Below are positions 1 through 64,000 of a stretch of 64,000 bases of DNA, one piece after another. The notes beneath the pieces are model-generated. The model saw only the letters and a program-made list of their open reading frames with translations. It was not told where the DNA came from and did no database searches. How positions within the stretch are numbered: position 1 is the first letter of the stretch; each line of letters starts with the position of its first letter. The DNA comes from Candidatus Kapaibacterium sp. (GTDB lineage Bacteria > Bacteroidota > Ignavibacteria > Kapaibacteriales > UBA2268). The stretch lies in NCBI GenBank assembly GCA_038206725.1, contig JBBRAO010000004.1, positions 39,580 through 103,579 on the forward strand, read 5' to 3'. The position numbers and the translations under genes are program-made.

Positions 1-616
1 CTTCAACGGGACCTAAATCAAGGAAAACACCAAATGTGGTTATTGCGGTAACAGTACCGTGTACTTTGTCACCACGTTTAATGTTAGACCAGAATTCTGA
101 TTCAAGTATCGGACGGCGTGTAACAACAACGGTTTTTCTCTTTGTCTCGTCTTCTTGCATTTCAAGAATTGCAACATTAATTTTTGTTCCAACAGCTTGA
201 TTTAATTCTTCGTCCGAAGGACTTCTTTTAAATCCGAAATGCGAAGTTGGTAAAAACATAGGTACATTATCGTATAATACCCTAAAACCACCGCGAATTT
301 TGGCTATAACATCACCTTCTATAAATCCGCCGGTTTCCTTAATTGTTTTTAGATAGTTGAAAACTTCATTGATTTTTTCATCAGCCAAGTTTGAATTTGG
401 TTCAGTTAATATTGGTGTTTCTACTAATTCAGTTTCAACAGTAATAGGTGTTTCTACAGTTTCAGTATTAACTTTAATCTCGACTGTGTCTTGTTCTTCA
501 ACAATTGGTAAAGCGGTAATTGTTTCACCTGTATTGTCTTCTGAAGAAATTTCTGAAGTTTCTAAATTATTGATTTCGATTACGTCGTCAACAATTTTTG
601 TTTCGTTGTTATCCAT
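1..616 (-). CDS. S1 RNA-binding domain protein, N-terminal part only (gene continues past window start)
   Basis: Minus-strand ORF with ATG at 616-614, open at the window edge so absent from the ORF table. Translation MDNNETKIVDD..., acidic Thr/Glu-rich repeats (TVETPITVETELVETPI), then S1-like segments (GDVIAKIRGGFRVLYDNVPMFLPTSHF; RGDKVHGTVTAITTFGVFLDLG). The listed + ORF 357-629 is its antisense. Confidence 0.55.
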   Translation of the reverse strand, partial: MDNNETKIVDDVIEINNLETSEISSEDNTGETITALPIVEEQDTVEIKVNTETVETPITVETELVETPILTEPNSNLADEKINEVFNYLKTIKETGGFIEGDVIAKIRGGFRVLYDNVPMFLPTSHFGFKRSPSDEELNQAVGTKINVAILEMQEDETKRKTVVVTRRPILESEFWSNIKRGDKVHGTVTAITTFGVFLDLGPVE

Positions 617-702
617 GATAGTTATTTGATAATTAATAAATAATTCATTATAAAAATTCAAAAATACGAAAATTATAAGATAAATTATAATTTTTTAGAT
701 AT

Positions 703-2724
703 TTAATTTAGAATATTCTCAAAAATTAATTCTGCAATATCTTTTACTTTGACGTTTTCGACGTCCTTTGCTTTTAAACCGTCTTCAATCATTGTTAAGC
801 AAAACGGGCAATTCAAGGCAATACAATCGGGTGATGATTTCAGTAATTGCTCTGTTCTCTCGACATTTACACGTGTACCAATATGTTCTTCCATAAACAT
901 TTGTCCACCACCTGCACCACAGCAAAAGCCTTTTGATTTAGTTTTATCTGGTTCTAAAATATTTATTTTAGGAACTTTTTTTAGAAGCTTTCTGGGTTCA
1001 TCATAAATCGAATTGTATCTACCGAGGTAGCACGAATCGTGATATGCGATATTTATTTGTTTGTCATTGCTAACAATTAATGAACCGTTATTTATTAATT
1101 CATTTAGGAAAACCGAATGATGAACTACTTCAAATTTTGCTCCAAATTCAGGATATTCATTTTTAAAAGTATTATAGCAATGTGGACAGGTAACAACTAT
1201 TTTATTAAATTTATATTGATTAAGAACCTCAACATTTTGTTGTATCATCGTATCCGCCAAATATTCATTTCCGGTGCGGCGTGCTAAATCGCCATTACAA
1301 GATTCTTCTGTTCCTAATATCGCAAAATCAACGTTTGCTTTTTGCAAAAGTTTTGTAAATGCTACTGAAACTTTTTTTGCTCTGTCATCAAAGCTACCGG
1401 CACATCCAACCCAATAAAGAACGTCAAATTCCTTTTTGTCAGAAGCAAGAGGCACATTTAATCCTTCAGCCCAATCGGCTCTTTCCATCGGAGAGAATGC
1501 CCAAGGAGCTCCATTGTTTTCCAAATTAGCAAATAATCCTTGTAATTCTTCAGGAAAATCCGATTCCATCATAACTTTTGCGCGGCGCATAGAAACTATC
1601 GCCGGAACATGCTCAATCATAACAGGGCATTCCTGCATACAGGCACCACAACTCGTACAATTCCAGAGTTTTCCAGGTTCTTGGTAATCGCCGACATATA
1701 TTTTGTCAATAATATTTTGTTCTTTTTCTGTTAGTTTGTATTCTTCTTTGCTTTTAGAAGAATTCTGTTTTAATAATATAGGTAATTTATCAAATGAGCG
1801 ATTTCTGATTTGAACCATTATATCGCGCGGATCTAAGGGTTTTCCGGTAACATTGGCGGGGCAAACTGCAGTGCATCTTCCGCAATGAGTACAAGTAAAA
1901 CTATCTAAAATTGATTTCCAGGAATAATCAGTAACATCGGATACTCCGTATTGTTCTATTGTTTCATCAGCAAAATCAATACGATCAAGTTTATTCACCG
2001 GTTCTAAGGAAGAAAAATATACATTCGGAATTGATGAATATACGTGGAAGTGCTTAGAATAAGGCAAGTAATTCATAAATGCCAGTATCATTAAGCTATG
2101 TACCCAAAAAGCAATATTATGGATAGCTACAGCATTTTCAGGATTCAACAATAAGGCTAAGGATGATGATATTGGTCTAATAGCATACACAGCATCAACG
2201 TGTAAAACTATAGCGGATGCGTTTTCGAATAATAATCCTACAACAATCGTAAAGATTGATAATAAAACAATTAATGCATCTAATTTTTCGTGTTTATCAT
2301 CCATTTGCAGACGTTTTACTTTCACAACATATCGTCTAATTAAGGCAAATAAAACAGCAATTATTATTAAACCACAAAACAAATCTGTGAAAAACGTAAT
2401 TAAATAGTTGATTGCTCCTAAATTATCCCAAAAATTCGCTATCCCAAAACCTTTAAAAACAGAGGAAGAAGCAGAAAATAGCAGGATTAAAAAGCCCCAA
2501 AAAATGGCTAAATGGATAAATCCACCGGTAGGTTCTCTATAGATTTTCTTCTGGAAAAAGGCAATTCCCAAAACTTTAGCTAACCTTTTAGGAATATTAT
2601 CGAAACGATTTTCGTTTTTCGCTAATTTTAAATATTTGACATAACGTATTAAATTATAAGTTAAAAACGTAATTGCCGCCAAAAATATGACCATATAAAT
2701 AATGTTTTTTAATTCGAATTCCAT
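703..2724 (-). CDS. membrane-anchored Fe-S oxidoreductase (N-terminal polytopic His-rich membrane domain + 2x[4Fe-4S] ferredoxin motifs + 2 CCG cysteine-rich domains; HdrD/GlpC-like)
   Basis: 673 aa. About 6 predicted TM helices at the N-terminus. CTHCGRCTAVCP and CTSCGACMQECP ferredoxin-type motifs. C-terminal CCG-type cysteine motifs (WVGCAGSF, VVTCPHCYN, GFCCGAGGGQ). Confidence 0.65.
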   Translation of the reverse strand: MEFELKNIIYMVIFLAAITFLTYNLIRYVKYLKLAKNENRFDNIPKRLAKVLGIAFFQKKIYREPTGGFIHLAIFWGFLILLFSASSSVFKGFGIANFWDNLGAINYLITFFTDLFCGLIIIAVLFALIRRYVVKVKRLQMDDKHEKLDALIVLLSIFTIVVGLLFENASAIVLHVDAVYAIRPISSSLALLLNPENAVAIHNIAFWVHSLMILAFMNYLPYSKHFHVYSSIPNVYFSSLEPVNKLDRIDFADETIEQYGVSDVTDYSWKSILDSFTCTHCGRCTAVCPANVTGKPLDPRDIMVQIRNRSFDKLPILLKQNSSKSKEEYKLTEKEQNIIDKIYVGDYQEPGKLWNCTSCGACMQECPVMIEHVPAIVSMRRAKVMMESDFPEELQGLFANLENNGAPWAFSPMERADWAEGLNVPLASDKKEFDVLYWVGCAGSFDDRAKKVSVAFTKLLQKANVDFAILGTEESCNGDLARRTGNEYLADTMIQQNVEVLNQYKFNKIVVTCPHCYNTFKNEYPEFGAKFEVVHHSVFLNELINNGSLIVSNDKQINIAYHDSCYLGRYNSIYDEPRKLLKKVPKINILEPDKTKSKGFCCGAGGGQMFMEEHIGTRVNVERTEQLLKSSPDCIALNCPFCLTMIEDGLKAKDVENVKVKDIAELIFENILN

Positions 2725-2875
2725 CTTTTTTTCTTGTTAGTTTTGTAAAAAATATTAAATTAATTAGCGCTATATTCTTATATTTGAGAATTATTTTCGC
2801 CAATTTTAAGAATTTAAAAATAATAAAAAAAGATTAGAAACAAGCAAAATGTATCAATAATTTTAGGTGATTAGT

Positions 2876-5800
2876 ATGAACATCGTTTATTTATTTATAG
2901 GAATGTTATTAGTTACATCACATAGTATATTAGCACAAAACAAATTATACTATGAAGATAACGGTAAAATAACCGGTGCTTACACCGAACAAATTAACTT
3001 TGAAGAAACTTGTATTTTAAAACCGAATGTACCCTGTATGGTTGATACGGTTTATGTGTACTTGAAAGGTGGTTCCTCTTGCCGAGATACTGTATGGCTG
3101 GCTATGGATCCAAGCGATGGTTCATATCCGCCAACAGCTTGGGTGTTACATTACGCCGCTTACGCTGAATTAATTTTTCAATATACAGGTGAGGGTTGGT
3201 ACAAATTCGAGGTAAAAGATAAAGAAATAAATATAGGTGGATTTAATAGATTATGTATAATGCATCATATCAATGCTAATGGACCTGCGTTAGCATACGA
3301 TAATGTACCGCAAGGTAATGCTTATAATACAATACAATCGTGGATGTGCGATGTTTATAAGCCTAATCCCGATTTTTATAATATAGCAGGTACTTTAACA
3401 CAAAAAGCCGGCGGCCACTTTTTAGCACGCCTTTCAGTAAGATATCTTTTTAATGAAGAAGGAACACCACCTGCACCAACCATGGTTGATGCGACGATCC
3501 AAGCCAAGCTTACTGATAATTCAAATAACCCTCTATTAGATGCAATTGCTTCAGTTGCAGATTGGAATAATGATGGTTGGGATGATTTAGCTTTTGCTGG
3601 TTCCTTTTTTCAAAACAATAAAGATGGCACTTATACAAATGTAACATCAACAATAGGTATTACTGGAGGACAAACAGTATGGGGTGATATAGATAATGAC
3701 TCTTATGTTGATTGTTTTGTTGTTGGAGGCGGATTGAATGATAAAATTTTCTGGGGTAATGCTGACGGAACTTTTACGGAAAACACAGATGTGGTTATGA
3801 AAATTGACCAACCAACAGTAACTCCACTGCTGTTTGATTATAATAAAGATGGGCTTTTGGATATTTACATAGCTTATGGCAGGAAAGAAGTAAATGGAAC
3901 AGAAACTTATTTTCAAGATAGGCTTTACAAAAACATTGGTAATAGAAAATTTGAAAATGTAACTGTTTCTTCAGGCATTTCGAAAGGAGAGGTTGCACCG
4001 TTTTATGATTGTTGGGGAGCAAGTGTTTGCGATTATAACAATGATGGTTGGGTTGATGTTTTTGTTGCGACATATAGATTAGCACCCGATTTATTATATA
4101 AAAACAATGGAGACGGTACATTTACTGAAGTAGGTAAATCAACAGGTGCAAGAGGTACGGCTACAACAGATCCAAACTATTTCGGACACGGAATGGGATC
4201 GGATTGGGGAGATTATGACAATGACGGCGATTATGATCTTGCTATTGGTAATTTAGGTCATCCCGATTCACGAGGTCAAGTATCAAACCCTTCTTTGATT
4301 TTAGAAAATAATAATTCACAGACATTTACAAATGTTACTAATAAAAGAAGATTGCTTTTCTTCGAGATGAATGCGGGTATCGTTTGGGCGGATTTAAACA
4401 ATGATTCTTGGTTAGATTTAGTTCACGCAGAGTATTCTTACAATAGTAAAAGCACAACACCTGCACCCAATCATTCGCGATTTTATTTGAATACCGGTAA
4501 AGATGGAGAGTTTAAACTGGTAGATAAAACTTGGGAATGGGGTGCTTCAATTCACGGAGCGTGGTGCCCGATAAGATTGGATTATGATAACGATGGTGAT
4601 TTGGACATTCTTGTCGCAAGTAGTAATGAATCGGTTAAACTATTCAAAAATGGACTTCCTGACAAAGGTAATTGGGTAGAAATTAGATTAAAAGGCGATA
4701 AAACTTCAGGAGTGAATTCATTAGGTTATGGTGCATCAGTGATTCTTGAATCAAATAATAACAGTTATATTAGAAATTTACCCGGTTCGGTTATTAATGG
4801 TCGCGCGGCACAAAGTTCTAACATACTTCATTTTGGTTTAGGGGAGTCAGCAAAAGTGGATAAGATTACTGTTAATTGGAATAACCCTGCCAAAGATGTT
4901 ACAATAATCGAAAACCCTCCTGTTAATTTAATATTGGAAATTGGTAAAAATGGACTCCTCAACCAAGGGAATGCGGCATTACTAGCACTTGATAAATCAA
5001 TCCTAGATTTTGGAACCATTAATTGCAACGAATCTAAGGAAATGACTTTAAAAGTTTCGAATATTGGAGTTAACGATGCTAATTTATCTGATATTAAAAT
5101 TGAGTCTGACAATGCTTTTAAGTTAAAAACGACCTTTACGCCAAAACTTTTAAAAGCAGGAGAAACTACTGATATTAGTGTCATTTTTAATCCTACTGAG
5201 AAGAACATTTATAAATCATATTTAACAATTACTAATAATGCAATGAATTTTACTGTTGGAAAGGTTTTATTGAAGGGTTTTGGATATAAGCCATCAGGTG
5301 AAATTAAATCAAAAACTCAATTGATTGATTTTGATACTGTTTTAGTTGACGATGAGAGAACTCAAATTATTCCGATTGAGAACATTGGTGAAAACGTACT
5401 AACTATAAATACTATGAACGTTATATCAAATTCATCAAATTATTTTACTATTGAAAACAGTGCATTACCGATAGCAATTCCGGTTGGTGATTCTTATGAC
5501 TTAAAACTGAAATTCAAACCTCTTTCTGAAACGGCTATCAATGGTAAGTTGGTTATTAATTCCGATGCGTATTTATATTCAAAATTAGAAATTCCCTTAA
5601 AAGCTTTCGGTGAAGAGAGAAAACCAATTATTACAACATCTGAGAAAGTTATTCAATTTGAAAAAACAAAAATAGGGGATACAACGTATAAAGAACTTCA
5701 AATAATCAACAAAGGTAACAAAGATCTTGAAGTAACCGGGATGGAGATTATTATGAATAAGAAATCCGAATTTGGACTTAAAGATTTCAATCCACCATAC

Positions 5801-6232
5801 ATCATACCAATGTCCGAGACATTAAAGGTGAATTTATTTTTTACTGCTCAAAAAGAAGGATTAGCGACCAAATCTTTGGAAATAACCTCGAACTCTTTTG
5901 GAAGTTCAAAATTTAGAGTTCCTCTCGAGGGTACAGGGTATAATCCGGATGCTGTTAATGATATAGATTTTAAATCTTATAATTTTTATATAACTCCAAA
6001 TCCGGTTAAAGATAAAGCCAAACTAATTATTAATATTAAAGAAACCTTGAAAAGTCCTTTCAGATTAAACTTATACGACTTTTCAGGTAAAGTACTGGAT
6101 AGCTACGAAACAAAGAGTCAAGCTATTGGTGAGTATGTGATTGAATTGAATTTTTCGGCTTATAGTACCGGTATGTATTATATAGCTGACGAAAAAGGAA
6201 CCAATTTTTTACGTTTTTTAATTAGTAAATAA
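2876..6232 (+). CDS. secreted FG-GAP repeat / ASPIC-UnbV (CRTAC1-like) protein with T9SS C-terminal sorting domain
   Basis: Likely ATG at 2876 preceded by AGGTGA; the ORF table start 2867 is a GTG. Signal peptide. Multiple DxDxDG Ca-binding FG-GAP-type repeats (DYNNDGWVDVF, DYDNDGDYDLAIG, DYDNDGDLDILV). UnbV/ASPIC-like segment (GYGASVILESNNNSYIRNLPGSVINGRAAQSSNILHFGLG...VNWNN). Terminal about 80 aa resemble a Por/T9SS CTD (ITPNPVKDKAKLIINI...GMYYIADEKGTNFLRFLISK). Confidence 0.6.
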   Translation: MNIVYLFIGMLLVTSHSILAQNKLYYEDNGKITGAYTEQINFEETCILKPNVPCMVDTVYVYLKGGSSCRDTVWLAMDPSDGSYPPTAWVLHYAAYAELIFQYTGEGWYKFEVKDKEINIGGFNRLCIMHHINANGPALAYDNVPQGNAYNTIQSWMCDVYKPNPDFYNIAGTLTQKAGGHFLARLSVRYLFNEEGTPPAPTMVDATIQAKLTDNSNNPLLDAIASVADWNNDGWDDLAFAGSFFQNNKDGTYTNVTSTIGITGGQTVWGDIDNDSYVDCFVVGGGLNDKIFWGNADGTFTENTDVVMKIDQPTVTPLLFDYNKDGLLDIYIAYGRKEVNGTETYFQDRLYKNIGNRKFENVTVSSGISKGEVAPFYDCWGASVCDYNNDGWVDVFVATYRLAPDLLYKNNGDGTFTEVGKSTGARGTATTDPNYFGHGMGSDWGDYDNDGDYDLAIGNLGHPDSRGQVSNPSLILENNNSQTFTNVTNKRRLLFFEMNAGIVWADLNNDSWLDLVHAEYSYNSKSTTPAPNHSRFYLNTGKDGEFKLVDKTWEWGASIHGAWCPIRLDYDNDGDLDILVASSNESVKLFKNGLPDKGNWVEIRLKGDKTSGVNSLGYGASVILESNNNSYIRNLPGSVINGRAAQSSNILHFGLGESAKVDKITVNWNNPAKDVTIIENPPVNLILEIGKNGLLNQGNAALLALDKSILDFGTINCNESKEMTLKVSNIGVNDANLSDIKIESDNAFKLKTTFTPKLLKAGETTDISVIFNPTEKNIYKSYLTITNNAMNFTVGKVLLKGFGYKPSGEIKSKTQLIDFDTVLVDDERTQIIPIENIGENVLTINTMNVISNSSNYFTIENSALPIAIPVGDSYDLKLKFKPLSETAINGKLVINSDAYLYSKLEIPLKAFGEERKPIITTSEKVIQFEKTKIGDTTYKELQIINKGNKDLEVTGMEIIMNKKSEFGLKDFNPPYIIPMSETLKVNLFFTAQKEGLATKSLEITSNSFGSSKFRVPLEGTGYNPDAVNDIDFKSYNFYITPNPVKDKAKLIINIKETLKSPFRLNLYDFSGKVLDSYETKSQAIGEYVIELNFSAYSTGMYYIADEKGTNFLRFLISK

Positions 6233-6274
6233 ATTTAATATAGTAATTTAGATTGTTTCGAACTAATCTATGAT

Positions 6275-6310
6275 AAAAGGATGAAAAACTAGAATTTTCA
6301 TCCTTTTACA
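6275..6310 (+). terminator. rho-independent terminator hairpin
   Basis: AAAAGGATGAAAA-actagaa-TTTTCATCCTTTT followed by T-rich tract, 40 nt after stop of 2876-6232. Confidence 0.5.
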
Positions 6311-6478
6311 TTTTATTAAAGTCATAAATGTTATTATTGCTAATCTGATAGCTGCTATTATTAAAGTATAAATAGATGGATTCTATTGACAGATTATTTA
6401 TAAAAAAAACCTGAGTTGTTGAAAAGTTCTATCAGATTTACTATACTAATTAGCAATTTTTCATTATTTTTGAAGAAT

Positions 6479-7711
6479 ATGAAAAAAATAATACTAATAT
6501 CTTTATTGCTTTTAATTTGTTTCCAGCCTTGTTTTTCACGTAGTAAAATAAAGCTGGGGATAGATGTATTGTTGGATGAAAATTATAAACCTATTGAAAA
6601 CAAGAACATCGCCTTGCTATCGAATTTTGCCGGAAGATCGTCCGATGGAATTCTAACAGCTGAATTATTATCAAAGGCAAAAAACTTTAAATTAAAGATG
6701 ATTCTTTCACCGGAACACGGCTTTTTTACTACTATGCCCGCCGGTCAAAGTATTTCTGATACAATTATTGATGGAATTCCGATAGTTTCGCTTTATGGAA
6801 AAAATCGTGAACCTAACAAAGATTTGCTAAATAATATTGATGTTATTGTTGTTGATATTCAAGATGTCGGAGTGCGATCTTATACATATATCAGCACATT
6901 GTTCAATACTATGAAATTTGCTGCTGAAAACGATATTAAAGTTATAGTTTTGGATAGACCTAACCCCTTAAATGGTATTATTGTAGATGGGAATGTAATT
7001 GAACCGGAATGGTTTTCATTTGTTGGGATTATCCCAATTTCCTATATTCACGGGTGTACTATTGGTGAATTAGCATTAATGATTAATAGCGAAAATTGGC
7101 TTTCGAAAGAAAAAATCTTGAAATGCGATTTGGAAATTATTAGGATGGTAGGTTGGAAGAGAGAAATGGCTTGGGAAGACACCGGATTGGATTGGTATCC
7201 AACATCCCCACATATTCCTACAGTCAATGCCGCACGAGGTATGGCAGTATTTGGAGCATTTGGAGAATTAGGCATTACGAGCTTGGGAATTGGAACCACA
7301 ACTCCATTTCAGATAATTGGTCATAAAACTTTCGATTTTTTTTATGATAATCACATTTCCGATACCTTCGAATATTGTTCTTTTTCGACTAGCCCTATGA
7401 TATTCAGACCGTTTTATGGTAAATATAAAGATGAAAATATAAACGGTCTATTTTGTAATTTCCATTTTGATGTTGACTGTAAACCCTACCAAGATGGTAT
7501 AAATTTCTTTTTGAATCTACGAAACATATATCCAGATCTTTTTAATGAGTTTCTTTACAGACCTGAACAAATCAAGATGTTCAAAAAGGTTACAGGAACC
7601 GATAGAATTTTTAAAATTGTTTTTAATAATTCTGAAAATAATATTACCGAAAGTATAACAAACGATTTATACAAGTTCATAATTTTAAGAAATAACTACT
7701 TATTGTATTAA
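6479..7711 (+). CDS. DUF1343 family protein, exo-beta-N-acetylmuramidase NamZ-like
   Basis: Signal peptide MKKIILISLLLLICFQPCFS (ATG 6479; the ORF table start 6416 is an upstream extension). KLGIDVLLDE...IALLSNFAG N-terminal pattern as I recall for DUF1343/NamZ (YbbC) proteins. Confidence 0.5.
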   Translation: MKKIILISLLLLICFQPCFSRSKIKLGIDVLLDENYKPIENKNIALLSNFAGRSSDGILTAELLSKAKNFKLKMILSPEHGFFTTMPAGQSISDTIIDGIPIVSLYGKNREPNKDLLNNIDVIVVDIQDVGVRSYTYISTLFNTMKFAAENDIKVIVLDRPNPLNGIIVDGNVIEPEWFSFVGIIPISYIHGCTIGELALMINSENWLSKEKILKCDLEIIRMVGWKREMAWEDTGLDWYPTSPHIPTVNAARGMAVFGAFGELGITSLGIGTTTPFQIIGHKTFDFFYDNHISDTFEYCSFSTSPMIFRPFYGKYKDENINGLFCNFHFDVDCKPYQDGINFFLNLRNIYPDLFNEFLYRPEQIKMFKKVTGTDRIFKIVFNNSENNITESITNDLYKFIILRNNYLLY

Positions 7712-7712
7712 T

Positions 7713-8897
7713 ATGAAATCAATTTTAATTTTAATTTTTCTTTTATTCTCAACTTTAGAATTATATTCCCAAGAATATGTTGAAGTTAAACCAAAATCAG
7801 GCGATGGTACTCAAAGGCTTTTTGAAAGATATATGATTTCCTATACCAATGATAATATCAAGTTATTTACAGAACTTAATATTGGCAAATTTGTCGGAAA
7901 AAATATTTTAATGACACACAACAAATACAAACTGCCAATAATAGAATATGCTTACAATGGTCAAAACATCAGAACATCGTTAAATATTACTGATTATGAA
8001 ATAGCAAAAAAAGTACAGGCTTATAATGATAAAGTATTTGATAAAGATATCAAACCTAAGAATTATAAATCTGATAAGATCCTTTGGGTTCCTTGCGATT
8101 TAATTAATTATATAAAACCAGAAACGACCACAGCTGTAGAAGTAAAAGCAACAAAGGAGCCAAGGATTTGGAAAATATTTGGGTCTGATTATGAAAAAAT
8201 CACACCGCAAGACAAATCATTAAATGGTCATATTTATTATTTAGTAAGTGGGCACGGTGGACCGGATCCGGGGGCAATAGGTTATTGTTCAGGACATGAA
8301 CTTCACGAAGATGAATATGCTTATGATGTTACACTACGATTGGCAAGAAAACTGCTCCTTCACAGTGCAACGGTTTATATTATTGTACAGGATCCGAAAG
8401 ATGGTATCCGTGATCAATCATATTTAGAAACAGGTAACAGGGAAGTATATTTGGGAAACATTCAAATTTCTTCGAATCAAAAAGAAAGATTGCAAAAGAG
8501 TGTCGATATAATCAATAGTTTATATCATAAAAACAAAAGTACCGCTTTGTCACAGCAAGCTATTATAACCCACGTTGATTCACGATATACAGAAAAACGT
8601 ATTGATATATTCTTTTACTATAATGAAGGAAGTGCCAAAGGTGAGAAATTAGCTTATACCTTACTTAATTCGATTGAGGACAAATACCAACTCGCCCAAC
8701 CCGGACGCGGTTATGCCGGAACGGTAACTACTAGGAATCTATTTATGCTTAGAAATACAGTACCACCTACGGTCTATATTGAAATTGGTAACATTCAGAA
8801 TCCTATGGACCAAATAAGAATATTACAAGCTAATAATCGTCAAGCAATGGCAAATTGGCTTTGTGATGGGTTAATTAATTATATGAAAAACCGTTAG
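7713..8897 (+). CDS. N-acetylmuramoyl-L-alanine amidase (Amidase_3 family)
   Basis: Start 2 nt after the preceding stop. YYLVSGHGGPDPGAIGY...EDEYAYDVTLRLARKL...ITHVDSR...IEIGNIQNPMD, the zinc-amidase fold pattern of AmiA/B/C-type enzymes. Confidence 0.6.
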   Translation: MKSILILIFLLFSTLELYSQEYVEVKPKSGDGTQRLFERYMISYTNDNIKLFTELNIGKFVGKNILMTHNKYKLPIIEYAYNGQNIRTSLNITDYEIAKKVQAYNDKVFDKDIKPKNYKSDKILWVPCDLINYIKPETTTAVEVKATKEPRIWKIFGSDYEKITPQDKSLNGHIYYLVSGHGGPDPGAIGYCSGHELHEDEYAYDVTLRLARKLLLHSATVYIIVQDPKDGIRDQSYLETGNREVYLGNIQISSNQKERLQKSVDIINSLYHKNKSTALSQQAIITHVDSRYTEKRIDIFFYYNEGSAKGEKLAYTLLNSIEDKYQLAQPGRGYAGTVTTRNLFMLRNTVPPTVYIEIGNIQNPMDQIRILQANNRQAMANWLCDGLINYMKNR

Positions 8898-9069
8898 CTC
8901 GGAATTTGATGTAACCTAATAAGGTCAGTTAAAATTCTAAAAAAAATATAATGAATTTTAATAGAATTATGTAACACAATTTCAAAAAATGTGTTATTGT
9001 TAATGTGAATTAGGTATTTTTTTTTGATTGAAAATTAGAATAAAATTTTAACATATTTGAGAGTAATTT

Positions 9070-11511
9070 ATGAAATCTCTACTATCTTTATCATTAATGA
9101 TAATTATATTAACTTCACATCTTTTTGCTAATAAAGATGTAAAGATCCAGGATTCTTGGTCGAAGTATTTTTCGAAGGATCCAAGTTTAAGTTCTTGCAC
9201 AAAAGGTGATTTGCTCGAATCTGAAAAACAACTTATATTGAATAAAGTCAATTCAATTCGCGCCCTACACAACCTTAAACCCGTTACTTATGAAACATCG
9301 TTTGATGCACCTGCTTCAGAAGCGGCTTTAATGATGGCAAAGAACGATCAATTAAATCACCAACCTCCAAATTCGTGGGGTTGTTGGTCACAAACCGGTT
9401 ATGATGGTGCTGAACACACAAATTTGTATATTTCTTGGCATTCTCCGTCTCAACCACCTAAAACAGAAGCTTCGATTGTCAATTGGATGATTGATAACTT
9501 TTCAGATAGAGTTGGTCATAGACGTTGGATTATCGATCCTTTTTTGAAGAAAATCGCTATTGGAAGAGCTGATGGATTATCTGCTAAAAATCAAGGAATG
9601 GGAGTTTGCGGAATGGCTTTATATGTAATTGACGATGACAAACAGGATATTTCTGATTGGCAGGTAAATTATGTAGGTTATCCTTATCAATACTATTCTC
9701 CTGAATATGTTTTTTATAATGATGGTGGAACTATAAAATGGCATTATTTGTCATTTACCTTCGTTGGGGACAAATACAATTATTGGAATAATCAAAACGT
9801 TGATTATTCAGCCGCTACAGTTACTATGACCGATGAAAATGGAAAAAACATTCCAATTTCAACAACATTTTTTGATAATGAAGGTTATGGCGTACCAAAT
9901 TGTTTAAAATGGATGCCGACCGAACTTAATACCGAAGTGAAATATACAGTAAGAATTGCAGGTGTAAAATATGGTGGACAACTGAGTAATTTTGAATATT
10001 GGTTCAAATTAACAAATAATATATATAGTACGCCACCTGCAGTACTGACTCAAGTTGCTCCTCTAAACAATGCACAAAATGTTCCTACAAATACTGCGAT
10101 TTCTTGGTTACAAAATAATAATGCTACAAGATATCATTTACAAATTTCCAAAAAATCCGATATGTCGAATCCTATTGTGAATAATCAAGATCTAACTACT
10201 TATGGTTATCAACCAACTTCCGGTTTAGAAAACAACGTTACATATTATTGGAAAGTTCGCGGATGGAATGATGCCGGATTTGGTACTTGGTCAATGGTAT
10301 GGTCGTTTAAAACCGGTGCATCCGCACCTAATAAACCTGTTTTATTAACACCACCGGACGGTGACTTACAAGCAGGTTTGAAACCATTACTCACTTGGGA
10401 AGCTCAAGGCTTGGCTGAATCTTACGATGTGATGGCATCGGAAACAATTGGTTTTGACGGATGGAATGTAAAAGTCTCTGAGACGGTCACAGAACCTCAA
10501 TATCAATCACTTTCCGGCGACTTTGACTTAGACACTAAGTATTTTTGGAAAGTTCGTGCAAGCAATTCCAGCGGTAAAAGTGATTGGTCAAATATATGGA
10601 CATTTACTACCGGTACAGCTATCAAAGCGGATGTAACATTAATTTCACCTGCAAACTCTAGTACTAATATGACACTTGTTCCATTAATGAAATGGAATGC
10701 TGTTCAAAATGCTTCTAGTTATGATCTTCAGATATCGGAAGGTGATCAATTTACCGGCTCATCTATTAAGGTTATTAAAACAAAAATGAGTCAAACAGAA
10801 TACCAAGTTTTAGAGAAAACTCTTTCAGCTAATGTAGAATATGCGTGGAGAGTTAGAGCTTATATTGAAGATGCTACCGGACCTTGGTCAACAGTATGGC
10901 ATTTTACAACTATGAAGGATGTTGATAAAGTACCTCTATTGGTTGCTCCTTTAGATTCAGCAATTAACGTCCCTAAAAACCAAGAATTTTCTTGGGGACC
11001 TATCGAAAATGCAATTAGTTATGAACTTCAAGTTGCTAAACGCGAGTCTTTCGTTGGTCAATATTTGCGGATTGACGAAGTGGGTTTGACCGATAGAGTT
11101 TTTGCGGCAACAACTCAATTAGAAGATTCAGTTGTTTATTGGTGGCGTGTAAGAGCAAAAATAAATAATATAACAACTTATCCTTGGTCATACCCAAGAA
11201 TATTCTCAACTTATGATAAATTTCCAAAACAATCTGTAATGGATAAGGTTTCCAGCGTTGAAATTAACGTTTATCCAAACCCTGCTGTACAAATGATAAC
11301 ATTTGATATGAAATTAGTAAATACTGATAATATTACAATTATTATTTTCGACGAAGCCGGTAAGATAGTAAAAACACCACAAAAAGGTGTACTATATGCA
11401 GGTGCAAATAGAATTAGCTTTAGCGTAAACGATTTAGCGAGTGGAAATTATAATTACTGTATTTTTGCCGGAGACGGTTATAAATACGGAAAATTTATTG
11501 TAAATAAATAA
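9070..11511 (+). CDS. secreted CAP/SCP (PR-1-like) domain protein with fibronectin-III-like repeats and T9SS C-terminal sorting domain
   Basis: Signal peptide. CAP-like segment (LILNKVNSIRALHNLKPVTYE...GHRRWIIDPFLKKIAIG). At least four repeats of the type YYWKVRGWNDAGFGTWS / YFWKVRASNSSGKSDWS / YAWRVRAYIEDATGPWS / YWWRVRAK. C-terminal INVYPNPAV...GNYNYCIFAGDGYKYGKFIVNK resembles a T9SS CTD. Confidence 0.55.
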   Translation: MKSLLSLSLMIIILTSHLFANKDVKIQDSWSKYFSKDPSLSSCTKGDLLESEKQLILNKVNSIRALHNLKPVTYETSFDAPASEAALMMAKNDQLNHQPPNSWGCWSQTGYDGAEHTNLYISWHSPSQPPKTEASIVNWMIDNFSDRVGHRRWIIDPFLKKIAIGRADGLSAKNQGMGVCGMALYVIDDDKQDISDWQVNYVGYPYQYYSPEYVFYNDGGTIKWHYLSFTFVGDKYNYWNNQNVDYSAATVTMTDENGKNIPISTTFFDNEGYGVPNCLKWMPTELNTEVKYTVRIAGVKYGGQLSNFEYWFKLTNNIYSTPPAVLTQVAPLNNAQNVPTNTAISWLQNNNATRYHLQISKKSDMSNPIVNNQDLTTYGYQPTSGLENNVTYYWKVRGWNDAGFGTWSMVWSFKTGASAPNKPVLLTPPDGDLQAGLKPLLTWEAQGLAESYDVMASETIGFDGWNVKVSETVTEPQYQSLSGDFDLDTKYFWKVRASNSSGKSDWSNIWTFTTGTAIKADVTLISPANSSTNMTLVPLMKWNAVQNASSYDLQISEGDQFTGSSIKVIKTKMSQTEYQVLEKTLSANVEYAWRVRAYIEDATGPWSTVWHFTTMKDVDKVPLLVAPLDSAINVPKNQEFSWGPIENAISYELQVAKRESFVGQYLRIDEVGLTDRVFAATTQLEDSVVYWWRVRAKINNITTYPWSYPRIFSTYDKFPKQSVMDKVSSVEINVYPNPAVQMITFDMKLVNTDNITIIIFDEAGKIVKTPQKGVLYAGANRISFSVNDLASGNYNYCIFAGDGYKYGKFIVNK

Positions 11512-11529
11512 GTTATTAAAAACAAACAT

Positions 11530-11570
11530 TAGGGTTATTGTGATTCATTTATCGCAATAACCCTATTTAT
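11530..11570 (+). terminator. rho-independent terminator hairpin
   Basis: TAGGGTTATTG-(14 nt loop)-CAATAACCCTA then TTTATT, 19 nt after stop of 9070-11511. Confidence 0.45.
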
Positions 11571-11582
11571 TGGAATAAAATT

Positions 11583-12221
11583 ATGAGCGAAAACATTTCG
11601 GATATAAGAAGAGATTATAAAAAGTATTCATTAACTCGTCATTCCTTAGACAAAAACCCATTTAACTTTTTCAAAAAATGGCTTGAACAAGCAATTGAAC
11701 AGGATTTTTATGACCCAACATCATTTGCACTTTCAACAGTAGGGGAGAATGGAAGACCTTCATCTCGAATGTTGTTGTTAAAAGGCTATGATGAAAATGG
11801 TTTTGTATTTTACACAAACTACAAAGGTAGAAAAGGATTGGAAATAGAAAACAATCCGTTTGCAAGTATGCTTTTTTTCTGGGATAAATACGAACGTCAG
11901 ATCAGGATTGAAGGGAAAATCGAGAAATTATCGAAAGAAGATTCCGAAAAGTATTTTGTTACGAGACCATATACAAGTAAAATTGGAGCTTGGGCATCGA
12001 AGCAAAGTAAAATACTTACGAGTAGGGGACATCTTCTAAAAGAAGCCGCTATGTATATGGTGAAATATCCATTAAACGTTCCGCTTCCTGATACTTGGGG
12101 TGGTTACCGATTAATTCCGGATGAATTTGAATTTTGGCAGGGCAGAGAAAGCAGAATGCACGATAGATTCAAATATACTTTAGCTAATGATATATGGGTA
12201 ATTAATCGTTTGTTTCCATAG
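11583..12221 (+). CDS. pdxH: pyridoxamine 5'-phosphate oxidase
   Basis: 212 aa. RRDYKK...LSTVGENGRPSSRMLLLKGYDENGFVFYTNYKGRKGLEIENNPFASMLFFW...RIEGKIEKLS...FWQGRESRMHDR matches the PdxH family throughout. Confidence 0.85.
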   Translation: MSENISDIRRDYKKYSLTRHSLDKNPFNFFKKWLEQAIEQDFYDPTSFALSTVGENGRPSSRMLLLKGYDENGFVFYTNYKGRKGLEIENNPFASMLFFWDKYERQIRIEGKIEKLSKEDSEKYFVTRPYTSKIGAWASKQSKILTSRGHLLKEAAMYMVKYPLNVPLPDTWGGYRLIPDEFEFWQGRESRMHDRFKYTLANDIWVINRLFP

Positions 12222-12639
12222 GTTTATTTAGAATGTACTTCATTTTAACCATAGTTCCATTGTCGCAGTTGTATTTCACTTCATCCATCATTGAATGAAT
12301 AAGGAAAATCCCACGACCGCGACAATCGCAAAGATTGTCGTCACATTCGATTTTAGCAAAAGAAGCCTCAACATCGGGTAAATATCCATCTCCCTCGTCA
12401 CGAATTGTAATTTCGAGATAATCGTCATTCCCATAAATATCAAAATAAACATATTTGTTTTCGTTGAATTTATTTCCGTGTTCAGCAGCATTATTTATTG
12501 CTTCAACTGTACTCAAAAATATTTTGAAATATTGTTCTTCATCTATTTGCAAGACTCTTTTAAGGTCTTCCATTATTTTTTCGATATTTCTAACTATATT
12601 TTTTTCGCTGACAAACTTTTCAGATATCTTAAATTCCAT
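12202..12639 (-). CDS. HATPase_c anti-sigma-factor-like serine kinase (RsbW/SpoIIAB family)
   Basis: 145 aa. NAAEHGNKF N-box, IRDEGDGY and GRGIFLIHSMMDEVKY G-boxes typical of anti-sigma regulatory-factor kinases. 3' end overlaps pdxH by 20 nt (convergent). Confidence 0.55.
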   Translation of the reverse strand: MEFKISEKFVSEKNIVRNIEKIMEDLKRVLQIDEEQYFKIFLSTVEAINNAAEHGNKFNENKYVYFDIYGNDDYLEITIRDEGDGYLPDVEASFAKIECDDNLCDCRGRGIFLIHSMMDEVKYNCDNGTMVKMKYILNKPMETND

Positions 12640-12648
12640 TATTTTGCC

Positions 12649-14526
12649 TTATATTCGTGTTCTACATATTAACTTTATATTTGGTATATATCTACTTTTA
12701 TTATTTACGGTTTGTTTTTCGTACCAACCGGATAAATTCAAATCTGACTCTTTCAAAAATGACAAATTGATTTGTACCTGAGGACCGAATGAGAAATGTT
12801 CGTAAAGTTTCCCGTTAATTTTATTTTGCAGATCATTTCTTTGAAATCCATAAACCCTTATACCTGCACCAATAGTTATATCACTAAATACTTTTGTTAC
12901 TAAAATTTTATTTTCAAATTCAAAGTTACCAATTTGCGGTATCTCTGAAAATTCTTTCCAAAGTAAAATTCCATTTACAAAATAACGAATAAAATTGATT
13001 CCTTGCAAATGAATTGTTGGAGTCAGTTTAAATAGTATTGAATCACGATATGATATTTGTCGGAAACTATAGCTTCTTGCAGATGCTGAAGTACTCTCAT
13101 AATCATATATTGTGTAATTTGCTAAAACTTCAGTCGCAGGAGCGTATTCAAAATTTTTATATTTTAATCTAACAAAAGGGGAGAAGCGGATAATTCGGTT
13201 CTTATAGTTTTGGGAACTTCGTTGACTTTTTAAAAAAACTAAATGCTTAAAGCGTATTTCGCCAAGTAAACCCATTGATATATGAGCATTAACCTTTCGA
13301 TAATAATTAAGCAGAAAGATTTCATTTAATTCATCCTTATCATCATTATTTATGTTTTCCGGAGTGTCGTATCTATAAATCGAAATCAATCCATTCCAAG
13401 ATAAACTATCTTTATTTCCGATAAGCCAAAATCCATTTGATCCGATAGATGATGATAAAGCACTATTGTTTAGTGATGTTTCTTGTTTCTTGAGATTCTG
13501 ATATTCGTTATCTTCGATAGCAAAAAGTTTGTTTAAGCGATAATTCTCATTTCTATTGAAAACCTTTGCGTTTAAAACAGCTTTCAACTTTTTAACTGAA
13601 TATACTATATCTAAGTTTAAATCAATAAAAAAAGTGTTATTCACTCGTTCTAATGAAGAATAGGAGATAGGTTCATATTTCTGCATAAAAGAACGATTTA
13701 CGGAGCTGTTTGCAACCATTAACTTTGAGGATACAAAAAAGTTACTAGGTAATTTGAATTTCATAAACAAATTGGTTGCCAGATTATTTTCAAAACGATT
13801 TTCAATAAGGCTGGTGGTTGCATTTGAATAATAGGATATATAATCTTTATTCAAATAATTATATTCTAAATCGAATGATAAAATATCATTTTTAGAGTAA
13901 GTTCCTGTTATTTCACTTTTTAAGTTCAAGTCATTATTATTTCTTTTATCCCTCAATTGCACTGATTCATAGCAGAAGTTAGTTGCGATATTATACACAT
14001 CAGAAAGTTTTTCATCTATATCAGTATTAATACCATATACAATCCCGTTAGATTTCAATGTGTTCTGCTGATTGTATTCAAAACCGGATAATGCGGAGAT
14101 TTTTGAGTTTTTAAAGAAATCATACTGAAGACCGAGATTAGAATTTGCTCTTTGAAAAGTATTGTTATCGTTCTTTACATTGTCGGAGGTTAATTGCCAA
14201 TTATTAGTGAACAAGATTTTAAATTTTCCAATATCCTTCGACTGAAAATAAAGAGAGAAGATCTCTTGGTCACGAAAGTTTACGCTTTCGGTTTCAACAG
14301 CATCTCCTCTATAATTTTGAAATAAACCAATTTCTCCAATATTTGTTTTGAATGATTTACAAGCATCCATATTAAAATTATATATGTTCGAAATTTTATC
14401 GAAGCCATAATTCAAATATTCCGCATTAATATCATCATATTTATACTGGAAAAGTAATTCTGATTTTGTTTCATTGCTAATTACTACTAGCAGAACAAAA
14501 ATAATCATTATGATAGGTTTATTCAA
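12649..14526 (-). CDS. hypothetical secreted protein, Asn/Tyr/Ser-rich, possible outer-membrane beta-barrel
   Basis: 625 aa with signal peptide MNKPIIMIIFVLLVVISNE. Alternating aromatic/hydrophilic segments and C-terminal aromatic residue. No recognisable catalytic motif. Confidence 0.3.
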   Translation of the reverse strand: MNKPIIMIIFVLLVVISNETKSELLFQYKYDDINAEYLNYGFDKISNIYNFNMDACKSFKTNIGEIGLFQNYRGDAVETESVNFRDQEIFSLYFQSKDIGKFKILFTNNWQLTSDNVKNDNNTFQRANSNLGLQYDFFKNSKISALSGFEYNQQNTLKSNGIVYGINTDIDEKLSDVYNIATNFCYESVQLRDKRNNNDLNLKSEITGTYSKNDILSFDLEYNYLNKDYISYYSNATTSLIENRFENNLATNLFMKFKLPSNFFVSSKLMVANSSVNRSFMQKYEPISYSSLERVNNTFFIDLNLDIVYSVKKLKAVLNAKVFNRNENYRLNKLFAIEDNEYQNLKKQETSLNNSALSSSIGSNGFWLIGNKDSLSWNGLISIYRYDTPENINNDDKDELNEIFLLNYYRKVNAHISMGLLGEIRFKHLVFLKSQRSSQNYKNRIIRFSPFVRLKYKNFEYAPATEVLANYTIYDYESTSASARSYSFRQISYRDSILFKLTPTIHLQGINFIRYFVNGILLWKEFSEIPQIGNFEFENKILVTKVFSDITIGAGIRVYGFQRNDLQNKINGKLYEHFSFGPQVQINLSFLKESDLNLSGWYEKQTVNNKSRYIPNIKLICRTRI

Positions 14527-14530
14527 TACT

Positions 14531-15520
14531 CTATCTTACAGAAATTAGTTCCCAAATTGCATTTTTCAACATTTCAGTATTTTTATGTGCTACTGAAGAT
14601 ATGATGAAATGCTTGCTTTTTCCGGCGAAGTCGATATTCTTTAATTCTTCAATTCTAACATCGTCAATTGTATCGGATTTACTTATACAAATGATTTCAG
14701 GTTTCAGTAATAACTGTGGATTATATTTCTTAAGCTCATTTTTTAATATATTATAATCGTTTAGGTGATCTTCGGAATTACAGTCTATTAAATAAATCAG
14801 AACTTTAGTTCGTTCAATGTGCCTTAAGAATTGATGTCCAAGCCCTTTTCCATCGGAAGCTCCTTCAATCAATCCCGGTATATCGGCAATAACATACGAT
14901 TTATAGTCACCGACGCGAACTAATCCCAAGTTGGGTTGAAGAGTGGTGAATGGGTAATCCGCAATTTTTGGTTTAGCTGATGATAATACAGATATTAGTG
15001 TTGATTTACCTGCGTTTGGAAAACCAACAAGTCCTGCATCGGCTAACAATTTCAGTTCTAGAACTAAGTTGAATTCCGGTCCATCTAATCCGGGTTTTGC
15101 ATATCGAGGTGCTTGATTAGTAGCAGTTGCGAACATTGCATTACCAAATCCGCCATTACCGCCTCTTGCTATTACAAAAGTTTGATTATCCTCGTTCATA
15201 TCTGCAACAATCTCGTCTGTAGCTTCATCTTTGATAACAGTACCGACCGGTATTCGGATAGTAATACTTTCGCCATCTTTTCCCGAACAATCAGATTTCC
15301 CACCATTTTTACCATCGGTTGCAATGTATTGACGGTGATATCGGAAATCAAGTAGAGTATATAACTGTTTGTCGGTTGTGAATATTATATCGCCGCCTCG
15401 TCCGCCGTTTCCACCATCGGGACCACCCTTTGGAATGAATTTTTCAGTACGGAAACTCACGTGACCGTCGCCGCCTTTTCCGGCTTTGATATATATTTTT
15501 GCATAATCAATAAATTTCAT
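14531..15520 (-). CDS. obg: GTPase Obg
   Basis: N-terminal Gly-rich Obg fold (KGGDGHVSF...GGPDGGNGGRGGDIIF), then G1 GFPNAGKSTL and DIPGLIEGAS G3 region. 329 aa (no long C-terminal extension). Confidence 0.85.
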   Translation of the reverse strand: MKFIDYAKIYIKAGKGGDGHVSFRTEKFIPKGGPDGGNGGRGGDIIFTTDKQLYTLLDFRYHRQYIATDGKNGGKSDCSGKDGESITIRIPVGTVIKDEATDEIVADMNEDNQTFVIARGGNGGFGNAMFATATNQAPRYAKPGLDGPEFNLVLELKLLADAGLVGFPNAGKSTLISVLSSAKPKIADYPFTTLQPNLGLVRVGDYKSYVIADIPGLIEGASDGKGLGHQFLRHIERTKVLIYLIDCNSEDHLNDYNILKNELKKYNPQLLLKPEIICISKSDTIDDVRIEELKNIDFAGKSKHFIISSVAHKNTEMLKNAIWELISVR

Positions 15521-15561
15521 TTTATCTCAAATTTTACTTTATAAAATTACAATATACTAAA

Positions 15562-16956
15562 TTAAAAGATATTACCGTTACCAAATATGAAATTTGGATC
15601 AAATTTATTTTTTACATCTTTCATTTTATTTAATTTTTCTTGGTTAATCATCCGATTAAAATACTGATTTTTTAATTTTCCTATACCGTGTTCAGCGGAT
15701 ATTGTACCGTTTAAACTAATAGCATTTAAATTAATTGCATCTATTATTTTTTTTGCCAAAAGAACTTCGTTTTCACACTTGGGAATAAAATTGCAATGCA
15801 AGTGTGAATTTCCAATATGACCAAATGTATAAGATTCCAAATTGTTGTTTTTAACTAGATTGCAGATAAATCTATAATGTTCATCAAAGCAATCATCAGG
15901 TACCGCAGTATCGGATGCAATTTTGAAAGTATTAATTGAGGATATCTTCTCGTTAATATACTCAGGAATCGAATGACGCATATCTATGAATTTCCGTTTT
16001 GAAGCAGGATCAATAAAAGTGATTGTATCGGTAATCAGAGGGATTTGTTTTGATAAAAAATCATACCATAAGTCTAATAAATCATCAATTTCCTTGTTTG
16101 AACACTCTTGTTCTAACCATAAAGCACAATTAGCTTGCTCGGGAATATTTGGGATACCGCGGGATAAAAGCGTTAGTGACGCTTTATCGAAGTATTCTAT
16201 CAAACAGGGGTCTAGATAGGCAGGGGACTTATTTTCAATATTATTGAGATTTTTAATTACTTTTAAAGCTTCCAACATTTCATTATCATCTTCGAAGAAG
16301 ACCATAAACATTAACGAATTTTCCGGTTTATCGGTAAGCTTTATTTTAACATCTTCAATCACTCCTAAAGTTCCTTCGCTACCGAATAAGTACCCATAAT
16401 TGTTTTCCAAATTATAACCGGAGGCATTCTTTAGAGTGGTTTTAGTATTCGTATTATCAATGTTATAAGTATTCTTAATTAAAGCTTTGTCTATGCTCAA
16501 ACTGCATAGTGCAATCTGTTCAATATGATTGTAGATAGAACCATATTTATAGCTTTTGGCTCCTGAAGCATTAGTTGAGATATTACCGCCTATGGTTGCA
16601 TTTTTCTCTGTGGGGTCCACCGGCAAATAAAGTTCGAAAGGAGAGAGGTAGTTTTCGAGATCAATTAATGATATTCCACTTTGAACTAAAATTGTTTTAT
16701 TTCCCAAATCAAAATCTATGACTTTATTTAACTTCTCCATAGAAATTATAATACCGCCATCGGGAACCGATGATCCGGTCGTTGAAGTTCCTCCACCTCG
16801 GATAGTGATTTTTTCATTTATTTTTCCACATTCCTCAATTATTCTTTCAAGCTCATAGTAGCTTTCAGGAATGAATAATTCATCGGCAATCCCTTTATAA
16901 TTAGAGGCATCGCTTAAATAGGATATAAATTCATCACTGTTATTTTTAAATATCAT
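15562..16956 (-). CDS. FAD-binding (PCMH-type) oxidoreductase, GlcD/D-lactate dehydrogenase-like
   Basis: 464 aa. IRGGGTSTTGSSVPDGGIIISMEKLNKVIDFD...TILVQSG FAD-binding domain pattern. C-terminal ...AEHGIGKLK typical of FAD-linked oxidases. Confidence 0.5.
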   Translation of the reverse strand: MIFKNNSDEFISYLSDASNYKGIADELFIPESYYELERIIEECGKINEKITIRGGGTSTTGSSVPDGGIIISMEKLNKVIDFDLGNKTILVQSGISLIDLENYLSPFELYLPVDPTEKNATIGGNISTNASGAKSYKYGSIYNHIEQIALCSLSIDKALIKNTYNIDNTNTKTTLKNASGYNLENNYGYLFGSEGTLGVIEDVKIKLTDKPENSLMFMVFFEDDNEMLEALKVIKNLNNIENKSPAYLDPCLIEYFDKASLTLLSRGIPNIPEQANCALWLEQECSNKEIDDLLDLWYDFLSKQIPLITDTITFIDPASKRKFIDMRHSIPEYINEKISSINTFKIASDTAVPDDCFDEHYRFICNLVKNNNLESYTFGHIGNSHLHCNFIPKCENEVLLAKKIIDAINLNAISLNGTISAEHGIGKLKNQYFNRMINQEKLNKMKDVKNKFDPNFIFGNGNIF

Positions 16957-17082
16957 AAACTTAAATATTATTTTTTTTTAGTAGATTGTTTCCAAACTTT
17001 TATAAAAATTACTAAATTTGCACTTACAAATTTACAATATTGTTTTTAATCAATATTTTGAAATGTTATTTTTTGAGCAAAA

Positions 17083-18366
17083 ATGAAATTATTTTTCGAA
17101 AATATAAGAATCATAAACCCTGAACAACGTATAGATGGAATATTCAATTTACTGATTTACGATGGTATTATTGAGTATTTTGGTAATGAAGAACCAATTC
17201 TAGAAACGGATGTTCGAATAATCGATGGTAGTGAATTAGTTTGTACACCGGGCTTTTTCGATATGCACGTACATTTCCGTCAACCTGGTTTTGAGTATAA
17301 AGAAGATATTCAAACCGGTGCTGAAGCCGCCGCTAATGGGGGATTTACAGGTGTTTTGCAGATGCCCAATACGGATCCTTGTGTTGATAATATCAGTATT
17401 GTAAACTATTTAAAAGATGAAGTGAAGGGGAAAACGGTCGATGTACATTTTTCTGCCGCGATAACCCAGAGAAGACAAGGTCATATTTTAAATCCTATGG
17501 TGGAATTGTCTGAAGCAGGCGTTTTGCTTTTTACTGATGATGGTGGCTGTATTTCTTCAGCCGAAGTAATGAGAAATGTTTTCGAATATGCAAATGCAAA
17601 TGATTTATTAATTTCACAGCATTGTGAAGAAACGTCGCTTACAAAGGGCGCCTCAATGAATGAATCATTATTGTCGGAACAATTGGGTTTGAAGGGTTGG
17701 CCAAGTGCAGCAGAAGATATCATTATTGCACGAGATATAATACTTGCTGAATACTACGGAAATGCTCGTTATCACGTACAGCATTTATCAACTAAAGGCG
17801 CTGTGAGCTTAGTTAGACAAGCTAAATCAAGAGGTTTACGGGTTACCGCAGAAGTGACGCCACATCATTTCACGTTAACAGACCAATCATTAATGACATA
17901 CAACACAAATTATAAAATGAATCCACCTTTACGCAAGTTGGAAGATATCGAAGCAATAAAAAATGGACTAAAAGATGGTACAATTGATTGTATTGCTACC
18001 GATCACGCACCACATACTACTGAAGAAAAGAATGTTTCAATAGGAACGGCACCTTTTGGAATAATTGGCTTAGAAACATCGATAGGAGTGACTCTAACTA
18101 ATTTATATCATACTAAAGTTCTAACTTTAAATGATATTGTTATGAAAATGTCAATAAATCCACGAAAGATGTTAGGATTAAAACCAATTATTATTGAACA
18201 AGGCCGCACCGCAAATTTGACTTTTTTCGAACCAAATAGAAAATGGAATTATTCAAAAGAGAATTCAAAATCAAAATCGCAAAATTCACCGTTCGAAAAT
18301 TGCGAATTTATAGGAAAACCTTTTGGAATAATCAACAATAAACAATTTATAGAAACAGAGTTATAG
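17083..18366 (+). CDS. pyrC: dihydroorotase (cyclic amidohydrolase family)
   Basis: FFDMHVHFRQPGFEYKEDIQTGAEAAANGGFTGVLQMPNTDP, HQHL..., ATDHAPH: metal-binding His/Asp of the type-I multifunctional-complex-type dihydroorotase. Allantoinase/hydantoinase not excluded. Confidence 0.7.
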   Translation: MKLFFENIRIINPEQRIDGIFNLLIYDGIIEYFGNEEPILETDVRIIDGSELVCTPGFFDMHVHFRQPGFEYKEDIQTGAEAAANGGFTGVLQMPNTDPCVDNISIVNYLKDEVKGKTVDVHFSAAITQRRQGHILNPMVELSEAGVLLFTDDGGCISSAEVMRNVFEYANANDLLISQHCEETSLTKGASMNESLLSEQLGLKGWPSAAEDIIIARDIILAEYYGNARYHVQHLSTKGAVSLVRQAKSRGLRVTAEVTPHHFTLTDQSLMTYNTNYKMNPPLRKLEDIEAIKNGLKDGTIDCIATDHAPHTTEEKNVSIGTAPFGIIGLETSIGVTLTNLYHTKVLTLNDIVMKMSINPRKMLGLKPIIIEQGRTANLTFFEPNRKWNYSKENSKSKSQNSPFENCEFIGKPFGIINNKQFIETEL

Positions 18367-18462
18367 AAGATAGATTGATACAAATGAATATATGTTGTTT
18401 TGCAATATAATCTACATTATGTAAACTAAAATTTATATTCCCATACTCCCCAATAACTAATT

Positions 18463-19014
18463 ATGAATACTAAAACTAATCTGGAGTCATATATGAACAA
18501 TAAGAATTCTACTTATGTATTAGCTATAATACTGATTGTTATAGCTTCGCTTTCTCGATTAATTCCTCACCAAGAGAATTTTTCGCCTATCTTAGGAATA
18601 GCATTATTAGGAACAGCCTACTTGCAAAAAACTTGGTTAAAGTACCTTGTACCAATTGCTGTGATGTTTATTTCGGATATATTCCTGGGGTTACACTCAA
18701 CTATGCTATTTACTTATGGTTCAATAGCATTAATCGTTTGGATATCTTCATTTATCCTTCGAAAAGTTACATTTAGGACTGTGTTAAACAGTTCATTATT
18801 AGCTTCAATCATATTTTTTGTAGTAACAAATTTTGGATTTTGGCTAATGTCAGGACTATATAGCTTAGATTTCAATGGCTTAGTTCGTTGTTATGAATCA
18901 GCTATACCATTCTATCGTAATACTTTAACAAGTGCTTTGATTTCTACAGCAGTTTTATTTGGAGTTTACCAGGGTAGTTTAGCTTTAGTCCAGAAATTCG
19001 CATTGAGCAAATAA
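18463..19014 (+). CDS. small integral membrane protein (5-6 TM), unknown function
   Basis: Hydrophobic throughout. Alternative start ATG 18493 (MNNKNSTYVLAIILIV). Followed by terminator. Confidence 0.35.
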   Translation: MNTKTNLESYMNNKNSTYVLAIILIVIASLSRLIPHQENFSPILGIALLGTAYLQKTWLKYLVPIAVMFISDIFLGLHSTMLFTYGSIALIVWISSFILRKVTFRTVLNSSLLASIIFFVVTNFGFWLMSGLYSLDFNGLVRCYESAIPFYRNTLTSALISTAVLFGVYQGSLALVQKFALSK

Positions 19015-19020
19015 CTATAA

Positions 19021-19047
19021 AATCTCCCTTGGGAGATTTTTTTTTGT
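19021..19047 (+). terminator. rho-independent terminator
   Basis: AATCTCC-cttg-GGAGATT followed by TTTTTTTTT. Confidence 0.55.
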
Positions 19048-19152
19048 ATTATTCTTAACAAAAATCAAAAGAATTATTAATATTTCTTAATTTTTTGTTA
19101 ATTTTGTAGTTTATTTTGATTAAAATAATAATAATTATAAATAAGGGATGAA

Positions 19153-21075
19153 ATGGGAAAATTTAAATTTAAACCTTTCGACCAGATGACACCAGAAGAT
19201 TATGCGGAAATCGGCTTTATGTCCGGTTTAGAAGTACACCAGCAGTTGCTAACAGAATCTAAACTATTTTGCCGCTGTCCTGCCGGTCATCTTCATAGAG
19301 ATGGCTACCACTCCGAAATATTAAGGCATATGCGCCCTACCCTATCTGAATTAGGTGAGTATGACGGCACAGCTTTAATGGAGTTTAAAACCAAAAAAAA
19401 TATAACCTATCGAGTACATTACGATACAGTCTGTACTTATGATATGGATGATACACCTCCTTTTATGATTGATGAAACAGCTCTCGATATTTCTATCGAA
19501 GTTGGTTTATTATACGGTGCATCAATAACAGATGAATTGCATATTGCGAGAAAACAATATTTGGATGGTTCTATTCCTACTGGTTTTCAAAGAACTGCAA
19601 TCACTTGCGTAGGTGGTTCTGTACCATATAAAGATAGAGAAATCAAACTAATCCAAATGTCAATCGAGGAAGATTCGTGTCGAGAGCTAACCGATATAGG
19701 TCACGATAGAGTATATCTACCTGATAGATTAGGCACTCCTCTAATCGAAACAGTTACTCATCCTGAGATGAAAACTCCTCAAGAAATAGCAGATGTAAAT
19801 AATATTATTCGCCGTTTAGCACGTCAAACCGGAAAAGTAAGGACCGGTATGGGTGCTGGACGTCAAGATGTTAATGTTTCTGTTCGCGGTGGAACCAGGA
19901 TTGAAATTAAGGGTGTATCAAAAATCAACTATATTCCAAAATTAGCCTATCACGAGTCGATGCGTCAATGGAATTTACTTTTGTTAAGAGACGAGTTACA
20001 CGCACGTGGAATAAATAAAGATACATTTAATGCGGATACACTTGATGTAACCCATTTGTTAAAAAAGACCATTTATCCCCCACTTGCCGAAGCAATCGCA
20101 AGAGATTGGAAAGTATATTGTGTAAACCTGCACGGGTTCAAAGACCTATTAAATTGGGAAACACAGACCGATACCTATTTTTCAAAAGAAATATCAGATA
20201 GAGTACGTGTAATTGCTTGTTTAACAGTATTACCAAATATACTTCATTCCGATAATTCACGTGAAAAATTAACTGCTACAGAATGGACCAAACTCAAAAA
20301 AGCAGTTAGTGCTACTAATGAAGATACAATCGTATTGGTTTGGGGTGACGATAGAGACGTAGTAACAGGTGCTAAAGAAGTAATAATTAGAGCTAAAGAA
20401 GCGACAATAGGTATTCCGTCTGAAACAAGACAAGCTCTTGATGATAGCACAAACGGTTTTGAAAGAATACTTCCGGGACCTGAGAGGATGTATCCTGATA
20501 CAGATTTGCCTCCTTTGACGATAACAAAAGAAAGATTAGACAGAATAAGAGCTCAGATGCCTGTTCCTTATTGGGTTCGCGAAAAATGGCTGAAACAATT
20601 AAACGTTCAAGCTGATTTAGTTAGCGAGCTATCTGTTTCGAAATTTTTTGTTCTTTTCGAAAAAGCTGTTAAAGATTATCATATATCACCAAAGGTTGCG
20701 GCAAACATTTTAATAGGATTCCCGAGAAGACTAAAGAAAAACCGATTCAACATAAATATATTAAAAGAAGAGATATATCTAAACATTTTTGAATTGATTA
20801 ATAACAAACAATTGGTCAAAGACGGTATCTATTCGTTGATGCTAAAAATTTGCATAAAGGGTGGTTTAGATGAGGCTATTTTACCAAAAACAGTTGATAA
20901 CGTAGAAATTAATAAAACTGTTGTTGAATGTATTAATGAAATGACAAAAATGAAAGTACACAACTCTGACAAAGCAGATCATGTATTAATGGGATTAGTT
21001 ATGAACAACCTGCGCGGAAGAGTTAACGGATCGGATATATTTAATTTTATCAATAATCGCAAACAGGAGGCTTAA
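19153..21075 (+). CDS. gatE: Glu-tRNA(Gln) amidotransferase subunit E, archaeal type
   Basis: 640 aa. SGLEVHQQLLTESKLFCRCP, MRPTLSELG, GFQRT, RLGTPLIETVTHPEM, GAGRQDVNVSVRGGTRIEIKGV track the GatE (not the about 480-aa GatB) architecture as I recall it, including the inserted domain and C-terminal YqeY-like tail. GGGA SD 6 nt upstream. Confidence 0.7.
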   Translation: MGKFKFKPFDQMTPEDYAEIGFMSGLEVHQQLLTESKLFCRCPAGHLHRDGYHSEILRHMRPTLSELGEYDGTALMEFKTKKNITYRVHYDTVCTYDMDDTPPFMIDETALDISIEVGLLYGASITDELHIARKQYLDGSIPTGFQRTAITCVGGSVPYKDREIKLIQMSIEEDSCRELTDIGHDRVYLPDRLGTPLIETVTHPEMKTPQEIADVNNIIRRLARQTGKVRTGMGAGRQDVNVSVRGGTRIEIKGVSKINYIPKLAYHESMRQWNLLLLRDELHARGINKDTFNADTLDVTHLLKKTIYPPLAEAIARDWKVYCVNLHGFKDLLNWETQTDTYFSKEISDRVRVIACLTVLPNILHSDNSREKLTATEWTKLKKAVSATNEDTIVLVWGDDRDVVTGAKEVIIRAKEATIGIPSETRQALDDSTNGFERILPGPERMYPDTDLPPLTITKERLDRIRAQMPVPYWVREKWLKQLNVQADLVSELSVSKFFVLFEKAVKDYHISPKVAANILIGFPRRLKKNRFNINILKEEIYLNIFELINNKQLVKDGIYSLMLKICIKGGLDEAILPKTVDNVEINKTVVECINEMTKMKVHNSDKADHVLMGLVMNNLRGRVNGSDIFNFINNRKQEA

Positions 21076-22467
21076 ATGTCACAAGATAGTGAAGATTATA
21101 AAGGATATCGCGGGATAGCCTTAGAGGTTTTGAAAAAATTTAACACTCTTGTTTGGTGTGATGTAATTTGTGATCACGAATCCGGAATATTCGAAGGTTT
21201 TATATTACCACGTTCAGAAACCGCAGATGATGCCCATATCGTTATCAAATTGATTACAGGATATAATGTTGGTTTAAAAGCGGATAGGATTAAAAATATA
21301 ACCGTTCGTGGACGTAAAATTGCTGTTTATAAAATTCCTGAACAAGATTTCCCTTATGAAAAAAATAAACCTAGAGTAAAACTTTTTGGAACTGGTGGTA
21401 CAATTGCATCTCGTTTAGATTATCGTACCGGTGCTGTAATTCCTGCCTTTTCACCGGGTGAATTATATGGCTCTGTACCTGAATTAGCAGACTATTGTAA
21501 TTTAGAAACAGAAAAGCTTTATGGAGTATTTTCTGAAAATATGGGACCTGCCGAATACATCGGTTTAGCAAATGGTATAGCCAAAGAAATCGAAAAAGGA
21601 GTTGCCGGCATAGTTATTGGTCACGGAACCGATACATTGCATCATACTTCAGCAATATTATCGTTTATGATCCAAAATTCTCCTGTTCCTATCGTTATGG
21701 TTGGTTCACAACGTTCATCAGACAGACCTTCATCCGATGCGGCACTAAATCTTATCCATAGCGTTAAAACTGCCGGCGAAAGCGATATAGCGGAAGTTAT
21801 GGTTTGTATGTTCGGTCCAACATCAGATGAGTATGGTTTATTACATCGTGGTACAAGAGTTCGTAAAATGCATTCCAGTTATCGTTCAACATTCAGAACT
21901 TTGAGCGATATTCCAATAGCAATGGTCAGTAGAGATAAAATAACACCACTACGCCAAGATTATGCGCGCAGAAGAGATGATAAAAACTTCAAACTGATGC
22001 CGTACTTTGAGGAGCGTGTTGGCATTGTTTATTATTATCCAAATATGCACCCAGATATGATTGATTCTATGATAGAGAATGGTTATAAAGGAATAGTAAT
22101 CGCTGGTACGGGTTTAGGTCACGTCAATAAGCCTCTTTATCCTGCATTAGAAAGAGCTCAAAAAGCCGGTGTCGCTGTTTATATGACAGTACAAACATTG
22201 CACGGTTATGCTCAAATGTATGTTTATGAAACCGGTCGCGTAATGATGGACTTAGGTGTAATAGCCGCAGGAAATATGTTGCCGGAAGTAGCTTATGTTA
22301 AATTATGTTGGGCATTAGGTCAGACCAACGATTTAGAAGAAGTGAAAAGAATAATGCTTACCCCTATTAATGGTGAAACTACTCCACGTGAACCATCAAA
22401 CGGATATTTGATGTTCCAAGGTGGCGTTCCTGAAGTTGAAGCATTTATTGGAAGAAACCGTAAATAA
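21076..22467 (+). CDS. gatD: Glu-tRNA(Gln) amidotransferase subunit D, archaeal type (asparaginase-like)
   Basis: 463 aa. Start immediately after the gatE stop. N-terminal extension then type-I asparaginase fold (LFGTGGTIASRLDYRTGAV; GIVIGHGTDTLHHTS; RKMHSSYRSTF), which is the GatD arrangement. Confidence 0.65.
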   Translation: MSQDSEDYKGYRGIALEVLKKFNTLVWCDVICDHESGIFEGFILPRSETADDAHIVIKLITGYNVGLKADRIKNITVRGRKIAVYKIPEQDFPYEKNKPRVKLFGTGGTIASRLDYRTGAVIPAFSPGELYGSVPELADYCNLETEKLYGVFSENMGPAEYIGLANGIAKEIEKGVAGIVIGHGTDTLHHTSAILSFMIQNSPVPIVMVGSQRSSDRPSSDAALNLIHSVKTAGESDIAEVMVCMFGPTSDEYGLLHRGTRVRKMHSSYRSTFRTLSDIPIAMVSRDKITPLRQDYARRRDDKNFKLMPYFEERVGIVYYYPNMHPDMIDSMIENGYKGIVIAGTGLGHVNKPLYPALERAQKAGVAVYMTVQTLHGYAQMYVYETGRVMMDLGVIAAGNMLPEVAYVKLCWALGQTNDLEEVKRIMLTPINGETTPREPSNGYLMFQGGVPEVEAFIGRNRK

Positions 22468-22490
22468 TCGGAATCTTTCAAATAAATATT

Positions 22491-22525
22491 AAGGGCTGAT
22501 TTGTTTTAAACCAGCCCTTTTTTAT
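22491..22525. terminator. bidirectional terminator hairpin between convergent gatD and acyl-CoA ligase genes
   Basis: AAGGGCTG-(loop)-CAGCCCTT followed by TTTTTT on + and preceded by A-run on the other strand. Confidence 0.5.
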
Positions 22526-22529
22526 ATAA

Positions 22530-24356
22530 TTAATCGCCATTATTATCAATGCCATACATATTGTCTATGAAAGTCGAATACTTTCGTTCAACAACGTGCC
22601 GTTTAATGCTTAATTTAGGACTCAATTCTCCCCCATCTATTGAAAATTGAGTTGATAGAAGATGAAATTTCCTGACTTTTTCATAAGGGGCTATATCTTT
22701 TTGATACCAATCCAATTCTTTTTTTATAAATTGTATGATTTTGGGATGAGATATCAGTTCCGTTTCTGAAGAGTAATTTATTGAGAATTCTTTGGCTATT
22801 TCTTTCAGTTGCTCATAATCAGGTGTAAGTAATGCAGTACAATAATCTCGTTTATCCCCTATTAAAAAACAATGTTCGATATACCGACTCGATATCAATA
22901 GATTTTCTATTGGTTGAGGAGCAATATTCTTTCCACCTGTATTCACAAATATATTTTTCTTTCTATCCGTGATTTTGATATTGCCACGAGTTGTAATTAG
23001 GCCTATATCGCCGGTGTAAAGCCATCCGTCCTCATCAATTGCCTGCCTTGTCGCTACAGGATCTTTCCAATAACCCTTCATTATATTTGGACCTCGTACT
23101 AATATTTCCCCATCTTCGGCAATTCTAACTTCGACAGATTTCAATGGCTTCCCAATAGTACCTATTTCATTATCAATAGATCCGTTAGACGATATAACCG
23201 GAGATGCTTCTGTTAAGCCGTATCCTTGAAAAACATCAATTCCAAGCGCCATAAAAAACAAGCAAACGTCATCGCTCAATGGTGCACCACCGGAAATAAA
23301 CTTATCTATATTTCCACCCAATTTTTCTTTAATTTTGTTCAAAATTCTATTATACGCAAGAATATATTTATATTTCAAAGGAAATGACAAAGTATTATCC
23401 GCTTTCGCTTTTGCGTATTTTATACCGGTATCAATAGCCGATAATATTAAAGCTCGTTTAAACGAATTTTCGCGCTCAATGTTGCTAAGTATTTTTTTTC
23501 TGATAGTTTCTAATAATCTTGGAACAACGGTCATCACTGTGGGTTTAATTATAAGTATATCAGCCCCGACCGTTGAAACTGAACCGGCTAATGCAATAAC
23601 GCAACCGTGTGAGAATAAACCATAAAAACCGCCTGTCATTTCATAAGAATGGCATAATGGTAGAAAGCTAAGAGAAGTTGCTTTCGAATGATCCCCAAAA
23701 ATCAACATAGCTTCGAATACATTTATTGTAACATTCTTGTGAGTTAGCATAACGCCTTTTGGATTGCCGGTAGTGCCGCTGGTGTAGATAATTGTAAGCA
23801 AATCATCTTCAGTAATTTTGTTCATTCTTCTTCTTAGAATTGCTTTTCTTTCTTTTTCATCACGTATTTGTGCGCCTCTTGTTATCAGCTCATCAAATGT
23901 TTTAAGGCTTAATAAATCGCCATCACTAACATTATCCATAACTATGATATGCCTTAAACTGGATATATCATCGTACATAGATTCAATTTTGGTCAATTGG
24001 TTTTTATCGGAGCAAAAAACAGCGCTTACATCGCTTTCTTCAAATATGAATTGTGCTTGTTTAGCCGTTAATACAGGAAAAATCGGCACAATTACGGCTC
24101 CAATTAAAGAAATGGCAAAGCTGGATATAATCCATTCTATTCTGTTTTCAGATATAATACCAACACGATCACCCTTTTGAATACCTAATTCAAGCAATGC
24201 TAATGCTAATTTTTCTACTTTTTGATTTAGTTCACTATGCGACAGTGCTATAAATTCGCCATTTGACTTATAATAGAAAGCCGGCCTTTTTCTTCCCGAA
24301 AATTTATCACAGACATTATAAAATAATTCAGGTATAGTTTTGAAATCATTTATCAT
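22530..24356 (-). CDS. long-chain-fatty-acid--CoA ligase (AMP-binding enzyme family)
   Basis: 608 aa. IIYTSGTTGNPKGVMLTHKN AMP-binding motif. GYGLTE and ...TGDIG...KDRKK segments. Confidence 0.75.
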   Translation of the reverse strand: MINDFKTIPELFYNVCDKFSGRKRPAFYYKSNGEFIALSHSELNQKVEKLALALLELGIQKGDRVGIISENRIEWIISSFAISLIGAVIVPIFPVLTAKQAQFIFEESDVSAVFCSDKNQLTKIESMYDDISSLRHIIVMDNVSDGDLLSLKTFDELITRGAQIRDEKERKAILRRRMNKITEDDLLTIIYTSGTTGNPKGVMLTHKNVTINVFEAMLIFGDHSKATSLSFLPLCHSYEMTGGFYGLFSHGCVIALAGSVSTVGADILIIKPTVMTVVPRLLETIRKKILSNIERENSFKRALILSAIDTGIKYAKAKADNTLSFPLKYKYILAYNRILNKIKEKLGGNIDKFISGGAPLSDDVCLFFMALGIDVFQGYGLTEASPVISSNGSIDNEIGTIGKPLKSVEVRIAEDGEILVRGPNIMKGYWKDPVATRQAIDEDGWLYTGDIGLITTRGNIKITDRKKNIFVNTGGKNIAPQPIENLLISSRYIEHCFLIGDKRDYCTALLTPDYEQLKEIAKEFSINYSSETELISHPKIIQFIKKELDWYQKDIAPYEKVRKFHLLSTQFSIDGGELSPKLSIKRHVVERKYSTFIDNMYGIDNNGD

Positions 24357-24509
24357 AAGAAAGTCTTTTTATGAAAAAACAAAAATAAAAAAAAATCCTT
24401 AAAGTAAATTGTAATTTGAATGCAATGTTGACAACTGATAAAAGAAAAGTTTTCATATATCAAAAAAAAATAGTAAATTTATTTTTTTTTATACAATATT
24501 ATAGAAAAA

Positions 24510-25907
24510 GTGGAACAGAATTATATAATAGTACTAATCGAAGAAGATAAAACTTTATGCCATAAAATCATAGACTTATTATCTTCAAAGGGTTATAAAC
24601 TGATTGTTTTCAACAATGCAGACGATGCAATAAATGAACTACATACAATAAGTCCGGATTTAATCTTATTGGATTTGTTTGTAGGCCATACTAATGGATT
24701 ATATGTTCTACAACAATTAAGAATGCAGGGTTTTATAATGCCTGTTGTAATCCTCACCCCATCAAGCGATATAAAAATGGCTGTACGAACTATGAAATCA
24801 GGTGCAGAGGATTTCATAGTCAAACCAATAGATAATGAACAATTGGAAGTTACAATTCAAAGAGCATTGAAAAACTTCGAATTATCACGACGCGTTCAAT
24901 TGCTTTCCGAACAATTAATGTTCGAACAACCGAGTGAAATAATTGGGAAATCACAAGGAATGTTAGATGCTTTGGCAATGGCAAAGACTTTTTCGGCATC
25001 ATCGGATACTACCGTTTTGTTACTTGGGGAGAGCGGTACCGGTAAAGAATTAATGGCAAAGTTCATACACGAAAATTCACCGCGCGCTCCACACCCATTT
25101 GTTTCTATCAATTGCGGAGCTATACCACGAGATCTTGCCGAAAATGAGCTATTTGGTTATGAAAAAGGTGCTTTTACCGGTGCTACTGAAAAAGTAAAGC
25201 AAGGGAAATTTGAATTAGCCCATCGTGGAACTATTTTATTGGACGAGATTGCTGAACTAAGTCTGGAATTACAAGTTAAGCTACTTAGAGTGCTTCAGGA
25301 AAGAAAGTACTATCGTTTGGGAGGTGCTAAGGAAATTTCCGTCGATGTTCGGATTATAGCATCTACAAATAAAAATTTAGAAGAATTAACCTCGAAAAAT
25401 CATTTTCGGGAAGATTTATTTTACCGATTAAATGTAGCAAGAATCGAACTACCTCCTTTACGTGATCGTGGTGAGGATATATTAATATTGGCAACAGAAT
25501 TTATTAAAGAATTCAATAAATCAACCGGAAAAAACATCAAGGGATTTGATAGTGAAGCTTCCGTCCTATTAATGAATTACGGTTGGAAAGGTAATATCCG
25601 TGAATTGAGAAATGTTATAGAGCGAGTGGTTCTATTAGAGAACAATGAAACTATAAGTAAAACATCGTTAGCTTTTTTAAGCCAATCATATTTCAATGTA
25701 GTAGAAAAGAAAGATATCATTTCCATTCCAGACGGGAAGCATTTCTTAAAAATTTCGGATATGGGTGCAACAGCGGCGGCTGTTAATAAAGATTTAATAA
25801 TGCAAACAATGAAATTAGCTTTAGGAGACAAGTTTAAAGCCGCAAAAATGCTAGGACTTTCAGAATCAAAAATTGATTTTACATTAGAACAATATGGACT
25901 AGATTAG
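24510..25907 (+). CDS. sigma-54-dependent response regulator (NtrC/Fis family: receiver + AAA+ sigma54-activation + HTH)
   Basis: Receiver domain (DLILLDL...). Walker A GESGTGKE. GAFTGA sigma54-contact motif (EKGAFTGA). C-terminal Fis-type HTH. Confidence 0.8.
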   Translation: MEQNYIIVLIEEDKTLCHKIIDLLSSKGYKLIVFNNADDAINELHTISPDLILLDLFVGHTNGLYVLQQLRMQGFIMPVVILTPSSDIKMAVRTMKSGAEDFIVKPIDNEQLEVTIQRALKNFELSRRVQLLSEQLMFEQPSEIIGKSQGMLDALAMAKTFSASSDTTVLLLGESGTGKELMAKFIHENSPRAPHPFVSINCGAIPRDLAENELFGYEKGAFTGATEKVKQGKFELAHRGTILLDEIAELSLELQVKLLRVLQERKYYRLGGAKEISVDVRIIASTNKNLEELTSKNHFREDLFYRLNVARIELPPLRDRGEDILILATEFIKEFNKSTGKNIKGFDSEASVLLMNYGWKGNIRELRNVIERVVLLENNETISKTSLAFLSQSYFNVVEKKDIISIPDGKHFLKISDMGATAAAVNKDLIMQTMKLALGDKFKAAKMLGLSESKIDFTLEQYGLD

Positions 25908-26254
25908 ATTTCAATTTTAGTTTTTAAATTGATTTCTTCAAGAATCGAACTTACAGTTAAACATTGATTATAATTGTTACTAAATACTACAGCAGAACCT
26001 GATTTATGAACTTGAGTAGTTAATAGATAAGCCTTTTCCTCACTGCAATTGATAGCTATGATAAGTTGATCAATAACTTCATCGAAATCGTGTTCATTAT
26101 CATTGAATAATACTACTTTGGCATTGAATAGATTGTCATCTTCAGTATCTAATTGGATTAAAGGTTTTTCTATAATATTGGGTTTTGTTGTCATAACATC
26201 AATCAAATTGGAAAAAATAATTTTTGAATTAATACTTCTACTTTCTTTTAACAT
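25904..26254 (-). CDS. clpS: ATP-dependent Clp protease adaptor ClpS
   Basis: VVLFNDNEHDFDEVIDQLIIAI...EKAYLLTTQVHKSGSAVV core. True start possibly at an internal Met (about 100 aa). 3' end overlaps regulator stop by 4 nt. Confidence 0.65.
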   Translation of the reverse strand: MLKESRSINSKIIFSNLIDVMTTKPNIIEKPLIQLDTEDDNLFNAKVVLFNDNEHDFDEVIDQLIIAINCSEEKAYLLTTQVHKSGSAVVFSNNYNQCLTVSSILEEINLKTKIEI

Positions 26255-26277
26255 TAAAATAATAGATATGCAAAATT

Positions 26278-28269
26278 ATGGATAATATCGAAAATAATGC
26301 AATTTTTTTTAATCTAACGATAATTATAATATTTCTACCCCTACTCGGATTTATTATAAATGGAATATTCGGCAAAAAAATTAACAATGAAAAAATTATT
26401 GGGATTATCGGTACATCAACAGTTTCGATTTCCTTTTTTGCTTCATTATATTTATTTATTTATACAAACACTTATCATATTCCCCGAATAGTTGTCAATC
26501 TTTACAAATGGTTGAATATCGGAGATTTTCAGATAAATGTATCTTACCAAATTGATAATCTTTCCCTGATTTTTATGATGGTTATAACCGGTGTCGGTGC
26601 TTTGATACATATTTATTCAATCTCATATATGCACAAAGACCGGAGTTTCTATCGGTTTTTTGCATATCTTAACTTGTTTATATTTATGATGTTGAATTTA
26701 GTTGCTTCAAGCAATTTACTCCTGACTTTTTTTGGTTGGGAAGGTGTCGGTTTATCGTCATATTTGCTAATAGGTTTTTGGTATGATCGAGAATTCAAAG
26801 GTTATAATATTAAATTAACTAAAGATGCCGCAAATAAAGCATATATAGTTAATAGAATTGGCGACTTCGGTTTTTTAATTGCTGTCTTTTTAATCTTCAC
26901 TGTTTTCAAAACATTCGAATATTCAAATATCGCTCAACAGGCAATTGATAATAAGGCACTTTATCAAAACTCAACCAATGCGCTGTTAATTAGTTTGTTT
27001 ATGTTCTTAGCTTGTACAGGAAAGTCAGCACAATTACCCCTATCTGTTTGGTTACCGGATGCGATGGCCGGACCTACACCTGTTTCAGCATTAATACACG
27101 CGGCAACTATGGTTACTGCCGGTATTTTCTTGGTGGCACGGAACTCGGTGCTTTTCGCAATGTCGGATGTTACTATGGGAATTGTAACGATAATAGGAAT
27201 ATTAACAGCACTTTATGGTGCATTTTCGGCAATAACACAGACAGACATAAAGAAAGTTTTGGCATTTTCAACAGTCAGTCAACTTGGCTTTATGTTCGCC
27301 GCTTTAGGTATGGGAGCTTATTCCGCCGCTGTTTTTCACGTAGTTACACACGCTTTCTTCAAGGGTTTGTTGTTTTTGGCCGCCGGGTCTGTAATTCACT
27401 CAATGCACGACGAGCAAGACATATTAAAAATGGGCAATCTAAAGAAATATATGCCTGTTACATTTATAACATTTTTGATGGGAACGTTAGCTATATCAGG
27501 AATACCGCTTTTTAGTGGATTCTTCTCCAAGGATGAAATATTATGGAATGTTTATTCCAATGGGAATGTACTCTATTGGTTGTTTCTATTAATTGCTTCT
27601 CTTACAACAGCATTATATATGTTCCGTATGTTATATTTAGTATTCTTCGGAAAAGAAAAATTCAATACAGCTGAAGTACATCCTCACGAATCACCACGAT
27701 TAATGACAATTCCTCTTTCCATATTGGCAGTTTTATCAGTGATTGGTGGTTTTATAGGAATACCGTATAGTCTTGGTTTTTGGTTTAGCAAACATCCGAA
27801 TCTATTTGATGGAGCTCTATTTAAAATCTTCAGTGACGCTCGCGCTGTACTTCTATTAGAAAACCATAACAGTATCGAACCAATTGAATATGTTTTGATG
27901 ACGATCACAGTTATATTAATAATATCCATTATTATTATAGCGAGAAAGTTCTATTTAAAACGCGAATACTCTATTAGTAAAAAACTAGCTGATAGTACAA
28001 TTTATAAATTGTCCTTAAATAAATTTTACCTCGATAATATTTATTATACAATCATCGTTAATCCTTTGATTTGGGTTTCTGATAAGGTATTCAAAAATAT
28101 TGTTGATAACATTATGATTGACGGATTAATACACACAATATCACAAAAGACAATTGACCTCGGCTTATCTATTAGAAAAATACAAACCGGAAAAATAAAG
28201 GATTACATATATAGCCTTACATTCGGAGTAATTTTAATTTTAGTAATTGTCATAATCGCATTTCTATAA
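26278..28269 (+). CDS. nuoL: NADH-quinone oxidoreductase subunit L (antiporter-like, long C-terminal helix)
   Basis: 663 aa. WLPDAMAGPTPVSALIHAATMVTAGIFL. About 16 TM plus C-terminal extension. Confidence 0.75.
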   Translation: MDNIENNAIFFNLTIIIIFLPLLGFIINGIFGKKINNEKIIGIIGTSTVSISFFASLYLFIYTNTYHIPRIVVNLYKWLNIGDFQINVSYQIDNLSLIFMMVITGVGALIHIYSISYMHKDRSFYRFFAYLNLFIFMMLNLVASSNLLLTFFGWEGVGLSSYLLIGFWYDREFKGYNIKLTKDAANKAYIVNRIGDFGFLIAVFLIFTVFKTFEYSNIAQQAIDNKALYQNSTNALLISLFMFLACTGKSAQLPLSVWLPDAMAGPTPVSALIHAATMVTAGIFLVARNSVLFAMSDVTMGIVTIIGILTALYGAFSAITQTDIKKVLAFSTVSQLGFMFAALGMGAYSAAVFHVVTHAFFKGLLFLAAGSVIHSMHDEQDILKMGNLKKYMPVTFITFLMGTLAISGIPLFSGFFSKDEILWNVYSNGNVLYWLFLLIASLTTALYMFRMLYLVFFGKEKFNTAEVHPHESPRLMTIPLSILAVLSVIGGFIGIPYSLGFWFSKHPNLFDGALFKIFSDARAVLLLENHNSIEPIEYVLMTITVILIISIIIIARKFYLKREYSISKKLADSTIYKLSLNKFYLDNIYYTIIVNPLIWVSDKVFKNIVDNIMIDGLIHTISQKTIDLGLSIRKIQTGKIKDYIYSLTFGVILILVIVIIAFL

Positions 28270-28285
28270 TTTATCGAATTAAAGT

Positions 28286-29803
28286 ATGAATCCATTATTA
28301 ATAACTCTTCTTATTCCGATATTAGGTGCAACATTTATTCAATTGTTACCTAGAGATAAACCGAAAATAATTCACAGATCAGCCTTGATTTTTTCAGTAA
28401 CTGCATTTTTAATTTCGCTTGTTTTATTGTTTGGGTTTAAAACAAATATTGAACAATATCAATACTACGCATACTATCCCTGGATTAGTGATCTAAATGC
28501 AGGTTTTAGAATTGGTATAGATGGTCTTTCCTTAATGTTAGTTTTGCTTACAACATTTATTATTCCGCTGGCGATATGGATTTCTTCAGATTCGATTAAG
28601 GTAAATATAAGGCAATATTATAGTTTAATTCTTCTTTTGGAATTCTCTATAATTGGTGTTTTTATTTCGTTAGATTTGCTTTTATTCTATGTTTTTTGGG
28701 AATTGATTCTCATTCCAATGTATTTCATTATAGGTATTTGGGGTGGAAAGAACAAGATTTACGCAACCGTCAAATTCTTTATATATACAATGGTTGGTTC
28801 ACTCATAATGATAATCGGAATAATCTGGTTGGGTCATTATGTGGGAACTTATATCATTCATAATTCGGTGGGTTTCACTACCAGTTTGGTTGAAATTCAA
28901 CGATATGCTAATCAAATACCTATCAACATACAAAATATACTATTTTGGATGTTTGCCATATCATTTTTAATTAAAGTTCCAATTTTCCCGTTACACACTT
29001 GGTTGCCTGATGCCCATACAGAGGCTCCTACAGCCGGATCTGTAATACTAGCGGGCATCCTGTTAAAAATGGGAACTTATGGTTTGATTCGGTTTAATTT
29101 AGGAATTTTACCCCAGGCGAGTCTTGCCTTTGCACCATTCATAGTATCTCTAGGCGTTGTGGGAATCATTTATGGCGGATTGTTAGCAATGGTGCAGAAG
29201 GATATGAAGAGGCTGGTAGCCTATTCTTCTGTAGCTCATATGGGGTTTATCATAATCGGTATTTTCTCTTTTACGGTTATCGGTATGCAAGGTGCCATCA
29301 TTCAAATGATAAATCACGGCCTTTCGACAGGTATGCTTTTTATTGCGGTTGGGTTCTTGTATGACCAACGACACACACGTTTAACCGAAGATTATGGTGG
29401 TATAGCACGATTAATTCCGCGGTTTTCAGTATTTTTTGGATTGGCAGTATTTGCTTCAATCGGCTTACCGGGCTTAAACGGCTTCGTAGGAGAGTTTATG
29501 GCTTTATACGGAACATTCTCTTCCCCATTCCTGAATAATCACACATACGCAATTGTAGCGAGCTTAGGAGTTATCATAGCGGCGGTTTACTTACTTGTAA
29601 TGTATAAAAAGGCATTTTTTGGAAAAATTACTAATCCTGACAATAATATTTTAAAAGATATAAACTTGAAATATGGGATAATCTTTGTAATTATTACTTT
29701 CTTTATGTTCTGGATTGGTTTATTCCCGAGTCATTTCCTAAAATTTTCAGAAACAACAACTAACAAATACATTAACAACATTGAATTAATTATTGATAAA
29801 TAA
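28286..29803 (+). CDS. nuoM: NADH-quinone oxidoreductase subunit M
   Basis: 505 aa. HTWLPDAHTEAPTAGSVILAGILLKMGTYGLIRF. Confidence 0.75.
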   Translation: MNPLLITLLIPILGATFIQLLPRDKPKIIHRSALIFSVTAFLISLVLLFGFKTNIEQYQYYAYYPWISDLNAGFRIGIDGLSLMLVLLTTFIIPLAIWISSDSIKVNIRQYYSLILLLEFSIIGVFISLDLLLFYVFWELILIPMYFIIGIWGGKNKIYATVKFFIYTMVGSLIMIIGIIWLGHYVGTYIIHNSVGFTTSLVEIQRYANQIPINIQNILFWMFAISFLIKVPIFPLHTWLPDAHTEAPTAGSVILAGILLKMGTYGLIRFNLGILPQASLAFAPFIVSLGVVGIIYGGLLAMVQKDMKRLVAYSSVAHMGFIIIGIFSFTVIGMQGAIIQMINHGLSTGMLFIAVGFLYDQRHTRLTEDYGGIARLIPRFSVFFGLAVFASIGLPGLNGFVGEFMALYGTFSSPFLNNHTYAIVASLGVIIAAVYLLVMYKKAFFGKITNPDNNILKDINLKYGIIFVIITFFMFWIGLFPSHFLKFSETTTNKYINNIELIIDK

Positions 29804-31262
29804 TTGGATTATAAATTTTATGCTATTTACGTTTTTACCGATTTTATCGCTTACAGCTTTTATTTTAATCATAATTATTATTGAAGCTTTTGTTAAGAAT
29901 AAAGATATTGTTTATCATTCAACTTTAGTTGCATTAATATGCGTTGGATTGACAGTAATATTCAATTTTAATAAGAACACTGATTTTCTACCGGATTTTA
30001 TCTCCAAAATGCTTGTATTTGGCAATCTACCATCATTTTTCGATTTGCTTTTTATTCTTTCCGGTTTATTAATAGTCTATTTAACAAAAGGGTATTTGGC
30101 GAGATTATATTCTCATTTATCTGAATTCTATCCCCTATTGCTTACCTCAATTTTCGGAATGATGCTAATTTCACATTCAAAAAATCTATTAGTTTTGTTT
30201 ATAGGTATCGAGATAATGTCTATATGTTTTTATGCACTGTCCGGTTTTATTCGTACCGATATCAAGGCAATAGAGGCATCCATAAAGTATTTTATCATTG
30301 GTTCATTTGCAACAGGATTCTTACTATTTGGCATATCTTTTATATACGGCGCAACAGGAAGTTTGGATTATCAAGCAATTTTTCAAGGGGTTATTTATAA
30401 CCAGTTGACTAATAATCTATATCTATTAATTGGTGTTAGTTTATTAATTATTGGATTAGGGTTTAAATTAGCGGTCTTCCCTTTTCATCAATGGGCTCCG
30501 GATGTTTACACAGGTGCTCCGACAATAGTATCCGGGTTTATGTCCACTGCCGGCAAAGCCGCCGGATTTATAGCATTAATCTCCTTTGTTTCAAGAATAT
30601 TAATGAACATAGAGTACGTTCATTCCTCGATTCAAGGTAATTTAATAAATCTTCAGTATATTATTGCCGGAATAGCCGCTTTAACAATGATAATCGGTAA
30701 TATCACAGCACTAGTACAAAAGAATTTTAAGCGTATGTTGGCTTATTCATCAATAGCACACGCCGGATATATGTTGATGGGTGTGGTTGCGGCAAATTAT
30801 GCAGGAATAAAAGGAATTGCATTTTATTTGTTGGCATACACATTTATGCAGATTGGTGCTTTTGTTGTTGCGGCTTCGCTTGAAAATGATTCGTCAACGG
30901 AAGTATCATTAATACATTTCAAAGGCTTGGCGAAAAAACAACCTTTGTTAGCCGCGTTAACATCTGTTATGATGTTTTCATTAGTAGGTTTACCACCTTT
31001 TGCAGGATTCTTTGGCAAATATTTATTATTTAAATCCGCCATCGAAGGTGGATTTATGTGGCTTACAATTGTAGCTATCATAGCATCTATGATTTCCATA
31101 TATTACTATATTAGGATAATAATAGAGATGTATTTTAGCAAAGAAGAGTCAGCTATAACTGTAGTAAATTTAAATTATAATAAAGTTGTATTGATTTTTT
31201 GTACTGCGGCCATTATAATCTTAGGAATTTTTCCAAATGTAATTCTTAAATTATTCAACTAA
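29793..31262 (+). CDS. nuoN: NADH-quinone oxidoreductase subunit N
   Basis: 489 aa. FHQWAPDVYTGAPTIVSGFMSTAGKAAGF. Annotated start overlaps nuoM by 11 nt; a downstream in-frame Met may be the real start. Confidence 0.7.
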   Translation: MINNWIINFMLFTFLPILSLTAFILIIIIIEAFVKNKDIVYHSTLVALICVGLTVIFNFNKNTDFLPDFISKMLVFGNLPSFFDLLFILSGLLIVYLTKGYLARLYSHLSEFYPLLLTSIFGMMLISHSKNLLVLFIGIEIMSICFYALSGFIRTDIKAIEASIKYFIIGSFATGFLLFGISFIYGATGSLDYQAIFQGVIYNQLTNNLYLLIGVSLLIIGLGFKLAVFPFHQWAPDVYTGAPTIVSGFMSTAGKAAGFIALISFVSRILMNIEYVHSSIQGNLINLQYIIAGIAALTMIIGNITALVQKNFKRMLAYSSIAHAGYMLMGVVAANYAGIKGIAFYLLAYTFMQIGAFVVAASLENDSSTEVSLIHFKGLAKKQPLLAALTSVMMFSLVGLPPFAGFFGKYLLFKSAIEGGFMWLTIVAIIASMISIYYYIRIIIEMYFSKEESAITVVNLNYNKVVLIFCTAAIIILGIFPNVILKLFN

Positions 31263-31356
31263 TTATAATTTTTATATTATTATAATTTTTCAAATTTCTT
31301 GTTGAGTACTCAAAATATTCGTAATTTTGCAGTTGTCAAATAATAAGAAAATACCA

Positions 31357-32064
31357 ATGATTTACTATAATAGAATTTTATTAAAGCTAAGCGGCGAAGC
31401 GTTAATGGGTAAACGCGAATTCGGAATAGATACTGAAGTTTTAAAATCATACGCAGAACAAATTGCGGATATACATAAATTAGGTGTCCAAATAGGGATC
31501 GTTGTCGGTGGTGGCAATATTTTCCGTGGCGTTCAAGCCGCCACACAAGGAATCAATCGAGTATCAGGAGATAATATGGGTATGTTAGCGACTGTTATCA
31601 ATAGTATAGCTTTTCAAAACGCATTAGAAGACCTTGGTATTGATACCCGTTTGCAATCCGCAGTAAAAATGGAACAAATAGCTGAACCCTTGATCAGACG
31701 TAGGGCTATAAGACACTTAGAAAAAAATAGAATAGTTCTATTTGCCGCAGGGACAGGCTCTCCATTTTTCTCGACAGATACCGCCGCTAGTTTGAGAGCC
31801 ATAGAAATTGACGCTCAAGTGATTATCAAAGGTACAAGAGTTGATGGTATTTATGATTCGGATCCTGAAAAAGATCCTGATGCTGTGAAATTCGATTCTC
31901 TGACATATCAAGAAGTTATTGCTAAAGACTTAAGGATAATGGATCAGACCGCAATTACACTTTGTAAAGAAAATAAATTACCGATAGTAGTGTTCAATAT
32001 CAACGTAAAAAATAGTTTAAAACGCCTTATTCACGGCGAAAAAATTGGAACAATAGTTAAATAA
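31357..32064 (+). CDS. pyrH: UMP kinase
   Basis: [12 protein letters not shown]...[12 protein letters not shown]. The ORF table start 31327 adds 10 residues; ATG 31357 gives the usual length. Confidence 0.85.
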
Positions 32065-32079
32065 ATAGATGAGATTATT

Positions 32080-32640
32080 ATGCCTGTAAAAGAAGTATTG
32101 CAATCAACTAAAACCACGATGACTAAATCACTTGATTATTTCAAGGTGCAATTATCGAAAGTAAGAACCGGTAGAGCATCTGGAAATTTGCTCGATGATA
32201 TATATGTAGATTACTACGGTGCTCCAACACCTTTGAGTCAAGTAGCTACAGTTTCTGTACCTGACGCACGCTCAATTATGATTCAGCCTTTTGATAGAAC
32301 TATGATTAGCGCGATTGACAGAGCTATTCAATTAGCCGGATTAGGGTTTAATCCACAGAATGATGGAACCGTAATAAGAATACCCGTTCCACCGCTGACC
32401 GAAGAAAGACGGAGAGATTTTGTTAAACAGTGTAAAAAATATGCTGAAGAATGTAAAATCGCCGTTAGAGGCGTTCGCCGAGATTCAATGGAAGTATTAA
32501 AGAAATTGGAAAAGGGCAAAGCCATAACAGAAGATGATAGAAAGCGTGGTGAAGATGAAATCCAAAAAGCGACCGATGAGTATATCAAAAAAACCGATGA
32601 TATTCTTAATGCTAAAGAAAAAGAATTAATGGATCATTAA
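32080..32640 (+). CDS. frr: ribosome recycling factor
   Basis: RTGRASGNLLDDIYVDYYGAPTPLSQVATVSVPDARSIMIQPFD. 186 aa. Confidence 0.9.
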   Translation: MPVKEVLQSTKTTMTKSLDYFKVQLSKVRTGRASGNLLDDIYVDYYGAPTPLSQVATVSVPDARSIMIQPFDRTMISAIDRAIQLAGLGFNPQNDGTVIRIPVPPLTEERRRDFVKQCKKYAEECKIAVRGVRRDSMEVLKKLEKGKAITEDDRKRGEDEIQKATDEYIKKTDDILNAKEKELMDH

Positions 32641-32659
32641 AATCAAACATCATAAAATG

Positions 32660-32691
32660 AACAAGGATTTTACAATCCTTGTTTATTTTTA
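32660..32691 (+). terminator. rho-independent terminator after frr
   Basis: AACAAGGATT-ttac-AATCCTTGTT then TATTTTT. Confidence 0.55.
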
Positions 32692-32826
32692 TATCCTTTA
32701 TAAATGATATTTGATTAATTCCCAATTCTTTTTACCAATGAAAAGTAAATATATTTTATAATTATAAAAAAAATCAGTAATTTTGATTGTGTTTCAATAA
32801 TATATTTATTAAGTAAGGATTCAGAA

Positions 32827-35800
32827 TTGAAATTAAAATTGTTTTTTCTTGTTTTGACATTTGTCATTACTTTTGGTGCCACTAAAGCACAAATCACTGT
32901 ATCTCCAAATAAATTTTCAGTTAATGATAGTATAACTATCTATTTCAATCCAACTTTAGGCAATAAAGGTCTTAGTAAAGTTAAAGACATATATATATAT
33001 AGTGGGTTGATAACTTTAAAAAGTCAAAATAAAACCGATTGGCAATATGCTCCTATGCAATGGTGCGATACTAGAGATGAATACAAGTTGACTCGTATAA
33101 GCGATACCTGCTATTATTTTGGAATTAATATTAAGAAATTTTATCATCCAAATAATGATGATTCGGTATTTAACATCGGTTTTTATTTTAGTAACTCTGA
33201 TTGTTCACTTCTTGGAATGACAGAAGAGAATGAGTATTTTCATATTGATTTAGTTCAACCGGGTTTAGATTTTAAATCTTATTATATAAAAGACAATCAA
33301 TTAGTTATTAAAACTGAGCTATTTGAATACACATTAGATATGTTTGACAACAATCGATTAAAAATCGATTTCCATAGAAATGCTATGCTTTCAGCATCGC
33401 AAAAATTAAGCGTTTTAAAAAAACTGCCTAATATCAAAGTTACAGTCACTGAATCAGATTCAAATTTGCTAATCAACAATTCAGATTTTATTACGATTAT
33501 TAATAAACAGCCTGTCAGTTTTACAATCGTTAGACATACGGATACTATTATAAAGGATTTAAAAATTAATAGTAACTTTGGATGGCATTATGAATTTGAT
33601 CCCCTAAGTAGGATTTACGGTGCCGGTTCAATTGATAGTAGCATTGATAAAAATAACCGATATATTTTTCTTTACAATTGCGCAAATTTTGGGTATCCCT
33701 CAAAACCCGTTTACACATCTTACTCTTATCCTAAAATCTCTCCTTATTCAAGTTGGAATATACCTTTTTATGTTTCTTCCGATTTGTATAGTATTTATTT
33801 TGATTCACCCGGCAATTCAAGCATTGATTTAGGTAAATATACATCCGGTGTGGCTGAATACTATAGTTATTCTATACCGCTTTCACTTTACATACAAATA
33901 GGTAATACCCTCGATGAATTAGTGACAGATTTCAACTTGCTTACTGGTCGTCCACCACTTCCGGCTTATTGGTCATTGGGTTATTTACAATCGAATTTTG
34001 CATATTGGAATGCTGATGATATTATAAGAAGGTTGCCACTTTATAAGAAAAATAGAATCCCTTGCGAAGCTTTTATGATCGATTATTCTTGGTGTGGAGG
34101 TGGCGAAAAAATTGGCGAATTTGATTGGGACTATGAAAATAACTTTAAGCATCCTGCCGAGTTTTTGGACTCTATGAAAGCATATAATATCAAATGTCTA
34201 TTGATTTCCCACTCATACTTAACTTTAGAATCTAAAAACTTTCAGAATTTTTACGACAAGAACTTATTGGCAACTACATACGAGGGCAAGCCATATATTT
34301 TAGATCAATTTCGAGCTTACGCTTTTACTTTGATAGACTTATTTAATCCAGCAGCTAAAGACGAATTTTGGGAATTATTTAAAGCCAAATATGATGAGGG
34401 GATTGCGGGTTGGTGGAATGATTTAAACGAACCGGAAATGCATCCTGAAAATCTATATCATTTTGGCGGATATAGTGCCTATGAAATCCACAACTTATAT
34501 CCTTATTTATGGTCTGAATTATTATATAATAAATTTGCTTCTTACAGACCCAATGAGCGCCTTGTGCATTTTTCGCGTGGTGGGTCAACAGGAATGCAAA
34601 AATTTGGAACTATTTGTTGGTCAGGAGATGTCAAATCATCTTATGACGGCTTGAATAGACAAATTCCTATAATGCTCGGTTTGGGTATAGCCGGTGTTTA
34701 TATGGTTGGATCTGATGTTGGTGGTTTCGATGCTATTCGCAAGAATTCTGAGTTATATACACGTTGGATACAATTCTCGTCCTTCACCCCACTTCTAAGA
34801 CCACATAGTAACGGAGTCCAACCTCCTGAACCATTTTATCACGACGAGCCATATCTCTCTATATGTAGAAGATACATCGAATTAAGATATAAACTTCTTC
34901 CGTATATTTACACATTGTGTTATGAAGCTACTTCAACAGGCCATCCGTTAGTTAGACAAATGGATTATTACGATATACAGAACAAAGATCTGCAAAATAT
35001 TAATACGCAATATTATTTTGGTAATGATTTTCTCGTAGCTCCAATTATGGATTCAATTACTAAACGCGGTGTTTTATTACCCAAAGGGACGTGGTATGAG
35101 TTTAAAAATAACAAACGCTATATAGGTGGTAAAACAATAAATGTAGATTATGATATTAATGATATGCCTATATTTGTTCGTGGTGGAGCGATTATCCCTA
35201 CAACTTATTCCGTATTTGCCACAAATCTATTCAAATACGACTATTACAAATTTATGTGTTACCCGGATTCAGCGATATCGGAATCAGAAGGAAAAATGTA
35301 TATTGACGATGGAAGAAATCCTAAGGCTCTTGAACAAAAAAACTATGAATTGATTAATGTTAAAATGAATAATCAGAGTGACAAATTGACCTTTGAATTA
35401 CAAAAAGAAGGTAATGGTTTTCAAGAATTTTCCGATGCTGTATTTGAAATGCAAGTCTTCAACATTAAGAAATTTATATCCGTATATTTAAATACTCAAT
35501 TATTAACTATATTTGACTCTTATGACAAATTTGTGAATTCCGGTTTGGGTGTATTTTATAACAACGAAGATAAAACTTTGTACATCAAGTATCCTTGGAA
35601 TCATCAGTCGGAGAATTTAATTGAGTGCATAAAATCCAATGACGTAACAGATGAAGATAAAATCAATATTTATCCAAACCCTACGAATGGCAAATTAACA
35701 ATCAACCTTTCAAAATTGGATACAAATTCGGCAAGCATAAATCTATATTCTGTAAATGGTGATAAGATTACTTCCTTGAACTCATCAGCACAAAAGAGTA

Positions 35801-35904
35801 TTGAATTGGATTTGACAAAACTTAAGTTAAGTTATGGAGTTTATTTCGTTGAAATAAAAACGCCTGAAAAAACTTTCAAATATAAAATTATTTTTGATAG
35901 ATAA
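32827..35904 (+). CDS. glycoside hydrolase family 31 (alpha-glucosidase/alpha-xylosidase-like) with T9SS C-terminal sorting domain
   Basis: Signal peptide. GWWNDLNEPE nucleophile region and VGSDVGGF acid/base region of GH31. C-terminal INIYPNPTNGKLTINLS...GVYFVEIKTPEKTFKYKIIFDR resembles a T9SS CTD. Confidence 0.7.
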   Translation: MKLKLFFLVLTFVITFGATKAQITVSPNKFSVNDSITIYFNPTLGNKGLSKVKDIYIYSGLITLKSQNKTDWQYAPMQWCDTRDEYKLTRISDTCYYFGINIKKFYHPNNDDSVFNIGFYFSNSDCSLLGMTEENEYFHIDLVQPGLDFKSYYIKDNQLVIKTELFEYTLDMFDNNRLKIDFHRNAMLSASQKLSVLKKLPNIKVTVTESDSNLLINNSDFITIINKQPVSFTIVRHTDTIIKDLKINSNFGWHYEFDPLSRIYGAGSIDSSIDKNNRYIFLYNCANFGYPSKPVYTSYSYPKISPYSSWNIPFYVSSDLYSIYFDSPGNSSIDLGKYTSGVAEYYSYSIPLSLYIQIGNTLDELVTDFNLLTGRPPLPAYWSLGYLQSNFAYWNADDIIRRLPLYKKNRIPCEAFMIDYSWCGGGEKIGEFDWDYENNFKHPAEFLDSMKAYNIKCLLISHSYLTLESKNFQNFYDKNLLATTYEGKPYILDQFRAYAFTLIDLFNPAAKDEFWELFKAKYDEGIAGWWNDLNEPEMHPENLYHFGGYSAYEIHNLYPYLWSELLYNKFASYRPNERLVHFSRGGSTGMQKFGTICWSGDVKSSYDGLNRQIPIMLGLGIAGVYMVGSDVGGFDAIRKNSELYTRWIQFSSFTPLLRPHSNGVQPPEPFYHDEPYLSICRRYIELRYKLLPYIYTLCYEATSTGHPLVRQMDYYDIQNKDLQNINTQYYFGNDFLVAPIMDSITKRGVLLPKGTWYEFKNNKRYIGGKTINVDYDINDMPIFVRGGAIIPTTYSVFATNLFKYDYYKFMCYPDSAISESEGKMYIDDGRNPKALEQKNYELINVKMNNQSDKLTFELQKEGNGFQEFSDAVFEMQVFNIKKFISVYLNTQLLTIFDSYDKFVNSGLGVFYNNEDKTLYIKYPWNHQSENLIECIKSNDVTDEDKINIYPNPTNGKLTINLSKLDTNSASINLYSVNGDKITSLNSSAQKSIELDLTKLKLSYGVYFVEIKTPEKTFKYKIIFDR

Positions 35905-35932
35905 GAAAAACAAATAGAATTTTGGTTAAGAG

Positions 35933-36664
35933 TTATTTTATGTGTGCTTTTAGTGCAACAACAGAATCAGGGTAATATGCGTTTGTAAATCTTAAAGTTA
36001 GTTTAAGATTTGAATAATTCTGTTGTTTTGGCGAGAACATAATGTATTTAACAATCTGTGACTTTGAAGGTATATCCAAAGGCAAATCGAAATCTTCTGC
36101 GAAATCAAAATCAGGATTTGAAAATTGGAACTCTTTTAATTTGATAATACGATTAGTATTATTGCATATAACCAATTTTCGGGTTGCTGTTTCCAAAATG
36201 CTTAAATTGAGAGTATCAAAATCAACATCGAAAGCGTAAGCATCGTGTACAATTGCTCTCATCAGAAGATAAGGGTAATTTTTACCATTAACAAACAAGG
36301 TATCAAAATATGCCCCACTCTCTTTAGAAGAAAATCTGATTTTAAAAGGTAAATTATCCCCTACAGTATTTATAGGCTTAAGAATACCCGGAATGAATTC
36401 CTGAACGGTAAATGCAGTCCCCCATTTGGGCAACATATTGTTAATAGATAAATCTGTTTTAAGCTTGTTAAGTAGCAATAAATCAGTACTAACAACAGAA
36501 TCCGGATAAACAGATTCATAAATGAGACTATCTTCTGAAAAGTAAAAATCCATTGGCTTATTGCCGATTTTTTCTTTATCTCGATTATCAGTTACATCCA
36601 TCGGATTTTGACATCCGGCGAATATTATTGTCGCTAATATTAATATTTTTTTTATCGTCTTCAT
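35933..36664 (-). CDS. hypothetical lipoprotein
   Basis: MKTIKKILILATIIFAGCQNP lipobox. No recognisable domain. Confidence 0.4.
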   Translation of the reverse strand: MKTIKKILILATIIFAGCQNPMDVTDNRDKEKIGNKPMDFYFSEDSLIYESVYPDSVVSTDLLLLNKLKTDLSINNMLPKWGTAFTVQEFIPGILKPINTVGDNLPFKIRFSSKESGAYFDTLFVNGKNYPYLLMRAIVHDAYAFDVDFDTLNLSILETATRKLVICNNTNRIIKLKEFQFSNPDFDFAEDFDLPLDIPSKSQIVKYIMFSPKQQNYSNLKLTLRFTNAYYPDSVVALKAHIK

Positions 36665-36727
36665 CGGTTCTTAACTTTTTTTGAATATTTTTGAATATAC
36701 TTATTTCAACAAATCAAAAATACAATA

Positions 36728-37504
36728 TTGTCTATGAAAAAAAAATTAAATATCTTAATTAGTAATGATGACGGATACAATTCAGATGGATTGTTAGAAT
36801 TATCAATAGCTCTGCAATCGTTAGGCGAAGTTACTATAGTAGCACCAAAAAACCAACAAAGCGGTGTAAGCAGTAGTCTTACTTTTATCAGTCCACTGAT
36901 GGCTTATGAAAAGGTTTTAGAAAACGGTGTCAGGTGCTTTATTATTGATGGTACTCCTGCAGACTGTATTAAATTAGCCATAGGGCAATTATTAGATAGA
37001 AAACCGGATATAGTGGTTTCCGGTATCAACCACGGTCGAAACACAGCAATCAATATTCTTTATTCCGGTACGGTAGGTGCCGCAATTGAGGGTTATCTTT
37101 TAGGTATTCCATCAATAGCTGTTTCGATAAATAATCACTTCCATTCTGAGTATCTCAAAGATGCCGCAGAATTAACCCGAGATATAATTCTTGATTATCT
37201 CCTGAATGAAGAAGTCAAGACAACTTCATTTTTTAACATTAATATACCCGATTTACCGAAAGACAAAATAAAAGGTGTCAAATTTACTCGAATTGCAAAT
37301 ACCCGTTGGGATGAACTTTATGAGAAACGTACAGCCCCTTATGGTTGGAATTATTATTGGTTTGCCGGTAAATTTGAATATAAAGAAAATGATATGGATA
37401 CAGACGATGGCGCCTTACGTAATGATTATATATCCATAACACCACTGAAAATAGATTTTTTCGATGAATCATTGTATAACTTTTATAACACGAATAGTAA
37501 ATAG
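36728..37504 (+). CDS. surE: 5'/3'-nucleotidase SurE
   Basis: ILISNDDGYNSDGL...GINHGRNTAINILYSGTVGAAIEG. Confidence 0.85.
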   Translation: MSMKKKLNILISNDDGYNSDGLLELSIALQSLGEVTIVAPKNQQSGVSSSLTFISPLMAYEKVLENGVRCFIIDGTPADCIKLAIGQLLDRKPDIVVSGINHGRNTAINILYSGTVGAAIEGYLLGIPSIAVSINNHFHSEYLKDAAELTRDIILDYLLNEEVKTTSFFNINIPDLPKDKIKGVKFTRIANTRWDELYEKRTAPYGWNYYWFAGKFEYKENDMDTDDGALRNDYISITPLKIDFFDESLYNFYNTNSK

Positions 37505-37506
37505 AA

Positions 37507-38823
37507 TTGAAGACTAAATCAAAGTGGCAAAATTATAAATCTGCTTGGTATATGTACGACTGGGCTATATCGGCGTTTTCTACATCGGTATTGACAGTTT
37601 TTTTAAACCCATATTTAACATCAATCGCGACGAAAGCCGCAGATGCAAATGGGTTTATATACTTGTTTGGACTTCCTATATTTGCCGGCTCTTTTTTTGA
37701 ATATGTAATTTCAGCATCAGTATTATTACAAATTGTTTTGCTCCCTTTGGTAGGTGCGATAACAGATTCATCGCCTTCAAAGAAGAAAATTTTACTATGT
37801 TTCTCTACCTGCGGAGCATTAGCATCAACTTTAATGTTCTTTATTAGCGATCAGGGTTATGTTTTAGGTGCTATCCTACTATTGTTATCTAATATTTGCT
37901 TTGGTTGCGCTATGGTCATTTATAATTCATTTTTAAATGATATTTCCTCCGAAAGTGATAGAGATGAAATGTCTTCAAAAGGTTTTGCTTGGGGATATAT
38001 TGGTGGTGGATTGATGCTTGCAGTGCATTTGGCTTTGCTTTTCTTTCATAAAGAAGTCGGTATAACCAATACAAATTTTGCTATTCGTATAGCGCTTTCG
38101 ACGAGCGGTTTATGGTGGTTAGGATTTGGAACTTTTGCTGTACTTCATTTCCTTAGTAAAACAGATAGGATTAAACTTAAGTTAAAAACTACAAATTATT
38201 CAGTTGTATTCAAGAACCTCAATGAAACATTTAAGAGTTTGAAATCATATCCAAACGCATTATTGTTCCTCATTGCGTATCTTTTTTATAATGACGGCAT
38301 CCAATCTGTTATAATAGTTGCAGGCAAATTAGGTAGTCAAAAATTGGGTATCTCTGTTACAACTTTAGCCCTTATTATTTTAATGGTGCAATTTATCGCT
38401 TATGTCGGTTCTATTGTTGTTTATAGAGTGGCACACAAAATCGGGTCGAAGTTAACATTAGTGTTATGCTTGCTAATTTGGATTATAACCCTTATATTTT
38501 CGTTCTTCTTCCTTAATGATATCTATAGCTTTATTGCGATGAGCATAATAATAGCATCAGTTTTAGGGGGTTCGCAGGCTTTAAGCCGCAGTATATTTTC
38601 AAAATTAATCCCACCGGATAAAACAGCGGAGTACTTTAGTTTTTATGAGCTTAGTGAACGCAGTACTAGTTGGATGGGACCTTTTGCTTTTGGTTTAGCT
38701 CTTCAAATAACACATTCTTACAATATCGCTCTATTGAGCTTGGTTTTCTTTTTCATTATCGGGACAGCTATCTTGTTACTAGTTAAAGCACCTAATACTA
38801 TAGATAAAATAATCGTCGAATAA
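37507..38823 (+). CDS. MFS transporter, UMF1/Atg22-like family
   Basis: N-terminal ...SAWYMYDWAISAFSTSV motif characteristic of the UMF1 family as I recall it. 12 TM. Confidence 0.5.
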   Translation: MKTKSKWQNYKSAWYMYDWAISAFSTSVLTVFLNPYLTSIATKAADANGFIYLFGLPIFAGSFFEYVISASVLLQIVLLPLVGAITDSSPSKKKILLCFSTCGALASTLMFFISDQGYVLGAILLLLSNICFGCAMVIYNSFLNDISSESDRDEMSSKGFAWGYIGGGLMLAVHLALLFFHKEVGITNTNFAIRIALSTSGLWWLGFGTFAVLHFLSKTDRIKLKLKTTNYSVVFKNLNETFKSLKSYPNALLFLIAYLFYNDGIQSVIIVAGKLGSQKLGISVTTLALIILMVQFIAYVGSIVVYRVAHKIGSKLTLVLCLLIWIITLIFSFFFLNDIYSFIAMSIIIASVLGGSQALSRSIFSKLIPPDKTAEYFSFYELSERSTSWMGPFAFGLALQITHSYNIALLSLVFFFIIGTAILLLVKAPNTIDKIIVE

Positions 38824-38862
38824 GGACGTTGAACTTATATTAATCAATAAAAAAGAAGTATT

Positions 38863-39363
38863 ATGAAAAGTTTGATACTATACTTTTCGAGAAATGGTAG
38901 TACTAGAGATTATGCTGAATATCTCGCCCAGAAAACCTATTCTAAGCTATCTACAATTAAAGATATAAACTTAGATGAATTATCTTCCTACGATCATATA
39001 ATACTCGGTACAAATGTCAGATTTGGTCAGTTAGGTATAAGCCCTTGGATAAAAAAGAACAAATCAAAGCTTAAGGGACTTAATCTTTATTTATATATAG
39101 TTCACGGAATCCCGAATGAAAAACAGAGCAAGACAGATATTTTTTTACGAGATATACCAAAGGGTTTGATACCAATAGAAAACGTTTTTGCTTTTAAAGG
39201 AAGACTAATTTACAAGCAAATGCATTTATGGGACAAAATTCAAGTTTTATTTTCAAGATTGCTATTGAAAAAAATCGGTGATACAAACGTGGTAGCGGAA
39301 GATTTTGATGATTTTGACTCCAACAAAACTAGTGAATTAATAAGAAAAGTCTATAATTCTTAA
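38863..39363 (+). CDS. flavodoxin-like protein (HemG-like protoporphyrinogen dehydrogenase family candidate)
   Basis: MKSLILYFSRNGSTRDYAEYLAQ... then ...HIILGTNVRFGQL, matching the short flavodoxin fold layout of HemG-type proteins. Assignment tentative. Confidence 0.4.
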   Translation: MKSLILYFSRNGSTRDYAEYLAQKTYSKLSTIKDINLDELSSYDHIILGTNVRFGQLGISPWIKKNKSKLKGLNLYLYIVHGIPNEKQSKTDIFLRDIPKGLIPIENVFAFKGRLIYKQMHLWDKIQVLFSRLLLKKIGDTNVVAEDFDDFDSNKTSELIRKVYNS

Positions 39364-39480
39364 TTTTTTCGTTGATTTTTATACCAAATATCAAACCTTT
39401 AATGAAAAAGACTTGTATATTTGAAAAAAAAGCATTAATTTTGAAGTTCGTAAAGTTTGTAAAATAATATAAGTATTATC

Positions 39481-39651
39481 ATGGCAAAGACACAAACCTT
39501 TGGCGATAAAGTCAAAAAAAACAAAGAAGCCCAAAAGCCTGTAGTAAAAGTTATTAAAGGCATGAAAAATGAAGATGGTTCAACCCGTTTTATCGAAAAA
39601 TTCGTTAAAATTGATGATTTGAATAATGTTACACAATTAGATATAAATTAA
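39481..39651 (+). CDS. small basic protein (56 aa), DUF4295-like, upstream of rpmE
   Basis: Below the ORF-table size cutoff. MAKTQTFGDKVKKNKEAQKPVVKVIKGMKNEDGSTRFIEKFVKIDDLNNVTQLDIN. Lys-rich; placement beside small ribosomal protein genes resembles the FCB-group DUF4295 mini-proteins (from memory). Confidence 0.35.
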   Translation: MAKTQTFGDKVKKNKEAQKPVVKVIKGMKNEDGSTRFIEKFVKIDDLNNVTQLDIN

Positions 39652-39661
39652 GGGACGCCAA

Positions 39662-39895
39662 ATGAAAAAAGGAATTCATCCAGCATACCATACCGTAGAT
39701 GTCTTAATGACAGACGGTTCTACATTCCAAACCCGCTCTTGCTATAAAAAAGAGAAAATGGTTTTGGAAATTGATTCTAAATCTCACCCTTTCTTTACAG
39801 GGAAACAAGTATTTGTAGATACAGCTGGTCGTGTTGATAGATTTAACCGTAGAAATGAAAAAGCTAAACAAATCAGAGGCAAAAATGATGAATAA
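39662..39895 (+). CDS. rpmE: 50S ribosomal protein L31
   Basis: [14 protein letters not shown]...STFQTRS...[23 protein letters not shown]. Confidence 0.85.
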
Positions 39896-40157
39896 TCAGA
39901 TTTACACTATGCAAACCGGTAATACATTTAAAACAAATAAACGTTCCGGGAAAAAAAGACCTAACCAATTAGGCAAAGAAAAAGTAGTTGATTATCTTGA
40001 TCCTAAATATTTGACTAGATTTACTAATGACCAAGGAAAAATCTTACCACGCCGTATTACAGGTTTGACAGCATATCAACAACGCAGAGTTGCCAAAGCG
40101 GTAAAATATGCACGTCATTTAGCTTTAATACCATTTGTTGCTCAAGACATAGCATAA
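39885..40157 (+). CDS. rpsR: 30S ribosomal protein S18
   Basis: [49 protein letters not shown]. Start ATGATG at 39885 overlaps the rpmE stop (11 nt overlap); the ORF table start 39831 is an in-frame extension. Confidence 0.8.
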
Positions 40158-40243
40158 AAATAAATAAATAATAATTGGGGAGTTGTATTAAATCAGCTCT
40201 CCATTTCTATATTCAAAATTTTATTAATTTTTGGAAATCATTT

Positions 40244-40990
40244 ATGAACATATTAGTATGTATTTCACGCGTTCCCGATACAGCGACAAAAATTATTATC
40301 GGAAGCGATAGAAAATCAATTGATGAAACAGGTGTAAAATATATAATAAATCCTTATGATGAATTTGCAATTGAAGAAGCACTACAACTTGTTGAGAAAA
40401 ATGGCGGTACTGTTACTGCTGTTACAGTAGGCAATGAAAACGCTCAAGATGTTTTGCGTACCGCTTTAGCTATGGGCGTTGAAAACGCTGTTATAATTAA
40501 AGCCGATAAATATGTAGATTCGTTTTTTGTGGCTTCAAATTTAGCTGAATATGCAAAGAAAATGAATCCGGATTTGATATTTTTAGGACGCCAAAGTGTT
40601 GACTTTGATTCATTCCAAATGGCTTCTACCCTATCCGAGATTTTAGGAATTCCATCGATTTCAGTCGTATCGAAATTTGAAATTAATGGAAGCACTATTA
40701 CTTGTACACGCGATATCGAAGGCGGAAAAGAAATATTAGAAACTTCAATGCCTTGTATTATTTCAGCACAAAAGGGTTTAAACAGTCCTAGATATCCTAA
40801 ATTACCGGATATTATGAAAGCAAAGAAAAAAACTATTGATATTATAGAAAATTTCGGTGGAAGTAATAGAGTTGACTTAGTAGATATGCAATTACCACAA
40901 AAAGAAAGACAAGGTATTATACTCACTGATTCTGACGCAGATATTGACGAATTCATTCGTTTATTGAGAGAACAGGCTAAAGTAATATAG
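40244..40990 (+). CDS. etfB: electron transfer flavoprotein subunit beta
   Basis: MNILVCISRVPDTATKIII...INPYDEFAIEEALQL. ATG 40244; the ORF table start 40175 is an extension. Confidence 0.8.
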   Translation: MNILVCISRVPDTATKIIIGSDRKSIDETGVKYIINPYDEFAIEEALQLVEKNGGTVTAVTVGNENAQDVLRTALAMGVENAVIIKADKYVDSFFVASNLAEYAKKMNPDLIFLGRQSVDFDSFQMASTLSEILGIPSISVVSKFEINGSTITCTRDIEGGKEILETSMPCIISAQKGLNSPRYPKLPDIMKAKKKTIDIIENFGGSNRVDLVDMQLPQKERQGIILTDSDADIDEFIRLLREQAKVI

Positions 40991-41012
40991 TTGCAATTAA
41001 TTTGAGATTGAT

Positions 41013-41966
41013 ATGAATAAGATATTAGTTTTTTTAGAAACAGAAAATTCAGTAATAAAGCGTACTTCAAAAGAGGCCGCAACATTTGCAGTTCAAACTG
41101 CAGGAAAATTAAATTCAACCGCAATAGGATGTATTTTAAATGCAAGCGATGACGATTTAAAATCCGTAAGTAAATATGGTCTATCAGAAATTTACAACAT
41201 TAAACATAGTTTATTGAAAAACTATTCTTCAACCGCTGTAGCGAAATCAATTTTTCAACTATCCGAAAAAGTTGGTATAGATTGCGCAGTATTTTCTGCA
41301 AATTCCAAAGGTTTAGAATTAGCTCCACGCGTTGCCGTTCGTTTAAATGCATCTTATGTACCTGATTGCATTGGTTTTGTAATAGAAGGGACCGATATAA
41401 AGGTTAAAAAACCTATATATGGCGGTAAATCTATTGCGACCATCAAAACAAACACAACAAATCAAGTTTATACTCTTAGACCAAATGTGTTTTTAGCTGA
41501 AGAGGGTGCTACCACTTTAACATTCCAAGAATTTGCTCCTGATTTGAATGCAAACGATGTCAAAGTTGTCGTTAAATCTGTAGAAAAACAAGCAGGAAAA
41601 TTGGACGTTGCCGAAGCAGATATCATTGTTTCCGGTGGACGCGGAATGAAAGAAGCTGAAAATTTCAAATTGTTAGAGCAATTAGCGGCTAAACTCAATG
41701 CGGCAGTTGGTGCTTCACGCGCTGTAGTAGATGCAGGCTGGCGTGAACAATGTGATCAAGTAGGTCAAACAGGTAAGACAGTTTCCCCGACTCTGTATAT
41801 AGCTTGTGGTATTTCCGGAGCTATACAGCATTTGGCGGGAATGTCAACATCCAAGATAATAACAGCAATTAATAAAGATAAAGATGCACCAATTTTCAAT
41901 GTTGTTGATTATGGCATCGTAGGAGACGTATTTACCGTTCTTCCTAAATTAATCGCTAAAATATAA
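41013..41966 (+). CDS. etfA: electron transfer flavoprotein subunit alpha
   Basis: [42 protein letters not shown]...[19 protein letters not shown]. Confidence 0.8.
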
Positions 41967-41994
41967 TTTACCATTAAAAGAAGCATTCTGTAAA

Positions 41995-42582
41995 ATGGAT
42001 AAAATAGAATTAAGTATAATAAAAATCGCTACAACGCCATCTGGTAACAATGCTATTGCTCTTACTTTGAAGGAAGTTGATGGAAACAGACGAATCGAGA
42101 TCGTCATCGGCGCGTATGAAGCTCAAGCAATAGCACTCGAGTTGGAAGGTATTACACCCCCCCGCCCGATGCCACACGATTTATTGAAAAATGTTATTGA
42201 TAAATTTGGTGCTACTGTTAGCGAGATTTTTATTAATGATTTGAACGATGGAATTTACTATTCATTAATCATTATTGACGCTATGGGTATTGAAATTGAT
42301 TCCAGACCGAGCGACGCTATAGCATTAGCCGTCCGCTTTGGTTGCCCTATATATATCCGCGAGGATATATTGGAAGAAGCGATGTCGCAATCCAGTCCAA
42401 ATGATGAATTAGAGAACATTGAGGGACACACTAAAACTCAGAGAACCGCACCGGCCGGTTCGAATCCTATTTCGCAAGTTGATAAACTTAATAAGCAATT
42501 AGACAAAGCATTAGAAGATGAAGATTACGAAAAAGCGGCATTAATCCGCGACCAAATAAAAAATATTTTGGATATTTCATAA
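41995..42582 (+). CDS. bifunctional nuclease (BFN/DUF151) domain protein with C-terminal UVR motif
   Basis: AIALTLKEVDGNRRIEIVIGAYEAQAIALELEG...PRPMPHDLL BFN-domain pattern. C-terminal YEKAALIRDQIKNI UvrB/C-like motif. Confidence 0.55.
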   Translation: MDKIELSIIKIATTPSGNNAIALTLKEVDGNRRIEIVIGAYEAQAIALELEGITPPRPMPHDLLKNVIDKFGATVSEIFINDLNDGIYYSLIIIDAMGIEIDSRPSDAIALAVRFGCPIYIREDILEEAMSQSSPNDELENIEGHTKTQRTAPAGSNPISQVDKLNKQLDKALEDEDYEKAALIRDQIKNILDIS

Positions 42583-42612
42583 AATAGTCGTAATTTTGAA
42601 TTCTTGTTTTTC

Positions 42613-42686
42613 GCCGGAGTAGCTCAGCTGGTTAGAGCACTGGAATCATAATCCAGGTGTCGGGGGTTCAAATCCCTCCTCCGGTA
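42613..42686 (+). tRNA. tRNA with CAT anticodon (Met elongator or Ile2/lysidine type); CCA not encoded
   Basis: Cloverleaf readable by eye. Acceptor GCCGGAG/CTCCGGT (G1-U72 wobble). U8A9. D-arm GCTC-AGCTGGTTA-GAGC. Anticodon stem CTGGA/TCCAG with loop ATCATAA. Variable GTGTC. T-arm GGGGG-TTCAAAT-CCCTC. Confidence 0.8.
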
Positions 42687-42704
42687 CACCAAAAAAAATA
42701 TCCC

Positions 42705-42738
42705 AAGGTATGATATAAAAATCATACCTTTTTTTTAT
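42705..42738 (+). terminator. rho-independent terminator after tRNA
   Basis: AAGGTATGAT-ataaaa-ATCATACCTT followed by TTTTTTTT. Confidence 0.6.
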
Positions 42739-42749
42739 TTGTTTCCGTA

Positions 42750-42815
42750 TTACTATTAATTTTGAAATGAATGCATTATTTTGTAATTTCGCATATCATT
42801 TATTGAGAAGATGTA
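42750..42815 (+). repeat. conserved intergenic element copy A (about 65 bp; hairpin TCATTTAT-N13-GTAAATGA)
   Basis: ATTTTGAAATGAATGCATTATTTTGTAATTTCGCATATCATTTATTGAGAAGATGTAGGTAAATGA. Near-identical to copy B, related to copy C. Confidence 0.6.
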
Positions 42816-43013
42816 GGTAAATGAGTGCGTGAGTTATGGTCTTTATTAGAAAAAGACGCTAATCGCAGTAAATAACATAGAAAAAAGGTAATTAGAGCAA
42901 CTGATAAAATTATCAATATCGTTTGTTTTTGCTTTCGACCAAAGCGATTTGGAAACAGGATAAATTATGCACACTGATTGTGGGATTTCTAACTTAAAAA
43001 TATAAGAACAATT

Positions 43014-43484
43014 ATGGCTTTTTATCAATTAATTAAAACACAAAAATTACCTGTCTCCATCAACGAGATATGGGATTTTATTTCAGCTCCAGGCAATTTG
43101 AAGGAAATAACACCAAAGCAAATGGGCTTTATTGTAACAAGCAATACTGGTGAAGGCAAAATGTATCCGGGTATGATCATTACTTACAAGGTGAGTCCCT
43201 TGTTTGGTTTAAAACTAAATTGGATGACAGAAATTACTCACGTAAAAGACCTAGAATATTTTGTTGATGAGCAAAGGTTGGGTCCTTACACTATGTGGCA
43301 TCATCAGCATAAAATTGAAAGTATTGAAGGCGGTGTGTTAATGACTGATATTGTTACCTACCAACCACCATTTGGAGTATTGGGTGCAATTGCTAATTCA
43401 CTATTAATTAGAAATAGACTTCAACAAATATTCGATTTCCGAACAGTTGCTTTAGAGAAAAGATTTGGGAAATTTCATTTATGA
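43014..43484 (+). CDS. SRPBCC (START/Bet v1-like, polyketide-cyclase-type) family protein
   Basis: 156 aa. Family commonly paired with a DUF2867-containing NAD(P)-binding protein, as here. No catalytic motif visible. Confidence 0.45.
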   Translation: MAFYQLIKTQKLPVSINEIWDFISAPGNLKEITPKQMGFIVTSNTGEGKMYPGMIITYKVSPLFGLKLNWMTEITHVKDLEYFVDEQRLGPYTMWHHQHKIESIEGGVLMTDIVTYQPPFGVLGAIANSLLIRNRLQQIFDFRTVALEKRFGKFHL

Positions 43485-44911
43485 AAATACTACTAACCGG
43501 TGTAACCGGATATATTGCACAAAGATTATTGCCTATTTTACTGGAAAATGGGCATACGGTTATTTGCTGTGTAAGAGATAAAAATAGGTTTAATAGCAAA
43601 AAATATTTGACTGCAAATCTAACCCTTATAGAGACAGATTTCCTAAAAAAGGAAAGTTTACAGCATATTCCAAATGATATTGACGTAGCATTTTACCTCA
43701 TACATTCTATGTCAACGCAAAGCGGTGACTTTGAAAATATGGAAGAAATATGTGCAACTAATTTTAAAAATCGCATTGCAGAAACAAACGCTAAACAAGT
43801 TATTTACCTTAGCGGTATCAGCAACGCTGACCATTTATCTAAACATTTATCATCACGAAAAAATGTAGAAACTGTTTTGTCAGGTTCCTCTTTTGCACTC
43901 ACCACTTTAAAAGCCGGAATAATAGTAGGTTCGGGAAGTGCTTCATTTGAAATCATTCGCGATTTAGTAGAAAAATTACCTTTTATGATTGCACCTCGTT
44001 GGCTAAAAACAAAATGTCAGCCCATCGCTATTAGTGATGTGGTAGATTTTTTAATTGGCGTAATTGGTAAAACAGAAACATACAATCAAAGTTACGATAT
44101 TGGTGGTCCGGATATATTAAACTATAAGGAAATGCTTTTGCGATTTGCAAAAATACGGGGCTTGAAGAGGCGAATCCTTATTGTACCGGTTATGACACCC
44201 AAAATATCGTCCTATTGGCTATATTTTGTTACTGCTACGTCATTTGCTCTTGCTAAAAATTTGGTAAACAGTATGAAAATCGAAGTGATTTGCAAACCCA
44301 ATGATTTAGCTACACTGCTTGGCATTGAATGTTTAGATTATGACACATCTATAAAAATGGCTTTTGACAAGATAGAACAAAATCAAGTACTTTCAAGTTG
44401 GAAAGATGCACAAACAAGTAATATATTAAGCGAAGGTATTGCCAAATATATTGAAGTGCCTGTTAACGGTTGTTTTAAAGACAGTCGTTCCATTAAACTT
44501 AAAGACAGTACTGCTTCCGTTGAAAAAATATGGGCTATCGGTGGAAAAACTGGCTGGTATTATGGGAACTGGCTTTGGGAAACCCGAGGCATTATAGATC
44601 AGGTTTTGGGAGGTGTTGGTATGCGGAGAGGCCGAAAAAGTGAAACAGAAATAGTTTCAGGTGACGCCCTCGATTTTTGGCGCGTGCTTTTAGCAGATAA
44701 ACAAGAAAAACGCCTGCTACTATATGCCGAAATGAAACTACCCGGCGAAGCTTGGCTGGAATTTAAAATTGACAAAAATGATATCCTATCGCAAACAGCA
44801 ACCTTCAGACCGCTGGGTTTGTTAGGTAGATTGTATTGGTATTCTGTACTTCCGTTACACGGATTAATTTTTAAAGGAATGATACATAAAATAGCTGAAA
44901 CAAAATCATAG
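43481..44911 (+). CDS. NAD(P)-binding Rossmann (NmrA/SDR-like) protein with C-terminal DUF2867-like domain
   Basis: MKILLTGVTGYIAQRLLPILLENGHTV Rossmann motif. 476 aa. 4-nt overlap with the upstream gene. Confidence 0.5.
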   Translation: MKILLTGVTGYIAQRLLPILLENGHTVICCVRDKNRFNSKKYLTANLTLIETDFLKKESLQHIPNDIDVAFYLIHSMSTQSGDFENMEEICATNFKNRIAETNAKQVIYLSGISNADHLSKHLSSRKNVETVLSGSSFALTTLKAGIIVGSGSASFEIIRDLVEKLPFMIAPRWLKTKCQPIAISDVVDFLIGVIGKTETYNQSYDIGGPDILNYKEMLLRFAKIRGLKRRILIVPVMTPKISSYWLYFVTATSFALAKNLVNSMKIEVICKPNDLATLLGIECLDYDTSIKMAFDKIEQNQVLSSWKDAQTSNILSEGIAKYIEVPVNGCFKDSRSIKLKDSTASVEKIWAIGGKTGWYYGNWLWETRGIIDQVLGGVGMRRGRKSETEIVSGDALDFWRVLLADKQEKRLLLYAEMKLPGEAWLEFKIDKNDILSQTATFRPLGLLGRLYWYSVLPLHGLIFKGMIHKIAETKS

Positions 44912-45039
44912 TGCTATCAAACGTCCGGCAATATTTCAGTTCTGCGATTGAATCGGCATTTGTACTTGATTTGCATTTCTTGTACTGAAACAAAACGATT
45001 CTCTTATTTTTGCCGGTTAAAATAAATAGTATCGAATAT

Positions 45040-45105
45040 ATTTTGAAAATCATTCTTTATTTTGTAATTTCGCATATAATTTATTGAGAAGATGTAGATA
45101 AATGA
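45040..45105 (+). repeat. conserved intergenic element copy B
   Basis: ATTTTGAAAATCATTCTTTATTTTGTAATTTCGCATATAATTTATTGAGAAGATGTAGATAAATGA. About 80 nt upstream of the 45187 ORF. Confidence 0.6.
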
Positions 45106-45186
45106 AGAATGGCGACGGAAATTTAAAGAGCATATAAAGAATGGAAACTGAAAAGAAAGACGTAATTCTATTAAACAATTTATTCA

Positions 45187-46314
45187 ATGGAGAATATGTC
45201 AAGGAAAAAATTGGTGGAGAAATTATTAATATGTATCAATCTGACAATGATAATTATTATATTTATAAGGTCTGTTGGGAACGGTGTTGTAAAAATAATA
45301 GGAAAAGCTGAAATTGAAGAACAAATCTGCCTTAATGCAATAAAAAAAGTAGGTGAAGGCATTGATGATAACCAAAAAAAATATATTGATGACAACAATA
45401 TAACCTACGGAAATTGCAAAGTTTATGAATTAGGTTCTTGGTCAAATTATTTTGTAACATTCAAGGCTAAAAGAATATATAAAGCTAAAGAAAATATATA
45501 TTTAGCAACAACAGAAAATAAAATAATTCCACAAAATATATATATTTTAAAAGAAACCACGCGTATAAATAATCAGTCTCAAAAACTATACATAGAGGAA
45601 GGTAGCGATAGTTATCGAACATTATTGAAAGTTGTTGAGACTAATTATCTTTGGGAAACAAATACAATAAGCAAAGTAGATACTTCGAAAAAAGATAATA
45701 TTTATAAAAGTTTTCTATCAATAATTAAGAAGGAATATGATGAATTAGTTAATTCAAATTTATTAGCACATTTCCTTGAAACTGACAAAGAATTTTGGTC
45801 TGATTTCGCTACAAAAGTATTAAAAATAGATGATGAATGTGTGATTAATGGCACTCCAAAGATAACTAGAGAATCAATTAGCAACATTGATTTATTCATT
45901 GAAGTTAAACAATTCGTAATCGTAATTGAGAACAAAATAAAATCAGGGATAAATGGCAAAGGAGAAAACGGTTATTCTCAGTTAGAAAAATATATAGATG
46001 AAACGAAAAAGCATCCATTTCTTGAAAACTTAGAGAGAACATTCAAATTTTATCTATTGAGGCCAAATTATAATAATGAAGATTATAAAGAATTCGATAA
46101 AAACGAAGAGTATAAAGTAATTAAATATTCAGAAATTCACGAGATTATTAAAGATCGCGAATCTGAATCAGATTTTTATTTTAATGAATTTAAGAGAGTT
46201 GTAAAAAAACATTCAGCTGAATACGATAACGAATTATTTGAAATAATGGATAAAAGATTTATTGAACAAATAAAAGCAAAAAATAATATAACAATAAACA
46301 AGTGCAACACCTAA
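45187..46314 (+). CDS. hypothetical protein with PD-(D/E)XK nuclease-like core
   Basis: 375 aa, Lys/Asn/Glu-rich. ISNIDLFIEVKQFVIVIENKIKSG...YSQLEKY fits the D...(D/E)xK pattern of restriction-endonuclease-fold proteins. No ATPase motif. N-terminal start uncertain. Confidence 0.35.
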   Translation: MENMSRKKLVEKLLICINLTMIIIIFIRSVGNGVVKIIGKAEIEEQICLNAIKKVGEGIDDNQKKYIDDNNITYGNCKVYELGSWSNYFVTFKAKRIYKAKENIYLATTENKIIPQNIYILKETTRINNQSQKLYIEEGSDSYRTLLKVVETNYLWETNTISKVDTSKKDNIYKSFLSIIKKEYDELVNSNLLAHFLETDKEFWSDFATKVLKIDDECVINGTPKITRESISNIDLFIEVKQFVIVIENKIKSGINGKGENGYSQLEKYIDETKKHPFLENLERTFKFYLLRPNYNNEDYKEFDKNEEYKVIKYSEIHEIIKDRESESDFYFNEFKRVVKKHSAEYDNELFEIMDKRFIEQIKAKNNITINKCNT

Positions 46315-46433
46315 CATCGTGTGAAAAATATTGGGGCTTAGGTGCGTTATTAAAGCCTTCTGCCCCACTTCAACTCTTCTTGTAATCAAAGAAGGTGATT
46401 TAGACAGAGAAAGCAATATGCAAAAATTGCATA

Positions 46434-46667
46434 ATGCACGCACCGCTAACAACGTCTTATAAGCAATCAGAGTTTCAGTATTTTACGAGAATTTTAGCTC
46501 GAAGCAAAATAATAGACCCAGGATTTAGTTTAACAGATGAAGAATATGAAGCTATAAGTAAGCATTTGGCTAATATTTATGAAACTGGCGAATTACAGCG
46601 GCAAACAACTATTTCCATTTTGGAAACAGTTCAGCAGGAAGGAAACCGCTACCCCAAAATCTTGTAA
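46434..46667 (+). CDS. hypothetical small protein (77 aa)
   Basis: ORF only. Lies in a locally GC-richer segment. No motif recognised. Confidence 0.2.
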   Translation: MHAPLTTSYKQSEFQYFTRILARSKIIDPGFSLTDEEYEAISKHLANIYETGELQRQTTISILETVQQEGNRYPKIL

Positions 46668-46714
46668 ACAACATTTATGAACAGAAATCTAAAGAACTAA
46701 CATAAAAAAGAAAT

Positions 46715-47281
46715 ATGGCAAAACAGAAACTTGAAACCGTGAGAGAACTCATTTACTACTCTTATGCAAACTTAGCAATGGCTCATACCGCAGTTGTTAA
46801 GAAACAAGAAAAATATGGACCTTTTAATTTTATGATTAGATCCAAGCTATTCAAGGGTCTTAAAGAAGGAACAATGAATATGCGAACAATTTTTGATGAT
46901 GAAAAAATCAAACTACAAACCGGACAAATATGTAACTACTGTGGTGCGGCGGACAAATTGGCATTAGACCATATATTCCCCCAAAAATATGGTGGATTAG
47001 ATAACGCGGAAAATTTGATTTTTGCTTGTAGAACTTGCAACAGCTCCAAAGGAAAGAAGGACTTAATGGAATGGATGAACTATCGTGGACATTTTTTGCC
47101 ATTAATGATAATAAGACGGTATTTAAAACTAACTTATAACTACTGCAATGACAATGGACTGCTCGATATGAAAATAGAAGAACTAAAAAAAATGGAGCTC
47201 CCATTTAAAATTGAGCTAATACCGACGAGTTACCCAAATCCAAACGAACTGACATTAACAATAAAGGAAAGGCAAAGCTAA
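46715..47281 (+). CDS. HNH endonuclease family protein
   Basis: CNYCGAADKLALDHIFPQKYGGLDNAENLIFACRTCNSSKG: HNH motif with Cys-pairs (CxxC...CxxC) and catalytic His. Confidence 0.7.
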   Translation: MAKQKLETVRELIYYSYANLAMAHTAVVKKQEKYGPFNFMIRSKLFKGLKEGTMNMRTIFDDEKIKLQTGQICNYCGAADKLALDHIFPQKYGGLDNAENLIFACRTCNSSKGKKDLMEWMNYRGHFLPLMIIRRYLKLTYNYCNDNGLLDMKIEELKKMELPFKIELIPTSYPNPNELTLTIKERQS

Positions 47282-47424
47282 TATAAAAAGTTTTTGCAAC
47301 TGGGCAGGCGTGTACTCCCACCCCACCCCTTAATAACCCATATAACCGTTTAAAAAGTTGTTATTTTCCATTTTATGATTAATTTTGTACTAATTAAATT
47401 TATAAAAATAATAGATTAAATTTT

Positions 47425-47994
47425 ATGTTCGGATTGGTTAGAAATATTGATAAAAAAAGCCTCGAAAACGCCTACCGCCTATTTGACTCGGGCGATATAG
47501 ACAGTATCGAAATTGGCACTACCAAAGGTTTATTGCAAATACACAAATATCTCTTCGATGGTCTTTATGCTTTTGCAGGGCAAATACGCACAAAGAACAT
47601 AGCCAAGGGTGGTTTTAGGTTTGCAAACGCCTTGTATTTAAAGGAAGTTTTGGAAAAAGTGGGGCTAATGCCTGAAAACACTTTTGAAGAAATAATTGCC
47701 AAATATGTGGAAATGAATATAGCCCATCCTTTTTTGGAAGGTAATGGCAGAACGATGCGTATTTGGCTCGATATGATAATGAAAAAGAGATTAAGCAAAT
47801 TAGTGAACTGGCAGTTTGCGGATAAAACACCTTACCTGCAGGCGATGGAACGCAGTCCTATTAACGATTTGGAATTACGCACCTTGCTCGATGCTAATTT
47901 AACAGACGACATCAACAACCGAGAAATTATATTTAAAGGCATAGAGCAATCCTATTATTATGAAGGATACGAAAAAGGTAATGATGACGAATAA
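47425..47994 (+). CDS. Fic/DOC family protein (AMPylation-type)
   Basis: Canonical Fic motif [12 protein letters not shown] (HPFx[DE]GNGR) in a 189-aa protein. Confidence 0.75.
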
Positions 47995-48011
47995 GAGGAA
48001 TAATAATATCA

Positions 48012-48908
48012 ATGATTTTGTCTAAAAATTTTAGTCCGCCTGGTTTTGTATCGGAGTTATTGTATAAATCTCTGAAAGCAATCAACTTCTCAGAAAAAGT
48101 TTTCACCAAAATGCTGACCAAACCCGACAGAGGCACAAATCAGCTGGCGGTAAACAAAATAAATAAGAAGTTATCGCTTGTCGAATCTTATATAGACGGA
48201 TTCAGAATAATCACCGTAAGTGGCAAAACATCCTCTAATAAACACATAATTTTTTTGCACGGTGGTGCTTATTTTGCTGAACCGGTAAAAGGTCACAGAC
48301 AATTGGTAGAGCGTTTGGCATTGTCGGGCTTTGTTGTCAGTTTTATCAACTACCCGCTGGCGCCCGAAAACAATGCTGAAATCACTATTGGTTTGGTTGA
48401 AAAGGCATTTAATGAAATTGCGACCCAATATTCCGGTGATGAATTCTTTCTTTTTGGCGATTCTGCCGGAGGTGGGATTGCTCTCTCACTATTGCAGATT
48501 TTGAGAGATAATAACCATCCAAAAATCCCGACAAAAACTGTTCTTGTTTCGCCGTGGCTTGACATATCAATGTCAAATACTGATATTTCGGACTACATCA
48601 ACAAAGACGTACTTTTAAGCTGCTGCGGTTTAATTCAGTGCGGTAAAATTTATGCTCAAGATATTGACTTGAAAGACCCAAAAGTTTCACCTATTTATGG
48701 CAAGCTCGACGGACTATCGCAAATAAAAATATTCGTTAGCGATTATGAGCTTTTCTATCCGGATTGTCAACTATTGAAACAGAAACTGGATTTAGCAACC
48801 GGAAGTAGCGCAACATTAACTATAAAGGAAAAAATGATACACGATTGGATAGTTTTACCAATAAAAGAGCGAAAAGAAACAATTGACGAAATTGTTGAAT
48901 TTTTTTAG
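48012..48908 (+). CDS. alpha/beta hydrolase, esterase/lipase (HSL-like)
   Basis: HGGAYF oxyanion motif and GDSAGG nucleophile elbow. Confidence 0.7.
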   Translation: MILSKNFSPPGFVSELLYKSLKAINFSEKVFTKMLTKPDRGTNQLAVNKINKKLSLVESYIDGFRIITVSGKTSSNKHIIFLHGGAYFAEPVKGHRQLVERLALSGFVVSFINYPLAPENNAEITIGLVEKAFNEIATQYSGDEFFLFGDSAGGGIALSLLQILRDNNHPKIPTKTVLVSPWLDISMSNTDISDYINKDVLLSCCGLIQCGKIYAQDIDLKDPKVSPIYGKLDGLSQIKIFVSDYELFYPDCQLLKQKLDLATGSSATLTIKEKMIHDWIVLPIKERKETIDEIVEFF

Positions 48909-48969
48909 GAAAATCATTCTTTAATTGGTAATTTTGTATATCATTTATTGAGAGTACATAAATAAATGA
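48908..48969 (+). repeat. conserved intergenic element copy C (diverged)
   Basis: GGAAAATCATTCTTTAATTGGTAATTTTGTATATCATTTATTGAGAGTACATAAATAAATGA. Hairpin TCATTTAT-N13-ATAAATGA. 40 nt upstream of the 49010 start. Confidence 0.5.
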
Positions 48970-49009
48970 ATTCTAAGTAATTTTTAAAAATAAACATAAA
49001 TATGCCAAT

Positions 49010-49759
49010 ATGGAAAAATTAAACAAAGTAGCCAAAATAACACTTCTTTTCTGGTTAATGAAAATCGTTGCCACAACGTTAGGAGAGACTTTGGGTGATT
49101 TTATTTCAATGACATTAAATTTAGGTTACGCAATAGGAATTGGAATTACACTTTTATTTTTACTTATTGCGCTGATAACTCAATTATCGCTAAAGAAATA
49201 TATCCCCATTATTTTTTGGCTCGTAATTATCGGAACCACTACATTGGGAACAGAAATTTCGGACTTTATTGACCGAAGTTTGCATTTAGGCTATGCTTGG
49301 GGGAGCTTTATATTGGTTATGTGTCTAATTTTAACATTATCCTTTTGGTATAGAAAATATAAAAACCTTGAAGTATTTCCAATTATTGAGCGGTCAAAAG
49401 AATTTTATTATTGGGTTGCCATTCTATTTTCTAATAGTTTGGGAACGGCATTTGGCGACTTTTTAAGTGACAATATAAGATTAAGTTATTTACAAGGAGC
49501 AATTGTAACAGGTGCAATAATTGTAATTGTTGTCTCGTTGCATTATTTCACAAAAATTAATCATATCCTATTATTTTGGATTGCATTTATATTCACGAGA
49601 CCATTCGGAGCAACTTTTGGTGATTTCCTTACTAAACCAATTGCAAAGGGAGGCTTAGACCTGGGAACATTGCCTGCTTCAATGGTATCCCTTGCTTTAA
49701 TGGCTTTATTAATTTACTTATCAACTAGACAACATAAAAAAACACTATTAAAAGAGTAA
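49010..49759 (+). CDS. DUF347-like four-repeat membrane protein
   Basis: Four internal repeats, each a TM hairpin with conserved Trp and (S/T)xGxxxGDF(I/L). Examples: LLFWLMKIVATTLGETLGDFIS, IIFWLVIIGTTTLGTEISDFID, FYYWVAILFSNSLGTAFGDFLS, LLFWIAFIFTRPFGATFGDFLT. Confidence 0.45.
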   Translation: MEKLNKVAKITLLFWLMKIVATTLGETLGDFISMTLNLGYAIGIGITLLFLLIALITQLSLKKYIPIIFWLVIIGTTTLGTEISDFIDRSLHLGYAWGSFILVMCLILTLSFWYRKYKNLEVFPIIERSKEFYYWVAILFSNSLGTAFGDFLSDNIRLSYLQGAIVTGAIIVIVVSLHYFTKINHILLFWIAFIFTRPFGATFGDFLTKPIAKGGLDLGTLPASMVSLALMALLIYLSTRQHKKTLLKE

Positions 49760-49793
49760 TTAAGTCCATCATAACAACAATTATACGAATCAA

Positions 49794-51053
49794 ATGTTTA
49801 AACTATTAAAAAACATAGATAAGAAAGATTACAAACCTAAACTTGGCGGTTTGGAGATATTCAAATATATAGGTCCAGGGTTATTAGTTACTGTCGGCTT
49901 TATTGACCCGGGAAACTGGGCATCAAACTTAGCCGCCGGCGCGGATTATGGGTATGCGCTATTATGGATGGTTACCCTATCAACTCTGATGCTTATATTA
50001 TTACAGCATAATGTTGCCCATTTAGGAATCGCCACAGGGCTTTGTCTATCAGAAGCTACAGCAATCTATCTTAAACCTCGGTACTCCAATTTTCTTCTTT
50101 CTTCCGCAATGTTAGCTTCAATCTCCACATCACTTGCTGAAATTCTTGGTGGCGCGATTGCTCTTAATATGATGTTCGCCATACCAATTAAAGCCGGAGC
50201 CGTATTAGTTACTGTTTTTGTTATGATTATGCTTTATACTAATTCATACAGGCTAATAGAGAAATGGATTATCGCATTTGTTTCTATCATCGGAATATCA
50301 TTTCTATACGAGCTTTCATTGAGCAGTATTGATTGGAATAGCGCTGTTACCGCTTGGGTTACACCTACATTTCCCAAAGGTTCTATGATTATAATTATGA
50401 GCGTATTAGGTGCTGTAGTAATGCCTCACAATCTGTTTTTACATTCCGAAATCATTCAAAGCCGACAATGGAATTTGAAAGATGAATCTGTTATTAAAAA
50501 ACAATTAAAATATGAATTTCTTGATACTTTATTTTCAATGATGATCGGTTGGGCTATAAATAGCGCGATGATTCTATTAGCGGCGGCAGCTTTTTTCAAG
50601 TCAAAGATAACAGTTTCCGCACTCGATCAAGCTCAAAAGCTATTAGCTCCTTTACTGGGTAGCCATTCCGCATTAGTTTTCGCGGTAGCTCTTTTATTTG
50701 CCGGCATAGCATCCACTATTACTTCAGGAATGGCCGCGGGCAGTATCTTTGCCGGAATGTATAAGGAACCTTACGATATTAAGGATAACCATTCGAGACT
50801 GGGTGTTGGGATCTCTCTCTTGATTGCTTTGGGTATTATATTTTTAATCTCTAATCCATTCCAAGGCTTAATATTATCGCAGATGTTTTTAAGTATTCAA
50901 CTCCCTTTCACTATATTTTTACAGGTTTATTTAACATCTTCTGCCAAGGTAATGGGCAAGTATAAAAATACCCCCCTAACAAAATACACTTTGTTGTTTC
51001 TCGGTGTTCTCGTAACCATATTAAATATAGGTTTATTTATTAGTTTCTTATAG
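49794..51053 (+). CDS. mntH: Nramp family divalent metal (Mn2+/Fe2+) transporter
   Basis: GPGLLVTVGFIDPGNWASNLAAGADYGYALLW (DPGN motif) and MPHNLFLHSEI. 419 aa, 11-12 TM. Confidence 0.8.
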   Translation: MFKLLKNIDKKDYKPKLGGLEIFKYIGPGLLVTVGFIDPGNWASNLAAGADYGYALLWMVTLSTLMLILLQHNVAHLGIATGLCLSEATAIYLKPRYSNFLLSSAMLASISTSLAEILGGAIALNMMFAIPIKAGAVLVTVFVMIMLYTNSYRLIEKWIIAFVSIIGISFLYELSLSSIDWNSAVTAWVTPTFPKGSMIIIMSVLGAVVMPHNLFLHSEIIQSRQWNLKDESVIKKQLKYEFLDTLFSMMIGWAINSAMILLAAAAFFKSKITVSALDQAQKLLAPLLGSHSALVFAVALLFAGIASTITSGMAAGSIFAGMYKEPYDIKDNHSRLGVGISLLIALGIIFLISNPFQGLILSQMFLSIQLPFTIFLQVYLTSSAKVMGKYKNTPLTKYTLLFLGVLVTILNIGLFISFL

Positions 51054-51188
51054 TTATAGCCGTGTATTATTTTATCCTATTTTCTTGTTATTTTAATTAT
51101 ATTTTTAAAATTATTAGGAATATAATAATTATTTATTAATTTTGTGTATATTATTACTACATTTTTTGTTTTTCAATAAAGGTGCTTT

Positions 51189-51641
51189 ATGAAAAAGTTT
51201 TACTTCTTCTTGCTTACTTTAGGAATGATTATTGTATTAGCCTCTTGTAAAGATAATGGTACAAATCCTCCCGCTGACCATTTTGATTTATCGGGTACTT
51301 GGCTCGTAACACGCACAATGGTTACTTCTAACCCTGATTTTCCAAATGGTTATCAAGACCAGCAGTCTTGGACTTTTACAAAAAATGGTGATGGATGCAC
51401 ATTGACTACATCAGCCGGTTCTGTAGCCGGTGAATGGAAAAGCTCAAGTGTTTACAGTCAAGCTCATTGGGTATTCGATATTTCTTGGTATGACCAAACG
51501 TATCAAATATACTCGAGAGTTGTTGTGGAGGTTATCAATAATAGCCCTTTCAAAGGAACTAATGATACATATTACAAAGATCCGAGTACAGGAATTTGGC
51601 TATTGTTAGACTCATTTAGTCTCGCAGGAGTAAAACAATAG
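51189..51641 (+). CDS. hypothetical lipoprotein (lipocalin-like beta-rich)
   Basis: Lipobox LASCKD. AAAGGTG SD. Trp/Tyr-rich beta pattern. Confidence 0.35.
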   Translation: MKKFYFFLLTLGMIIVLASCKDNGTNPPADHFDLSGTWLVTRTMVTSNPDFPNGYQDQQSWTFTKNGDGCTLTTSAGSVAGEWKSSSVYSQAHWVFDISWYDQTYQIYSRVVVEVINNSPFKGTNDTYYKDPSTGIWLLLDSFSLAGVKQ

Positions 51642-51812
51642 AATAATTGATAAACAGACAATAATTCAGTAACCTAAAACGTCTAGTTAACCTTATGCTG
51701 AGCTAAATATTTTATTTTAATGAGTAAATTATGTTATTTTTTAAATTAAAATATATTTAAGATAATTCAAGTCAGAATTTTGTTATTTATAATAAATTAG
51801 CGAGGTCAATAT

Positions 51813-52244
51813 ATGTTCAATCCTTCTCACATCCATCCAATGTTTGTGCATTTCCCTATTGCTTTATTAATGGTAGGTTTTTTAGCAGATACTGCTTTTT
51901 TATTCTTTAAAAAAGAAAAGTGTCTTTCAAAAATCGGATTATATTTACTAACACTTGGAACTTTAGCTGCATTAGCGGCATATTTGTCAGGGAATTTTCT
52001 GACTGCACACCCAACAAGTGGAAGTATTTATCCGGTCTTTGAAAATCACGAATTATTCGCATTACTCACACTATTATCAGCAGTAGTTACTTTAACTCTC
52101 AGGTTGTATGTTGTTATAACTAAAAAAGAAGATGCTAAAATCAAATGGTTGGTTTATGTATTATACGCTATAACAGCAGGTTTTGTTAGTATTACCGGCT
52201 TCCTTGGTGGAAGTATGGTATATGGTTTTATGATATCAATTTAG
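51813..52244 (+). CDS. DUF2231-like membrane protein
   Basis: MFVHFPIALLMVGFLADTAF... 4 TM. Conserved HFP start typical of DUF2231 (from memory). Confidence 0.4.
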   Translation: MFNPSHIHPMFVHFPIALLMVGFLADTAFLFFKKEKCLSKIGLYLLTLGTLAALAAYLSGNFLTAHPTSGSIYPVFENHELFALLTLLSAVVTLTLRLYVVITKKEDAKIKWLVYVLYAITAGFVSITGFLGGSMVYGFMISI

Positions 52245-52280
52245 ATGATACATTTTTTAAATTATGTTTTTGAGGTACAA

Positions 52281-52907
52281 ATGAAGAAGTATTTATTATT
52301 AATTGCAATGATTGCGTTTGCAGGATTGTTTATGGCTTGTAACACAAGTAAACCAACCAAAACAATAGACAATTTAACAGCCGCTTATAACGGTGAATCA
52401 ACAGCTAGTGCAAAATATGCCGCTTTTGCCGCTAAAGCCAAAGCCGAAGGTTACGATACAGTAGCTGTTATGTTTAGAGCAACTTCACAAGCAGAGGCTA
52501 TACACGCTGAAAATCATAAAAAAGTTTTGAAAAAACTTGGCGTGGTTATCGAAAAACCAGCATTAGGTAACTTTGAAGTCAAATCAACAAAAGAAAATTT
52601 ACTTGATGCTATTAAAGGCGAAGGATATGAAATCGAGACAATGTATCCTGATTTTATAAAAAGCGCTGAATTAGAAAAAGTTCCGGATGCTATTAAAACA
52701 TTCACTTGGGCTTTAGACACGGAAAAGAAGCATAAGGATCTCTATCAAAAAACTTTCGATGAAATAAGCGCAACCGGCGGTGAAAAAGAATTAGCTATCG
52801 AATGGTATGTTTGCCCGGTTTGTGGGAATACTTACGATATTGGCTCTGTTAAAGAGGCTTGTGATTTCTGTATGACTGCTAAATCCAAATTTATAATATT
52901 TAAATAA
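52281..52907 (+). CDS. rubrerythrin-family protein with lipoprotein signal peptide and C-terminal rubredoxin-like CxxC...CxxC
   Basis: MKKYLLLIAMIAFAGLFMAC lipobox. Ferritin-like diiron helices (ESTASAKYAAFAAKAKAEGYDTVAVMFRATSQAEAIHAENH; ...ETMYPDF...ALDTEKKHKDLY). CPVCGNTYD...CDFC. Confidence 0.55.
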   Translation: MKKYLLLIAMIAFAGLFMACNTSKPTKTIDNLTAAYNGESTASAKYAAFAAKAKAEGYDTVAVMFRATSQAEAIHAENHKKVLKKLGVVIEKPALGNFEVKSTKENLLDAIKGEGYEIETMYPDFIKSAELEKVPDAIKTFTWALDTEKKHKDLYQKTFDEISATGGEKELAIEWYVCPVCGNTYDIGSVKEACDFCMTAKSKFIIFK

Positions 52908-53102
52908 TATTCTTAAAGAGTATTTTACATAGTTCATTTGATAATTTGTCTGAAATTAATTTCTCATTCCAATAATAATTAATCAAAACTATTGTGCCCA
53001 AACAGCATTTGACGATTAATTAATTATTTTTAGACTGGCCAAATATATAATTATAATAAGATATATTTAATTATGTTTGGTCGAATATAAAAGAGGTTAT
53101 TT

Positions 53103-54305
53103 GTGAGAAATATCAACAAATTATTTACACTACTTGCATTCATTTTGTTTGCAACGAGTTCACTCTTTGCTTATGATAAAGAGATTACCTTAGGTATTGG
53201 CGGTGGTTTAAACCGACCAATAAACGAGACATTTAATGCAGAAAGAGCTAATGGTCCTGCTTTTGGGATTTTTGGTCTTTATGCGAACGGTTTAGGATAC
53301 GGTTTAACCCCCGAGATTAACGTATCCTATTTTATTGAACAATCCAAGACTCTTGGCTACCATACAGAGTATAAAACTAACACTTTGACGGCGGATTTAC
53401 GCTTGAGATATTATCCGATGAATAAGAAGCAATTTGCACCTTATTTATTTGCCGGTGTTGGTATGATAAATTGGAAAGTAAAGACTTTACCGGGTCAAAC
53501 CCCTATTCCATCAGATATGTCAATGGACCAACCCCCTGTGATTGATGGTACAACTGCATACTTCCCTTTGGGAATTGGGTTGACTCATTATTTCACAGAT
53601 ATCATTGGTGTTGATTTAAACCTTGGTTTAAATTTAACTCTAACAGATGATTTAAATCCAGTACACGATGGAATTAATGATGGACATTGGTTAGGTAAAT
53701 TGTCAGTATTGATTCGTTTAGCCGAGATTAAATCCGATGTTGACGGTGATGGTTTAATTGATGAAGAAGAAGCAAGAATTGGTACCGATCCAAACAATCC
53801 AGACACGGACGGTGATGGATTACTTGATGGAAAGGAAGTTTACACTTATAAAACGGATCCTAAAGATAAAGATACCGATGATGGTGGTATTAACGATGGA
53901 GCCGAAGTTCTTCACGGCACTGACCCATTGGATCCTGATGACGATATTCTTTGTATCAATTTAGGTGAAAAAATAATTCTGCGTGGTATCCAATTTGCAA
54001 CAGGAAAAACTGATCTTACTCCTACTTCTGAAAGAACATTAGGTTTTGCCTTAAAGGCTTTGCAAACTGGAGATAATATCGAGCTTCAAATTGTTGGTCA
54101 TACTGATGATATTGGAACTATAGAATTCAATTTGGTTTTATCACAAGATAGAGCTGATGTTGTTAAAAATTGGCTTGTAACTCGAGGTGTTGATCCAGCA
54201 CGTCTGACAACACGAGGCGCAGGATTTAACGAACCTTTGGTGTTAAATAGCGACGATGCTAATCGCGCTATCAACCGTAGAGTAGAATTTACAAGAACTA
54301 AATAA
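53103..54305 (+). CDS. OmpA-family outer membrane protein paralog 1 (beta-barrel + thrombospondin type-3 repeats + OmpA C-domain)
   Basis: GTG start with AAGAGGT SD. Signal peptide. Aromatic-rich barrel region. DGDGLIDEEEARIGTDPNNPDTDGDGLLDGKEVYTYKTDPKDKDTDDGGINDG Ca-binding repeats. OmpA-like C-terminus (LRGIQFATGKTDL...IVGHTDDIG...LSQDRADVV...RRVEF). Confidence 0.75.
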   Translation: MRNINKLFTLLAFILFATSSLFAYDKEITLGIGGGLNRPINETFNAERANGPAFGIFGLYANGLGYGLTPEINVSYFIEQSKTLGYHTEYKTNTLTADLRLRYYPMNKKQFAPYLFAGVGMINWKVKTLPGQTPIPSDMSMDQPPVIDGTTAYFPLGIGLTHYFTDIIGVDLNLGLNLTLTDDLNPVHDGINDGHWLGKLSVLIRLAEIKSDVDGDGLIDEEEARIGTDPNNPDTDGDGLLDGKEVYTYKTDPKDKDTDDGGINDGAEVLHGTDPLDPDDDILCINLGEKIILRGIQFATGKTDLTPTSERTLGFALKALQTGDNIELQIVGHTDDIGTIEFNLVLSQDRADVVKNWLVTRGVDPARLTTRGAGFNEPLVLNSDDANRAINRRVEFTRTK

Positions 54306-54315
54306 TTATTGCTTG

Positions 54316-54346
54316 AACGGTAGAATAGTATTCTGCCGTTTTTTAT
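54316..54346 (+). terminator. rho-independent terminator
   Basis: AACGGTAGAATA-g-TATTCTGCCGTT + TTTTT. Confidence 0.55.
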
Positions 54347-54432
54347 TTAAAAACTTTTACAATACTAATTTATTATTATTTATTAAAATAATTTTTTTTA
54401 GAATTTAATTATCATTTAAAAAGAGGTTTATT

Positions 54433-55539
54433 ATGAAAACTTTTCAAAAGTTATTCATTATTATTGCCATTATTGGCAGTACATCGGCTACAGCCTATTC
54501 TTATGAAAAAGACATCTGTATCGGTGTTGGAGCAGGCTTAAATTCATTCACTTATACTGATTATTTTGACCAAACTCATGATTATGCGGGTAGTCTCGGC
54601 AGTATTTTTGCAATTTACAGCAATGGTATTGCCAACGGATTCACTCCGGAAGTCTCATTTACTACACACTTCGACGAATCTTACAATGCAGGGGTTTTCT
54701 ACAATACTTATGCCATTGAAGGCAAAGTTCGTTATTATCCTTGGAGTCAAAAAAAATTAGCACCCTATGCCGTTGCCGGTTTAGGTTATTATATTTGGGA
54801 TACTCATTTTGCAAGTGCTAAAAAAGTATATATACCTTTAGGTATTGGTATCACTCACTTTTTTACACCCGTCTTCGGTGCTGATTTGAACTTTGCTTAT
54901 AATGTTGCCGATCCTAGTCTGTTGGTAAGTAAGTTATCGTTATTATTTAGAGTTGCTAGTTTCGCTAAAGACACCGACGGTGATGGACTCTCCGATGAAG
55001 ATGAAGTAAAATACGGTACTAATCCGAACAAACCTGATACCGATAATGACGGTTTGCTTGATGGAAAAGAAGTTCACAGATATAAAACTGACCCGAAAAA
55101 TAGAGACACTGATGATGGTGGTATTAGTGACGGAGTTGAGGTAAAATACGGTACTGATCCATTAGATCCTGATGACGATATCTTATGTATCGCTCTTGGT
55201 GAGAAAATTTTAGTCCGCAATATGTTGTTCGAGACCGGAAAAAGTACCCTAAGTACAAGTTCGGAAAGGACATTAGGATTTACTTTAAAAGCAATGCAAT
55301 CGAAAGATAATATTGAACTTCAAATTGTTGGTAATACCGATAATGTTGGAACTCAAGAGTTCAATCAACAATTATCTCAAGATAGAGCCGATGCCGTTAA
55401 AAAATGGTTAGTATCTCGAGGTATTGAATCAGGACGTCTTACAACACGTGGTGCAAGCTTTAATGAACCTATCGTTTCAAATACCAGTGATGAAAATCGC
55501 CAAAGAAATCGTAGAGTAGAAATCTATAGAACTAAATAG
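54433..55539 (+). CDS. OmpA-family outer membrane protein paralog 2
   Basis: Same architecture. AAGAGGT SD. DTDGDGLSDEDEVKYGTNPNKPDTDNDGLLDGKEVHRYKTDPKNRDTDDGGISDG. OmpA C-domain. Confidence 0.75.
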   Translation: MKTFQKLFIIIAIIGSTSATAYSYEKDICIGVGAGLNSFTYTDYFDQTHDYAGSLGSIFAIYSNGIANGFTPEVSFTTHFDESYNAGVFYNTYAIEGKVRYYPWSQKKLAPYAVAGLGYYIWDTHFASAKKVYIPLGIGITHFFTPVFGADLNFAYNVADPSLLVSKLSLLFRVASFAKDTDGDGLSDEDEVKYGTNPNKPDTDNDGLLDGKEVHRYKTDPKNRDTDDGGISDGVEVKYGTDPLDPDDDILCIALGEKILVRNMLFETGKSTLSTSSERTLGFTLKAMQSKDNIELQIVGNTDNVGTQEFNQQLSQDRADAVKKWLVSRGIESGRLTTRGASFNEPIVSNTSDENRQRNRRVEIYRTK

Positions 55540-55562
55540 ATTTGCACGCTAAGAATAAATTT

Positions 55563-55595
55563 AAGGTAGGAATGAAAATTCTTACCTTTTTTTTG
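55563..55595 (+). terminator. rho-independent terminator
   Basis: AAGGTAGGAAT-gaaa-ATTCTTACCTT + TTTTTT. Confidence 0.55.
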
Positions 55596-55716
55596 GTTAT
55601 ATTAAAAAATAATATTATTTTAGTTAAAGTTTTATTTGCTAAAATTTTTATGAAATTACATTAATATTTCAAAAAATTGTTTTTTAATATATTTTTAATT
55701 TTTTCTGAGGTTTTTT

Positions 55717-56808
55717 ATGAAGAGTATTCACAAATTATTAATCATTTTGGCCGTTTTCGGCTTTACAAGCACAATTGCTTATTCCTACGAGAAGGACGTA
55801 TGTATTGGCGTAGGACTGGGTTCTTATTCACAGCAATATAATTATATGGGATATGATTATGTATATTCAGGCGGTCTTGGCAGTATTTTTGGTATTTTCA
55901 CCAATGGGTTTGGAAAAGGTATTACTCCCGAAATTTGCTTTAATACTTATGTTGATGGTGACTATAGTTCATATAGTGCTGATTTCAAAGTTCGCTATTA
56001 TCCTTGGGCACAAAAGAAGTTAGCTCCTTATGGCTTTGTTGGTGCCGGCTATTACAGTTATGATCCTTATTACTCAACAGCAAAACCATTATTTATACCT
56101 ATTGGTATTGGTATTACCCATTTTTTCACACCTGTATTTGGCTTGGATTTTAATCTTGGGTATAATATTTCAAATGATAATGTGACTGTTGGGAAGTTAT
56201 CGGCTCTAATTAGATTAGCAAGTTGGGGTGGTGACCCTGATTCTGATGGTGACGGTCTTTCCGATGCGGACGAAGCAAAATATGGCACTGACCGAAATAA
56301 TCCCGATACAGATAATGATGGATTGTTGGACGGTAAGGAAGTCCATAAATACAAAACGAATCCCAAAGACAAAGATACTGATAAAGGAGGCATTTCGGAC
56401 GGTGTAGAAGTAAATAGAGGATCCGATCCGTTAGACAAAGATGATGATATCCTAAGTATCAATATTGGAGACAAGCTTATATTACGAGGCATTGAATTCG
56501 ATACGGGAAAAGCGGATATTACAGACCGGTCGGAACGTATTTTGGGATTCGCATTAAAAGCTTTGAAATCCGCTCGTGATATGCAGATTGAAATTTGCGG
56601 TCATACCGATGATGTTGGGTCTCTGCAAACTAATTTGAAATTATCATTGGATAGAGCAAATTCAGTTAAGAAATGGTTTGTCAGTCGCGGAATTGACGGA
56701 AGTAGGTTAAGCACTCGCGGTGCCGGTCCAAATGAGACGATGGTTCCGAACACTAGCGATGAAAATCGCCAGCGCAATCGTAGAGTTGAATTTTACAGGA
56801 CTAAATAA
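55717..56808 (+). CDS. OmpA-family outer membrane protein paralog 3
   Basis: Same architecture. GAGGT SD. DSDGDGLSDADEAKYGTDRNNPDTDNDGLLDGKEVHKYKTNPKDKDTDKGGISDG. OmpA C-domain. Confidence 0.75.
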   Translation: MKSIHKLLIILAVFGFTSTIAYSYEKDVCIGVGLGSYSQQYNYMGYDYVYSGGLGSIFGIFTNGFGKGITPEICFNTYVDGDYSSYSADFKVRYYPWAQKKLAPYGFVGAGYYSYDPYYSTAKPLFIPIGIGITHFFTPVFGLDFNLGYNISNDNVTVGKLSALIRLASWGGDPDSDGDGLSDADEAKYGTDRNNPDTDNDGLLDGKEVHKYKTNPKDKDTDKGGISDGVEVNRGSDPLDKDDDILSINIGDKLILRGIEFDTGKADITDRSERILGFALKALKSARDMQIEICGHTDDVGSLQTNLKLSLDRANSVKKWFVSRGIDGSRLSTRGAGPNETMVPNTSDENRQRNRRVEFYRTK

Positions 56809-56837
56809 AGTAAAGATGAAAAAATCTTTTAATAATT

Positions 56838-56867
56838 GGGTAGAATTATAATTCTACCCTTTTTTAT
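56838..56867 (+). terminator. rho-independent terminator
   Basis: GGGTAGAATTATAATTCTACCC + TTTTTT. Confidence 0.55.
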
Positions 56868-56970
56868 TATAAAAAAAAATATTAACTTGCATTCAATTAT
56901 AAATTAATTTTTCCGAACTACGCTAATAACATCTTAATATAGTTTTATTATTTTCCCATAAGAGGTTTTT

Positions 56971-58047
56971 ATGAAAGTCATATACAAATTATTAATTATT
57001 ATTGCCATATTGGGCTTTACAACAACAATATCACATTCATACGAAAAAGATATTAGTTTGGGTGCAGGACTTGGTAGATTTACGGTTCAGAAGGATGCTG
57101 ATTATAATAAATTCAGTGGTGGCTTAATAAATTTTTATGCTATCGGTACAAATATTTTTGGAAAGGGATATACACCTGAAATTGGTGTTTCTACTCTTTT
57201 TAACACAAACGGTGATTATTTGAATTCAATCGATGCTAAATTACGTTACTATCCTTGGACTCACAAAAAGTTTGCGCTTTATGGATTTATTGGTTTAGGA
57301 TATTATACTGATACTACTGATATTGTCACACCTATTTATTTACCGGTAGGTGTTGGTTTAACCCACTTCTTCACAGAAAAAGTCGGTGCAGATTTAAGTG
57401 TAGGTTACAATGTATCATCACCAATCATTTTGGTGGCTAAATTATCGGTATTATTCAGAGTACTAAGTTTTACGAAAGACTCTGACAAAGATGGTTTATC
57501 TGATGCTGATGAGTCTAAATATGGTACTGACCCAAACAATCCAGATTCCGACGGCGATGGATTGTTAGACGGTAAAGAAGTCAATAAATACAAAACTGAT
57601 CCAAAGAATAAGGATACCGACGGCGGGGGAATTAATGATGGTACCGAAGTGAATAGAAATTCCGATCCGTTAGATATGGATGATGATATTTTAAGTATCA
57701 ACATTGGTGATAAATTAATATTACGCGGTATTGAATTTGATTTGGGCAAAACTGACATTACTCCACGTTCTGAGAGAATTTTGGGATTCGCATATAAAGC
57801 CTTAGAAGCCGGTGAAAATATGGAAATCGAAATTTGCGGACATACAGATGACATTGGAAAGGTTTCAGATAATGATAAACTGTCGTTAGAGAGAGCTGAT
57901 GCTGTGAAGAAATGGTTTGTCAGTCGCGGAATTGACGGAAGTAGGTTAAGCACTCGCGGTGCCGGTCCAAATGAGCCTATGGTAACAAATACCAGCGACG
58001 AAAATCGTCAACGCAACCGTAGAGTAGAATTCTATAGGACAAGGTAA
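56971..58047 (+). CDS. OmpA-family outer membrane protein paralog 4
   Basis: Same architecture. AAGAGGT SD. DSDKDGLSDADESKYGTDPNNPDSDGDGLLDGKEVNKYKTDPKNKDTDGGGINDG. OmpA C-domain. Confidence 0.75.
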   Translation: MKVIYKLLIIIAILGFTTTISHSYEKDISLGAGLGRFTVQKDADYNKFSGGLINFYAIGTNIFGKGYTPEIGVSTLFNTNGDYLNSIDAKLRYYPWTHKKFALYGFIGLGYYTDTTDIVTPIYLPVGVGLTHFFTEKVGADLSVGYNVSSPIILVAKLSVLFRVLSFTKDSDKDGLSDADESKYGTDPNNPDSDGDGLLDGKEVNKYKTDPKNKDTDGGGINDGTEVNRNSDPLDMDDDILSINIGDKLILRGIEFDLGKTDITPRSERILGFAYKALEAGENMEIEICGHTDDIGKVSDNDKLSLERADAVKKWFVSRGIDGSRLSTRGAGPNEPMVTNTSDENRQRNRRVEFYRTR

Positions 58048-58402
58048 TTAACTTCTTTATAAATTAGTAAACTTAAGGGCTGTCTCACAACTCAGAATTA
58101 TCAAATTATTAGCCGATCAGAGATGATTGTGCTACCGATATATCAATGACTTGGTGGGATAAACATCCTTGCTTGTCATCCTAAATTTAAGTTTTGATAC
58201 AGCCTCTTGAGTTTCTTGTTGAATTTTCAACTATTTTTTCAATTTCAGAAGCTTCTAAACATTTTACAGCAAGTATTCAAATTTGTGGAAAATCTTAATC
58301 AAAAAAAGCGTAATTTTGTACATATTATTTTTGAAACTTTAGTTTCTTAATGAACTAATGTTTTAAAAATAATGCAATTTTTTAATATTCTTTTGAATAA
58401 AT

Positions 58403-60340
58403 ATGTTTTTTTTAATATTAATATTAGGAATAATATCCGGATCGTCGTTTTTAGCTATAACCGCCCTTGGCGGGAATAATATTGAATTTATCATAAACGG
58501 CGGCTATATTTTGGGAAATATCCCATTAAGGATAGACTCCCTATCAGGATGGATGATTCTGATAATTAATATAACTATGCTTACCGGAGTACTGTACGGT
58601 AGAAAATACATAGAGCATTATAAAACCATCCGCGCAAATATAAAACTACACTTAAGTCTTATTGTCATTTTTCATATATCAATGGTCCTCGTATGCGTAG
58701 TCCAGAATTTCTTGGCATTTCTTGTTGTATGGGAAATTATGGCAGTAAGTTCCTTTCTCCTAGTGATTTTTGAATATTGGAAAAAAGAAACTATTAAAGC
58801 TGGAATGAACTACCTTATTCAATCGCATATCGGTATATTATTCCTCACAATCGCATTTATTTGGGTAATTTCGATTACCGGCTCTTATGATTTTAAATCT
58901 ATCGAGACATTTTCAACACAAGTTTCTCCCGCATTTGGAATTACACTTTTTGTTCTTCTTATGATTGGCTTTGGTTTCAAAGCGGGATTAGTTCCTTTCC
59001 ATACTTGGCTTCCTTATGCTCATCCAGCGGCACCATCACATATTTCCGGAATGATGTCAGGTGTGATAATCAAAATGGGAATATTCGGAATACTTCGATC
59101 ACTTTTACTTATAAAAGGCAATTATCTGATTATCGGCGAGATTATTCTAACCGTTTCGGTTGTTTCAGGTTTATATGGAGTAATCCTCGCGATTGTCCAA
59201 CATAACTTAAAAAAATTACTTGCTTACCATAGTATTGAAAATATCGGAATTATCGGTATTGGAATTGGAATTGGTACAATCGGGCTTGGTTTAAATAACA
59301 CTTTCCTCGCTATTGCCGGCTTTGCCGGAGGTTTATTACATATTCTAAACCACTCTTTGTTCAAATCATTATTATTTTACGGAGCCGGAAGTATATATCA
59401 AGAAACCGGTACACTGAATATAGAAAAACTTGGCGGACTTATAAAAAGTATGCCCCAAACCGCCGCAATGTTTCTTATCGCTTCCCTTTCAATCTGTGGT
59501 TTGCCCCCATTTAACGGATTCGTTTCTGAATTTCTTATTTATTCAGGTTTATTTGCCGGATTAAAAACCGGCAGTTTCGCATTATCTCTTTTCCTTATCT
59601 TAGTAATAATTGGATTGGTATTAATTGGCGGTTTAGCTCTTTTATGTTTCACCAAGGCATTTGGAATAATTTTCCTTGGAAGCGCAAGAAGCGAGTATCC
59701 ACGTAAGCCGAAGGAAGTTCAGACAGCTATGCTCATTCCTCAATATATAATAACGTCTATAATTTTAGCAATCGGATTGTTTCCACAGTTGTTTATGATG
59801 TTGGTTTTAAACCCGGTTTCCCTCTTTGTTCCTGCTATTAAAACGAGTGGAGCCTCAATATACTTCTCACAAATTTCGATTTTATCAAATATTGGAATTG
59901 CCGGAGCAATAATCATAGCGTTGAGTGCCGGGATATATTTTATTAAATTGAAAGTCCAAAAAAACAAAGTTATTGAAACTTCTCCAACTTGGGGATGCGG
60001 TTATACTGCGCCAACTTCAAGGATGCAATATACAGCCAGCTCTTTTGTAAAAACATATTCCAGCTTAGTTAAACCAATCCTTATAACTAAGAAGAAGGAA
60101 GCAAAAACCACTAATATTTTTCTTGTTGAAACAGAACACTCTTCCGGTACTTACGATAAAATTGAACATTACTTGATAGATAGAAATATTAAAGCTTTCA
60201 AGAAGTTCCTTTATAAATTCGATTTCCTTCAGAATGGGAGAATTCCATCCTATGTGCTTTATGGATTGCTGTTTATTCTTCTGATTATACTTGTTTCTTA
60301 TTCTGAAGATTTAACCAAACTAATTTTTAATTTTTTTTAA
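58403..60340 (+). CDS. antiporter-like proton-pumping subunit, HyfB/NuoL/MrpA family
   Basis: 645 aa. FHTWLPYAHPAAPSHISGMMSGVIIKMGIFGILR. About 16 TM. Confidence 0.65.
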   Translation: MFFLILILGIISGSSFLAITALGGNNIEFIINGGYILGNIPLRIDSLSGWMILIINITMLTGVLYGRKYIEHYKTIRANIKLHLSLIVIFHISMVLVCVVQNFLAFLVVWEIMAVSSFLLVIFEYWKKETIKAGMNYLIQSHIGILFLTIAFIWVISITGSYDFKSIETFSTQVSPAFGITLFVLLMIGFGFKAGLVPFHTWLPYAHPAAPSHISGMMSGVIIKMGIFGILRSLLLIKGNYLIIGEIILTVSVVSGLYGVILAIVQHNLKKLLAYHSIENIGIIGIGIGIGTIGLGLNNTFLAIAGFAGGLLHILNHSLFKSLLFYGAGSIYQETGTLNIEKLGGLIKSMPQTAAMFLIASLSICGLPPFNGFVSEFLIYSGLFAGLKTGSFALSLFLILVIIGLVLIGGLALLCFTKAFGIIFLGSARSEYPRKPKEVQTAMLIPQYIITSIILAIGLFPQLFMMLVLNPVSLFVPAIKTSGASIYFSQISILSNIGIAGAIIIALSAGIYFIKLKVQKNKVIETSPTWGCGYTAPTSRMQYTASSFVKTYSSLVKPILITKKKEAKTTNIFLVETEHSSGTYDKIEHYLIDRNIKAFKKFLYKFDFLQNGRIPSYVLYGLLFILLIILVSYSEDLTKLIFNFF

Positions 60341-60349
60341 GCTATTAAA

Positions 60350-61270
60350 ATGCTAAGTTTATTGCTAATTATAATATCAAGTTTATTTTTCGTCGGGATT
60401 CTTGACAAGACCAAGAGCAAGTTGACCGGACGTAAAGGCGCCCCTATTCTTCAACCCTTGAAAGACATTATCCGTTTGTTCAAAAAGGGTTCCGTTTATA
60501 GCGTTACTACAAGCTTTATTTTTAAAATAGCCCCAACAATTTATCTAGCAACAACAATTACGGCGGCAATGCTTATTCCATTTTGCAATATGAAAGGTAT
60601 TCTTTCTTTTAATGGTGACTTCATCTTATTTGCTTATGTGCTTGGTCTGGGTAAGTTTTTTAATATTATCTCTGCCCTTGATACAGGAAGTAGTTTCGAA
60701 GGAATGGGCGCAAGCAGAGAGGCTTTAATGTCTATGCTCGCCGAGCCGTCCTTTTTTATTTTTATTGGTTCGATTAGTTTATTAAGTGGTAAAACTTCAT
60801 TTCTGCAGATGTACAGTTCAATTAGCCACGCGGCATTAGTCTCTCCCATTGCTTTTTATACATTAATTGTTTTAGGAACAGCAGTATTCTTTATGTTGGG
60901 ATTGATAGAAAACAGTAGAATGCCAATTGACGATCCAAAAACACATCTGGAATTGACGATGATTCACGAAGTAATGATACTGGATAACAGTGGCTTTGAC
61001 CTTGGATTAATCCATTACTCAGGATTTTTGAAATTTGGAATTTACGGTGCTTTAATCGCAAATCTGTTTTTAGCTCCGGTTTTCCCACTCTACTTGAACA
61101 TTTTGATATTTTTTGGGATTCAGTTTCTATATGCTGTATCAACCGGCTTTGTTGAATCTTTTATCGCACGTTTCAGGATTAACCAAAATCCACAGTTTAT
61201 ATTTTCATTATCTTCCATAGCTCTACTTATATTTATTGGAGTTATGATTTTATTGGGTATGTTTAATTAA
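60350..61270 (+). CDS. HyfC/HycD-like (NuoH family) membrane subunit
   Basis: GILDKTKSKLTGRKGAPILQPLKDIIRLFKK and ALDTGSSFEGMGASREALMSMLAEP parallel the HyfC/HycD conserved blocks (GxSR..RAR.H.RRGP...Q.YRD; LDTGSPFAG.GASRE) as I recall them. Confidence 0.6.
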   Translation: MLSLLLIIISSLFFVGILDKTKSKLTGRKGAPILQPLKDIIRLFKKGSVYSVTTSFIFKIAPTIYLATTITAAMLIPFCNMKGILSFNGDFILFAYVLGLGKFFNIISALDTGSSFEGMGASREALMSMLAEPSFFIFIGSISLLSGKTSFLQMYSSISHAALVSPIAFYTLIVLGTAVFFMLGLIENSRMPIDDPKTHLELTMIHEVMILDNSGFDLGLIHYSGFLKFGIYGALIANLFLAPVFPLYLNILIFFGIQFLYAVSTGFVESFIARFRINQNPQFIFSLSSIALLIFIGVMILLGMFN

Positions 61271-61282
61271 TTATTAGTTAAA

Positions 61283-61912
61283 ATGATAAATGTATTAATG
61301 TTGGTCTTTATAATGTCTCTATTTGTTTGCTCTACAGCAATCAGATTGAGTACTTTTATAAAAGTTCTTGTTCTGCAGGGGCTATTGCTATTCGGTTTCT
61401 TTATCATACGTTTGAATGAAATCAATATAACGAACCTTATTTTATTATTGCTTGAGACAGTTATATTTAAATCAATCATAATCCCTTCTTTCCTTAAATA
61501 CATTATAAAAAAGAATAAACTAACAAGAGAAGCTGAGCCGTATATATCTAATTTTTCATCAATATTCATTTTTACTTTTGCTAATCTAATACTGTTTTTC
61601 CTTGCTAATACATTGGAGGGCGGAGTATTTCAAAATATATATTTTGTCGGCGCTGTTTCGACCATTTTCAGCGGGTTTTTCCTGATTATTTTACGGCATA
61701 AAATCATTACAAATGTAATTGGATTCATAATTTTGGAAAATGGAGTGGTTATTCTCTCACTCGCTGTGGGTAAAGAAATGCCTATGTTAGTAAACTTAGG
61801 AATTCTATTGGATATTTTTGTAACGGTTCTTGTTCTTGGAATATTTGCCAATAAGCTCGGCGACGTATTCAAAGAAGGTGAAGTGGATCAATTAAATCAG
61901 TTGAAGGATTAG
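61283..61912 (+). CDS. HyfE-like small membrane subunit (NuoK-like C-terminal half)
   Basis: 209 aa. C-terminal VIGFIILENGVVILSLAVGKEMPMLVNLGILLDIFVTVLVLGIFANKL resembles the HyfE ...MENGSHLV... block. Confidence 0.5.
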   Translation: MINVLMLVFIMSLFVCSTAIRLSTFIKVLVLQGLLLFGFFIIRLNEINITNLILLLLETVIFKSIIIPSFLKYIIKKNKLTREAEPYISNFSSIFIFTFANLILFFLANTLEGGVFQNIYFVGAVSTIFSGFFLIILRHKIITNVIGFIILENGVVILSLAVGKEMPMLVNLGILLDIFVTVLVLGIFANKLGDVFKEGEVDQLNQLKD

Positions 61913-61916
61913 TTTT

Positions 61917-63350
61917 ATGGCAATAATTATATATTTAGCAGCCGTGGCAATATTTATTTCTGGAATTCTAATATTTAGAAAGAAAACTACAAATTATATT
62001 TTTTCTATCCTTTTTATTGCTTTGCAGTGGACTTTTAATGTTTACGAATATAATCATCGTAATATCGAGCAGCTTCAATATTTTAATCCGGATTCAATTG
62101 GATTGATCTTATTGTTTGTTTTGAGCATTGTTAGCACAGCATCATTGTATTACAGTTTTATATTTTTCAAGCATACCAACGATACACCTAGGTCTAAAAG
62201 TATTTATTTCGCGGCTTTAATTACCCTAATAACTTCATTAAGTTGTGCGTATATCGCTAATCATATAGCCATTATGTGGATTTTCGTGGAATTGACGACG
62301 CTTAGCTCGGCAGTTCTTGTTTACCATAACAGATCCTCCAAAAGCCTTGAAGCCGCGTGGAAATATCTGTTTATAAGTTCAATAAGTGTAGCTTTGATTT
62401 TTATCGGGATTTTATTTCTTGGCTTAGCTGTTCAGGAAGCTAAATTGGATGGAATATTCTTTTCCGTACTTTTGAAAAACGCAACACTTCTTGATCCATT
62501 CTGGTTGAAAGCCGCTTTTCTTCTTATATTCACAGGTTTTACCGTAAAAGCCGGATTAGTGCCAATGTACACTGTTGGTATTGACGCAAAAGATAAAGCC
62601 CCATCTCCCGCCTCGGCTATTTTTTCGAGTGCGATTATGAATATGGGCTTTCTTGGAATCTTTAGATTATTTGAAGTGATTTCTAAAACAGGTATTCATA
62701 AATGGGCTTGTATGGTCTTAATTATCAGCGCATCATTATCAGTTTTTATATCAGCGGCGTATATGGTTAGAGTTAAAAACTTTAAAAGGATGTTTGCTTA
62801 TTCGAGTATTGAACATATGGGAATAATGATGTTAGGTATGGCAGTCGGTGGAATTGGATATTATGGGGCTATCCTTCATCTCATTCTACATTCATTTGCA
62901 AAGTCAAGTTTATTCTATCAAACTGGAGCCATATTCAGAGTTATGAAAAGCAAATTAATTAAAGATTCCGGTAATTATTTCGGATATAATACGTTTGGAG
63001 CGATCACTTTAATATTGGGATTCTTTATTATTACAGCAATGCCTCCTTCCGGAATGTTTGTAAGTGAATTTATGATTTTTCGTTCGATGTTCGAAGCTAA
63101 ATATTTGTGGTTACTGATTATAATAGTAATTCTACTTTGTTTTATTATTTGGGCTATGGGTAAAAACCTCTTTAAGTTGCTTTTTAGTAAATTGGAAAAT
63201 GCGCAAATCATCGAAAAAGATATGGAAAAAATTAGCTTTGTTGAATCAATCCCACAGTTGATACTTTTTTTAACAGTAATTTACATAGGGTTTTATCCCC
63301 CACCTTTTGTACAAAATCTGATTCAACAGGCTTTGGTTAATTTGAAATAA
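61917..63350 (+). CDS. antiporter-like subunit, HyfF/NuoN/MrpD family
   Basis: 477 aa. WLKAAFLLIFTGFTVKAGLVPMYTVGIDAKDKAPSPASAIF. Confidence 0.6.
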   Translation: MAIIIYLAAVAIFISGILIFRKKTTNYIFSILFIALQWTFNVYEYNHRNIEQLQYFNPDSIGLILLFVLSIVSTASLYYSFIFFKHTNDTPRSKSIYFAALITLITSLSCAYIANHIAIMWIFVELTTLSSAVLVYHNRSSKSLEAAWKYLFISSISVALIFIGILFLGLAVQEAKLDGIFFSVLLKNATLLDPFWLKAAFLLIFTGFTVKAGLVPMYTVGIDAKDKAPSPASAIFSSAIMNMGFLGIFRLFEVISKTGIHKWACMVLIISASLSVFISAAYMVRVKNFKRMFAYSSIEHMGIMMLGMAVGGIGYYGAILHLILHSFAKSSLFYQTGAIFRVMKSKLIKDSGNYFGYNTFGAITLILGFFIITAMPPSGMFVSEFMIFRSMFEAKYLWLLIIIVILLCFIIWAMGKNLFKLLFSKLENAQIIEKDMEKISFVESIPQLILFLTVIYIGFYPPPFVQNLIQQALVNLK

Positions 63351-63373
63351 CAGGTTTAAATAGATTAAGTAAG

Positions 63374-64000
63374 ATGAATAAATATATAACAATTAATAAC
63401 AATCAAGCAATTGACTTCGACACAATACCATTATTGAAATACAAAGATTTTTTAAAAGTCAATACTACATTTCTCAATGACGCCCTAAATCATTGTGTTA
63501 ATTATTACGGTTTTCATCATTGTGGAAAATTGAGATTAATAAATTGTATTGCAAACGACGAGACTGAATTAATCTATCTTACTTCAACCGAAATTAATCC
63601 TAACTTAGATGTTGCTTACAATTCTTTGACTGCTCATAACACAGCATTCCATCTATTTGAAAGAGAAATCAGTGAGAATTTCGGAGTCCGTTATATTGAC
63701 CATCCTTGGCTCAAGCCTATGCGATATCCAATTGATAATGTGAACAATCCAAAAATGGACGACTATCCTTTTTATCATATAAAGAGTGAGGAAATTCATG
63801 AGGTTGGAGTTGGACCAATTCACGCGGGGATCATCGAACCGGGTCATTTTAGGTTTATCTGCAAAGGTGAACAGATTCTGCATCTTGAAATCCAACTTGG
63901 CTATCAGCATCGGGGTGTGGAAAATCTCTTTATAACCAAGAACAACCTTCTTCAAAGGACTATTTTAGCGGAATCCATAGCGGGTGATACTACTGTTGGT
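63374..64000 (+). CDS. NuoC-NuoD-fused, group-4 [NiFe]-hydrogenase-large-subunit-like protein (N-terminal 209 aa; continues beyond window); NiFe L1 cysteines apparently absent
   Basis: N-terminal 30-kDa(NuoC)-like part then VGPIHAGIIEPGHFRF, the EPGHFR signature of group-4 hydrogenase / HycE-type large subunits. The segment ...QHRGVENLFITKNNLLQRTILAESIAGDTTVG, where HycE-type proteins carry RxCGxC, has Ala and Thr instead (alignment from memory). Confidence 0.55.
   Translation, partial: MNKYITINNNQAIDFDTIPLLKYKDFLKVNTTFLNDALNHCVNYYGFHHCGKLRLINCIANDETELIYLTSTEINPNLDVAYNSLTAHNTAFHLFEREISENFGVRYIDHPWLKPMRYPIDNVNNPKMDDYPFYHIKSEEIHEVGVGPIHAGIIEPGHFRFICKGEQILHLEIQLGYQHRGVENLFITKNNLLQRTILAESIAGDTTVG

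What the first reader, a model, noticed from the sequence alone, without database searches (positions are those of the whole stretch)
19153..22467. Archaeal-type GatE-GatD amidotransferase operon in a bacterial genome
The 640-aa protein follows the GatE architecture rather than the shorter bacterial GatB (SGLEVHQQLLTESKLFCRCP, MRPTLSELG, GFQRT, RLGTPLIETV, GAGRQDVNVSVRGGTRIEIKGV, extra inserted domain). The next gene, starting one nucleotide after the gatE stop, is an asparaginase-fold protein with an N-terminal extension (TGGTIASR, GHGTDTL), which is exactly the GatD design. GatDE is regarded as an archaeal signature enzyme for Gln-tRNA(Gln) formation. The surrounding genes are unambiguously bacterial: T9SS cargo, OmpA porins, sigma54 EBP, Obg. 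So this is either an ancient feature of this lineage or a horizontal acquisition. Either way it is informative about how this organism makes Gln-tRNA and Asn-tRNA.
Basis: partly seen in the sequence, partly recalled or inferred. Interest (0 to 1): 0.6.

Follow-up and report, generated by a model that had tools for sequence, protein, structure and literature searches.

The report
Bacterial GatE-GatD tRNA amidotransferase operon
This bacterial chromosome carries an intact, strongly conserved two-gene operon for GatDE, the enzyme that converts glutamate to glutamine on tRNA and that reviews still call exclusive to archaea; it belongs to a large, old, purely bacterial branch of the family that databases already label but that I found discussed in no paper.

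Summary
ORFs 19153-21075 (640 aa) and 21076-22467 (463 aa) exceed NCBI's curated equivalog cutoffs for GatE and GatD. They fail every GatB cutoff. Both align full-length to the two archaeal GatDE crystal structures and keep all catalytic residues. The genes are native to a bacterial chromosome: GC3 matches the neighbours, dN/dS is 0.03 and 0.02 against a 93%-identical relative, and the flanking genes are bacterial.

The operon is not peculiar to this genome. gatD follows gatE in 80 of 81 related loci with room for it. Named relatives are Ignavibacteria, Kapabacteria, Bacteroidota, CSSED10-310 and "Deltaproteobacteria" MAGs, and NCBI already calls them GatE.

All bacterial GatE sequences form one clade (50/50 bootstraps). 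It is about as diverse as the archaeal clade and about 32% identical to it, so this is an ancient trait, not a recent transfer. A GatB-rooted tree weakly places the clade beside Heimdallarchaeota.

The likely function is Glu-tRNA(Gln) to Gln-tRNA(Gln). Two archaeal tRNA-recognition motifs are altered. Coexistence with GlnRS and GatCAB could not be tested. Reviews up to 2022 still state GatDE is archaea-only. This is a new member of a known kind, of moderate interest.

The parts
19019..19040 (+). Hairpin terminator of the upstream DUF6580 gene. It marks the 5' boundary of the gatED transcription unit.
   Evidence: 9-bp stem, 4-nt loop, followed by a T-run. Sequence.
19041..19152 (+). AT-rich intergenic region that presumably holds the gatED promoter. 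A sigma-70-like match lies at 19055-19084 and a weak AAGGG lies 6 nt before the ATG.
   Evidence: The promoter-like matches are no more frequent than in shuffled sequence (18 found against 19.4 expected), so the promoter is inferred, not shown.
19153..21075 (+). gatE: the tRNA-dependent kinase/transamidase subunit (640 aa). It has a cradle domain, an AspRS-like insertion domain, a helical domain and a YqeY-like tail.
   Evidence: H29/E172/E199 correspond to the Mg2+ ligands His15/Glu157/Glu184 of M. thermautotrophicus GatE.
21076..22467 (+). gatD: the glutaminase subunit (463 aa). It has a GatD_N domain followed by the asparaginase N- and C-terminal domains. Its start codon directly abuts the gatE stop, which is consistent with translational coupling.
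   Evidence: T106/T109, H183-G-T185-D186 and K264 are invariant in 65 bacterial GatDs.
22491..22519 (.). Bidirectional hairpin terminator shared with the convergent acyl-CoA ligase gene. It marks the 3' boundary of the operon.
   Evidence: 12-bp stem with 5 GC pairs; a T-run follows on the + strand.

Best explanation
The two genes encode a functional heterodimeric (probably alpha2-beta2) GatDE-type tRNA-dependent amidotransferase that is native to this bacterium. By analogy with the archaeal enzyme, GatE binds Glu-tRNA(Gln) made by a non-discriminating GluRS. It phosphorylates the gamma-carboxyl with ATP/Mg2+. It then amidates it with ammonia that GatD releases from glutamine or asparagine and passes through an intramolecular tunnel, giving Gln-tRNA(Gln). 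Family membership, intact catalytic residues, operon structure, strong purifying selection and long residence in bacteria are shown here. The tRNA substrate, the partner synthetase and the relationship to any GlnRS or GatCAB in the same genome are inferred. The operon is a lineage-wide trait of a monophyletic bacterial GatDE clade (Ignavibacteria/Kapabacteria and several other bacterial groups), not a recent import.
For: Equivalog HMM scores lie above the curated cutoffs for both subunits, and all GatB models fail. Both proteins align full-length to both archaeal GatDE crystal structures. The AlphaFold model (pLDDT 89.4) matches 1zq1_C and 2d6f_C/D best (TM on target 0.79-0.81), ahead of the GatB chains, with weak extra hits to AspRS and YqeY that fit the insertion and tail domains. 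The equivalents of the Mg2+ ligands, H29/E172/E199, are invariant in 27 diverse bacterial GatEs (residues defined in PMC2330236). The GatD Thr nucleophile and Thr-Lys-Asp triad motifs are invariant in 65 bacterial GatDs. gatD follows gatE in 80 of 81 loci that have room for it. dN/dS is 0.029 for gatE and 0.020 for gatD against L001. GC3 is 0.27 and 0.24, against 0.24-0.30 for neighbouring genes. The context is bacterial in the window and on 2.9-3.8 Mb bacterial contigs. The insertion domain that is predicted to exclude AspRS sterically is retained (PMC2330236), which favours Glu-tRNA(Gln) over Asp-tRNA(Asn) as substrate. In six divergent loci a glutamine synthetase gene sits immediately upstream on the same strand, which fits use of a glutamine-derived amide.
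Against: No activity was measured. The archaeal GatE tail motif GXXAXGX, implicated in telling tRNA(Gln) from tRNA(Asn) (PMC2811023), reads SDKADHV in the query, and its first Gly is lost across the bacterial clade. The Arg of the basic K-V-K-R-G loop next to the tRNA 1:72 pair is present in 73 of 76 archaeal sequences but is Thr in the query and in 22 of 47 bacterial sequences. Archaeal GatDE recognises A1-U72, whereas bacterial GatCAB recognises a U1-A72 pair in bacterial tRNA(Gln), so substrate recognition must differ in some way. A cultured relative, Ignavibacterium album, is tabulated as having both GlnRS and gatCAB (PMC3927822). If that holds here, GatDE would be redundant for Gln-tRNA(Gln). 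No GluRS, tRNA(Gln), GatCAB or GlnRS gene was found near gatED in 88 loci (about 975 kb), so there is no genomic linkage to the pathway.
Confidence: 0.72

Rival explanations
1. Division of labour or redundancy. The organism also has GatCAB and/or GlnRS. GatDE would then be a second, Gln-dedicated amidotransferase, as in archaea where GatDE makes Gln-tRNA and GatCAB makes Asn-tRNA. Alternatively it could be a conditionally used back-up route, for example under particular nitrogen regimes.
For: PMC3927822 lists Ignavibacterium album with one GluRS, GlnRS present and gatCAB present. The archaeal precedent for two amidotransferases with split roles is in PMC2330236. Glutamine synthetase is linked to gatED in six loci. 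Strong purifying selection shows the enzyme is needed whatever else is present.
Against: It was not shown here that I. album itself carries gatED, because only MAG names appeared among named hits. At least one pipeline labels a bacterial GatE as 'gatB' (P0321), so a published 'gatCAB present' call could in principle rest on GatE. No GatA or GatB gene was found in any fetched locus, although only +-10 kb was visible.
Confidence: 0.45
2. Altered specificity. The bacterial GatDE clade has changed its tRNA recognition. [quoted passage not shown]
For: The tail GXXAXGX motif is not conserved, and the archaeal invariant Arg of the 1:72 loop is variable. The host is bacterial, and PMC2330236 and PMC2811023 describe bacterial GatCAB recognising a U1-A72 pair in its tRNA substrates.
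Against: The AspRS-excluding insertion domain is retained. The tail region has not acquired GatB's KxGKxK motif, and its net charge does not differ from that of archaeal GatE. No tRNA(Gln) or tRNA(Asn) gene of the lineage could be examined.
Confidence: 0.25
3. Recent horizontal transfer from an archaeon, or an archaeal fragment mis-assembled or mis-binned into a bacterial contig.
For: The family is otherwise archaeal, and NCBIfam itself names the models gatE_arch and gatD_arch.
Against: GC and GC3 cannot be told apart from the neighbouring genes. Bacterial genes lie on both sides on one contig. The same operon lies in different bacterial contexts on megabase contigs. Identity to any archaeal GatE is only 30-36%. 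The bacterial clade is monophyletic in 50/50 and 40/40 bootstraps.
Confidence: 0.02
4. GatB plus an ordinary type I L-asparaginase, with no GatDE at all.
For: GatD also passes the type I asparaginase subfamily model (TIGR00519, 364 bits against a cutoff of 260), and GatE shares the GatB_N and GatB_Yqey Pfam domains.
Against: All six GatB equivalog models fall far below their cutoffs. The GatE and GatD equivalog scores are higher than any alternative and lie above their cutoffs. The ~160-residue insertion inside GatB_N, the GatD_N domain and the conserved gene pairing are specific to GatDE.
Confidence: 0.01

Closest known systems
Archaeal GatDE (Methanothermobacter thermautotrophicus, PDB 2D6F; Pyrococcus abyssi, PDB 1ZQ1)
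   Same: The subunit pair and all four GatE domains are the same, as are the GatD_N plus asparaginase fold, the Mg2+ ligands and the Thr/Thr-Lys-Asp catalytic residues. Alignment is full-length.
   Different: The host is a bacterium. GatE is only about 31-36% identical to the solved chains, and the model-to-PDB identity is 31-36%. The first Gly of the tail GXXAXGX motif is lost, and the conserved Arg of the loop next to the 1:72 pair is Thr. The sequence belongs to a separate, bacteria-only clade.
Asgard archaeal GatDE (Heimdallarchaeota P0157/P0275; Thorarchaeota P0187)
   Same: These are the nearest archaeal relatives in the GatB-rooted NJ tree: Heimdall with or without three unnamed sequences is sister to the bacterial clade in 23 of 30 bootstraps. 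The Thorarchaeota locus has the same gatE-then-gatD order with a 2-nt spacer. Query GatD is 51% identical to the Heimdall GatD.
   Different: In the Heimdall locus gatD is divergent from gatE, and in L095 gatE stands alone. The archaeal sequences keep the G-x-x-A tail motif.
Bacterial GatCAB (for example Staphylococcus aureus, PDB 3IP4)
   Same: The chemistry and the cradle-domain fold are the same. GatB is the paralogue of GatE, with TM on target 0.67-0.79. It is the established bacterial route to Gln-tRNA and Asn-tRNA.
   Different: GatCAB uses an amidase-family GatA plus GatC rather than an asparaginase-family GatD. GatB lacks the AspRS-like insertion and has the 3-10 turn and KxGKxK motif, which the query lacks. 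GatB HMMs score 60-146 bits against cutoffs of 314 or more.

Membership tests
GatE (NCBIfam NF003107 / TIGR00134, Glu-tRNA(Gln) amidotransferase subunit E) | Whole-protein score above the curated equivalog cutoff | tested here: met
   515 bits against 456, and 448 bits against 320.
GatE (NCBIfam NF003107 / TIGR00134, Glu-tRNA(Gln) amidotransferase subunit E) | Four-domain architecture: cradle, AspRS-like insertion (absent from GatB), helical domain and YqeY-like tail | tested here: met
   The Pfam GatB_N match spans residues 24-462 for a 277-position model, which implies an insertion of about 160 residues, and GatB_Yqey matches 501-634. Alignment to 1zq1_C and 2d6f_C runs the full length. The model (pLDDT 89.4) hits GatE chains best, with weak AspRS and YqeY hits. 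The Pfam GAD model itself did not reach E<=0.001 on the query.
GatE (NCBIfam NF003107 / TIGR00134, Glu-tRNA(Gln) amidotransferase subunit E) | Mg2+-binding kinase residues (M. thermautotrophicus His15, Glu157, Glu184) | tested here: met
   These correspond to H29, E172 and E199, which are invariant in 27 bacterial sequences.
GatE (NCBIfam NF003107 / TIGR00134, Glu-tRNA(Gln) amidotransferase subunit E) | Tail-domain GXXAXGX motif used to tell tRNA(Gln) from tRNA(Asn) | tested here: not met
   The query reads S-D-K-A-D-H-V. The first Gly is present in 44 of 76 archaeal sequences but is Pro (23 of 47) or another residue in the bacterial clade. This motif bears on specificity and is not a condition for family membership.
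GatE (NCBIfam NF003107 / TIGR00134, Glu-tRNA(Gln) amidotransferase subunit E) | Short basic loop in place of GatB's 3-10 turn, next to the tRNA 1:72 base pair | tested here: inconclusive
   The loop has the GatE length and reads K-V-R-T-G, against archaeal K-V-K-R-G. The Arg found in 73 of 76 archaeal sequences is Thr here.
GatE (NCBIfam NF003107 / TIGR00134, Glu-tRNA(Gln) amidotransferase subunit E) | Transamidation of Glu-tRNA(Gln) but not Asp-tRNA(Asn) | not testable with these tools
   This needs a biochemical assay.
GatD (NCBIfam TIGR02153 / NF003217, Glu-tRNA(Gln) amidotransferase subunit D) | Whole-protein score above the curated equivalog cutoff | tested here: met
   495 bits against 324, and 491 bits against 310.
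GatD (NCBIfam TIGR02153 / NF003217, Glu-tRNA(Gln) amidotransferase subunit D) | GatD-specific N-terminal domain in front of the asparaginase N- and C-terminal domains | tested here: met
   PF18195 at 38-77, PF00710 at 100-290 and PF17763 at 314-427.
GatD (NCBIfam TIGR02153 / NF003217, Glu-tRNA(Gln) amidotransferase subunit D) | Thr nucleophile and Thr-Lys-Asp triad | tested here: met
   TGGTIAS starts at residue 106, HGTDT at 183 and RKMH at 263. All are invariant in 65 bacterial GatDs and shared with the archaeal GatDs.
GatD (NCBIfam TIGR02153 / NF003217, Glu-tRNA(Gln) amidotransferase subunit D) | Encoded together with GatE | tested here: met
   The start codon abuts the gatE stop. The pairing holds in 80 of 81 loci with room for it.
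GatB (bacterial Asp/Glu-tRNA amidotransferase subunit B) | Score above the GatB equivalog cutoffs, with no insertion domain | tested here: not met
   Scores are 60-146 bits against cutoffs of 314-680. GatB crystal chains align only to residues ~105-279.
Stand-alone type I L-asparaginase | Asparaginase fold with no GatD_N domain and no GatE partner | tested here: not met
   The subfamily model TIGR00519 is passed (364 bits against 260). However, the GatD equivalogs score higher, the GatD_N domain is present and the gene is coupled to gatE.

The most novel reading that the evidence does not exclude
Bacteria hold an ancient GatDE lineage of their own, about as diverse as the archaeal one. [quoted passage not shown] It would serve either as the sole route to Gln-tRNA(Gln), and possibly Asn-tRNA(Asn), or as a dedicated second amidotransferase beside GatCAB. 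If its root lies between the bacterial and archaeal clades rather than inside archaea, GatDE would stop being an 'archaeal signature' and would instead support the proposal that both amidotransferases were present in LUCA.
Probability: 0.25. Interest if true: 0.75.

Novelty: new member of a known kind. Interest (0 to 1): 0.55.

Why it matters
GatDE is cited in primary papers and in reviews up to 2022 as an archaea-only signature protein. Arguments about early evolution of the genetic code, and about why archaea never acquired GlnRS, lean on that exclusivity and on the co-evolution of GatDE with archaeal A1-U72 tRNA(Gln).

A large bacterial GatDE clade under strong selection removes the exclusivity. 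It also offers a natural experiment: the same enzyme working with bacterial tRNAs, possibly alongside GlnRS and GatCAB. That makes three questions directly testable: how first-base-pair recognition evolves, why some cells keep two amidotransferases, and whether GatDE predates the split between archaea and bacteria.

The limit on the claim is that annotation pipelines already name these genes correctly. What is new is the recognition and analysis, not the detection.

Tried and rejected
- **tRNA(Gln) of the lineage.** I scanned the window and 87 loci for tRNAs, hoping to read the 1:72 pair. Only Met, Pro, Asp, Lys, His and Arg tRNAs turned up, so this could not be tested.
- **GatB, GatA and other paralogues near gatED.** phmmer searches with GatE, GatD, B. 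thuringiensis GatB and a GatA fragment against all ORFs of 88 loci found none.
- **Same-genome check for glnS, asnS and gatCAB.** This was impossible. My single genome-contig scan went on a one-protein query that returned only 3 loci, and the other tools show only +-10 kb around a gene.
- **Extending the window's own contig.** This added about 3.7 kb with nothing relevant at one end. The terminal protein at the other end is not on record.
- **Looking for a cultured isolate with GatE.** A profile of Ignavibacteria-labelled GatEs returned only MAG names. Whether I. album or M. roseus carries gatED remains unknown.
- **Idea that the bacterial tail motif became GatB-like or more basic.** I rejected this. 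Aligned with four real GatBs, the bacterial clade shows no KxGKxK motif, and its net charge (+0.56) is not above the archaeal value (+0.85).
- **Natrinema GatE as an archaeal anchor.** I dropped it because the gene is frameshifted in that record.
- **Conserved synteny beyond the gene pair.** The best recurring neighbours (acyl-CoA dehydrogenase in 11 loci, PhoH/PIN in 10 loci) have no link to translation.
- **Literature.** Searches for GatDE with Ignavibacteria, for gatE/gatD with HGT, and for K03330/K09482 found no report of bacterial GatDE. Sheppard and Soll 2008 (PMC2366055) is not held.
Full report
**Observation**

All the quoted peptide motifs are present. The gatE stop codon (TAA, 21073-21075) is followed directly by the gatD ATG at 21076. 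An AGGAGG lies at 21065-21070 inside the end of gatE. Upstream, the preceding DUF6580 gene ends in a hairpin with a T-run (19019-19040), followed by about 110 nt of AT-rich spacer. Downstream, a 12-bp bidirectional hairpin (22491-22519) separates gatD from a convergent acyl-CoA ligase gene. The pair is therefore a self-contained two-gene operon.

**Identity of the proteins**

Against NCBIfam, the first protein scores 515 bits on NF003107 (cutoff 456) and 448 bits on TIGR00134 (cutoff 320), both of them GatE equivalogs. The six GatB equivalogs score only 60-146 bits against cutoffs of 314-680. The second protein scores 495 bits on TIGR02153 (cutoff 324) and 491 bits on NF003217 (cutoff 310), both GatD.

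Pfam shows GatB_N stretched over residues 24-462 for a 277-position model, which implies a large insertion. It also shows GatB_Yqey in GatE, and GatD_N followed by Asparaginase and Asparaginase_C in GatD.

Against the PDB, GatE aligns over residues 16-639 to the GatE chains of P. abyssi (1zq1_C, 1.5e-90) and M. thermautotrophicus (2d6f_C, 1.3e-86). GatB chains match only residues ~105-279 at about 1e-20. GatD aligns full-length to 1zq1_A (3e-117) and 2d6f_A (7.5e-110), far ahead of free asparaginases at about 1e-38.

An AlphaFold model of GatE (mean pLDDT 89.4, pTM 0.86) finds the archaeal GatE chains first (TM on target 0.79-0.81), then the GatB chains. Weak hits to bacterial AspRS and to YqeY fit the insertion and tail domains.

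The residues shown by mutagenesis to bind Mg2+ in M. thermautotrophicus GatE are His15, Glu157 and Glu184 (PMC2330236). They correspond to H29, E172 and E199, which are invariant in an alignment of 27 diverse bacterial homologues. The asparaginase-type Thr nucleophile and Thr-Lys-Asp triad motifs of GatD (TGGTIAS at 106, HGTDT at 183, RKMH at 263) are invariant in 65 full-length bacterial GatDs.

**The host is bacterial and the genes are resident**

The flanking genes include Obg, dihydroorotase, a sigma-54 response regulator and NuoL/M/N. Further out are ribosome recycling factor, SurE, ETF, T9SS cargo with Por_Secre_tail and four OmpA paralogues.

GC is 0.36 for gatE and 0.38 for gatD. GC3 is 0.27 and 0.24, which cannot be told apart from the neighbouring genes at 0.24-0.30.

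Against the closest relative (L001, a MAG contig with 93% identical GatE), dN/dS is 0.029 for gatE and 0.020 for gatD at saturating dS of about 1.4. Both genes are therefore under strong purifying selection.

**Distribution**

The exact protein is already in NCBI. A word-indexed search returned at least 8000 homologous clusters. The best 120 are 60-92% identical to the query. Where named, they come from Kapabacteria, Ignavibacteria or Bacteroidetes MAGs and are already called GatE. A second search with a profile gave the same picture, with the added labels "FCB group" and "Bacteroidota" and one sequence mislabelled "gatB".

Of the 80 loci kept, together with those fetched earlier, gatD follows gatE on the same strand in 80 of the 81 loci that have room for it. 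The exception is L067.

The flanks differ between lineages. They include a Trp operon, ribosomal protein bL19 and hybrid histidine kinases, on contigs of up to 3.8 Mb. The pair therefore moves as a unit within bacterial chromosomes and is not tied to a mobile element.

**Phylogeny**

An exhaustive HMMER search of 1.84 billion cluster representatives gave 633 proteins at E<1e-30. Their similarity to the query falls into two groups: 39-55% identity at 415-611 bits, then a drop to 30-36% at 358 bits or less.

An NJ tree of 123 full-length sequences splits into two clades. Clade A contains the query and every sequence with a bacterial name: Ignavibacteria, Kapabacteria, Bacteroidetes, candidate division CSSED10-310 and two "Deltaproteobacteria" MAGs. 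Clade B contains those with archaeal names: Heimdallarchaeota, Thermoprotei and Thorarchaeota. The archaeal loci carry archaeal hallmarks such as the S13/S4/S11 cluster, PolB and PolD DP2.

The A|B split is recovered in 50 of 50 bootstraps. Median identity is 44% within A, 40% within B and 32% between them. The bacterial clade is therefore about as diverse as the archaeal one.

I added four GatB outgroups recovered from the plasmid collection. Clade A remains monophyletic (40/40) but the archaeal sequences do not (1/40). The sister of the bacterial clade is the Heimdallarchaeota sequence, with or without three unnamed relatives, in 23 of 30 bootstraps. It is all archaea in the other 7. GatD agrees in direction: the query is 51% identical to the Heimdall GatD and 43% to the Thor GatD.

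These are distance trees with an outgroup more than 2 substitutions per site away. I treat "one ancient transfer from an Asgard-like archaeon" as a lead only. A root on the branch between bacteria and archaea is not excluded. What is secure is a single origin for all bacterial GatDE and no recent archaeal donor.

**Mechanism**

The established GatDE mechanism has three steps: GatE phosphorylates Glu-tRNA(Gln), GatD releases ammonia from Gln or Asn, and the ammonia travels through a tunnel to amidate the intermediate (PMC2330236). This is the best-supported reading, because all catalytic features and the subunit pairing are intact. Retention of the insertion domain, which modelling predicts to clash with AspRS, favours Glu-tRNA(Gln) as the substrate.

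Two recognition features differ from archaeal GatE:

- **The loop beside the tRNA 1:72 pair.** It reads K-V-R-T-G in the query against archaeal K-V-K-R-G. The Arg is present in 73 of 76 archaeal sequences, but in the bacterial clade the position is Thr in 22 and Arg in 18 of 47.
- **The tail motif GXXAXGX.** This motif is implicated in discriminating tRNA(Gln) from tRNA(Asn) (PMC2811023). It reads SDKADHV in the query and lacks its first Gly across the bacterial clade.

I tested whether this region had become GatB-like or more basic. It has not.

Archaeal GatDE reads A1-U72, whereas bacterial GatCAB reads a U1-A72 pair in bacterial tRNA(Gln). Some adaptation of recognition is therefore expected. 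I could not obtain a tRNA(Gln) gene from the lineage.

**Pathway context**

No other Gat gene and no aminoacyl-tRNA synthetase is in the window. No GatA or GatB lies within +-10 kb of gatED in 88 loci. Six divergent loci have glutamine synthetase immediately upstream on the same strand.

The only literature pointer is a 2014 survey that lists Ignavibacterium album with one GluRS, GlnRS present and gatCAB present (PMC3927822). If gatED co-occurs there, it would be one of three possible routes to Gln-tRNA(Gln). That co-occurrence was not shown here, and the mislabelled "gatB" is a caution about such tables.

**Comparison with what is known, and novelty**

Every paper I could find states that GatDE is exclusive to archaea: PMC2811023 (2009), PMC2330236 (2008), PMC8007984 (2021), PMC8762117 (2022) and PMC9499178 (2022). 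No held paper mentions a bacterial GatDE. NCBI and JGI pipelines nevertheless already name these bacterial proteins GatE and GatD.

The proteins pass every structural and catalytic membership test for the family. This is a new (bacterial) membership of a known kind, with modest variation in tRNA-recognition motifs. It is not a new kind of system. The interest is moderate. The finding contradicts a statement repeated through the literature and opens testable questions, but it is typical of the lineage, visible in public annotation, and its physiological role remains unresolved here.

Noticed in passing
window 53103-58047 (+): Four tandem paralogous genes, each with bacterial TSP3 repeats and a C-terminal OmpA domain (53103-54305, 54433-55539, 55717-56808, 56971-58047).
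   Followed up: no
window 42613-47994: A tRNA-Met (42613-42687) is followed, about 2.5 kb further on, by the lowest-GC stretch of the window (0.29). That stretch carries a PD-(D/E)XK_4 nuclease (45187-46314), an HNH endonuclease (46715-47281) and a Fic/DOC protein (47425-47994). It may be a small integrated island or a cluster of defence genes.
   Followed up: no
window 26278-31262 and 58403-63350: There are two separate clusters of Nuo/Mrp-type membrane subunits: NuoL/M/N, and a second set with Proton_antipo_M, NADHdh and Proton_antipo_M.
   Followed up: no
window 12649-14526 (-): A 625-aa ORF next to obg has no Pfam or NCBIfam match.
   Followed up: no
L067 9998-11977: This is the only related locus with a full-length gatE, about 9.9 kb of downstream sequence and no gatD anywhere in the 21.9 kb held. 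A convergent ORF abuts gatE instead.
   Followed up: partly
L078 8663-9967 and five other divergent bacterial loci: A glutamine synthetase gene (Gln-synt_N and Gln-synt_C) lies immediately upstream of gatE on the same strand in six loci of the more divergent bacterial sub-clade.
   Followed up: partly
L093 (Natrinema thermotolerans megaplasmid CP031304, locus 2668-4631): The haloarchaeal gatE is split between two reading frames and is not annotated in the record. This is either a frameshift or a pseudogene.
   Followed up: partly
P0321: One Ignavibacteria MAG record labels its GatE orthologue 'gatB'. Such mislabels could inflate published counts of genomes scored as having gatCAB.
   Followed up: no
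L094, L095, L096: Gene order varies among Asgard-like archaea. In the Heimdall locus gatD is divergent from gatE. In L095 gatE stands alone, about 3 kb from a class II aminoacyl-tRNA synthetase (tRNA-synt_2 family) gene. In the Thor locus the order is gatE then gatD, as in bacteria.
   Followed up: partly
plasmid collection hits H2, H12, H14: Several PLSDB 'plasmid' records of 2.2-3.7 Mb (N. gonorrhoeae, A. baumannii, Acetoanaerobium noterae) carry gatB and look like whole chromosomes filed as plasmids.
   Followed up: no

Follow-up and report, generated by a model that had tools for sequence, protein, structure and literature searches.

The window, by which we mean the whole stretch of 64 kb that was analyzed, contains a tRNA-Met gene followed by an intrinsic terminator and an islet of about 8.4 kb, in which 3 co-oriented gene blocks are each preceded by one copy of a short intergenic element (Table 1). 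The islet was missing in the sister species, in which Obg and BFN were 91% and 92% identical and the synteny was otherwise identical. The gene order in the sister species was ETF-ETF-BFN-tRNA-Met, followed by the terminator, about 130 nt, and then a 150-aa gene, DUF2231, rubrerythrin, and OmpA in 4 copies, and no element was found in the 35 kb searched. The terminator was the last stretch clearly common to the 2 species, with clear homology ending at approximately position 42739, and both edges of the islet are uncertain by tens of nucleotides. The absence of the islet could formally be the result of a deletion in the sister species instead of an insertion in the genome studied here.

Table 1. 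Features of the islet and its left flank, in positions of the window.
Feature	Position	Strand	Description
tRNA-Met promoter	~42566-42598	+	TTTTG-N20-TAATTTTG; own promoter of the tRNA, read from the sequence and a window repeat
tRNA-Met (CAT)	42613-42687	+	ARAGORN; Rfam tRNA, 68 bits; left neighbor of the islet
Intrinsic terminator	42705-42730	+	Hairpin and T-run 3' of the tRNA; terminator scan and comparison with L054
Islet	42740-51077	+	Missing in the sister species
Element copy A	42759-42824	+	-33 TTG 42762-42764; 19-nt spacer; -7 box TAATTTCG 42784-42791
Copy A, predicted TSS	~42795-42796	+
Copy A, hairpin arms	42796-42803, 42817-42824	+	Loop TGAGAAGATGTAG 42804-42816
Cassette A	43014-44911	+	156-aa protein; 476-aa SDR/NmrA-DUF2867 protein (Pfam)
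Element copy B	45040-45105	+	-33 TTG 45043-45045; -7 box TAATTTCG 45065-45072
Copy B, hairpin arms	45077-45084, 45098-45105	+
Cassette B, first genes	45187-48908	+	PD-(D/E)XK_4, 375 aa; 77-aa protein matching PDC-S05 (Pfam, PADLOC)
Cassette B, further genes			HNH, 188 aa, PtuB/PDC-M01B-like; Fic, 189 aa, PDC-S04 at 1e-90; alpha/beta hydrolase, 298 aa
Element copy C	48904-48969	+	-7 box TAATTTTG 48929-48936; type-2 loop GAGAGTACATAAAT
Copy C, hairpin arms	48941-48948, 48962-48969	+
Cassette C	49010-51053	+	DUF347 membrane protein, 249 aa; Nramp/MntH-type transporter, 419 aa (Pfam)

The 156-aa protein of cassette A had no family match in Pfam, and cassette A had no PADLOC match. Several genes in the PD-(D/E)XK, HTH, HNH, Fic, and hydrolase block of cassette B are phage-defense candidates. 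The DUF347 protein of cassette C was 81% to 84% identical to proteins of other Bacteroidota; the housekeeping protein Obg was about 60% to 66% identical to anything except the sister species. The loci of DUF347 homologs (80% to 84% identical) that were checked in other Bacteroidota contained no element. The element was probably supplied by the recipient lineage. The islet does not represent a tRNA-targeting integrative island, since the insertion is located after the terminator and not within the tRNA, and neither an integrase nor a tRNA-end repeat among the direct repeats of the window was identified. The 40 window ORFs scanned, which included all ORFs of the islet and its surroundings and cover a part of the 64 kb, contained no Phage_integrase match and no recombinase.

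A repeat search recovered the 3 copies of the element on the forward strand that had been described in the initial annotation, with correct coordinates for copies B and C, whereas copy A had been placed 9 nt too far upstream, at 42750-42815. Over 66 nt, copies B and C were 89% and 73% identical to copy A. A 26-nt core, GTAATTTCGCATATCATTTATTGAGA, had 3 matches in the window with at most 2 mismatches and none in 100 dinucleotide-preserving shuffles. It had also been stated that nothing similar occurs elsewhere in the 64 kb and, accordingly, a profile HMM of the family retrieved no extra copy, the next best hit having an E-value of 4.7. The copies do not behave as a MITE or REP-type repeat: all 3 copies in the 64 kb are located in one 6-kb stretch and in gene orientation, and there are no terminal inverted repeats. 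The next ATG was found 190 nt (copy A), 82 to 91 nt (copy B), and 41 nt (copy C) downstream of the 3' end.

The element is about 70 bp long, with a promoter-like 5' half and a 3' half consisting of an 8-bp hairpin, ATCATTTATTGAGA..ATAAATGA, that begins at the predicted +1 position. The inverted repeat TCATTTAT-N13-ATAAATGA was present as originally reported, and so was the variation in the stem, where the innermost pair is T.G in copy A and the second pair from the outside is an A.G mismatch in copy B. Folding of the hairpin as RNA gave z-scores of -1.3, -0.9, and +0.1 for copies A, B, and C, and these are not thermodynamically unusual on their own. Copy B was a mosaic, with the same spacer as copy C (AAAATCATTCTTTA) and a -7 box and loop similar to those of copy A.

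A shared promoter or operator had been proposed as one function of the element. The promoter part is supported by the fixed register of the -33 and -7 boxes around a variable spacer, and a palindromic operator is still conceivable. The -7 box matched the consensus TAnnTTTG at all 8 positions in copy C (TAATTTTG) and at 7 of the 8 positions in copies A and B (TAATTTCG), and it was located in the same register to the hairpin in all 23 family copies (TAATTTTG, TATGTTAG, TATTTTTG, TAAATTTG, and similar). A TTG at -33 was followed by 19 nt in copies A and B and by 19 to 20 nt in most relatives, the consensus distance to the -7 box being 17 to 23 nt. Copy C has no canonical -33 box and reads AGG because the stop codon of the hydrolase gene (48906-48908) overlaps that position. 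The spacer sequence between the boxes varied by lineage, while the register of box and hairpin stayed fixed.

Among 17 copies from distinct contexts, the mean pairwise identity was 0.54 at -40 to -31 and 0.65 at -10 to -1, compared to a background of 0.29 that was reached again by +40. It was highest, 0.8 to 0.96, at 0 to +29, where the search pattern by which the members were gathered accounts for part of the conservation of profile positions 0-14 and 25-31. The density of TAnnTTTG was 2-fold higher in intergenic than in coding DNA, and the tRNA-Met of the window itself has boxes of this kind (TTTTG-N20-TAATTTTG). The consensus and the distance from the box to the TSS were taken from mapped flavobacterial promoters, in which the -7 box spans -12 to -5 (PMC9723704), and a similar promoter is in use in green sulfur bacteria (10.1101/172254). 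By this consensus only, the 5' half of the element fits a Bacteroidota sigma-A promoter, with a predicted activity and TSS position.

Members of the family were gathered by 2 collection scans and an HMM search, and the module was found at about 25 places in metagenomes or MAGs of Kapaibacteria/Ignavibacteria-like bacteria, often in arrays. The members were always located 40 to 350 nt upstream of an ORF on the same strand, in the orientation of the gene. As for the suggestion to examine which genes the element accompanies in related genomes, these carried variable cargo downstream of the module: Gabija GajA/GajB and a CBASS cyclase (PADLOC), an N6_N4 methylase with R.HinP1I, an MmeI-like enzyme, GmrSD, RhuM, TIR, and NucS-like proteins, as well as pirin, lipocalin, a C5 methylase, and BsoBI. 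In Kapaibacterium defense islands, some copies come after a conserved terminator. The related loci L032 and L033 agreed for more than 230 nt ahead of the element and through the element itself and diverged right after ...AAATGAGTTA. Furthermore, there were presence/absence polymorphisms, with a TIR cassette present in only one of L008 and L027, and L067 had a Gabija system where L028 had a 172-aa gene, between flanks that were 99.8% identical. The proposal that the element marks a cassette boundary thereby held up in part, by comparison, since the block is missing in the sister species and the cargo differs at otherwise identical loci.

Swappable cassettes of related uncultured bacteria are likewise preceded by this module, and it therefore has the appearance of a reusable expression head in an integron-like cassette system. 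In our judgment, the element is probably a portable promoter/leader module for acquired gene cassettes, and not an ordinary gene-specific regulatory site. The Bacteroidota sigma-A promoter (-33 TTG, 19 to 20 nt, -7 TAnnTTTG) would start transcription at the hairpin, so that the transcript would begin with an 8-bp stem-loop formed by the conserved, initially transcribed ATCATTTATTGAGA...ATAAATGA. In the window, the 3 copies would drive the 3 co-oriented accessory blocks of the islet inserted after the tRNA-Met terminator, and across Kapaibacteria/Ignavibacteria-like genomes the module is located at the junctions of swappable cassettes. The mosaic copy B and the lineage-specific spacers suggest that the copies multiply by recombination within a genome. 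The hairpin may act as a 5' stabilizer, an operator, or a recombination junction; under the expression-head reading, it would stabilize the 5' end or bind a common factor.

In the related locus L027, 7 co-oriented ORFs were separated by TAAC...GTTA repeats of about 125 nt, and 3 of the 7 junctions carried the element. Two repeats of this type folded end to end as ssDNA with z-scores of about -4, and none of 200 shuffles folded equally well. We defined attC by R'' (RYYYAAC) and R' (GTTRRRY) at the ends, L''/L' boxes, and an imperfect hairpin of 57 to 141 nt, to which these repeats correspond loosely, and only in related loci; no attC-like repeats were found in the window. The element copies are not themselves integron attC sites, having a single 8-bp stem, no AAC...GTT pair, and no significant ssDNA folds. 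The window contains neither a complete integron with an adjacent IntI nor a CALIN of at least 2 attC sites, as there was no Phage_integrase in the 40 ORFs and no attC-like repeat. Nor was a recombinase identified among the genes inspected in related loci. Given that in one lineage the element lies within attC-like arrays, its way of working would be comparable to that of integron promoter cassettes without genes or of the Pc/attI region.

We compared the element to several known systems. The ompA leader of E. coli is a 5'-terminal stem-loop that stabilizes the mRNA, and the element resembles it in having a stem-loop with about 0 to 1 unpaired nt at the 5' end of the transcript, which is predicted here. 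A stabilizer stem-loop of this kind needs no conserved loop sequence, whereas the loop bases TTGAG were invariant across the family, so a simple stabilizer hairpin does not explain the conservation of the loop. The JUMPstart/ops leaders, which are recognized by RfaH-type NusG paralogs and are located well downstream of +1, are likewise short conserved leaders on unrelated, horizontally acquired operons, but there was no sequence similarity and no NusG paralog linked to the element.

The ORF-less promoter cassettes of sedentary chromosomal integrons, known from Vibrio superintegrons (PMC11014356) and oral-metagenome cassettes (PMC6557892), provide sense-strand promoters for downstream cassettes. 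The likeness consists of short non-coding units among co-oriented accessory cassettes, a sense-strand promoter supplied downstream, which is only predicted for the present element, and the position between or inside attC-like repeats in L027. In contrast to these cassettes, the element belongs to a single sequence family that is conserved between lineages, with its 5' hairpin fixed and a predicted promoter of the Bacteroidota -33/-7 type. It is found outside attC-like arrays as well, namely in the window and in Kapaibacterium defense islands, and no IntI was seen. The integron Pc promoter and attI are similarly located directly upstream of the point of variable content, and the junction of the element is often G-TT(A/G). 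However, there are several elements per array instead of one, no adjacent integrase, attI-type direct repeats, or R/L boxes, and no GTT in window copies B and C. Arrays of acquired genes with intergenic repeats reminiscent of integrons are also found in the rAID-1 clusters of Bacteroidales (10.1101/471110; Ross et al.), whose defining traits are a conserved recombinase of the XerD family at the head of the array and immunity-gene cargo, and orphan Rhs-type toxin tips with small ORFs, a rAID-1-like trait, were present in the related locus L034. The element does not belong to rAID-1, since there was no recombinase in the scanned window ORFs or examined related loci and the cargo consists mostly of other than immunity genes. 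The comparison, which covered recombinase and cargo, also showed a wider range of cargo here (restriction-modification, Gabija, CBASS, transporters).

The genome has a GC content of 33%, -33/-7 boxes are generic, and AT-rich intergenic regions align with fairly high scores, so the similarity might be ascribed to AT-rich chance or to the generic promoter architecture of the organism. This is extremely improbable and is refuted by the shuffles, by the HMM scan of a window with about 50 genes, and by near-identical 45-nt cores in unrelated contexts of other genomes. Neither refuting outcome named in the initial annotation, a generic promoter of housekeeping genes or AT-rich chance, was thus borne out. 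It is unlikely, but deserves consideration, that the hairpin and the following GTT(A/G) form an attI/attC-like site at which a recombinase encoded elsewhere inserts cassettes just downstream. Conservation stops at ...AAATGA, after which most type-2 copies continue with GTT(A/G) and then unrelated DNA, and one and the same cassette-start motif, GTTA(A/G)CGGTAATTATA, comes after the hairpin in L033 and after an attC-like R' end in L027. The tandem arrays on several contigs, the C-like and A-like halves of copy B, and the complete integrons reported in Ignavibacteriae and Chlorobi (PMC9024848) also fit such a site. However, copies B and C have no GTT after the hairpin, the 8-bp stem is accompanied by neither an R''/R' pair nor L boxes, and no recombinase gene was present in the scanned window ORFs or examined related loci. 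Furthermore, the point at which L067 and L028 exchange cargo is not at the element but about 150 nt farther downstream, where there is a separate attC-like end, and attC-like arrays without the element exist. Only tentatively can the hairpin-GTT end be viewed as the place where an integron-like, promoter-coupled system of Kapaibacteria/Ignavibacteria-type bacteria captures its cassettes, acting through a recombinase elsewhere or through unusually short homology-driven exchange. If so, circular cassettes would enter behind a portable promoter, each arriving already expressed, and defense islands would grow by one cassette at a time in intergenic places like the tRNA-Met flank.

The 3' half could also be primarily a DNA operator, with a dimeric repressor on TCATTTAT-N13-ATAAATGA over the start site and the promoter being incidental, which would provide one common switch for all acquired cassettes, for example a defense-island regulator. 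We consider this doubtful. The palindrome covers the predicted +1 to +29, a classic roadblock position, there is no covariation, conservation of the sequence is strong and extends to the loop bases TTGAG, and the diverged copies L004b and L007b retain the 5' half-site with the pairing lost. Some arrays also had HTH genes in their vicinity, namely MarR in L067, a Crp-like gene in L008/L027, and, in cassette B, the gene of the 77-aa PDC-S05 protein, but no regulator gene was consistently linked to the element, and the half-site centers are 21 bp apart with a non-palindromic center. Single-side substitutions in the stem gave 17 wobble versus 9 unpaired cases and mostly permit U.G pairing in the sense strand alone, a pattern that suits RNA better than DNA symmetry. 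The same tolerance of wobble pairs, the sense-strand hairpin at the predicted 5' end, and the fixed 5' UTR position would fit a structured cis-regulatory RNA, for example a riboswitch, a thermometer, or a leader bound by a protein, through which the genes downstream are controlled together at the post-transcriptional level, and a 5'-UTR RNA element had been among the initial suggestions. The hairpin would indeed start at +1, but the conserved pairing was not borne out by covariance analysis, which detected no compensatory changes in 23 copies and covariation no higher than in shuffles. At an E-value of 10 or less, the tRNA was the sole Rfam match in window positions 42000-52000, and there were no matches at the gathering score on 20 related loci. 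With these fold z-scores and a single AU stem in just about 35 nt ahead of functionally unrelated cargo, we regard such an RNA as improbable.

Where the islet ends on the right, the stop codon of the Nramp gene is overlapped by the sequence GTTATAGCC (51053-51061, forward strand). It was noticed a posteriori that this sequence is similar to GTTATAAGCC and GTTACAAGCC, the R'-like ends of attC-like repeats from related arrays, and the resemblance could be a coincidence.

The repeated element in the window is genuine, and its significance goes beyond this one locus: its family marks acquired cassettes, and the window holds a three-unit islet beside tRNA-Met. A repeat search of the window located copies A, B and C on the + strand, and reading and aligning the three sites confirmed the common intergenic sequence of about 66 nt described in the initial annotation, although copy A had been placed 9 nt too low. 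Copies B and C were 89% and 73% identical to copy A, respectively, and the 26-nt core gave 3 matches at no more than 2 mismatches vs 0 in 100 dinucleotide-preserving shuffles. The inverted repeat TCATTTAT-N13-ATAAATGA was present as claimed, as were its irregularities (T.G in copy A, A.G in copy B), and a profile HMM built from the family found no fourth copy, in line with the earlier statement that nothing similar occurs elsewhere in the 64 kb. The family has two loop types, GAGAAGATGTAGRT in copies A and B and GAGAGTWCRTARAT in copy C. Recombination or gene conversion among the resident copies is suggested by copy B, which is a mosaic of a 14-nt stretch of spacer identical to copy C and an A-like -7 box and loop.

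Positions of the element copies, the islet and related features in the window and in related metagenomic loci (L numbers).
Feature	Sequence	Position	Predicted start	Content or remark
Copy A, heading cassette A	window	42759-42824	42796	156-aa protein of unknown family, SDR/DUF2867 protein
Copy B, heading cassette B	window	45040-45105	45077	PD-(D/E)XK_4, 77-aa PDC-S05-like, HNH, Fic, alpha/beta hydrolase
Copy C, heading cassette C	window	48904-48969	48941	DUF347, Nramp
Segment missing from the sister species	window	~42740 to ~51077		all three element-headed blocks (42.74-51.08 kb)
38-nt sequence before tRNA-Met	window	42561-42598		ends in ..TCGTAATTTTG
Similar 38-nt sequence	window	31292-31329		ends in ..TCGTAATTTTG
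Region of lowest GC content	window	45000-46500		contains first gene of cassette B, PD-(D/E)XK_4
GTTATAGCC	window	51053-51061		overlaps the Nramp stop codon
TAATTTTGTGTATATTATTAC	window	51137-51165		5' of the 150-aa gene
150-aa gene	window	51189		counterpart in the sister species
OmpA/TSP3-type genes	window	53103-58047		four tandem paralogs
attC-like array	L027	1-7813		Ga0163148_10011222
Gabija cassette	L067	1232-4334
172-aa membrane protein cassette	L028	11094-11612
18-nt tandem repeat	L028	11683-11765		3-4 copies

Housekeeping promoters of the Bacteroidota/Ignavibacteria/Kapaibacteria group have the form TTG-N17-23-TAnnTTTG, in which the -7 box occupies -12..-5 (PMC9723704; 10.1101/172254). 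T9SS sorting domains, which fit a placement in this group, were found in the AT-rich organism studied here (33% GC), and its closest named Obg relatives, at about 60-62% identity, were Ignavibacteria, Kapaibacterium and Bacteroidetes MAGs. Copies A and B contain TTG, 19 nt and then TAATTTCG, and their 5' half matches the Bacteroidota consensus; the -7 box of copy C is TAATTTTG, and the stop codon of the upstream gene takes the place of its -33 box. Since the -7 box spans -12..-5, the start site is predicted at the first base of the 5' arm of the hairpin, so that the conserved 3' half would make up the initial ~30 nt of the RNA. The density of TAnnTTTG was twice as high in intergenic as in coding DNA. 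A sigma-70 scan showed no enrichment (28 found vs 29.6 expected), the expected outcome for this phylum. It was also noted that two 38-nt sequences in the window are similar to each other, and that the one upstream of tRNA-Met is a textbook TTTTG-N20-TAATTTTG promoter, an internal example of the promoter type of the organism. The sequence ATTTCGCATAT resembles a XerC arm; the match coincides with the -7 box and the second arm misfits, and a dif/Xer-like site was rejected.

The islet was delimited by comparison with a sister species, which has the same gene order on both flanks (Obg 91% and bifunctional nuclease 92% identical). There, ~130 nt separate the tRNA-Met terminator from the 150-aa gene, and no element copies were found in 35 kb of its contigs. 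The missing segment thus has the appearance of an acquired islet of three separately promoted units, the promoters being predicted. Cassette C was acquired horizontally, since its DUF347 protein shares 81% to 84% identity with homologs in Flavobacterium and other Bacteroidota vs only ~60-66% for Obg outside the sister species. The element was absent near the DUF347 homologs at two loci examined in other Bacteroidota; it therefore did not arrive together with the gene from donors of this kind, and a role as a conserved DUF347/Nramp regulator was rejected. The Fic protein of cassette B matches the PADLOC candidate PDC-S04 at 1e-90. The first gene of this cassette lies in the region of lowest GC content (26% to 28% vs ~33%), with strong positive GC and AT skew, which is consistent with a foreign origin. 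The scan of islet and window ORFs revealed no integrase gene, and the window showed no repeat of the tRNA end.

Just downstream of the islet, TAATTTTGTGTATATTATTAC loosely resembles the element core (-7 box, then TATAT); since the HMM match was not significant, this is probably no more than the promoter native to the 150-aa gene. An origin of copies A and B from an ancestral promoter of this gene was also considered. The local alignment to the sister species seemed significant against mononucleotide shuffles, yet this origin was rejected as unsupported because, in a comparison with all 110-nt windows of the 64 kb, other AT-rich intergenic regions score as high.

A core scan of species-representative genomes yielded one Ca. 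Kapaibacterium MAG and two MAG contigs, and a looser pattern scan of metagenomes followed by an HMM search raised the family to about 25 places. Each copy preceded a same-strand ORF by 40 to 350 nt, and several contigs contained 2 to 3 copies. The mean pairwise identity of 17 copies from distinct contexts was 0.54 at -40..-31, 0.65 at -10..-1 and 0.8 to 0.96 at 0..+29, against a background of 0.29 that was reached again from +40 onward; positions 0-14 and 25-31 of this profile were fixed by the search pattern, whereas the upstream boxes were left free. Lineages differ in the spacer between the boxes and share the boxes and the transcribed part, the pattern expected if upstream selection is for promoter function. 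Furthermore, Kapaibacterium-type copies have a conserved terminator hairpin, CCCAATAT..ATGTTGGG and a T-run, directly 5' of the -33 box, and the unit in these copies would be terminator, promoter and leader, in that order. A phage or plasmid origin was rejected: there were 0 hits in viral contigs scanned with an exact pattern, and a blastn search of plasmids with copy C found nothing. Two short contigs with Kapaibacteria-type elements, Bacteroidota-style promoters and 31% to 34% GC were assigned to an 'Acholeplasmataceae' MAG (L002, JBAYPP010000094.1) and a 'Hyphomicrobiales' MAG (L004, CAZIIZ010000022.1), both probably mis-binned; L002 duplicates a contig from other metagenomes (L032/L070).

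The genes downstream of the element in related loci were diverse. They encode Gabija GajA/GajB (1.5e-178, 2.3e-137), a CBASS cyclase (2.5e-135), an N6_N4 methylase with R.HinP1I, an MmeI-like enzyme, GmrSD, RhuM, TIR and NucS-like proteins, a C5 methylase with BsoBI, pirin, lipocalin and orphan Rhs-type toxin tips. Three comparisons are natural experiments in which sites headed by the element are seen to have exchanged their content. L032 matches L033 exactly over more than 230 nt upstream and the element, and the two are unrelated straight after ...AAATGAGTTA. A TIR cassette is present in L008 and absent at that site from L027 and L009. Where L067 has Gabija, L028, from another population, has the 172-aa membrane protein, between flanks 99.8% identical, with a MarR-like gene on one side and genes for a response regulator, CsrA and FliW on the other. 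On balance, the element is rather likely to be a conserved promoter/leader module marking the heads of acquired cassettes.

What the hairpin contributes to this module was examined in 23 element copies. Although 95% of cells pair, there were 0 compensatory pairs, and the covariance analysis proposed in the initial annotation gave a score no better than shuffles. The stability of a free-standing RNA or DNA hairpin was not unusual and the RNA fold z-scores were unremarkable, so a stable or covarying RNA hairpin was rejected. A known RNA family was likewise rejected, with no Rfam match at E<=10 on the region and none at gathering score on 20 loci. One-sided arm changes, many of them inherited together, lean weakly to RNA, in that 17 keep U.G on the sense strand vs 9 that break pairing. 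The loop TTGAG is invariant even in diverged copies that lack the 3' arm, and this points to sequence-specific recognition by a protein rather than a mere structural cap. A leader peptide was also rejected: the codons of the 5-codon TTG..TAA mini-ORF through the loop vary at all three positions, one copy (L004b) lacks an in-register stop and reads on, and two others stop one codon early. That the hairpin is a recombination site for cassette capture would agree with L032/L033 and others, which turn to unrelated DNA right after hairpin-GTTA, but the L067/L028 exchange point is displaced from the hairpin by ~150 nt in the downstream direction and coincides with a separate attC-like end. Since these exchange points conflict, this reading is possible but rather unlikely.

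L008, L027, L028 and L067 belong to one lineage, in which successive cassettes have ~125-nt repeats between them. These repeats start with TAAC and end with GTTA, in the form TAAC-AGCAGCTACAAGAA...TTCTTGTAGCTGC-AAAAC-GTTA (also in L072-L075). The end-to-end ssDNA fold was strong in 2 of 4 repeats tested (z ~ -4, 0/200 shuffles) vs z = -1.1 and +0.5 in the other two. The 172-aa cassette begins G|TTATAG and its 3' repeat CTATAAC (7/7 complementary), which by analogy would be integron-cassette logic. Between the 188-aa gene and the Crp-like gene, the strains carry from 0 to at least 5 cassettes. The L027-type chromosomal array consists of single-gene cassettes and, with no integrase in view, resembles a CALIN, here in an uncultured lineage of the Bacteroidota group. 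The element would be an optional insert with a predicted promoter in such arrays, since it occurs at three of the seven attC-like junctions in L027 and is absent from emptier arrays, which retain the repeats. A close parallel is provided by the gene-less promoter cassettes of Vibrio superintegrons, shown experimentally (PMC11014356). Ignavibacteriae and Chlorobi are reported to carry complete integrons (PMC9024848), and Bacteroidales to carry integron-like rAID-1 arrays (10.1101/471110). By analogy, we propose that the element may act in the manner of an integron promoter cassette or Pc/attI unit; that it is the promoter-coupled capture site of an integrase-distant cassette system seems unlikely. 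Neither the window ORFs scanned nor the genes examined at related loci included a recombinase or integrase, no attC-like repeats were found in the window, and an attC-like fold of the window copies or of a longer conserved unit was not supported. The element does not qualify as an attC site, an integron, rAID-1, a tRNA-integrating island, a MITE or a member of any Rfam family.

If a mobile promoter/leader accompanies or captures cassettes, it would reveal how flexible regions, defence islands among them, are put together and expressed, here in an uncultured and little-studied part of the Bacteroidota group, where Gabija, CBASS, restriction-modification, TIR and Fic systems all stand behind one common 70 bp. 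The concept of integron promoter cassettes would then also cover a conserved sequence family, as well as arrays that lack a visible integrase. The core ATATCATTTATTGAG..TAAnnGA is a search tag that picks out flexible cassettes in metagenomes, and the element is a candidate genetic part for compact, presumably strong expression in organisms with -33/-7 promoters and without Shine-Dalgarno sites.

It was also noted that the 18-nt tandem repeat CAGTTTTGTGCTGGCAGA in L028 is located inside an attC-like site and that its copy number differs from that in L067. Within the last ~20 nt of the islet, GTTATAGCC is similar to GTTATAAGCC and GTTACAAGCC, the R'-like ends of attC-like repeats from related arrays, and may be a relic junction or a coincidence. 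The OmpA/TSP3-type genes for outer-membrane proteins, of repeat families D1-D3 and spaced by ~1.24 kb, are all four also present in the sister species.

Follow-up and report, generated by a model that had tools for sequence, protein, structure and literature searches.

The role of the inhibitory motif in Fic proteins and the definitions of the Fic classes have been described (PMC3667792), and proteins of the VbhT and FicT types are known to need a small antitoxin (PMC3667792). The class III protein NmFic from Neisseria meningitidis (NMB0255; PDB codes: 2G03, 3S6A, and 5CGL) AMPylates GyrB and is controlled by tetramerisation and auto-AMPylation (PMC12894286). For the RhuM family (PF13310 in Pfam, PDC-S05 in PADLOC), a preprint reports that one PDC-S05 gene conferred phage resistance in E. 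coli (10.1101/2024.09.26.614923).

Sequences related to both families lie in a row with a PD-(D/E)XK and an HNH nuclease ORF in the window, that is, the whole stretch of 64,000 nucleotides of Candidatus Kapaibacterium DNA that was analysed. Each of the four genes comes from a family that is either listed by PADLOC among its phage-defence candidates or found in defence-island-like settings, and the first-pass annotation had proposed that the four form a candidate new multi-gene anti-phage or toxin system. Its domain calls (PD-(D/E)XK, HNH, and Fic) are correct according to the Pfam matches. However, the comparisons described below make it likely that the patch consists of four unrelated, independently mobile genes of the defence-island type, lying between housekeeping genes, which do not cooperate and are decaying. 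The features considered are the following.

42613-42687, tRNA-Met, 2.5 kb upstream of the patch
42759-42824 and 45040-45105, 66-nt direct repeat, with a third copy at 48909-48970
44912-48011, accessory patch of 3.1 kb between housekeeping genes
45141-45311, + strand, 56-codon ORF, 5' fragment of the PF14281 gene
45187-46314, + strand, 375-aa PD-(D/E)XK ORF of the first-pass annotation, 3' fragment of the PF14281 gene
45262-45266, + strand, putative deletion junction with the 5-nt microhomology TTTAT
46434-46667, + strand, mini-ORF of 77 aa around the RhuM relic
46551-46649, + strand, RhuM-homologous stretch of 33 codons
46715-47281, + strand, HNH ORF of 188 aa, an intact stand-alone nuclease gene
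47425-47994, + strand, Fic ORF of 189 aa, an intact gene for a predicted class III (NmFic-type) AMP-transferase
47725-47751, + strand, Fic active-site motif HPFLEGNGR, residues 101-109
47950-47967, + strand, C-terminal inhibitory-helix motif SYYYEG, of the form (S/T)xxxE(G/N), residues 176-181 of 189

The Fic ORF matches the Pfam Fic family (E = 6.5e-13), and its HPFLEGNGR motif, rightly called perfect in the first-pass annotation, agrees from residue 101 onward with the class III active-site form HxFx(D/E)GNGRxxR. Moreover, the protein passes the NmFic equivalog model of NCBIfam (NF046029; 292.6 bits, the cut-off being 230, over profile positions 2-177 of 177), matches PADLOC PDC-S04 with E = 1e-90, and aligns with the sequences of the NmFic structures (PDB codes: 2g03 and 3s6a) with E = 2e-91 and 76.2% identity over 181 aa. 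The statement that the larger proteins could not be assigned to a named system thus has to be given up for Fic (the mini-ORF also matched a PADLOC family, PDC-S05), whereas it stands for the remainder. A search for an inhibitory (S/T)xxxE(G/N) helix had also been proposed, and this helix is present at the C terminus of the same polypeptide, the 21 residues around SYYYEG being identical to NmFic. The window protein and NmFic share their length and the HPFLEGNGR motif, and the identical C-terminal segment includes the inhibitory SxxxEG together with two tyrosines reported as auto-AMPylation sites. The hosts differ, being Neisseria for NmFic and a low-GC bacterium for the window protein, and the GyrB target and the control by oligomerisation are assumed for the latter by analogy. 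Judged by its sequence, the window Fic is an intact class III orthologue of NmFic, of the self-inhibited type, and not an orphan toxin. By comparison with NmFic, it would be kept inactive both by oligomerisation and by its own C-terminal helix, whose SxxxE glutamate would block productive ATP binding; on release, it would AMPylate GyrB and cause growth arrest, as the 76% identity and the identical motifs suggest.

Because Fic carries its own C-terminal inhibitory helix, an antitoxin gene is not expected, and the earlier remark that no obvious antitoxin ORF precedes it becomes moot. It could be argued that the protein is instead the toxin of a class I pair whose antitoxin gene was missed or lost, given that VbhT and FicT types depend on such a partner and that the VbhT model is weakly matched (41 bits). 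However, the cut-off of this equivalog is 800, the NmFic model is the one that is passed, SYYYEG is internal to the protein and identical to that of NmFic, and the upstream gap of 143 nt is free of + strand ORFs of at least 40 aa. The separate antitoxin gene that defines toxin-antitoxin pairs of the VbhT/VbhA type is thus lacking next to Fic, and a class I assignment has next to no probability. A TAATTTTG motif is located 38 nt upstream of the Fic ATG.

For the first gene of the row, the fold proposed earlier is correct, although the 375-aa ORF covers only part of the protein. The ORF matches Pfam PF14281 (PDDEXK_4) over residues 176-327 (E = 2.4e-12; 47.6 bits against a gathering score of 22.3), with an intact D...ExK catalytic core, D235...E248-x-K250 being invariant in the family alignment. 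However, homologues in this family have ~395-405 aa, the intact gene having ~397 aa, and the homologues that cover ~90% (91%) of the 375-aa ORF measure 388-512 aa, those that were aligned including an N-terminal segment. Homology of the 375-aa ORF to the family starts only at residue 23-25 (FIRSVGNG). The N-terminal segment is found in the overlapping 56-codon ORF at 45141-45311, whose translation METEKKDVILLNNLFNGEYVKEKIGGEIINMYQSDNDNYYIY aligns to residues 2-38 of homologue P0005; its first 42 codons are homologous to family residues 2-38, and the remainder runs out of frame to the stop. Frame-by-frame alignment to P0005 and the family alignment place the junction at TTTAT, which is common to the end of the homology in one frame (A) and the start of the homology in the other (B). 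About 19 codons are gone at this point (VNPYGNIDKKWDDQIKHIL in P0005), from which we infer that ~62 nt were lost and that the frame changed by +1. The continuous frame of the ~400-aa PF14281 subfamily is not found in the window, the N terminus being in the other frame and ~19 residues being deleted. The same junction is present in contigs of three sequencing runs (SRR17021131, SRR17021130, and SRR19962012), which are 100% or nearly 100% identical and ungapped across it.

The segment affected by the break is conserved in the family. Eight of the 29 invariant columns fall within the first 43 residues (G13, Y15, G21, E23, N26, Y36, Y38, and G43) and are now lost or disconnected, and in the predicted structure (pLDDT 87) this segment corresponds to strands and helices of the N-terminal domain. 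Every invariant residue downstream of the break is retained by the 375-aa ORF, and since this includes all the catalytic residues, either the break is recent or a truncated product is tolerated. A gene that still functions, through translation of an N-terminally shortened protein from an internal ATG (45187, 45196, or 45247) or through two polypeptides that assemble, would be in line with the 375 open codons, with the preserved D235, E248, K250, and other downstream invariants, and with the occurrence of the same allele in samples from two run series, which indicates that it persists in the population. Nonetheless, a functional product is improbable, because it would have to do without residues that are absent altogether and without a proper connection to the N-terminal strands and helices that carry the eight invariant columns, a segment that the aligned homologues, of 388-512 aa, possess. 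The preferred reading is that a ~397-aa gene, with an N-terminal beta-rich domain and a C-terminal PD-(D/E)XK domain, has been inactivated by a slippage-type deletion of ~62 nt that parted the conserved N terminus from the remainder. The alignments identify it as a broken PF14281 nuclease gene, a predicted PDDEXK_4 pseudogene, unlike the intact members of the family.

For this gene, weak fold matches are obtained to restriction endonucleases, Hjc, NucS, LmuA, and McrC, and the match to PADLOC PDC-S26 is weak (E = 2e-7) and limited to the nuclease core, which indicates a distant link. The family profile gave nothing meaningful against PDB sequences, and no close solved structure was found. Also, no conserved partner gene was found in the loci of the PF14281 family, and the scanned flanks contain no cognate DNA methyltransferase adjoining the nuclease, as would be expected of a restriction-modification system.

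The mini-ORF matches PDC-S05, which corresponds to RhuM, at profile positions 38-78. Its residues 40-72 correspond to residues 52-84 of a 343-aa RhuM from Aeromonas with 79% identity, and a tblastn search of plasmids with the mini-ORF finds annotated rhuM genes. A full RhuM protein matches PDC-S05 with E = 3e-140, whereas ~90% of the gene is missing in the window copy, including the entire PF13310 domain, and tblastn of full RhuM against the window detects no further RhuM sequence. The mini-ORF does not match PF13310; because this domain begins near RhuM residue 75, the relic escapes detection by it. Members of the family have ~300-350 aa with a Virulence_RhuM domain, which the 77-aa product does not. 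By this evidence, the mini-ORF is a relic of a ~340-aa RhuM gene, with 33 codons preserved inside a fortuitous 77-codon ORF, and not a functional member of the family. The RhuM gene probably once immediately preceded the HNH gene, an order seen in a few other genomes.

It might be proposed that the mini-ORF and HNH are a working pair, in which the 77-aa protein acts as a DNA-binding regulator or antidote resembling the RhuM N terminus. For example, the mini-ORF is open and stops 47 nt ahead of the HNH start, the most conserved N-terminal motif of RhuM is the part retained (79% identity to the Aeromonas protein), PADLOC includes short PDC-S05 profiles of 82-93 positions with the same end point, and in three loci (L155, L163, and L166) the HNH gene directly adjoins a full RhuM gene. 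However, among 1.84 billion representative proteins the only full-length match to the 77-aa protein is itself, all other matches being confined to residues 33-75, and no homologue of residues 1-32 was found in this set. Moreover, none of the 85 HNH loci has a similar short ORF, the mini-ORF query matching only inside full-length RhuM genes, and most of the short matching proteins vary in length and in match position, as fragments would. A working pair is very improbable on these grounds, and a RhuM relic remains the preferred reading.

The HNH ORF is intact. It matches Pfam HNH (E = 3e-10) and also HNH_5, and carries the motifs C73xxC76, D85-H86, N100, C105xxC108, and N109, the two CxxC pairs being zinc-binding; it retains every column that is invariant among 24 family members. 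Most likely, the gene encodes a zinc-stabilised beta-beta-alpha-metal DNA nuclease that would act alone or with an adjoining partner. The protein had been described as a standalone HNH nuclease with a unique N-terminal domain, of which the motifs and the stand-alone nature hold, whereas the uniqueness does not: the full-length protein is common to more than 900 database clusters, forming a ~190-aa Bacteroidota family (of 912 matching clusters, the best 120 have 79-87% amino-acid identity), and the alignment with some phage HNH endonucleases begins at residue 5 or 18. At the DNA level, similarity to 85 loci (~75-84% identity) is restricted to 46687-47286 and ends at the borders of the ORF, and the family occurs in many unrelated contexts. 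The structure prediction for this protein reached a pLDDT of 54 from an alignment with no diversity, and the poor model was set aside.

The neighbours of the HNH family change from genome to genome, including RhuM, an endonuclease/exonuclease/phosphatase-family protein, HamC-like DUF3223, DUF6994, and DUF2971, and in some cases the stop codon of one gene overlaps the start codon of the other. RhuM adjoins the HNH gene in 4 of the 85 loci, 3 of which show such an overlap, so that HNH and RhuM may be not fully independent. The idea of a RhuM gene split by insertion of HNH, taken from a locus (L085) with a 76-aa ORF, HNH, and RhuM-Doc in this order, was rejected, as the 76-aa ORF is unrelated to RhuM and RhuM-Doc is complete. 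It is conceivable, although unlikely, that the ~190-aa HNH protein, with its unusually constrained sequence, is a modular component of Bacteroidota defence islands that has so far gone undescribed. Such a protein could be the nuclease effector shared by a family of two-gene defence systems, in which case the window would contain a RhuM-HNH pair in decay; alternatively, it could be a free-standing selfish gene, similar to a homing endonuclease, that lands beside defence genes. A highly conserved HNH family with changing, tightly abutted partners is the sole thread of this locus worth following.

Septu PtuB, PADLOC PDC-M01B, and the HNH domains of IscB and Cas9 resemble the HNH protein only in its HNH domain, at about residues 47-125 (E ~1e-8 to 1e-11). 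However, Septu (PtuAB) and PDC-M01 have an adjacent ATPase, and no PtuA, M01A, or other ATPase partner was found between 40 and 51 kb of the window, the neighbours being the RhuM relic and Fic. Similarly, with only 188 aa and no RuvC domain, the protein scores 40.6 bits against a cut-off of 175 for IscB and 42.1 bits against 375 for Cas9d.

The linkage of these genes in other genomes bears directly on whether they form one system. No HNH or Fic homologue occurs in any of 80 PD-(D/E)XK-family loci, 66 of which extend for at least 2 kb downstream, and no Fic or PD-(D/E)XK homologue occurs in any of the 85 HNH-family loci. Among the other genes of the patch, only RhuM recurs, beside HNH in the 4 loci mentioned, and NmFic-type Fic genes stand alone on 979 plasmids. 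The first-pass annotation had itself named independent occurrence of the genes as the outcome that would overturn a conserved trio, and independent occurrence is what these counts reveal.

In the window, the four ORFs are all on the + strand, separated by gaps of 119, 47, and 143 nt, and no terminator-like site was found on this strand within the patch, so that co-transcription of the four genes is possible. This arrangement, together with a PADLOC candidate-family match for every component, is what could be expected if PD-(D/E)XK, mini-ORF, HNH, and Fic were one new multi-gene anti-phage or toxin system. Nonetheless, such a system is barely credible, because conserved linkage is absent from the 80 and 85 related loci, two of the components are disrupted, and Fic, as a class III enzyme, is self-contained and stands by itself on the 979 plasmids. 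With the PD-(D/E)XK and RhuM genes wrecked and no linkage elsewhere, the idea of a cooperating trio fails, and the self-inhibition of Fic speaks against the proposed toxin system as well. The favoured reading, as stated, is that of four unrelated genes, each mobile by itself, which the patch would have gathered.

The setting of the patch had been described as a tRNA-proximal island, for which the evidence is weak. The tRNA-Met gene, the sole Rfam match in the window, is indeed 2.5 kb away, but two conserved metabolic genes lie between it and the patch. The flanks encode proteins of housekeeping types (ETF, bifunctional nuclease, SDR/DUF2867, alpha/beta hydrolase, and DUF347), with no integrase or methyltransferase among the scanned genes, and no direct repeat derived from the 3' end of the tRNA-Met gene was found. 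Thus, neither the integrase nor the repeat of a tRNA-linked integrative genomic island is present. The 66-nt direct repeat was considered as a mark of the insertion site and rejected, as a third copy exists and every copy lies directly upstream of a + strand gene; the copies look more like a shared promoter or regulatory element. The closest homologues of the upstream DUF2867 gene have 88-89% identity, and the SRPBCC-SDR gene pair is conserved in its relatives, whereas the downstream content differs in each, which makes a before/after comparison of the patch impossible. Since neither an empty site nor an intact version was retrieved from these close relatives, the history of the patch is inferred.

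Finally, the result averts a false lead, because two nuclease folds and a Fic enzyme in a row resemble a new defence system, yet they belong to a set of four independent genes, two of them apparently dead. The annotation suggested for this Bacteroidota locus would be a PDDEXK_4 pseudogene, a RhuM relic, a stand-alone HNH nuclease, and an NmFic-type class III Fic. Compared with described defence islands and variable hotspots, the patch differs in being only 3.1 kb long and in having no complete named system, mobility genes, or recognisable boundaries. However, it resembles them as a one-strand cluster of unrelated defence-type genes that includes pseudogenes and one member of atypical GC content, namely the PD-(D/E)XK gene (25.8%, compared with 33.3% for the window).

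The patch consists of four open reading frames (ORFs) on the + strand, with only short ORFs nested within them on the minus strand:

45187-46314, + strand, PD-(D/E)XK ORF of 375 aa (Pfam PDDEXK_4, PF14281, E=2.4e-12, residues 176-327)
46434-46667, + strand, mini-ORF of 77 aa, without Pfam match
46715-47281, + strand, HNH ORF of 188 aa (Pfam HNH and HNH_5)
47425-47994, + strand, Fic ORF of 189 aa (Pfam Fic)

The flanking genes are ordinary, being ETF beta, ETF alpha, a bifunctional-nuclease/UVR protein, tRNA-Met (42613-42687), an SRPBCC-like protein and an SDR/DUF2867 protein upstream, and an alpha/beta hydrolase, a DUF347 membrane protein and a transporter-like protein downstream. The GC content of the PD-(D/E)XK gene is 25.8% against 33.3% for the window, and the HNH and Fic genes are close to average.

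A first-pass annotation had described these genes as one candidate defence/toxin system. The four ORFs and their PDDEXK_4, HNH and Fic matches stand, as does the defence-island type of the genes; the joint system does not, and within the patch the PD-(D/E)XK gene is broken and the mini-ORF is a relic. No HNH or Fic homologue lies near PD-(D/E)XK family genes in any of 80 genomic loci (66 of them with at least 2 kb of downstream sequence), and none of 85 HNH loci holds a Fic or PD-(D/E)XK homologue nearby; therefore, the PD-(D/E)XK, HNH and Fic trio is not a conserved unit. A RhuM fragment stands beside a PD-(D/E)XK family member in 1 of the 80 loci, and beyond lineage-specific synteny this family has no other conserved neighbour there. 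The locus is thus a small, decaying collection of independent genes of defence-island type.

The PD-(D/E)XK gene is broken. Homologues covering ~90% of the 375-aa ORF in a database search range from 388 to 512 aa, with most of them at 395-430 aa, and 91% of the ORF can be aligned to them, its first ~23 residues being left outside. These homologues start with MKDIILLNNLFNGEYIKEKVGGEIINMYQSDNDKYYIYVNPYGNIDKKWDDQIKHILFIRSVGNG, and their first 38 residues are encoded in the window by another frame (ORF 45141-45311), whose translation is METEKKDVILLNNLFNGEYVKEKIGGEIINMYQSDNDNYYIY before running out of frame; the 375-aa frame is homologous to the family only from FIRSVGNG onward. The 19 family residues between both stretches are missing from the window, and the stretches overlap in the DNA at TTTAT (45262-45266). 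Loss of 57 + 5 = 62 nt (a size taken from homologue length) through slippage from one TTTAT copy to another would generate the exact junction and the +1 frame change. An assembly accident as the cause of the break is ruled out, since contigs from three runs (SRR17021131, SRR17021130 and SRR19962012) match the junction without gaps at 99.99-100% identity.

The family itself is well defined, with an N-terminal beta-rich domain of ~170 residues followed by a C-terminal PD-(D/E)XK domain in which D, E-x-K and Q are invariant, and AlphaFold models an intact member with a mean pLDDT of 87. Because 8 of the 29 invariant columns fall in the first 43 residues, the part now cut off in the window copy, the gene is read as a recent pseudogene. 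Also, since the downstream 375-aa ORF retains every invariant residue, the truncated product could keep some residual activity. A Foldseek comparison with the PDB gives weak matches only (best E=0.017), and the best-ranked are mostly restriction-endonuclease, Hjc, NucS, LmuA or McrC folds, which is compatible with a nuclease without assigning a function. Members are found in Saccharibacteria, Alphaproteobacteria, Gastranaerophilales, Treponema, Mycoplasma and even Methanobrevibacter.

The mini-ORF is a chance reading frame around a RhuM gene fragment and not a conserved small protein, because among 1.84 billion representative proteins only the 77-aa protein itself matches at full length, and nearly all the remaining matches are limited to residues 33-75. 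Its residues 33-73 are matched by positions 38-78 of the PADLOC PDC-S05 profiles (length up to ~340), on which a complete RhuM gives E=3e-140, and a tblastn search of plasmids returns genes annotated rhuM. Moreover, residues 52-84 of an Aeromonas RhuM (343 aa) match the window at 46551-46649 with 79% identity, and the rest of that protein has no further match anywhere in the window. Pfam PF13310 begins near RhuM residue 75, and the relic is therefore missed by Pfam.

Residues 10-41 of the unique N-terminal part of the mini-ORF (46461-46556) match a few long repeat proteins in multiple stretches (P0242, 408 aa, six stretches; P0273, 1795 aa, seven stretches), which is probably an artefact of composition or repeats. 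The Aeromonas media plasmid pMC64A (L002) illustrates where RhuM is usually found: a complete rhuM and a different PDDEXK-domain gene lie among the hsdM, hsdS and hsdR genes of a type I restriction-modification operon. In a Gastranaerophilaceae MAG (L020, 7103-7486, minus strand), a RhuM match covering residues 10-137 only precedes a PDDEXK_4 family gene by ~500 nt, a second partial RhuM beside this nuclease family.

The Fic protein scores 292.6 bits over the full profile of the NCBIfam equivalog "protein adenylyltransferase Fic" (NmFic type; cut-off 230), and it is 76.2% identical over 181 residues to the solved structures of NmFic, the class III enzyme of Neisseria meningitidis (2G03, 3S6A and others; E=2e-91). 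The final 21 aligned residues are identical in both proteins and include the (S/T)xxxE(G/N) inhibitory-helix motif, the defining mark of class III Fic proteins (PMC3667792). Also, both tyrosines that NmFic auto-AMPylates (PMC12894286) would fall within this stretch, with a numbering offset of six. The gene is intact and encodes an NmFic orthologue with a built-in inhibitor, by analogy predicted to act as a self-inhibited AMP-transferase. The first-pass annotation had seen no obvious antitoxin ORF upstream and proposed a check for the inhibitory helix; the motif is present inside the Fic protein and therefore no antitoxin is needed. In PADLOC, the family is PDC-S04, a single-gene candidate (E=1e-90), and a PDC-S04 gene tested in its native host had no defence activity in one study (PMC12409345). 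NmFic-type genes occur on 979 plasmids from many phyla, with no HNH or PD-(D/E)XK gene nearby in the two contexts inspected.

In Bacteroidota, the -7 motif has the consensus TAnnTTTG. Such a motif is present 38 nt before the Fic start codon, which suggests that this gene has a promoter of its own. The Fic stop and the alpha/beta-hydrolase start are just 17 nt apart (47994-48012), with no terminator-like site between them, and the two genes may be co-transcribed.

A tRNA-proximal island, as first proposed, is not borne out by the surroundings. Neither an integrase nor a methyltransferase is present among the scanned genes of the patch and flanks, a search for a repeat of the tRNA-Met 3' end found none, and tRNA-Met and the patch are kept apart by the SRPBCC-SDR gene pair, itself conserved in relatives. 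The two genes (156 and 476 aa; 43014-44911) overlap by 4 nt and are kept together in three related loci (L168, L169 and L170), with 88-89% identity for the SDR protein; because the surrounding genes differ, the two genes either move together or are retained together. An intergenic element of ~65 nt is repeated in this region:

42759-42824, + strand, copy upstream of the SRPBCC gene
45040-45105, + strand, copy upstream of the broken PD-(D/E)XK gene
48909-48970, + strand, copy upstream of the DUF347 gene

The copies share 84-96% core identity, and the window has no further strong copy. An attachment site was set aside, there being three copies, each directly upstream of a + strand gene, and the element is read as a shared promoter-like or regulatory sequence. 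Its role could be that of a common promoter or operator, or of a short repeat aiding cassette recombination.

From its sequence, the locus is annotated as a PDDEXK_4 pseudogene, a RhuM relic, an intact stand-alone predicted HNH nuclease and an NmFic-type Fic. Nothing in it is categorically new, and its one lead is the HNH family, strongly conserved and with changing, tightly abutted partners. The window HNH protein has relatives in 912 database clusters, the best 120 of which share 79-87% identity and have lengths of 180-233 aa; those with a named source are from Bacteroidota. All invariant residues are present in the window protein, including two CxxC pairs, D85-H86, N100 and N109, and the gene is intact. 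In three long contigs the HNH gene sits amid unrelated housekeeping genes. Across the 85 loci, DNA similarity (75-84%) reaches no more than 28 nt ahead of the start codon and ends at the stop codon, with no conserved flank, repeat or RNA travelling with the gene. The adjacent genes change between loci (L083-L167, for example L135, L166, L144 and L161) and often share 4-8 nt with its start or stop. Among them are an endonuclease/exonuclease/phosphatase-family (EEP) gene (five loci, 8-nt overlap), a HamC-like DUF3223 gene (five loci), RhuM (three loci, 4-nt overlap, with a RhuM-Doc fusion 1 kb off in a fourth), DUF6994, DUF2971 and methyltransferases. In the window, the RhuM relic lies 47 nt upstream of the HNH gene, and together they look like a former RhuM-HNH pair minus ~780 nt of RhuM. 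Compared with PtuB, PDC-M01B, IscB and Cas9, the likeness of the window protein is confined to the HNH domain, and its scores against these models fall far under the family cut-offs.
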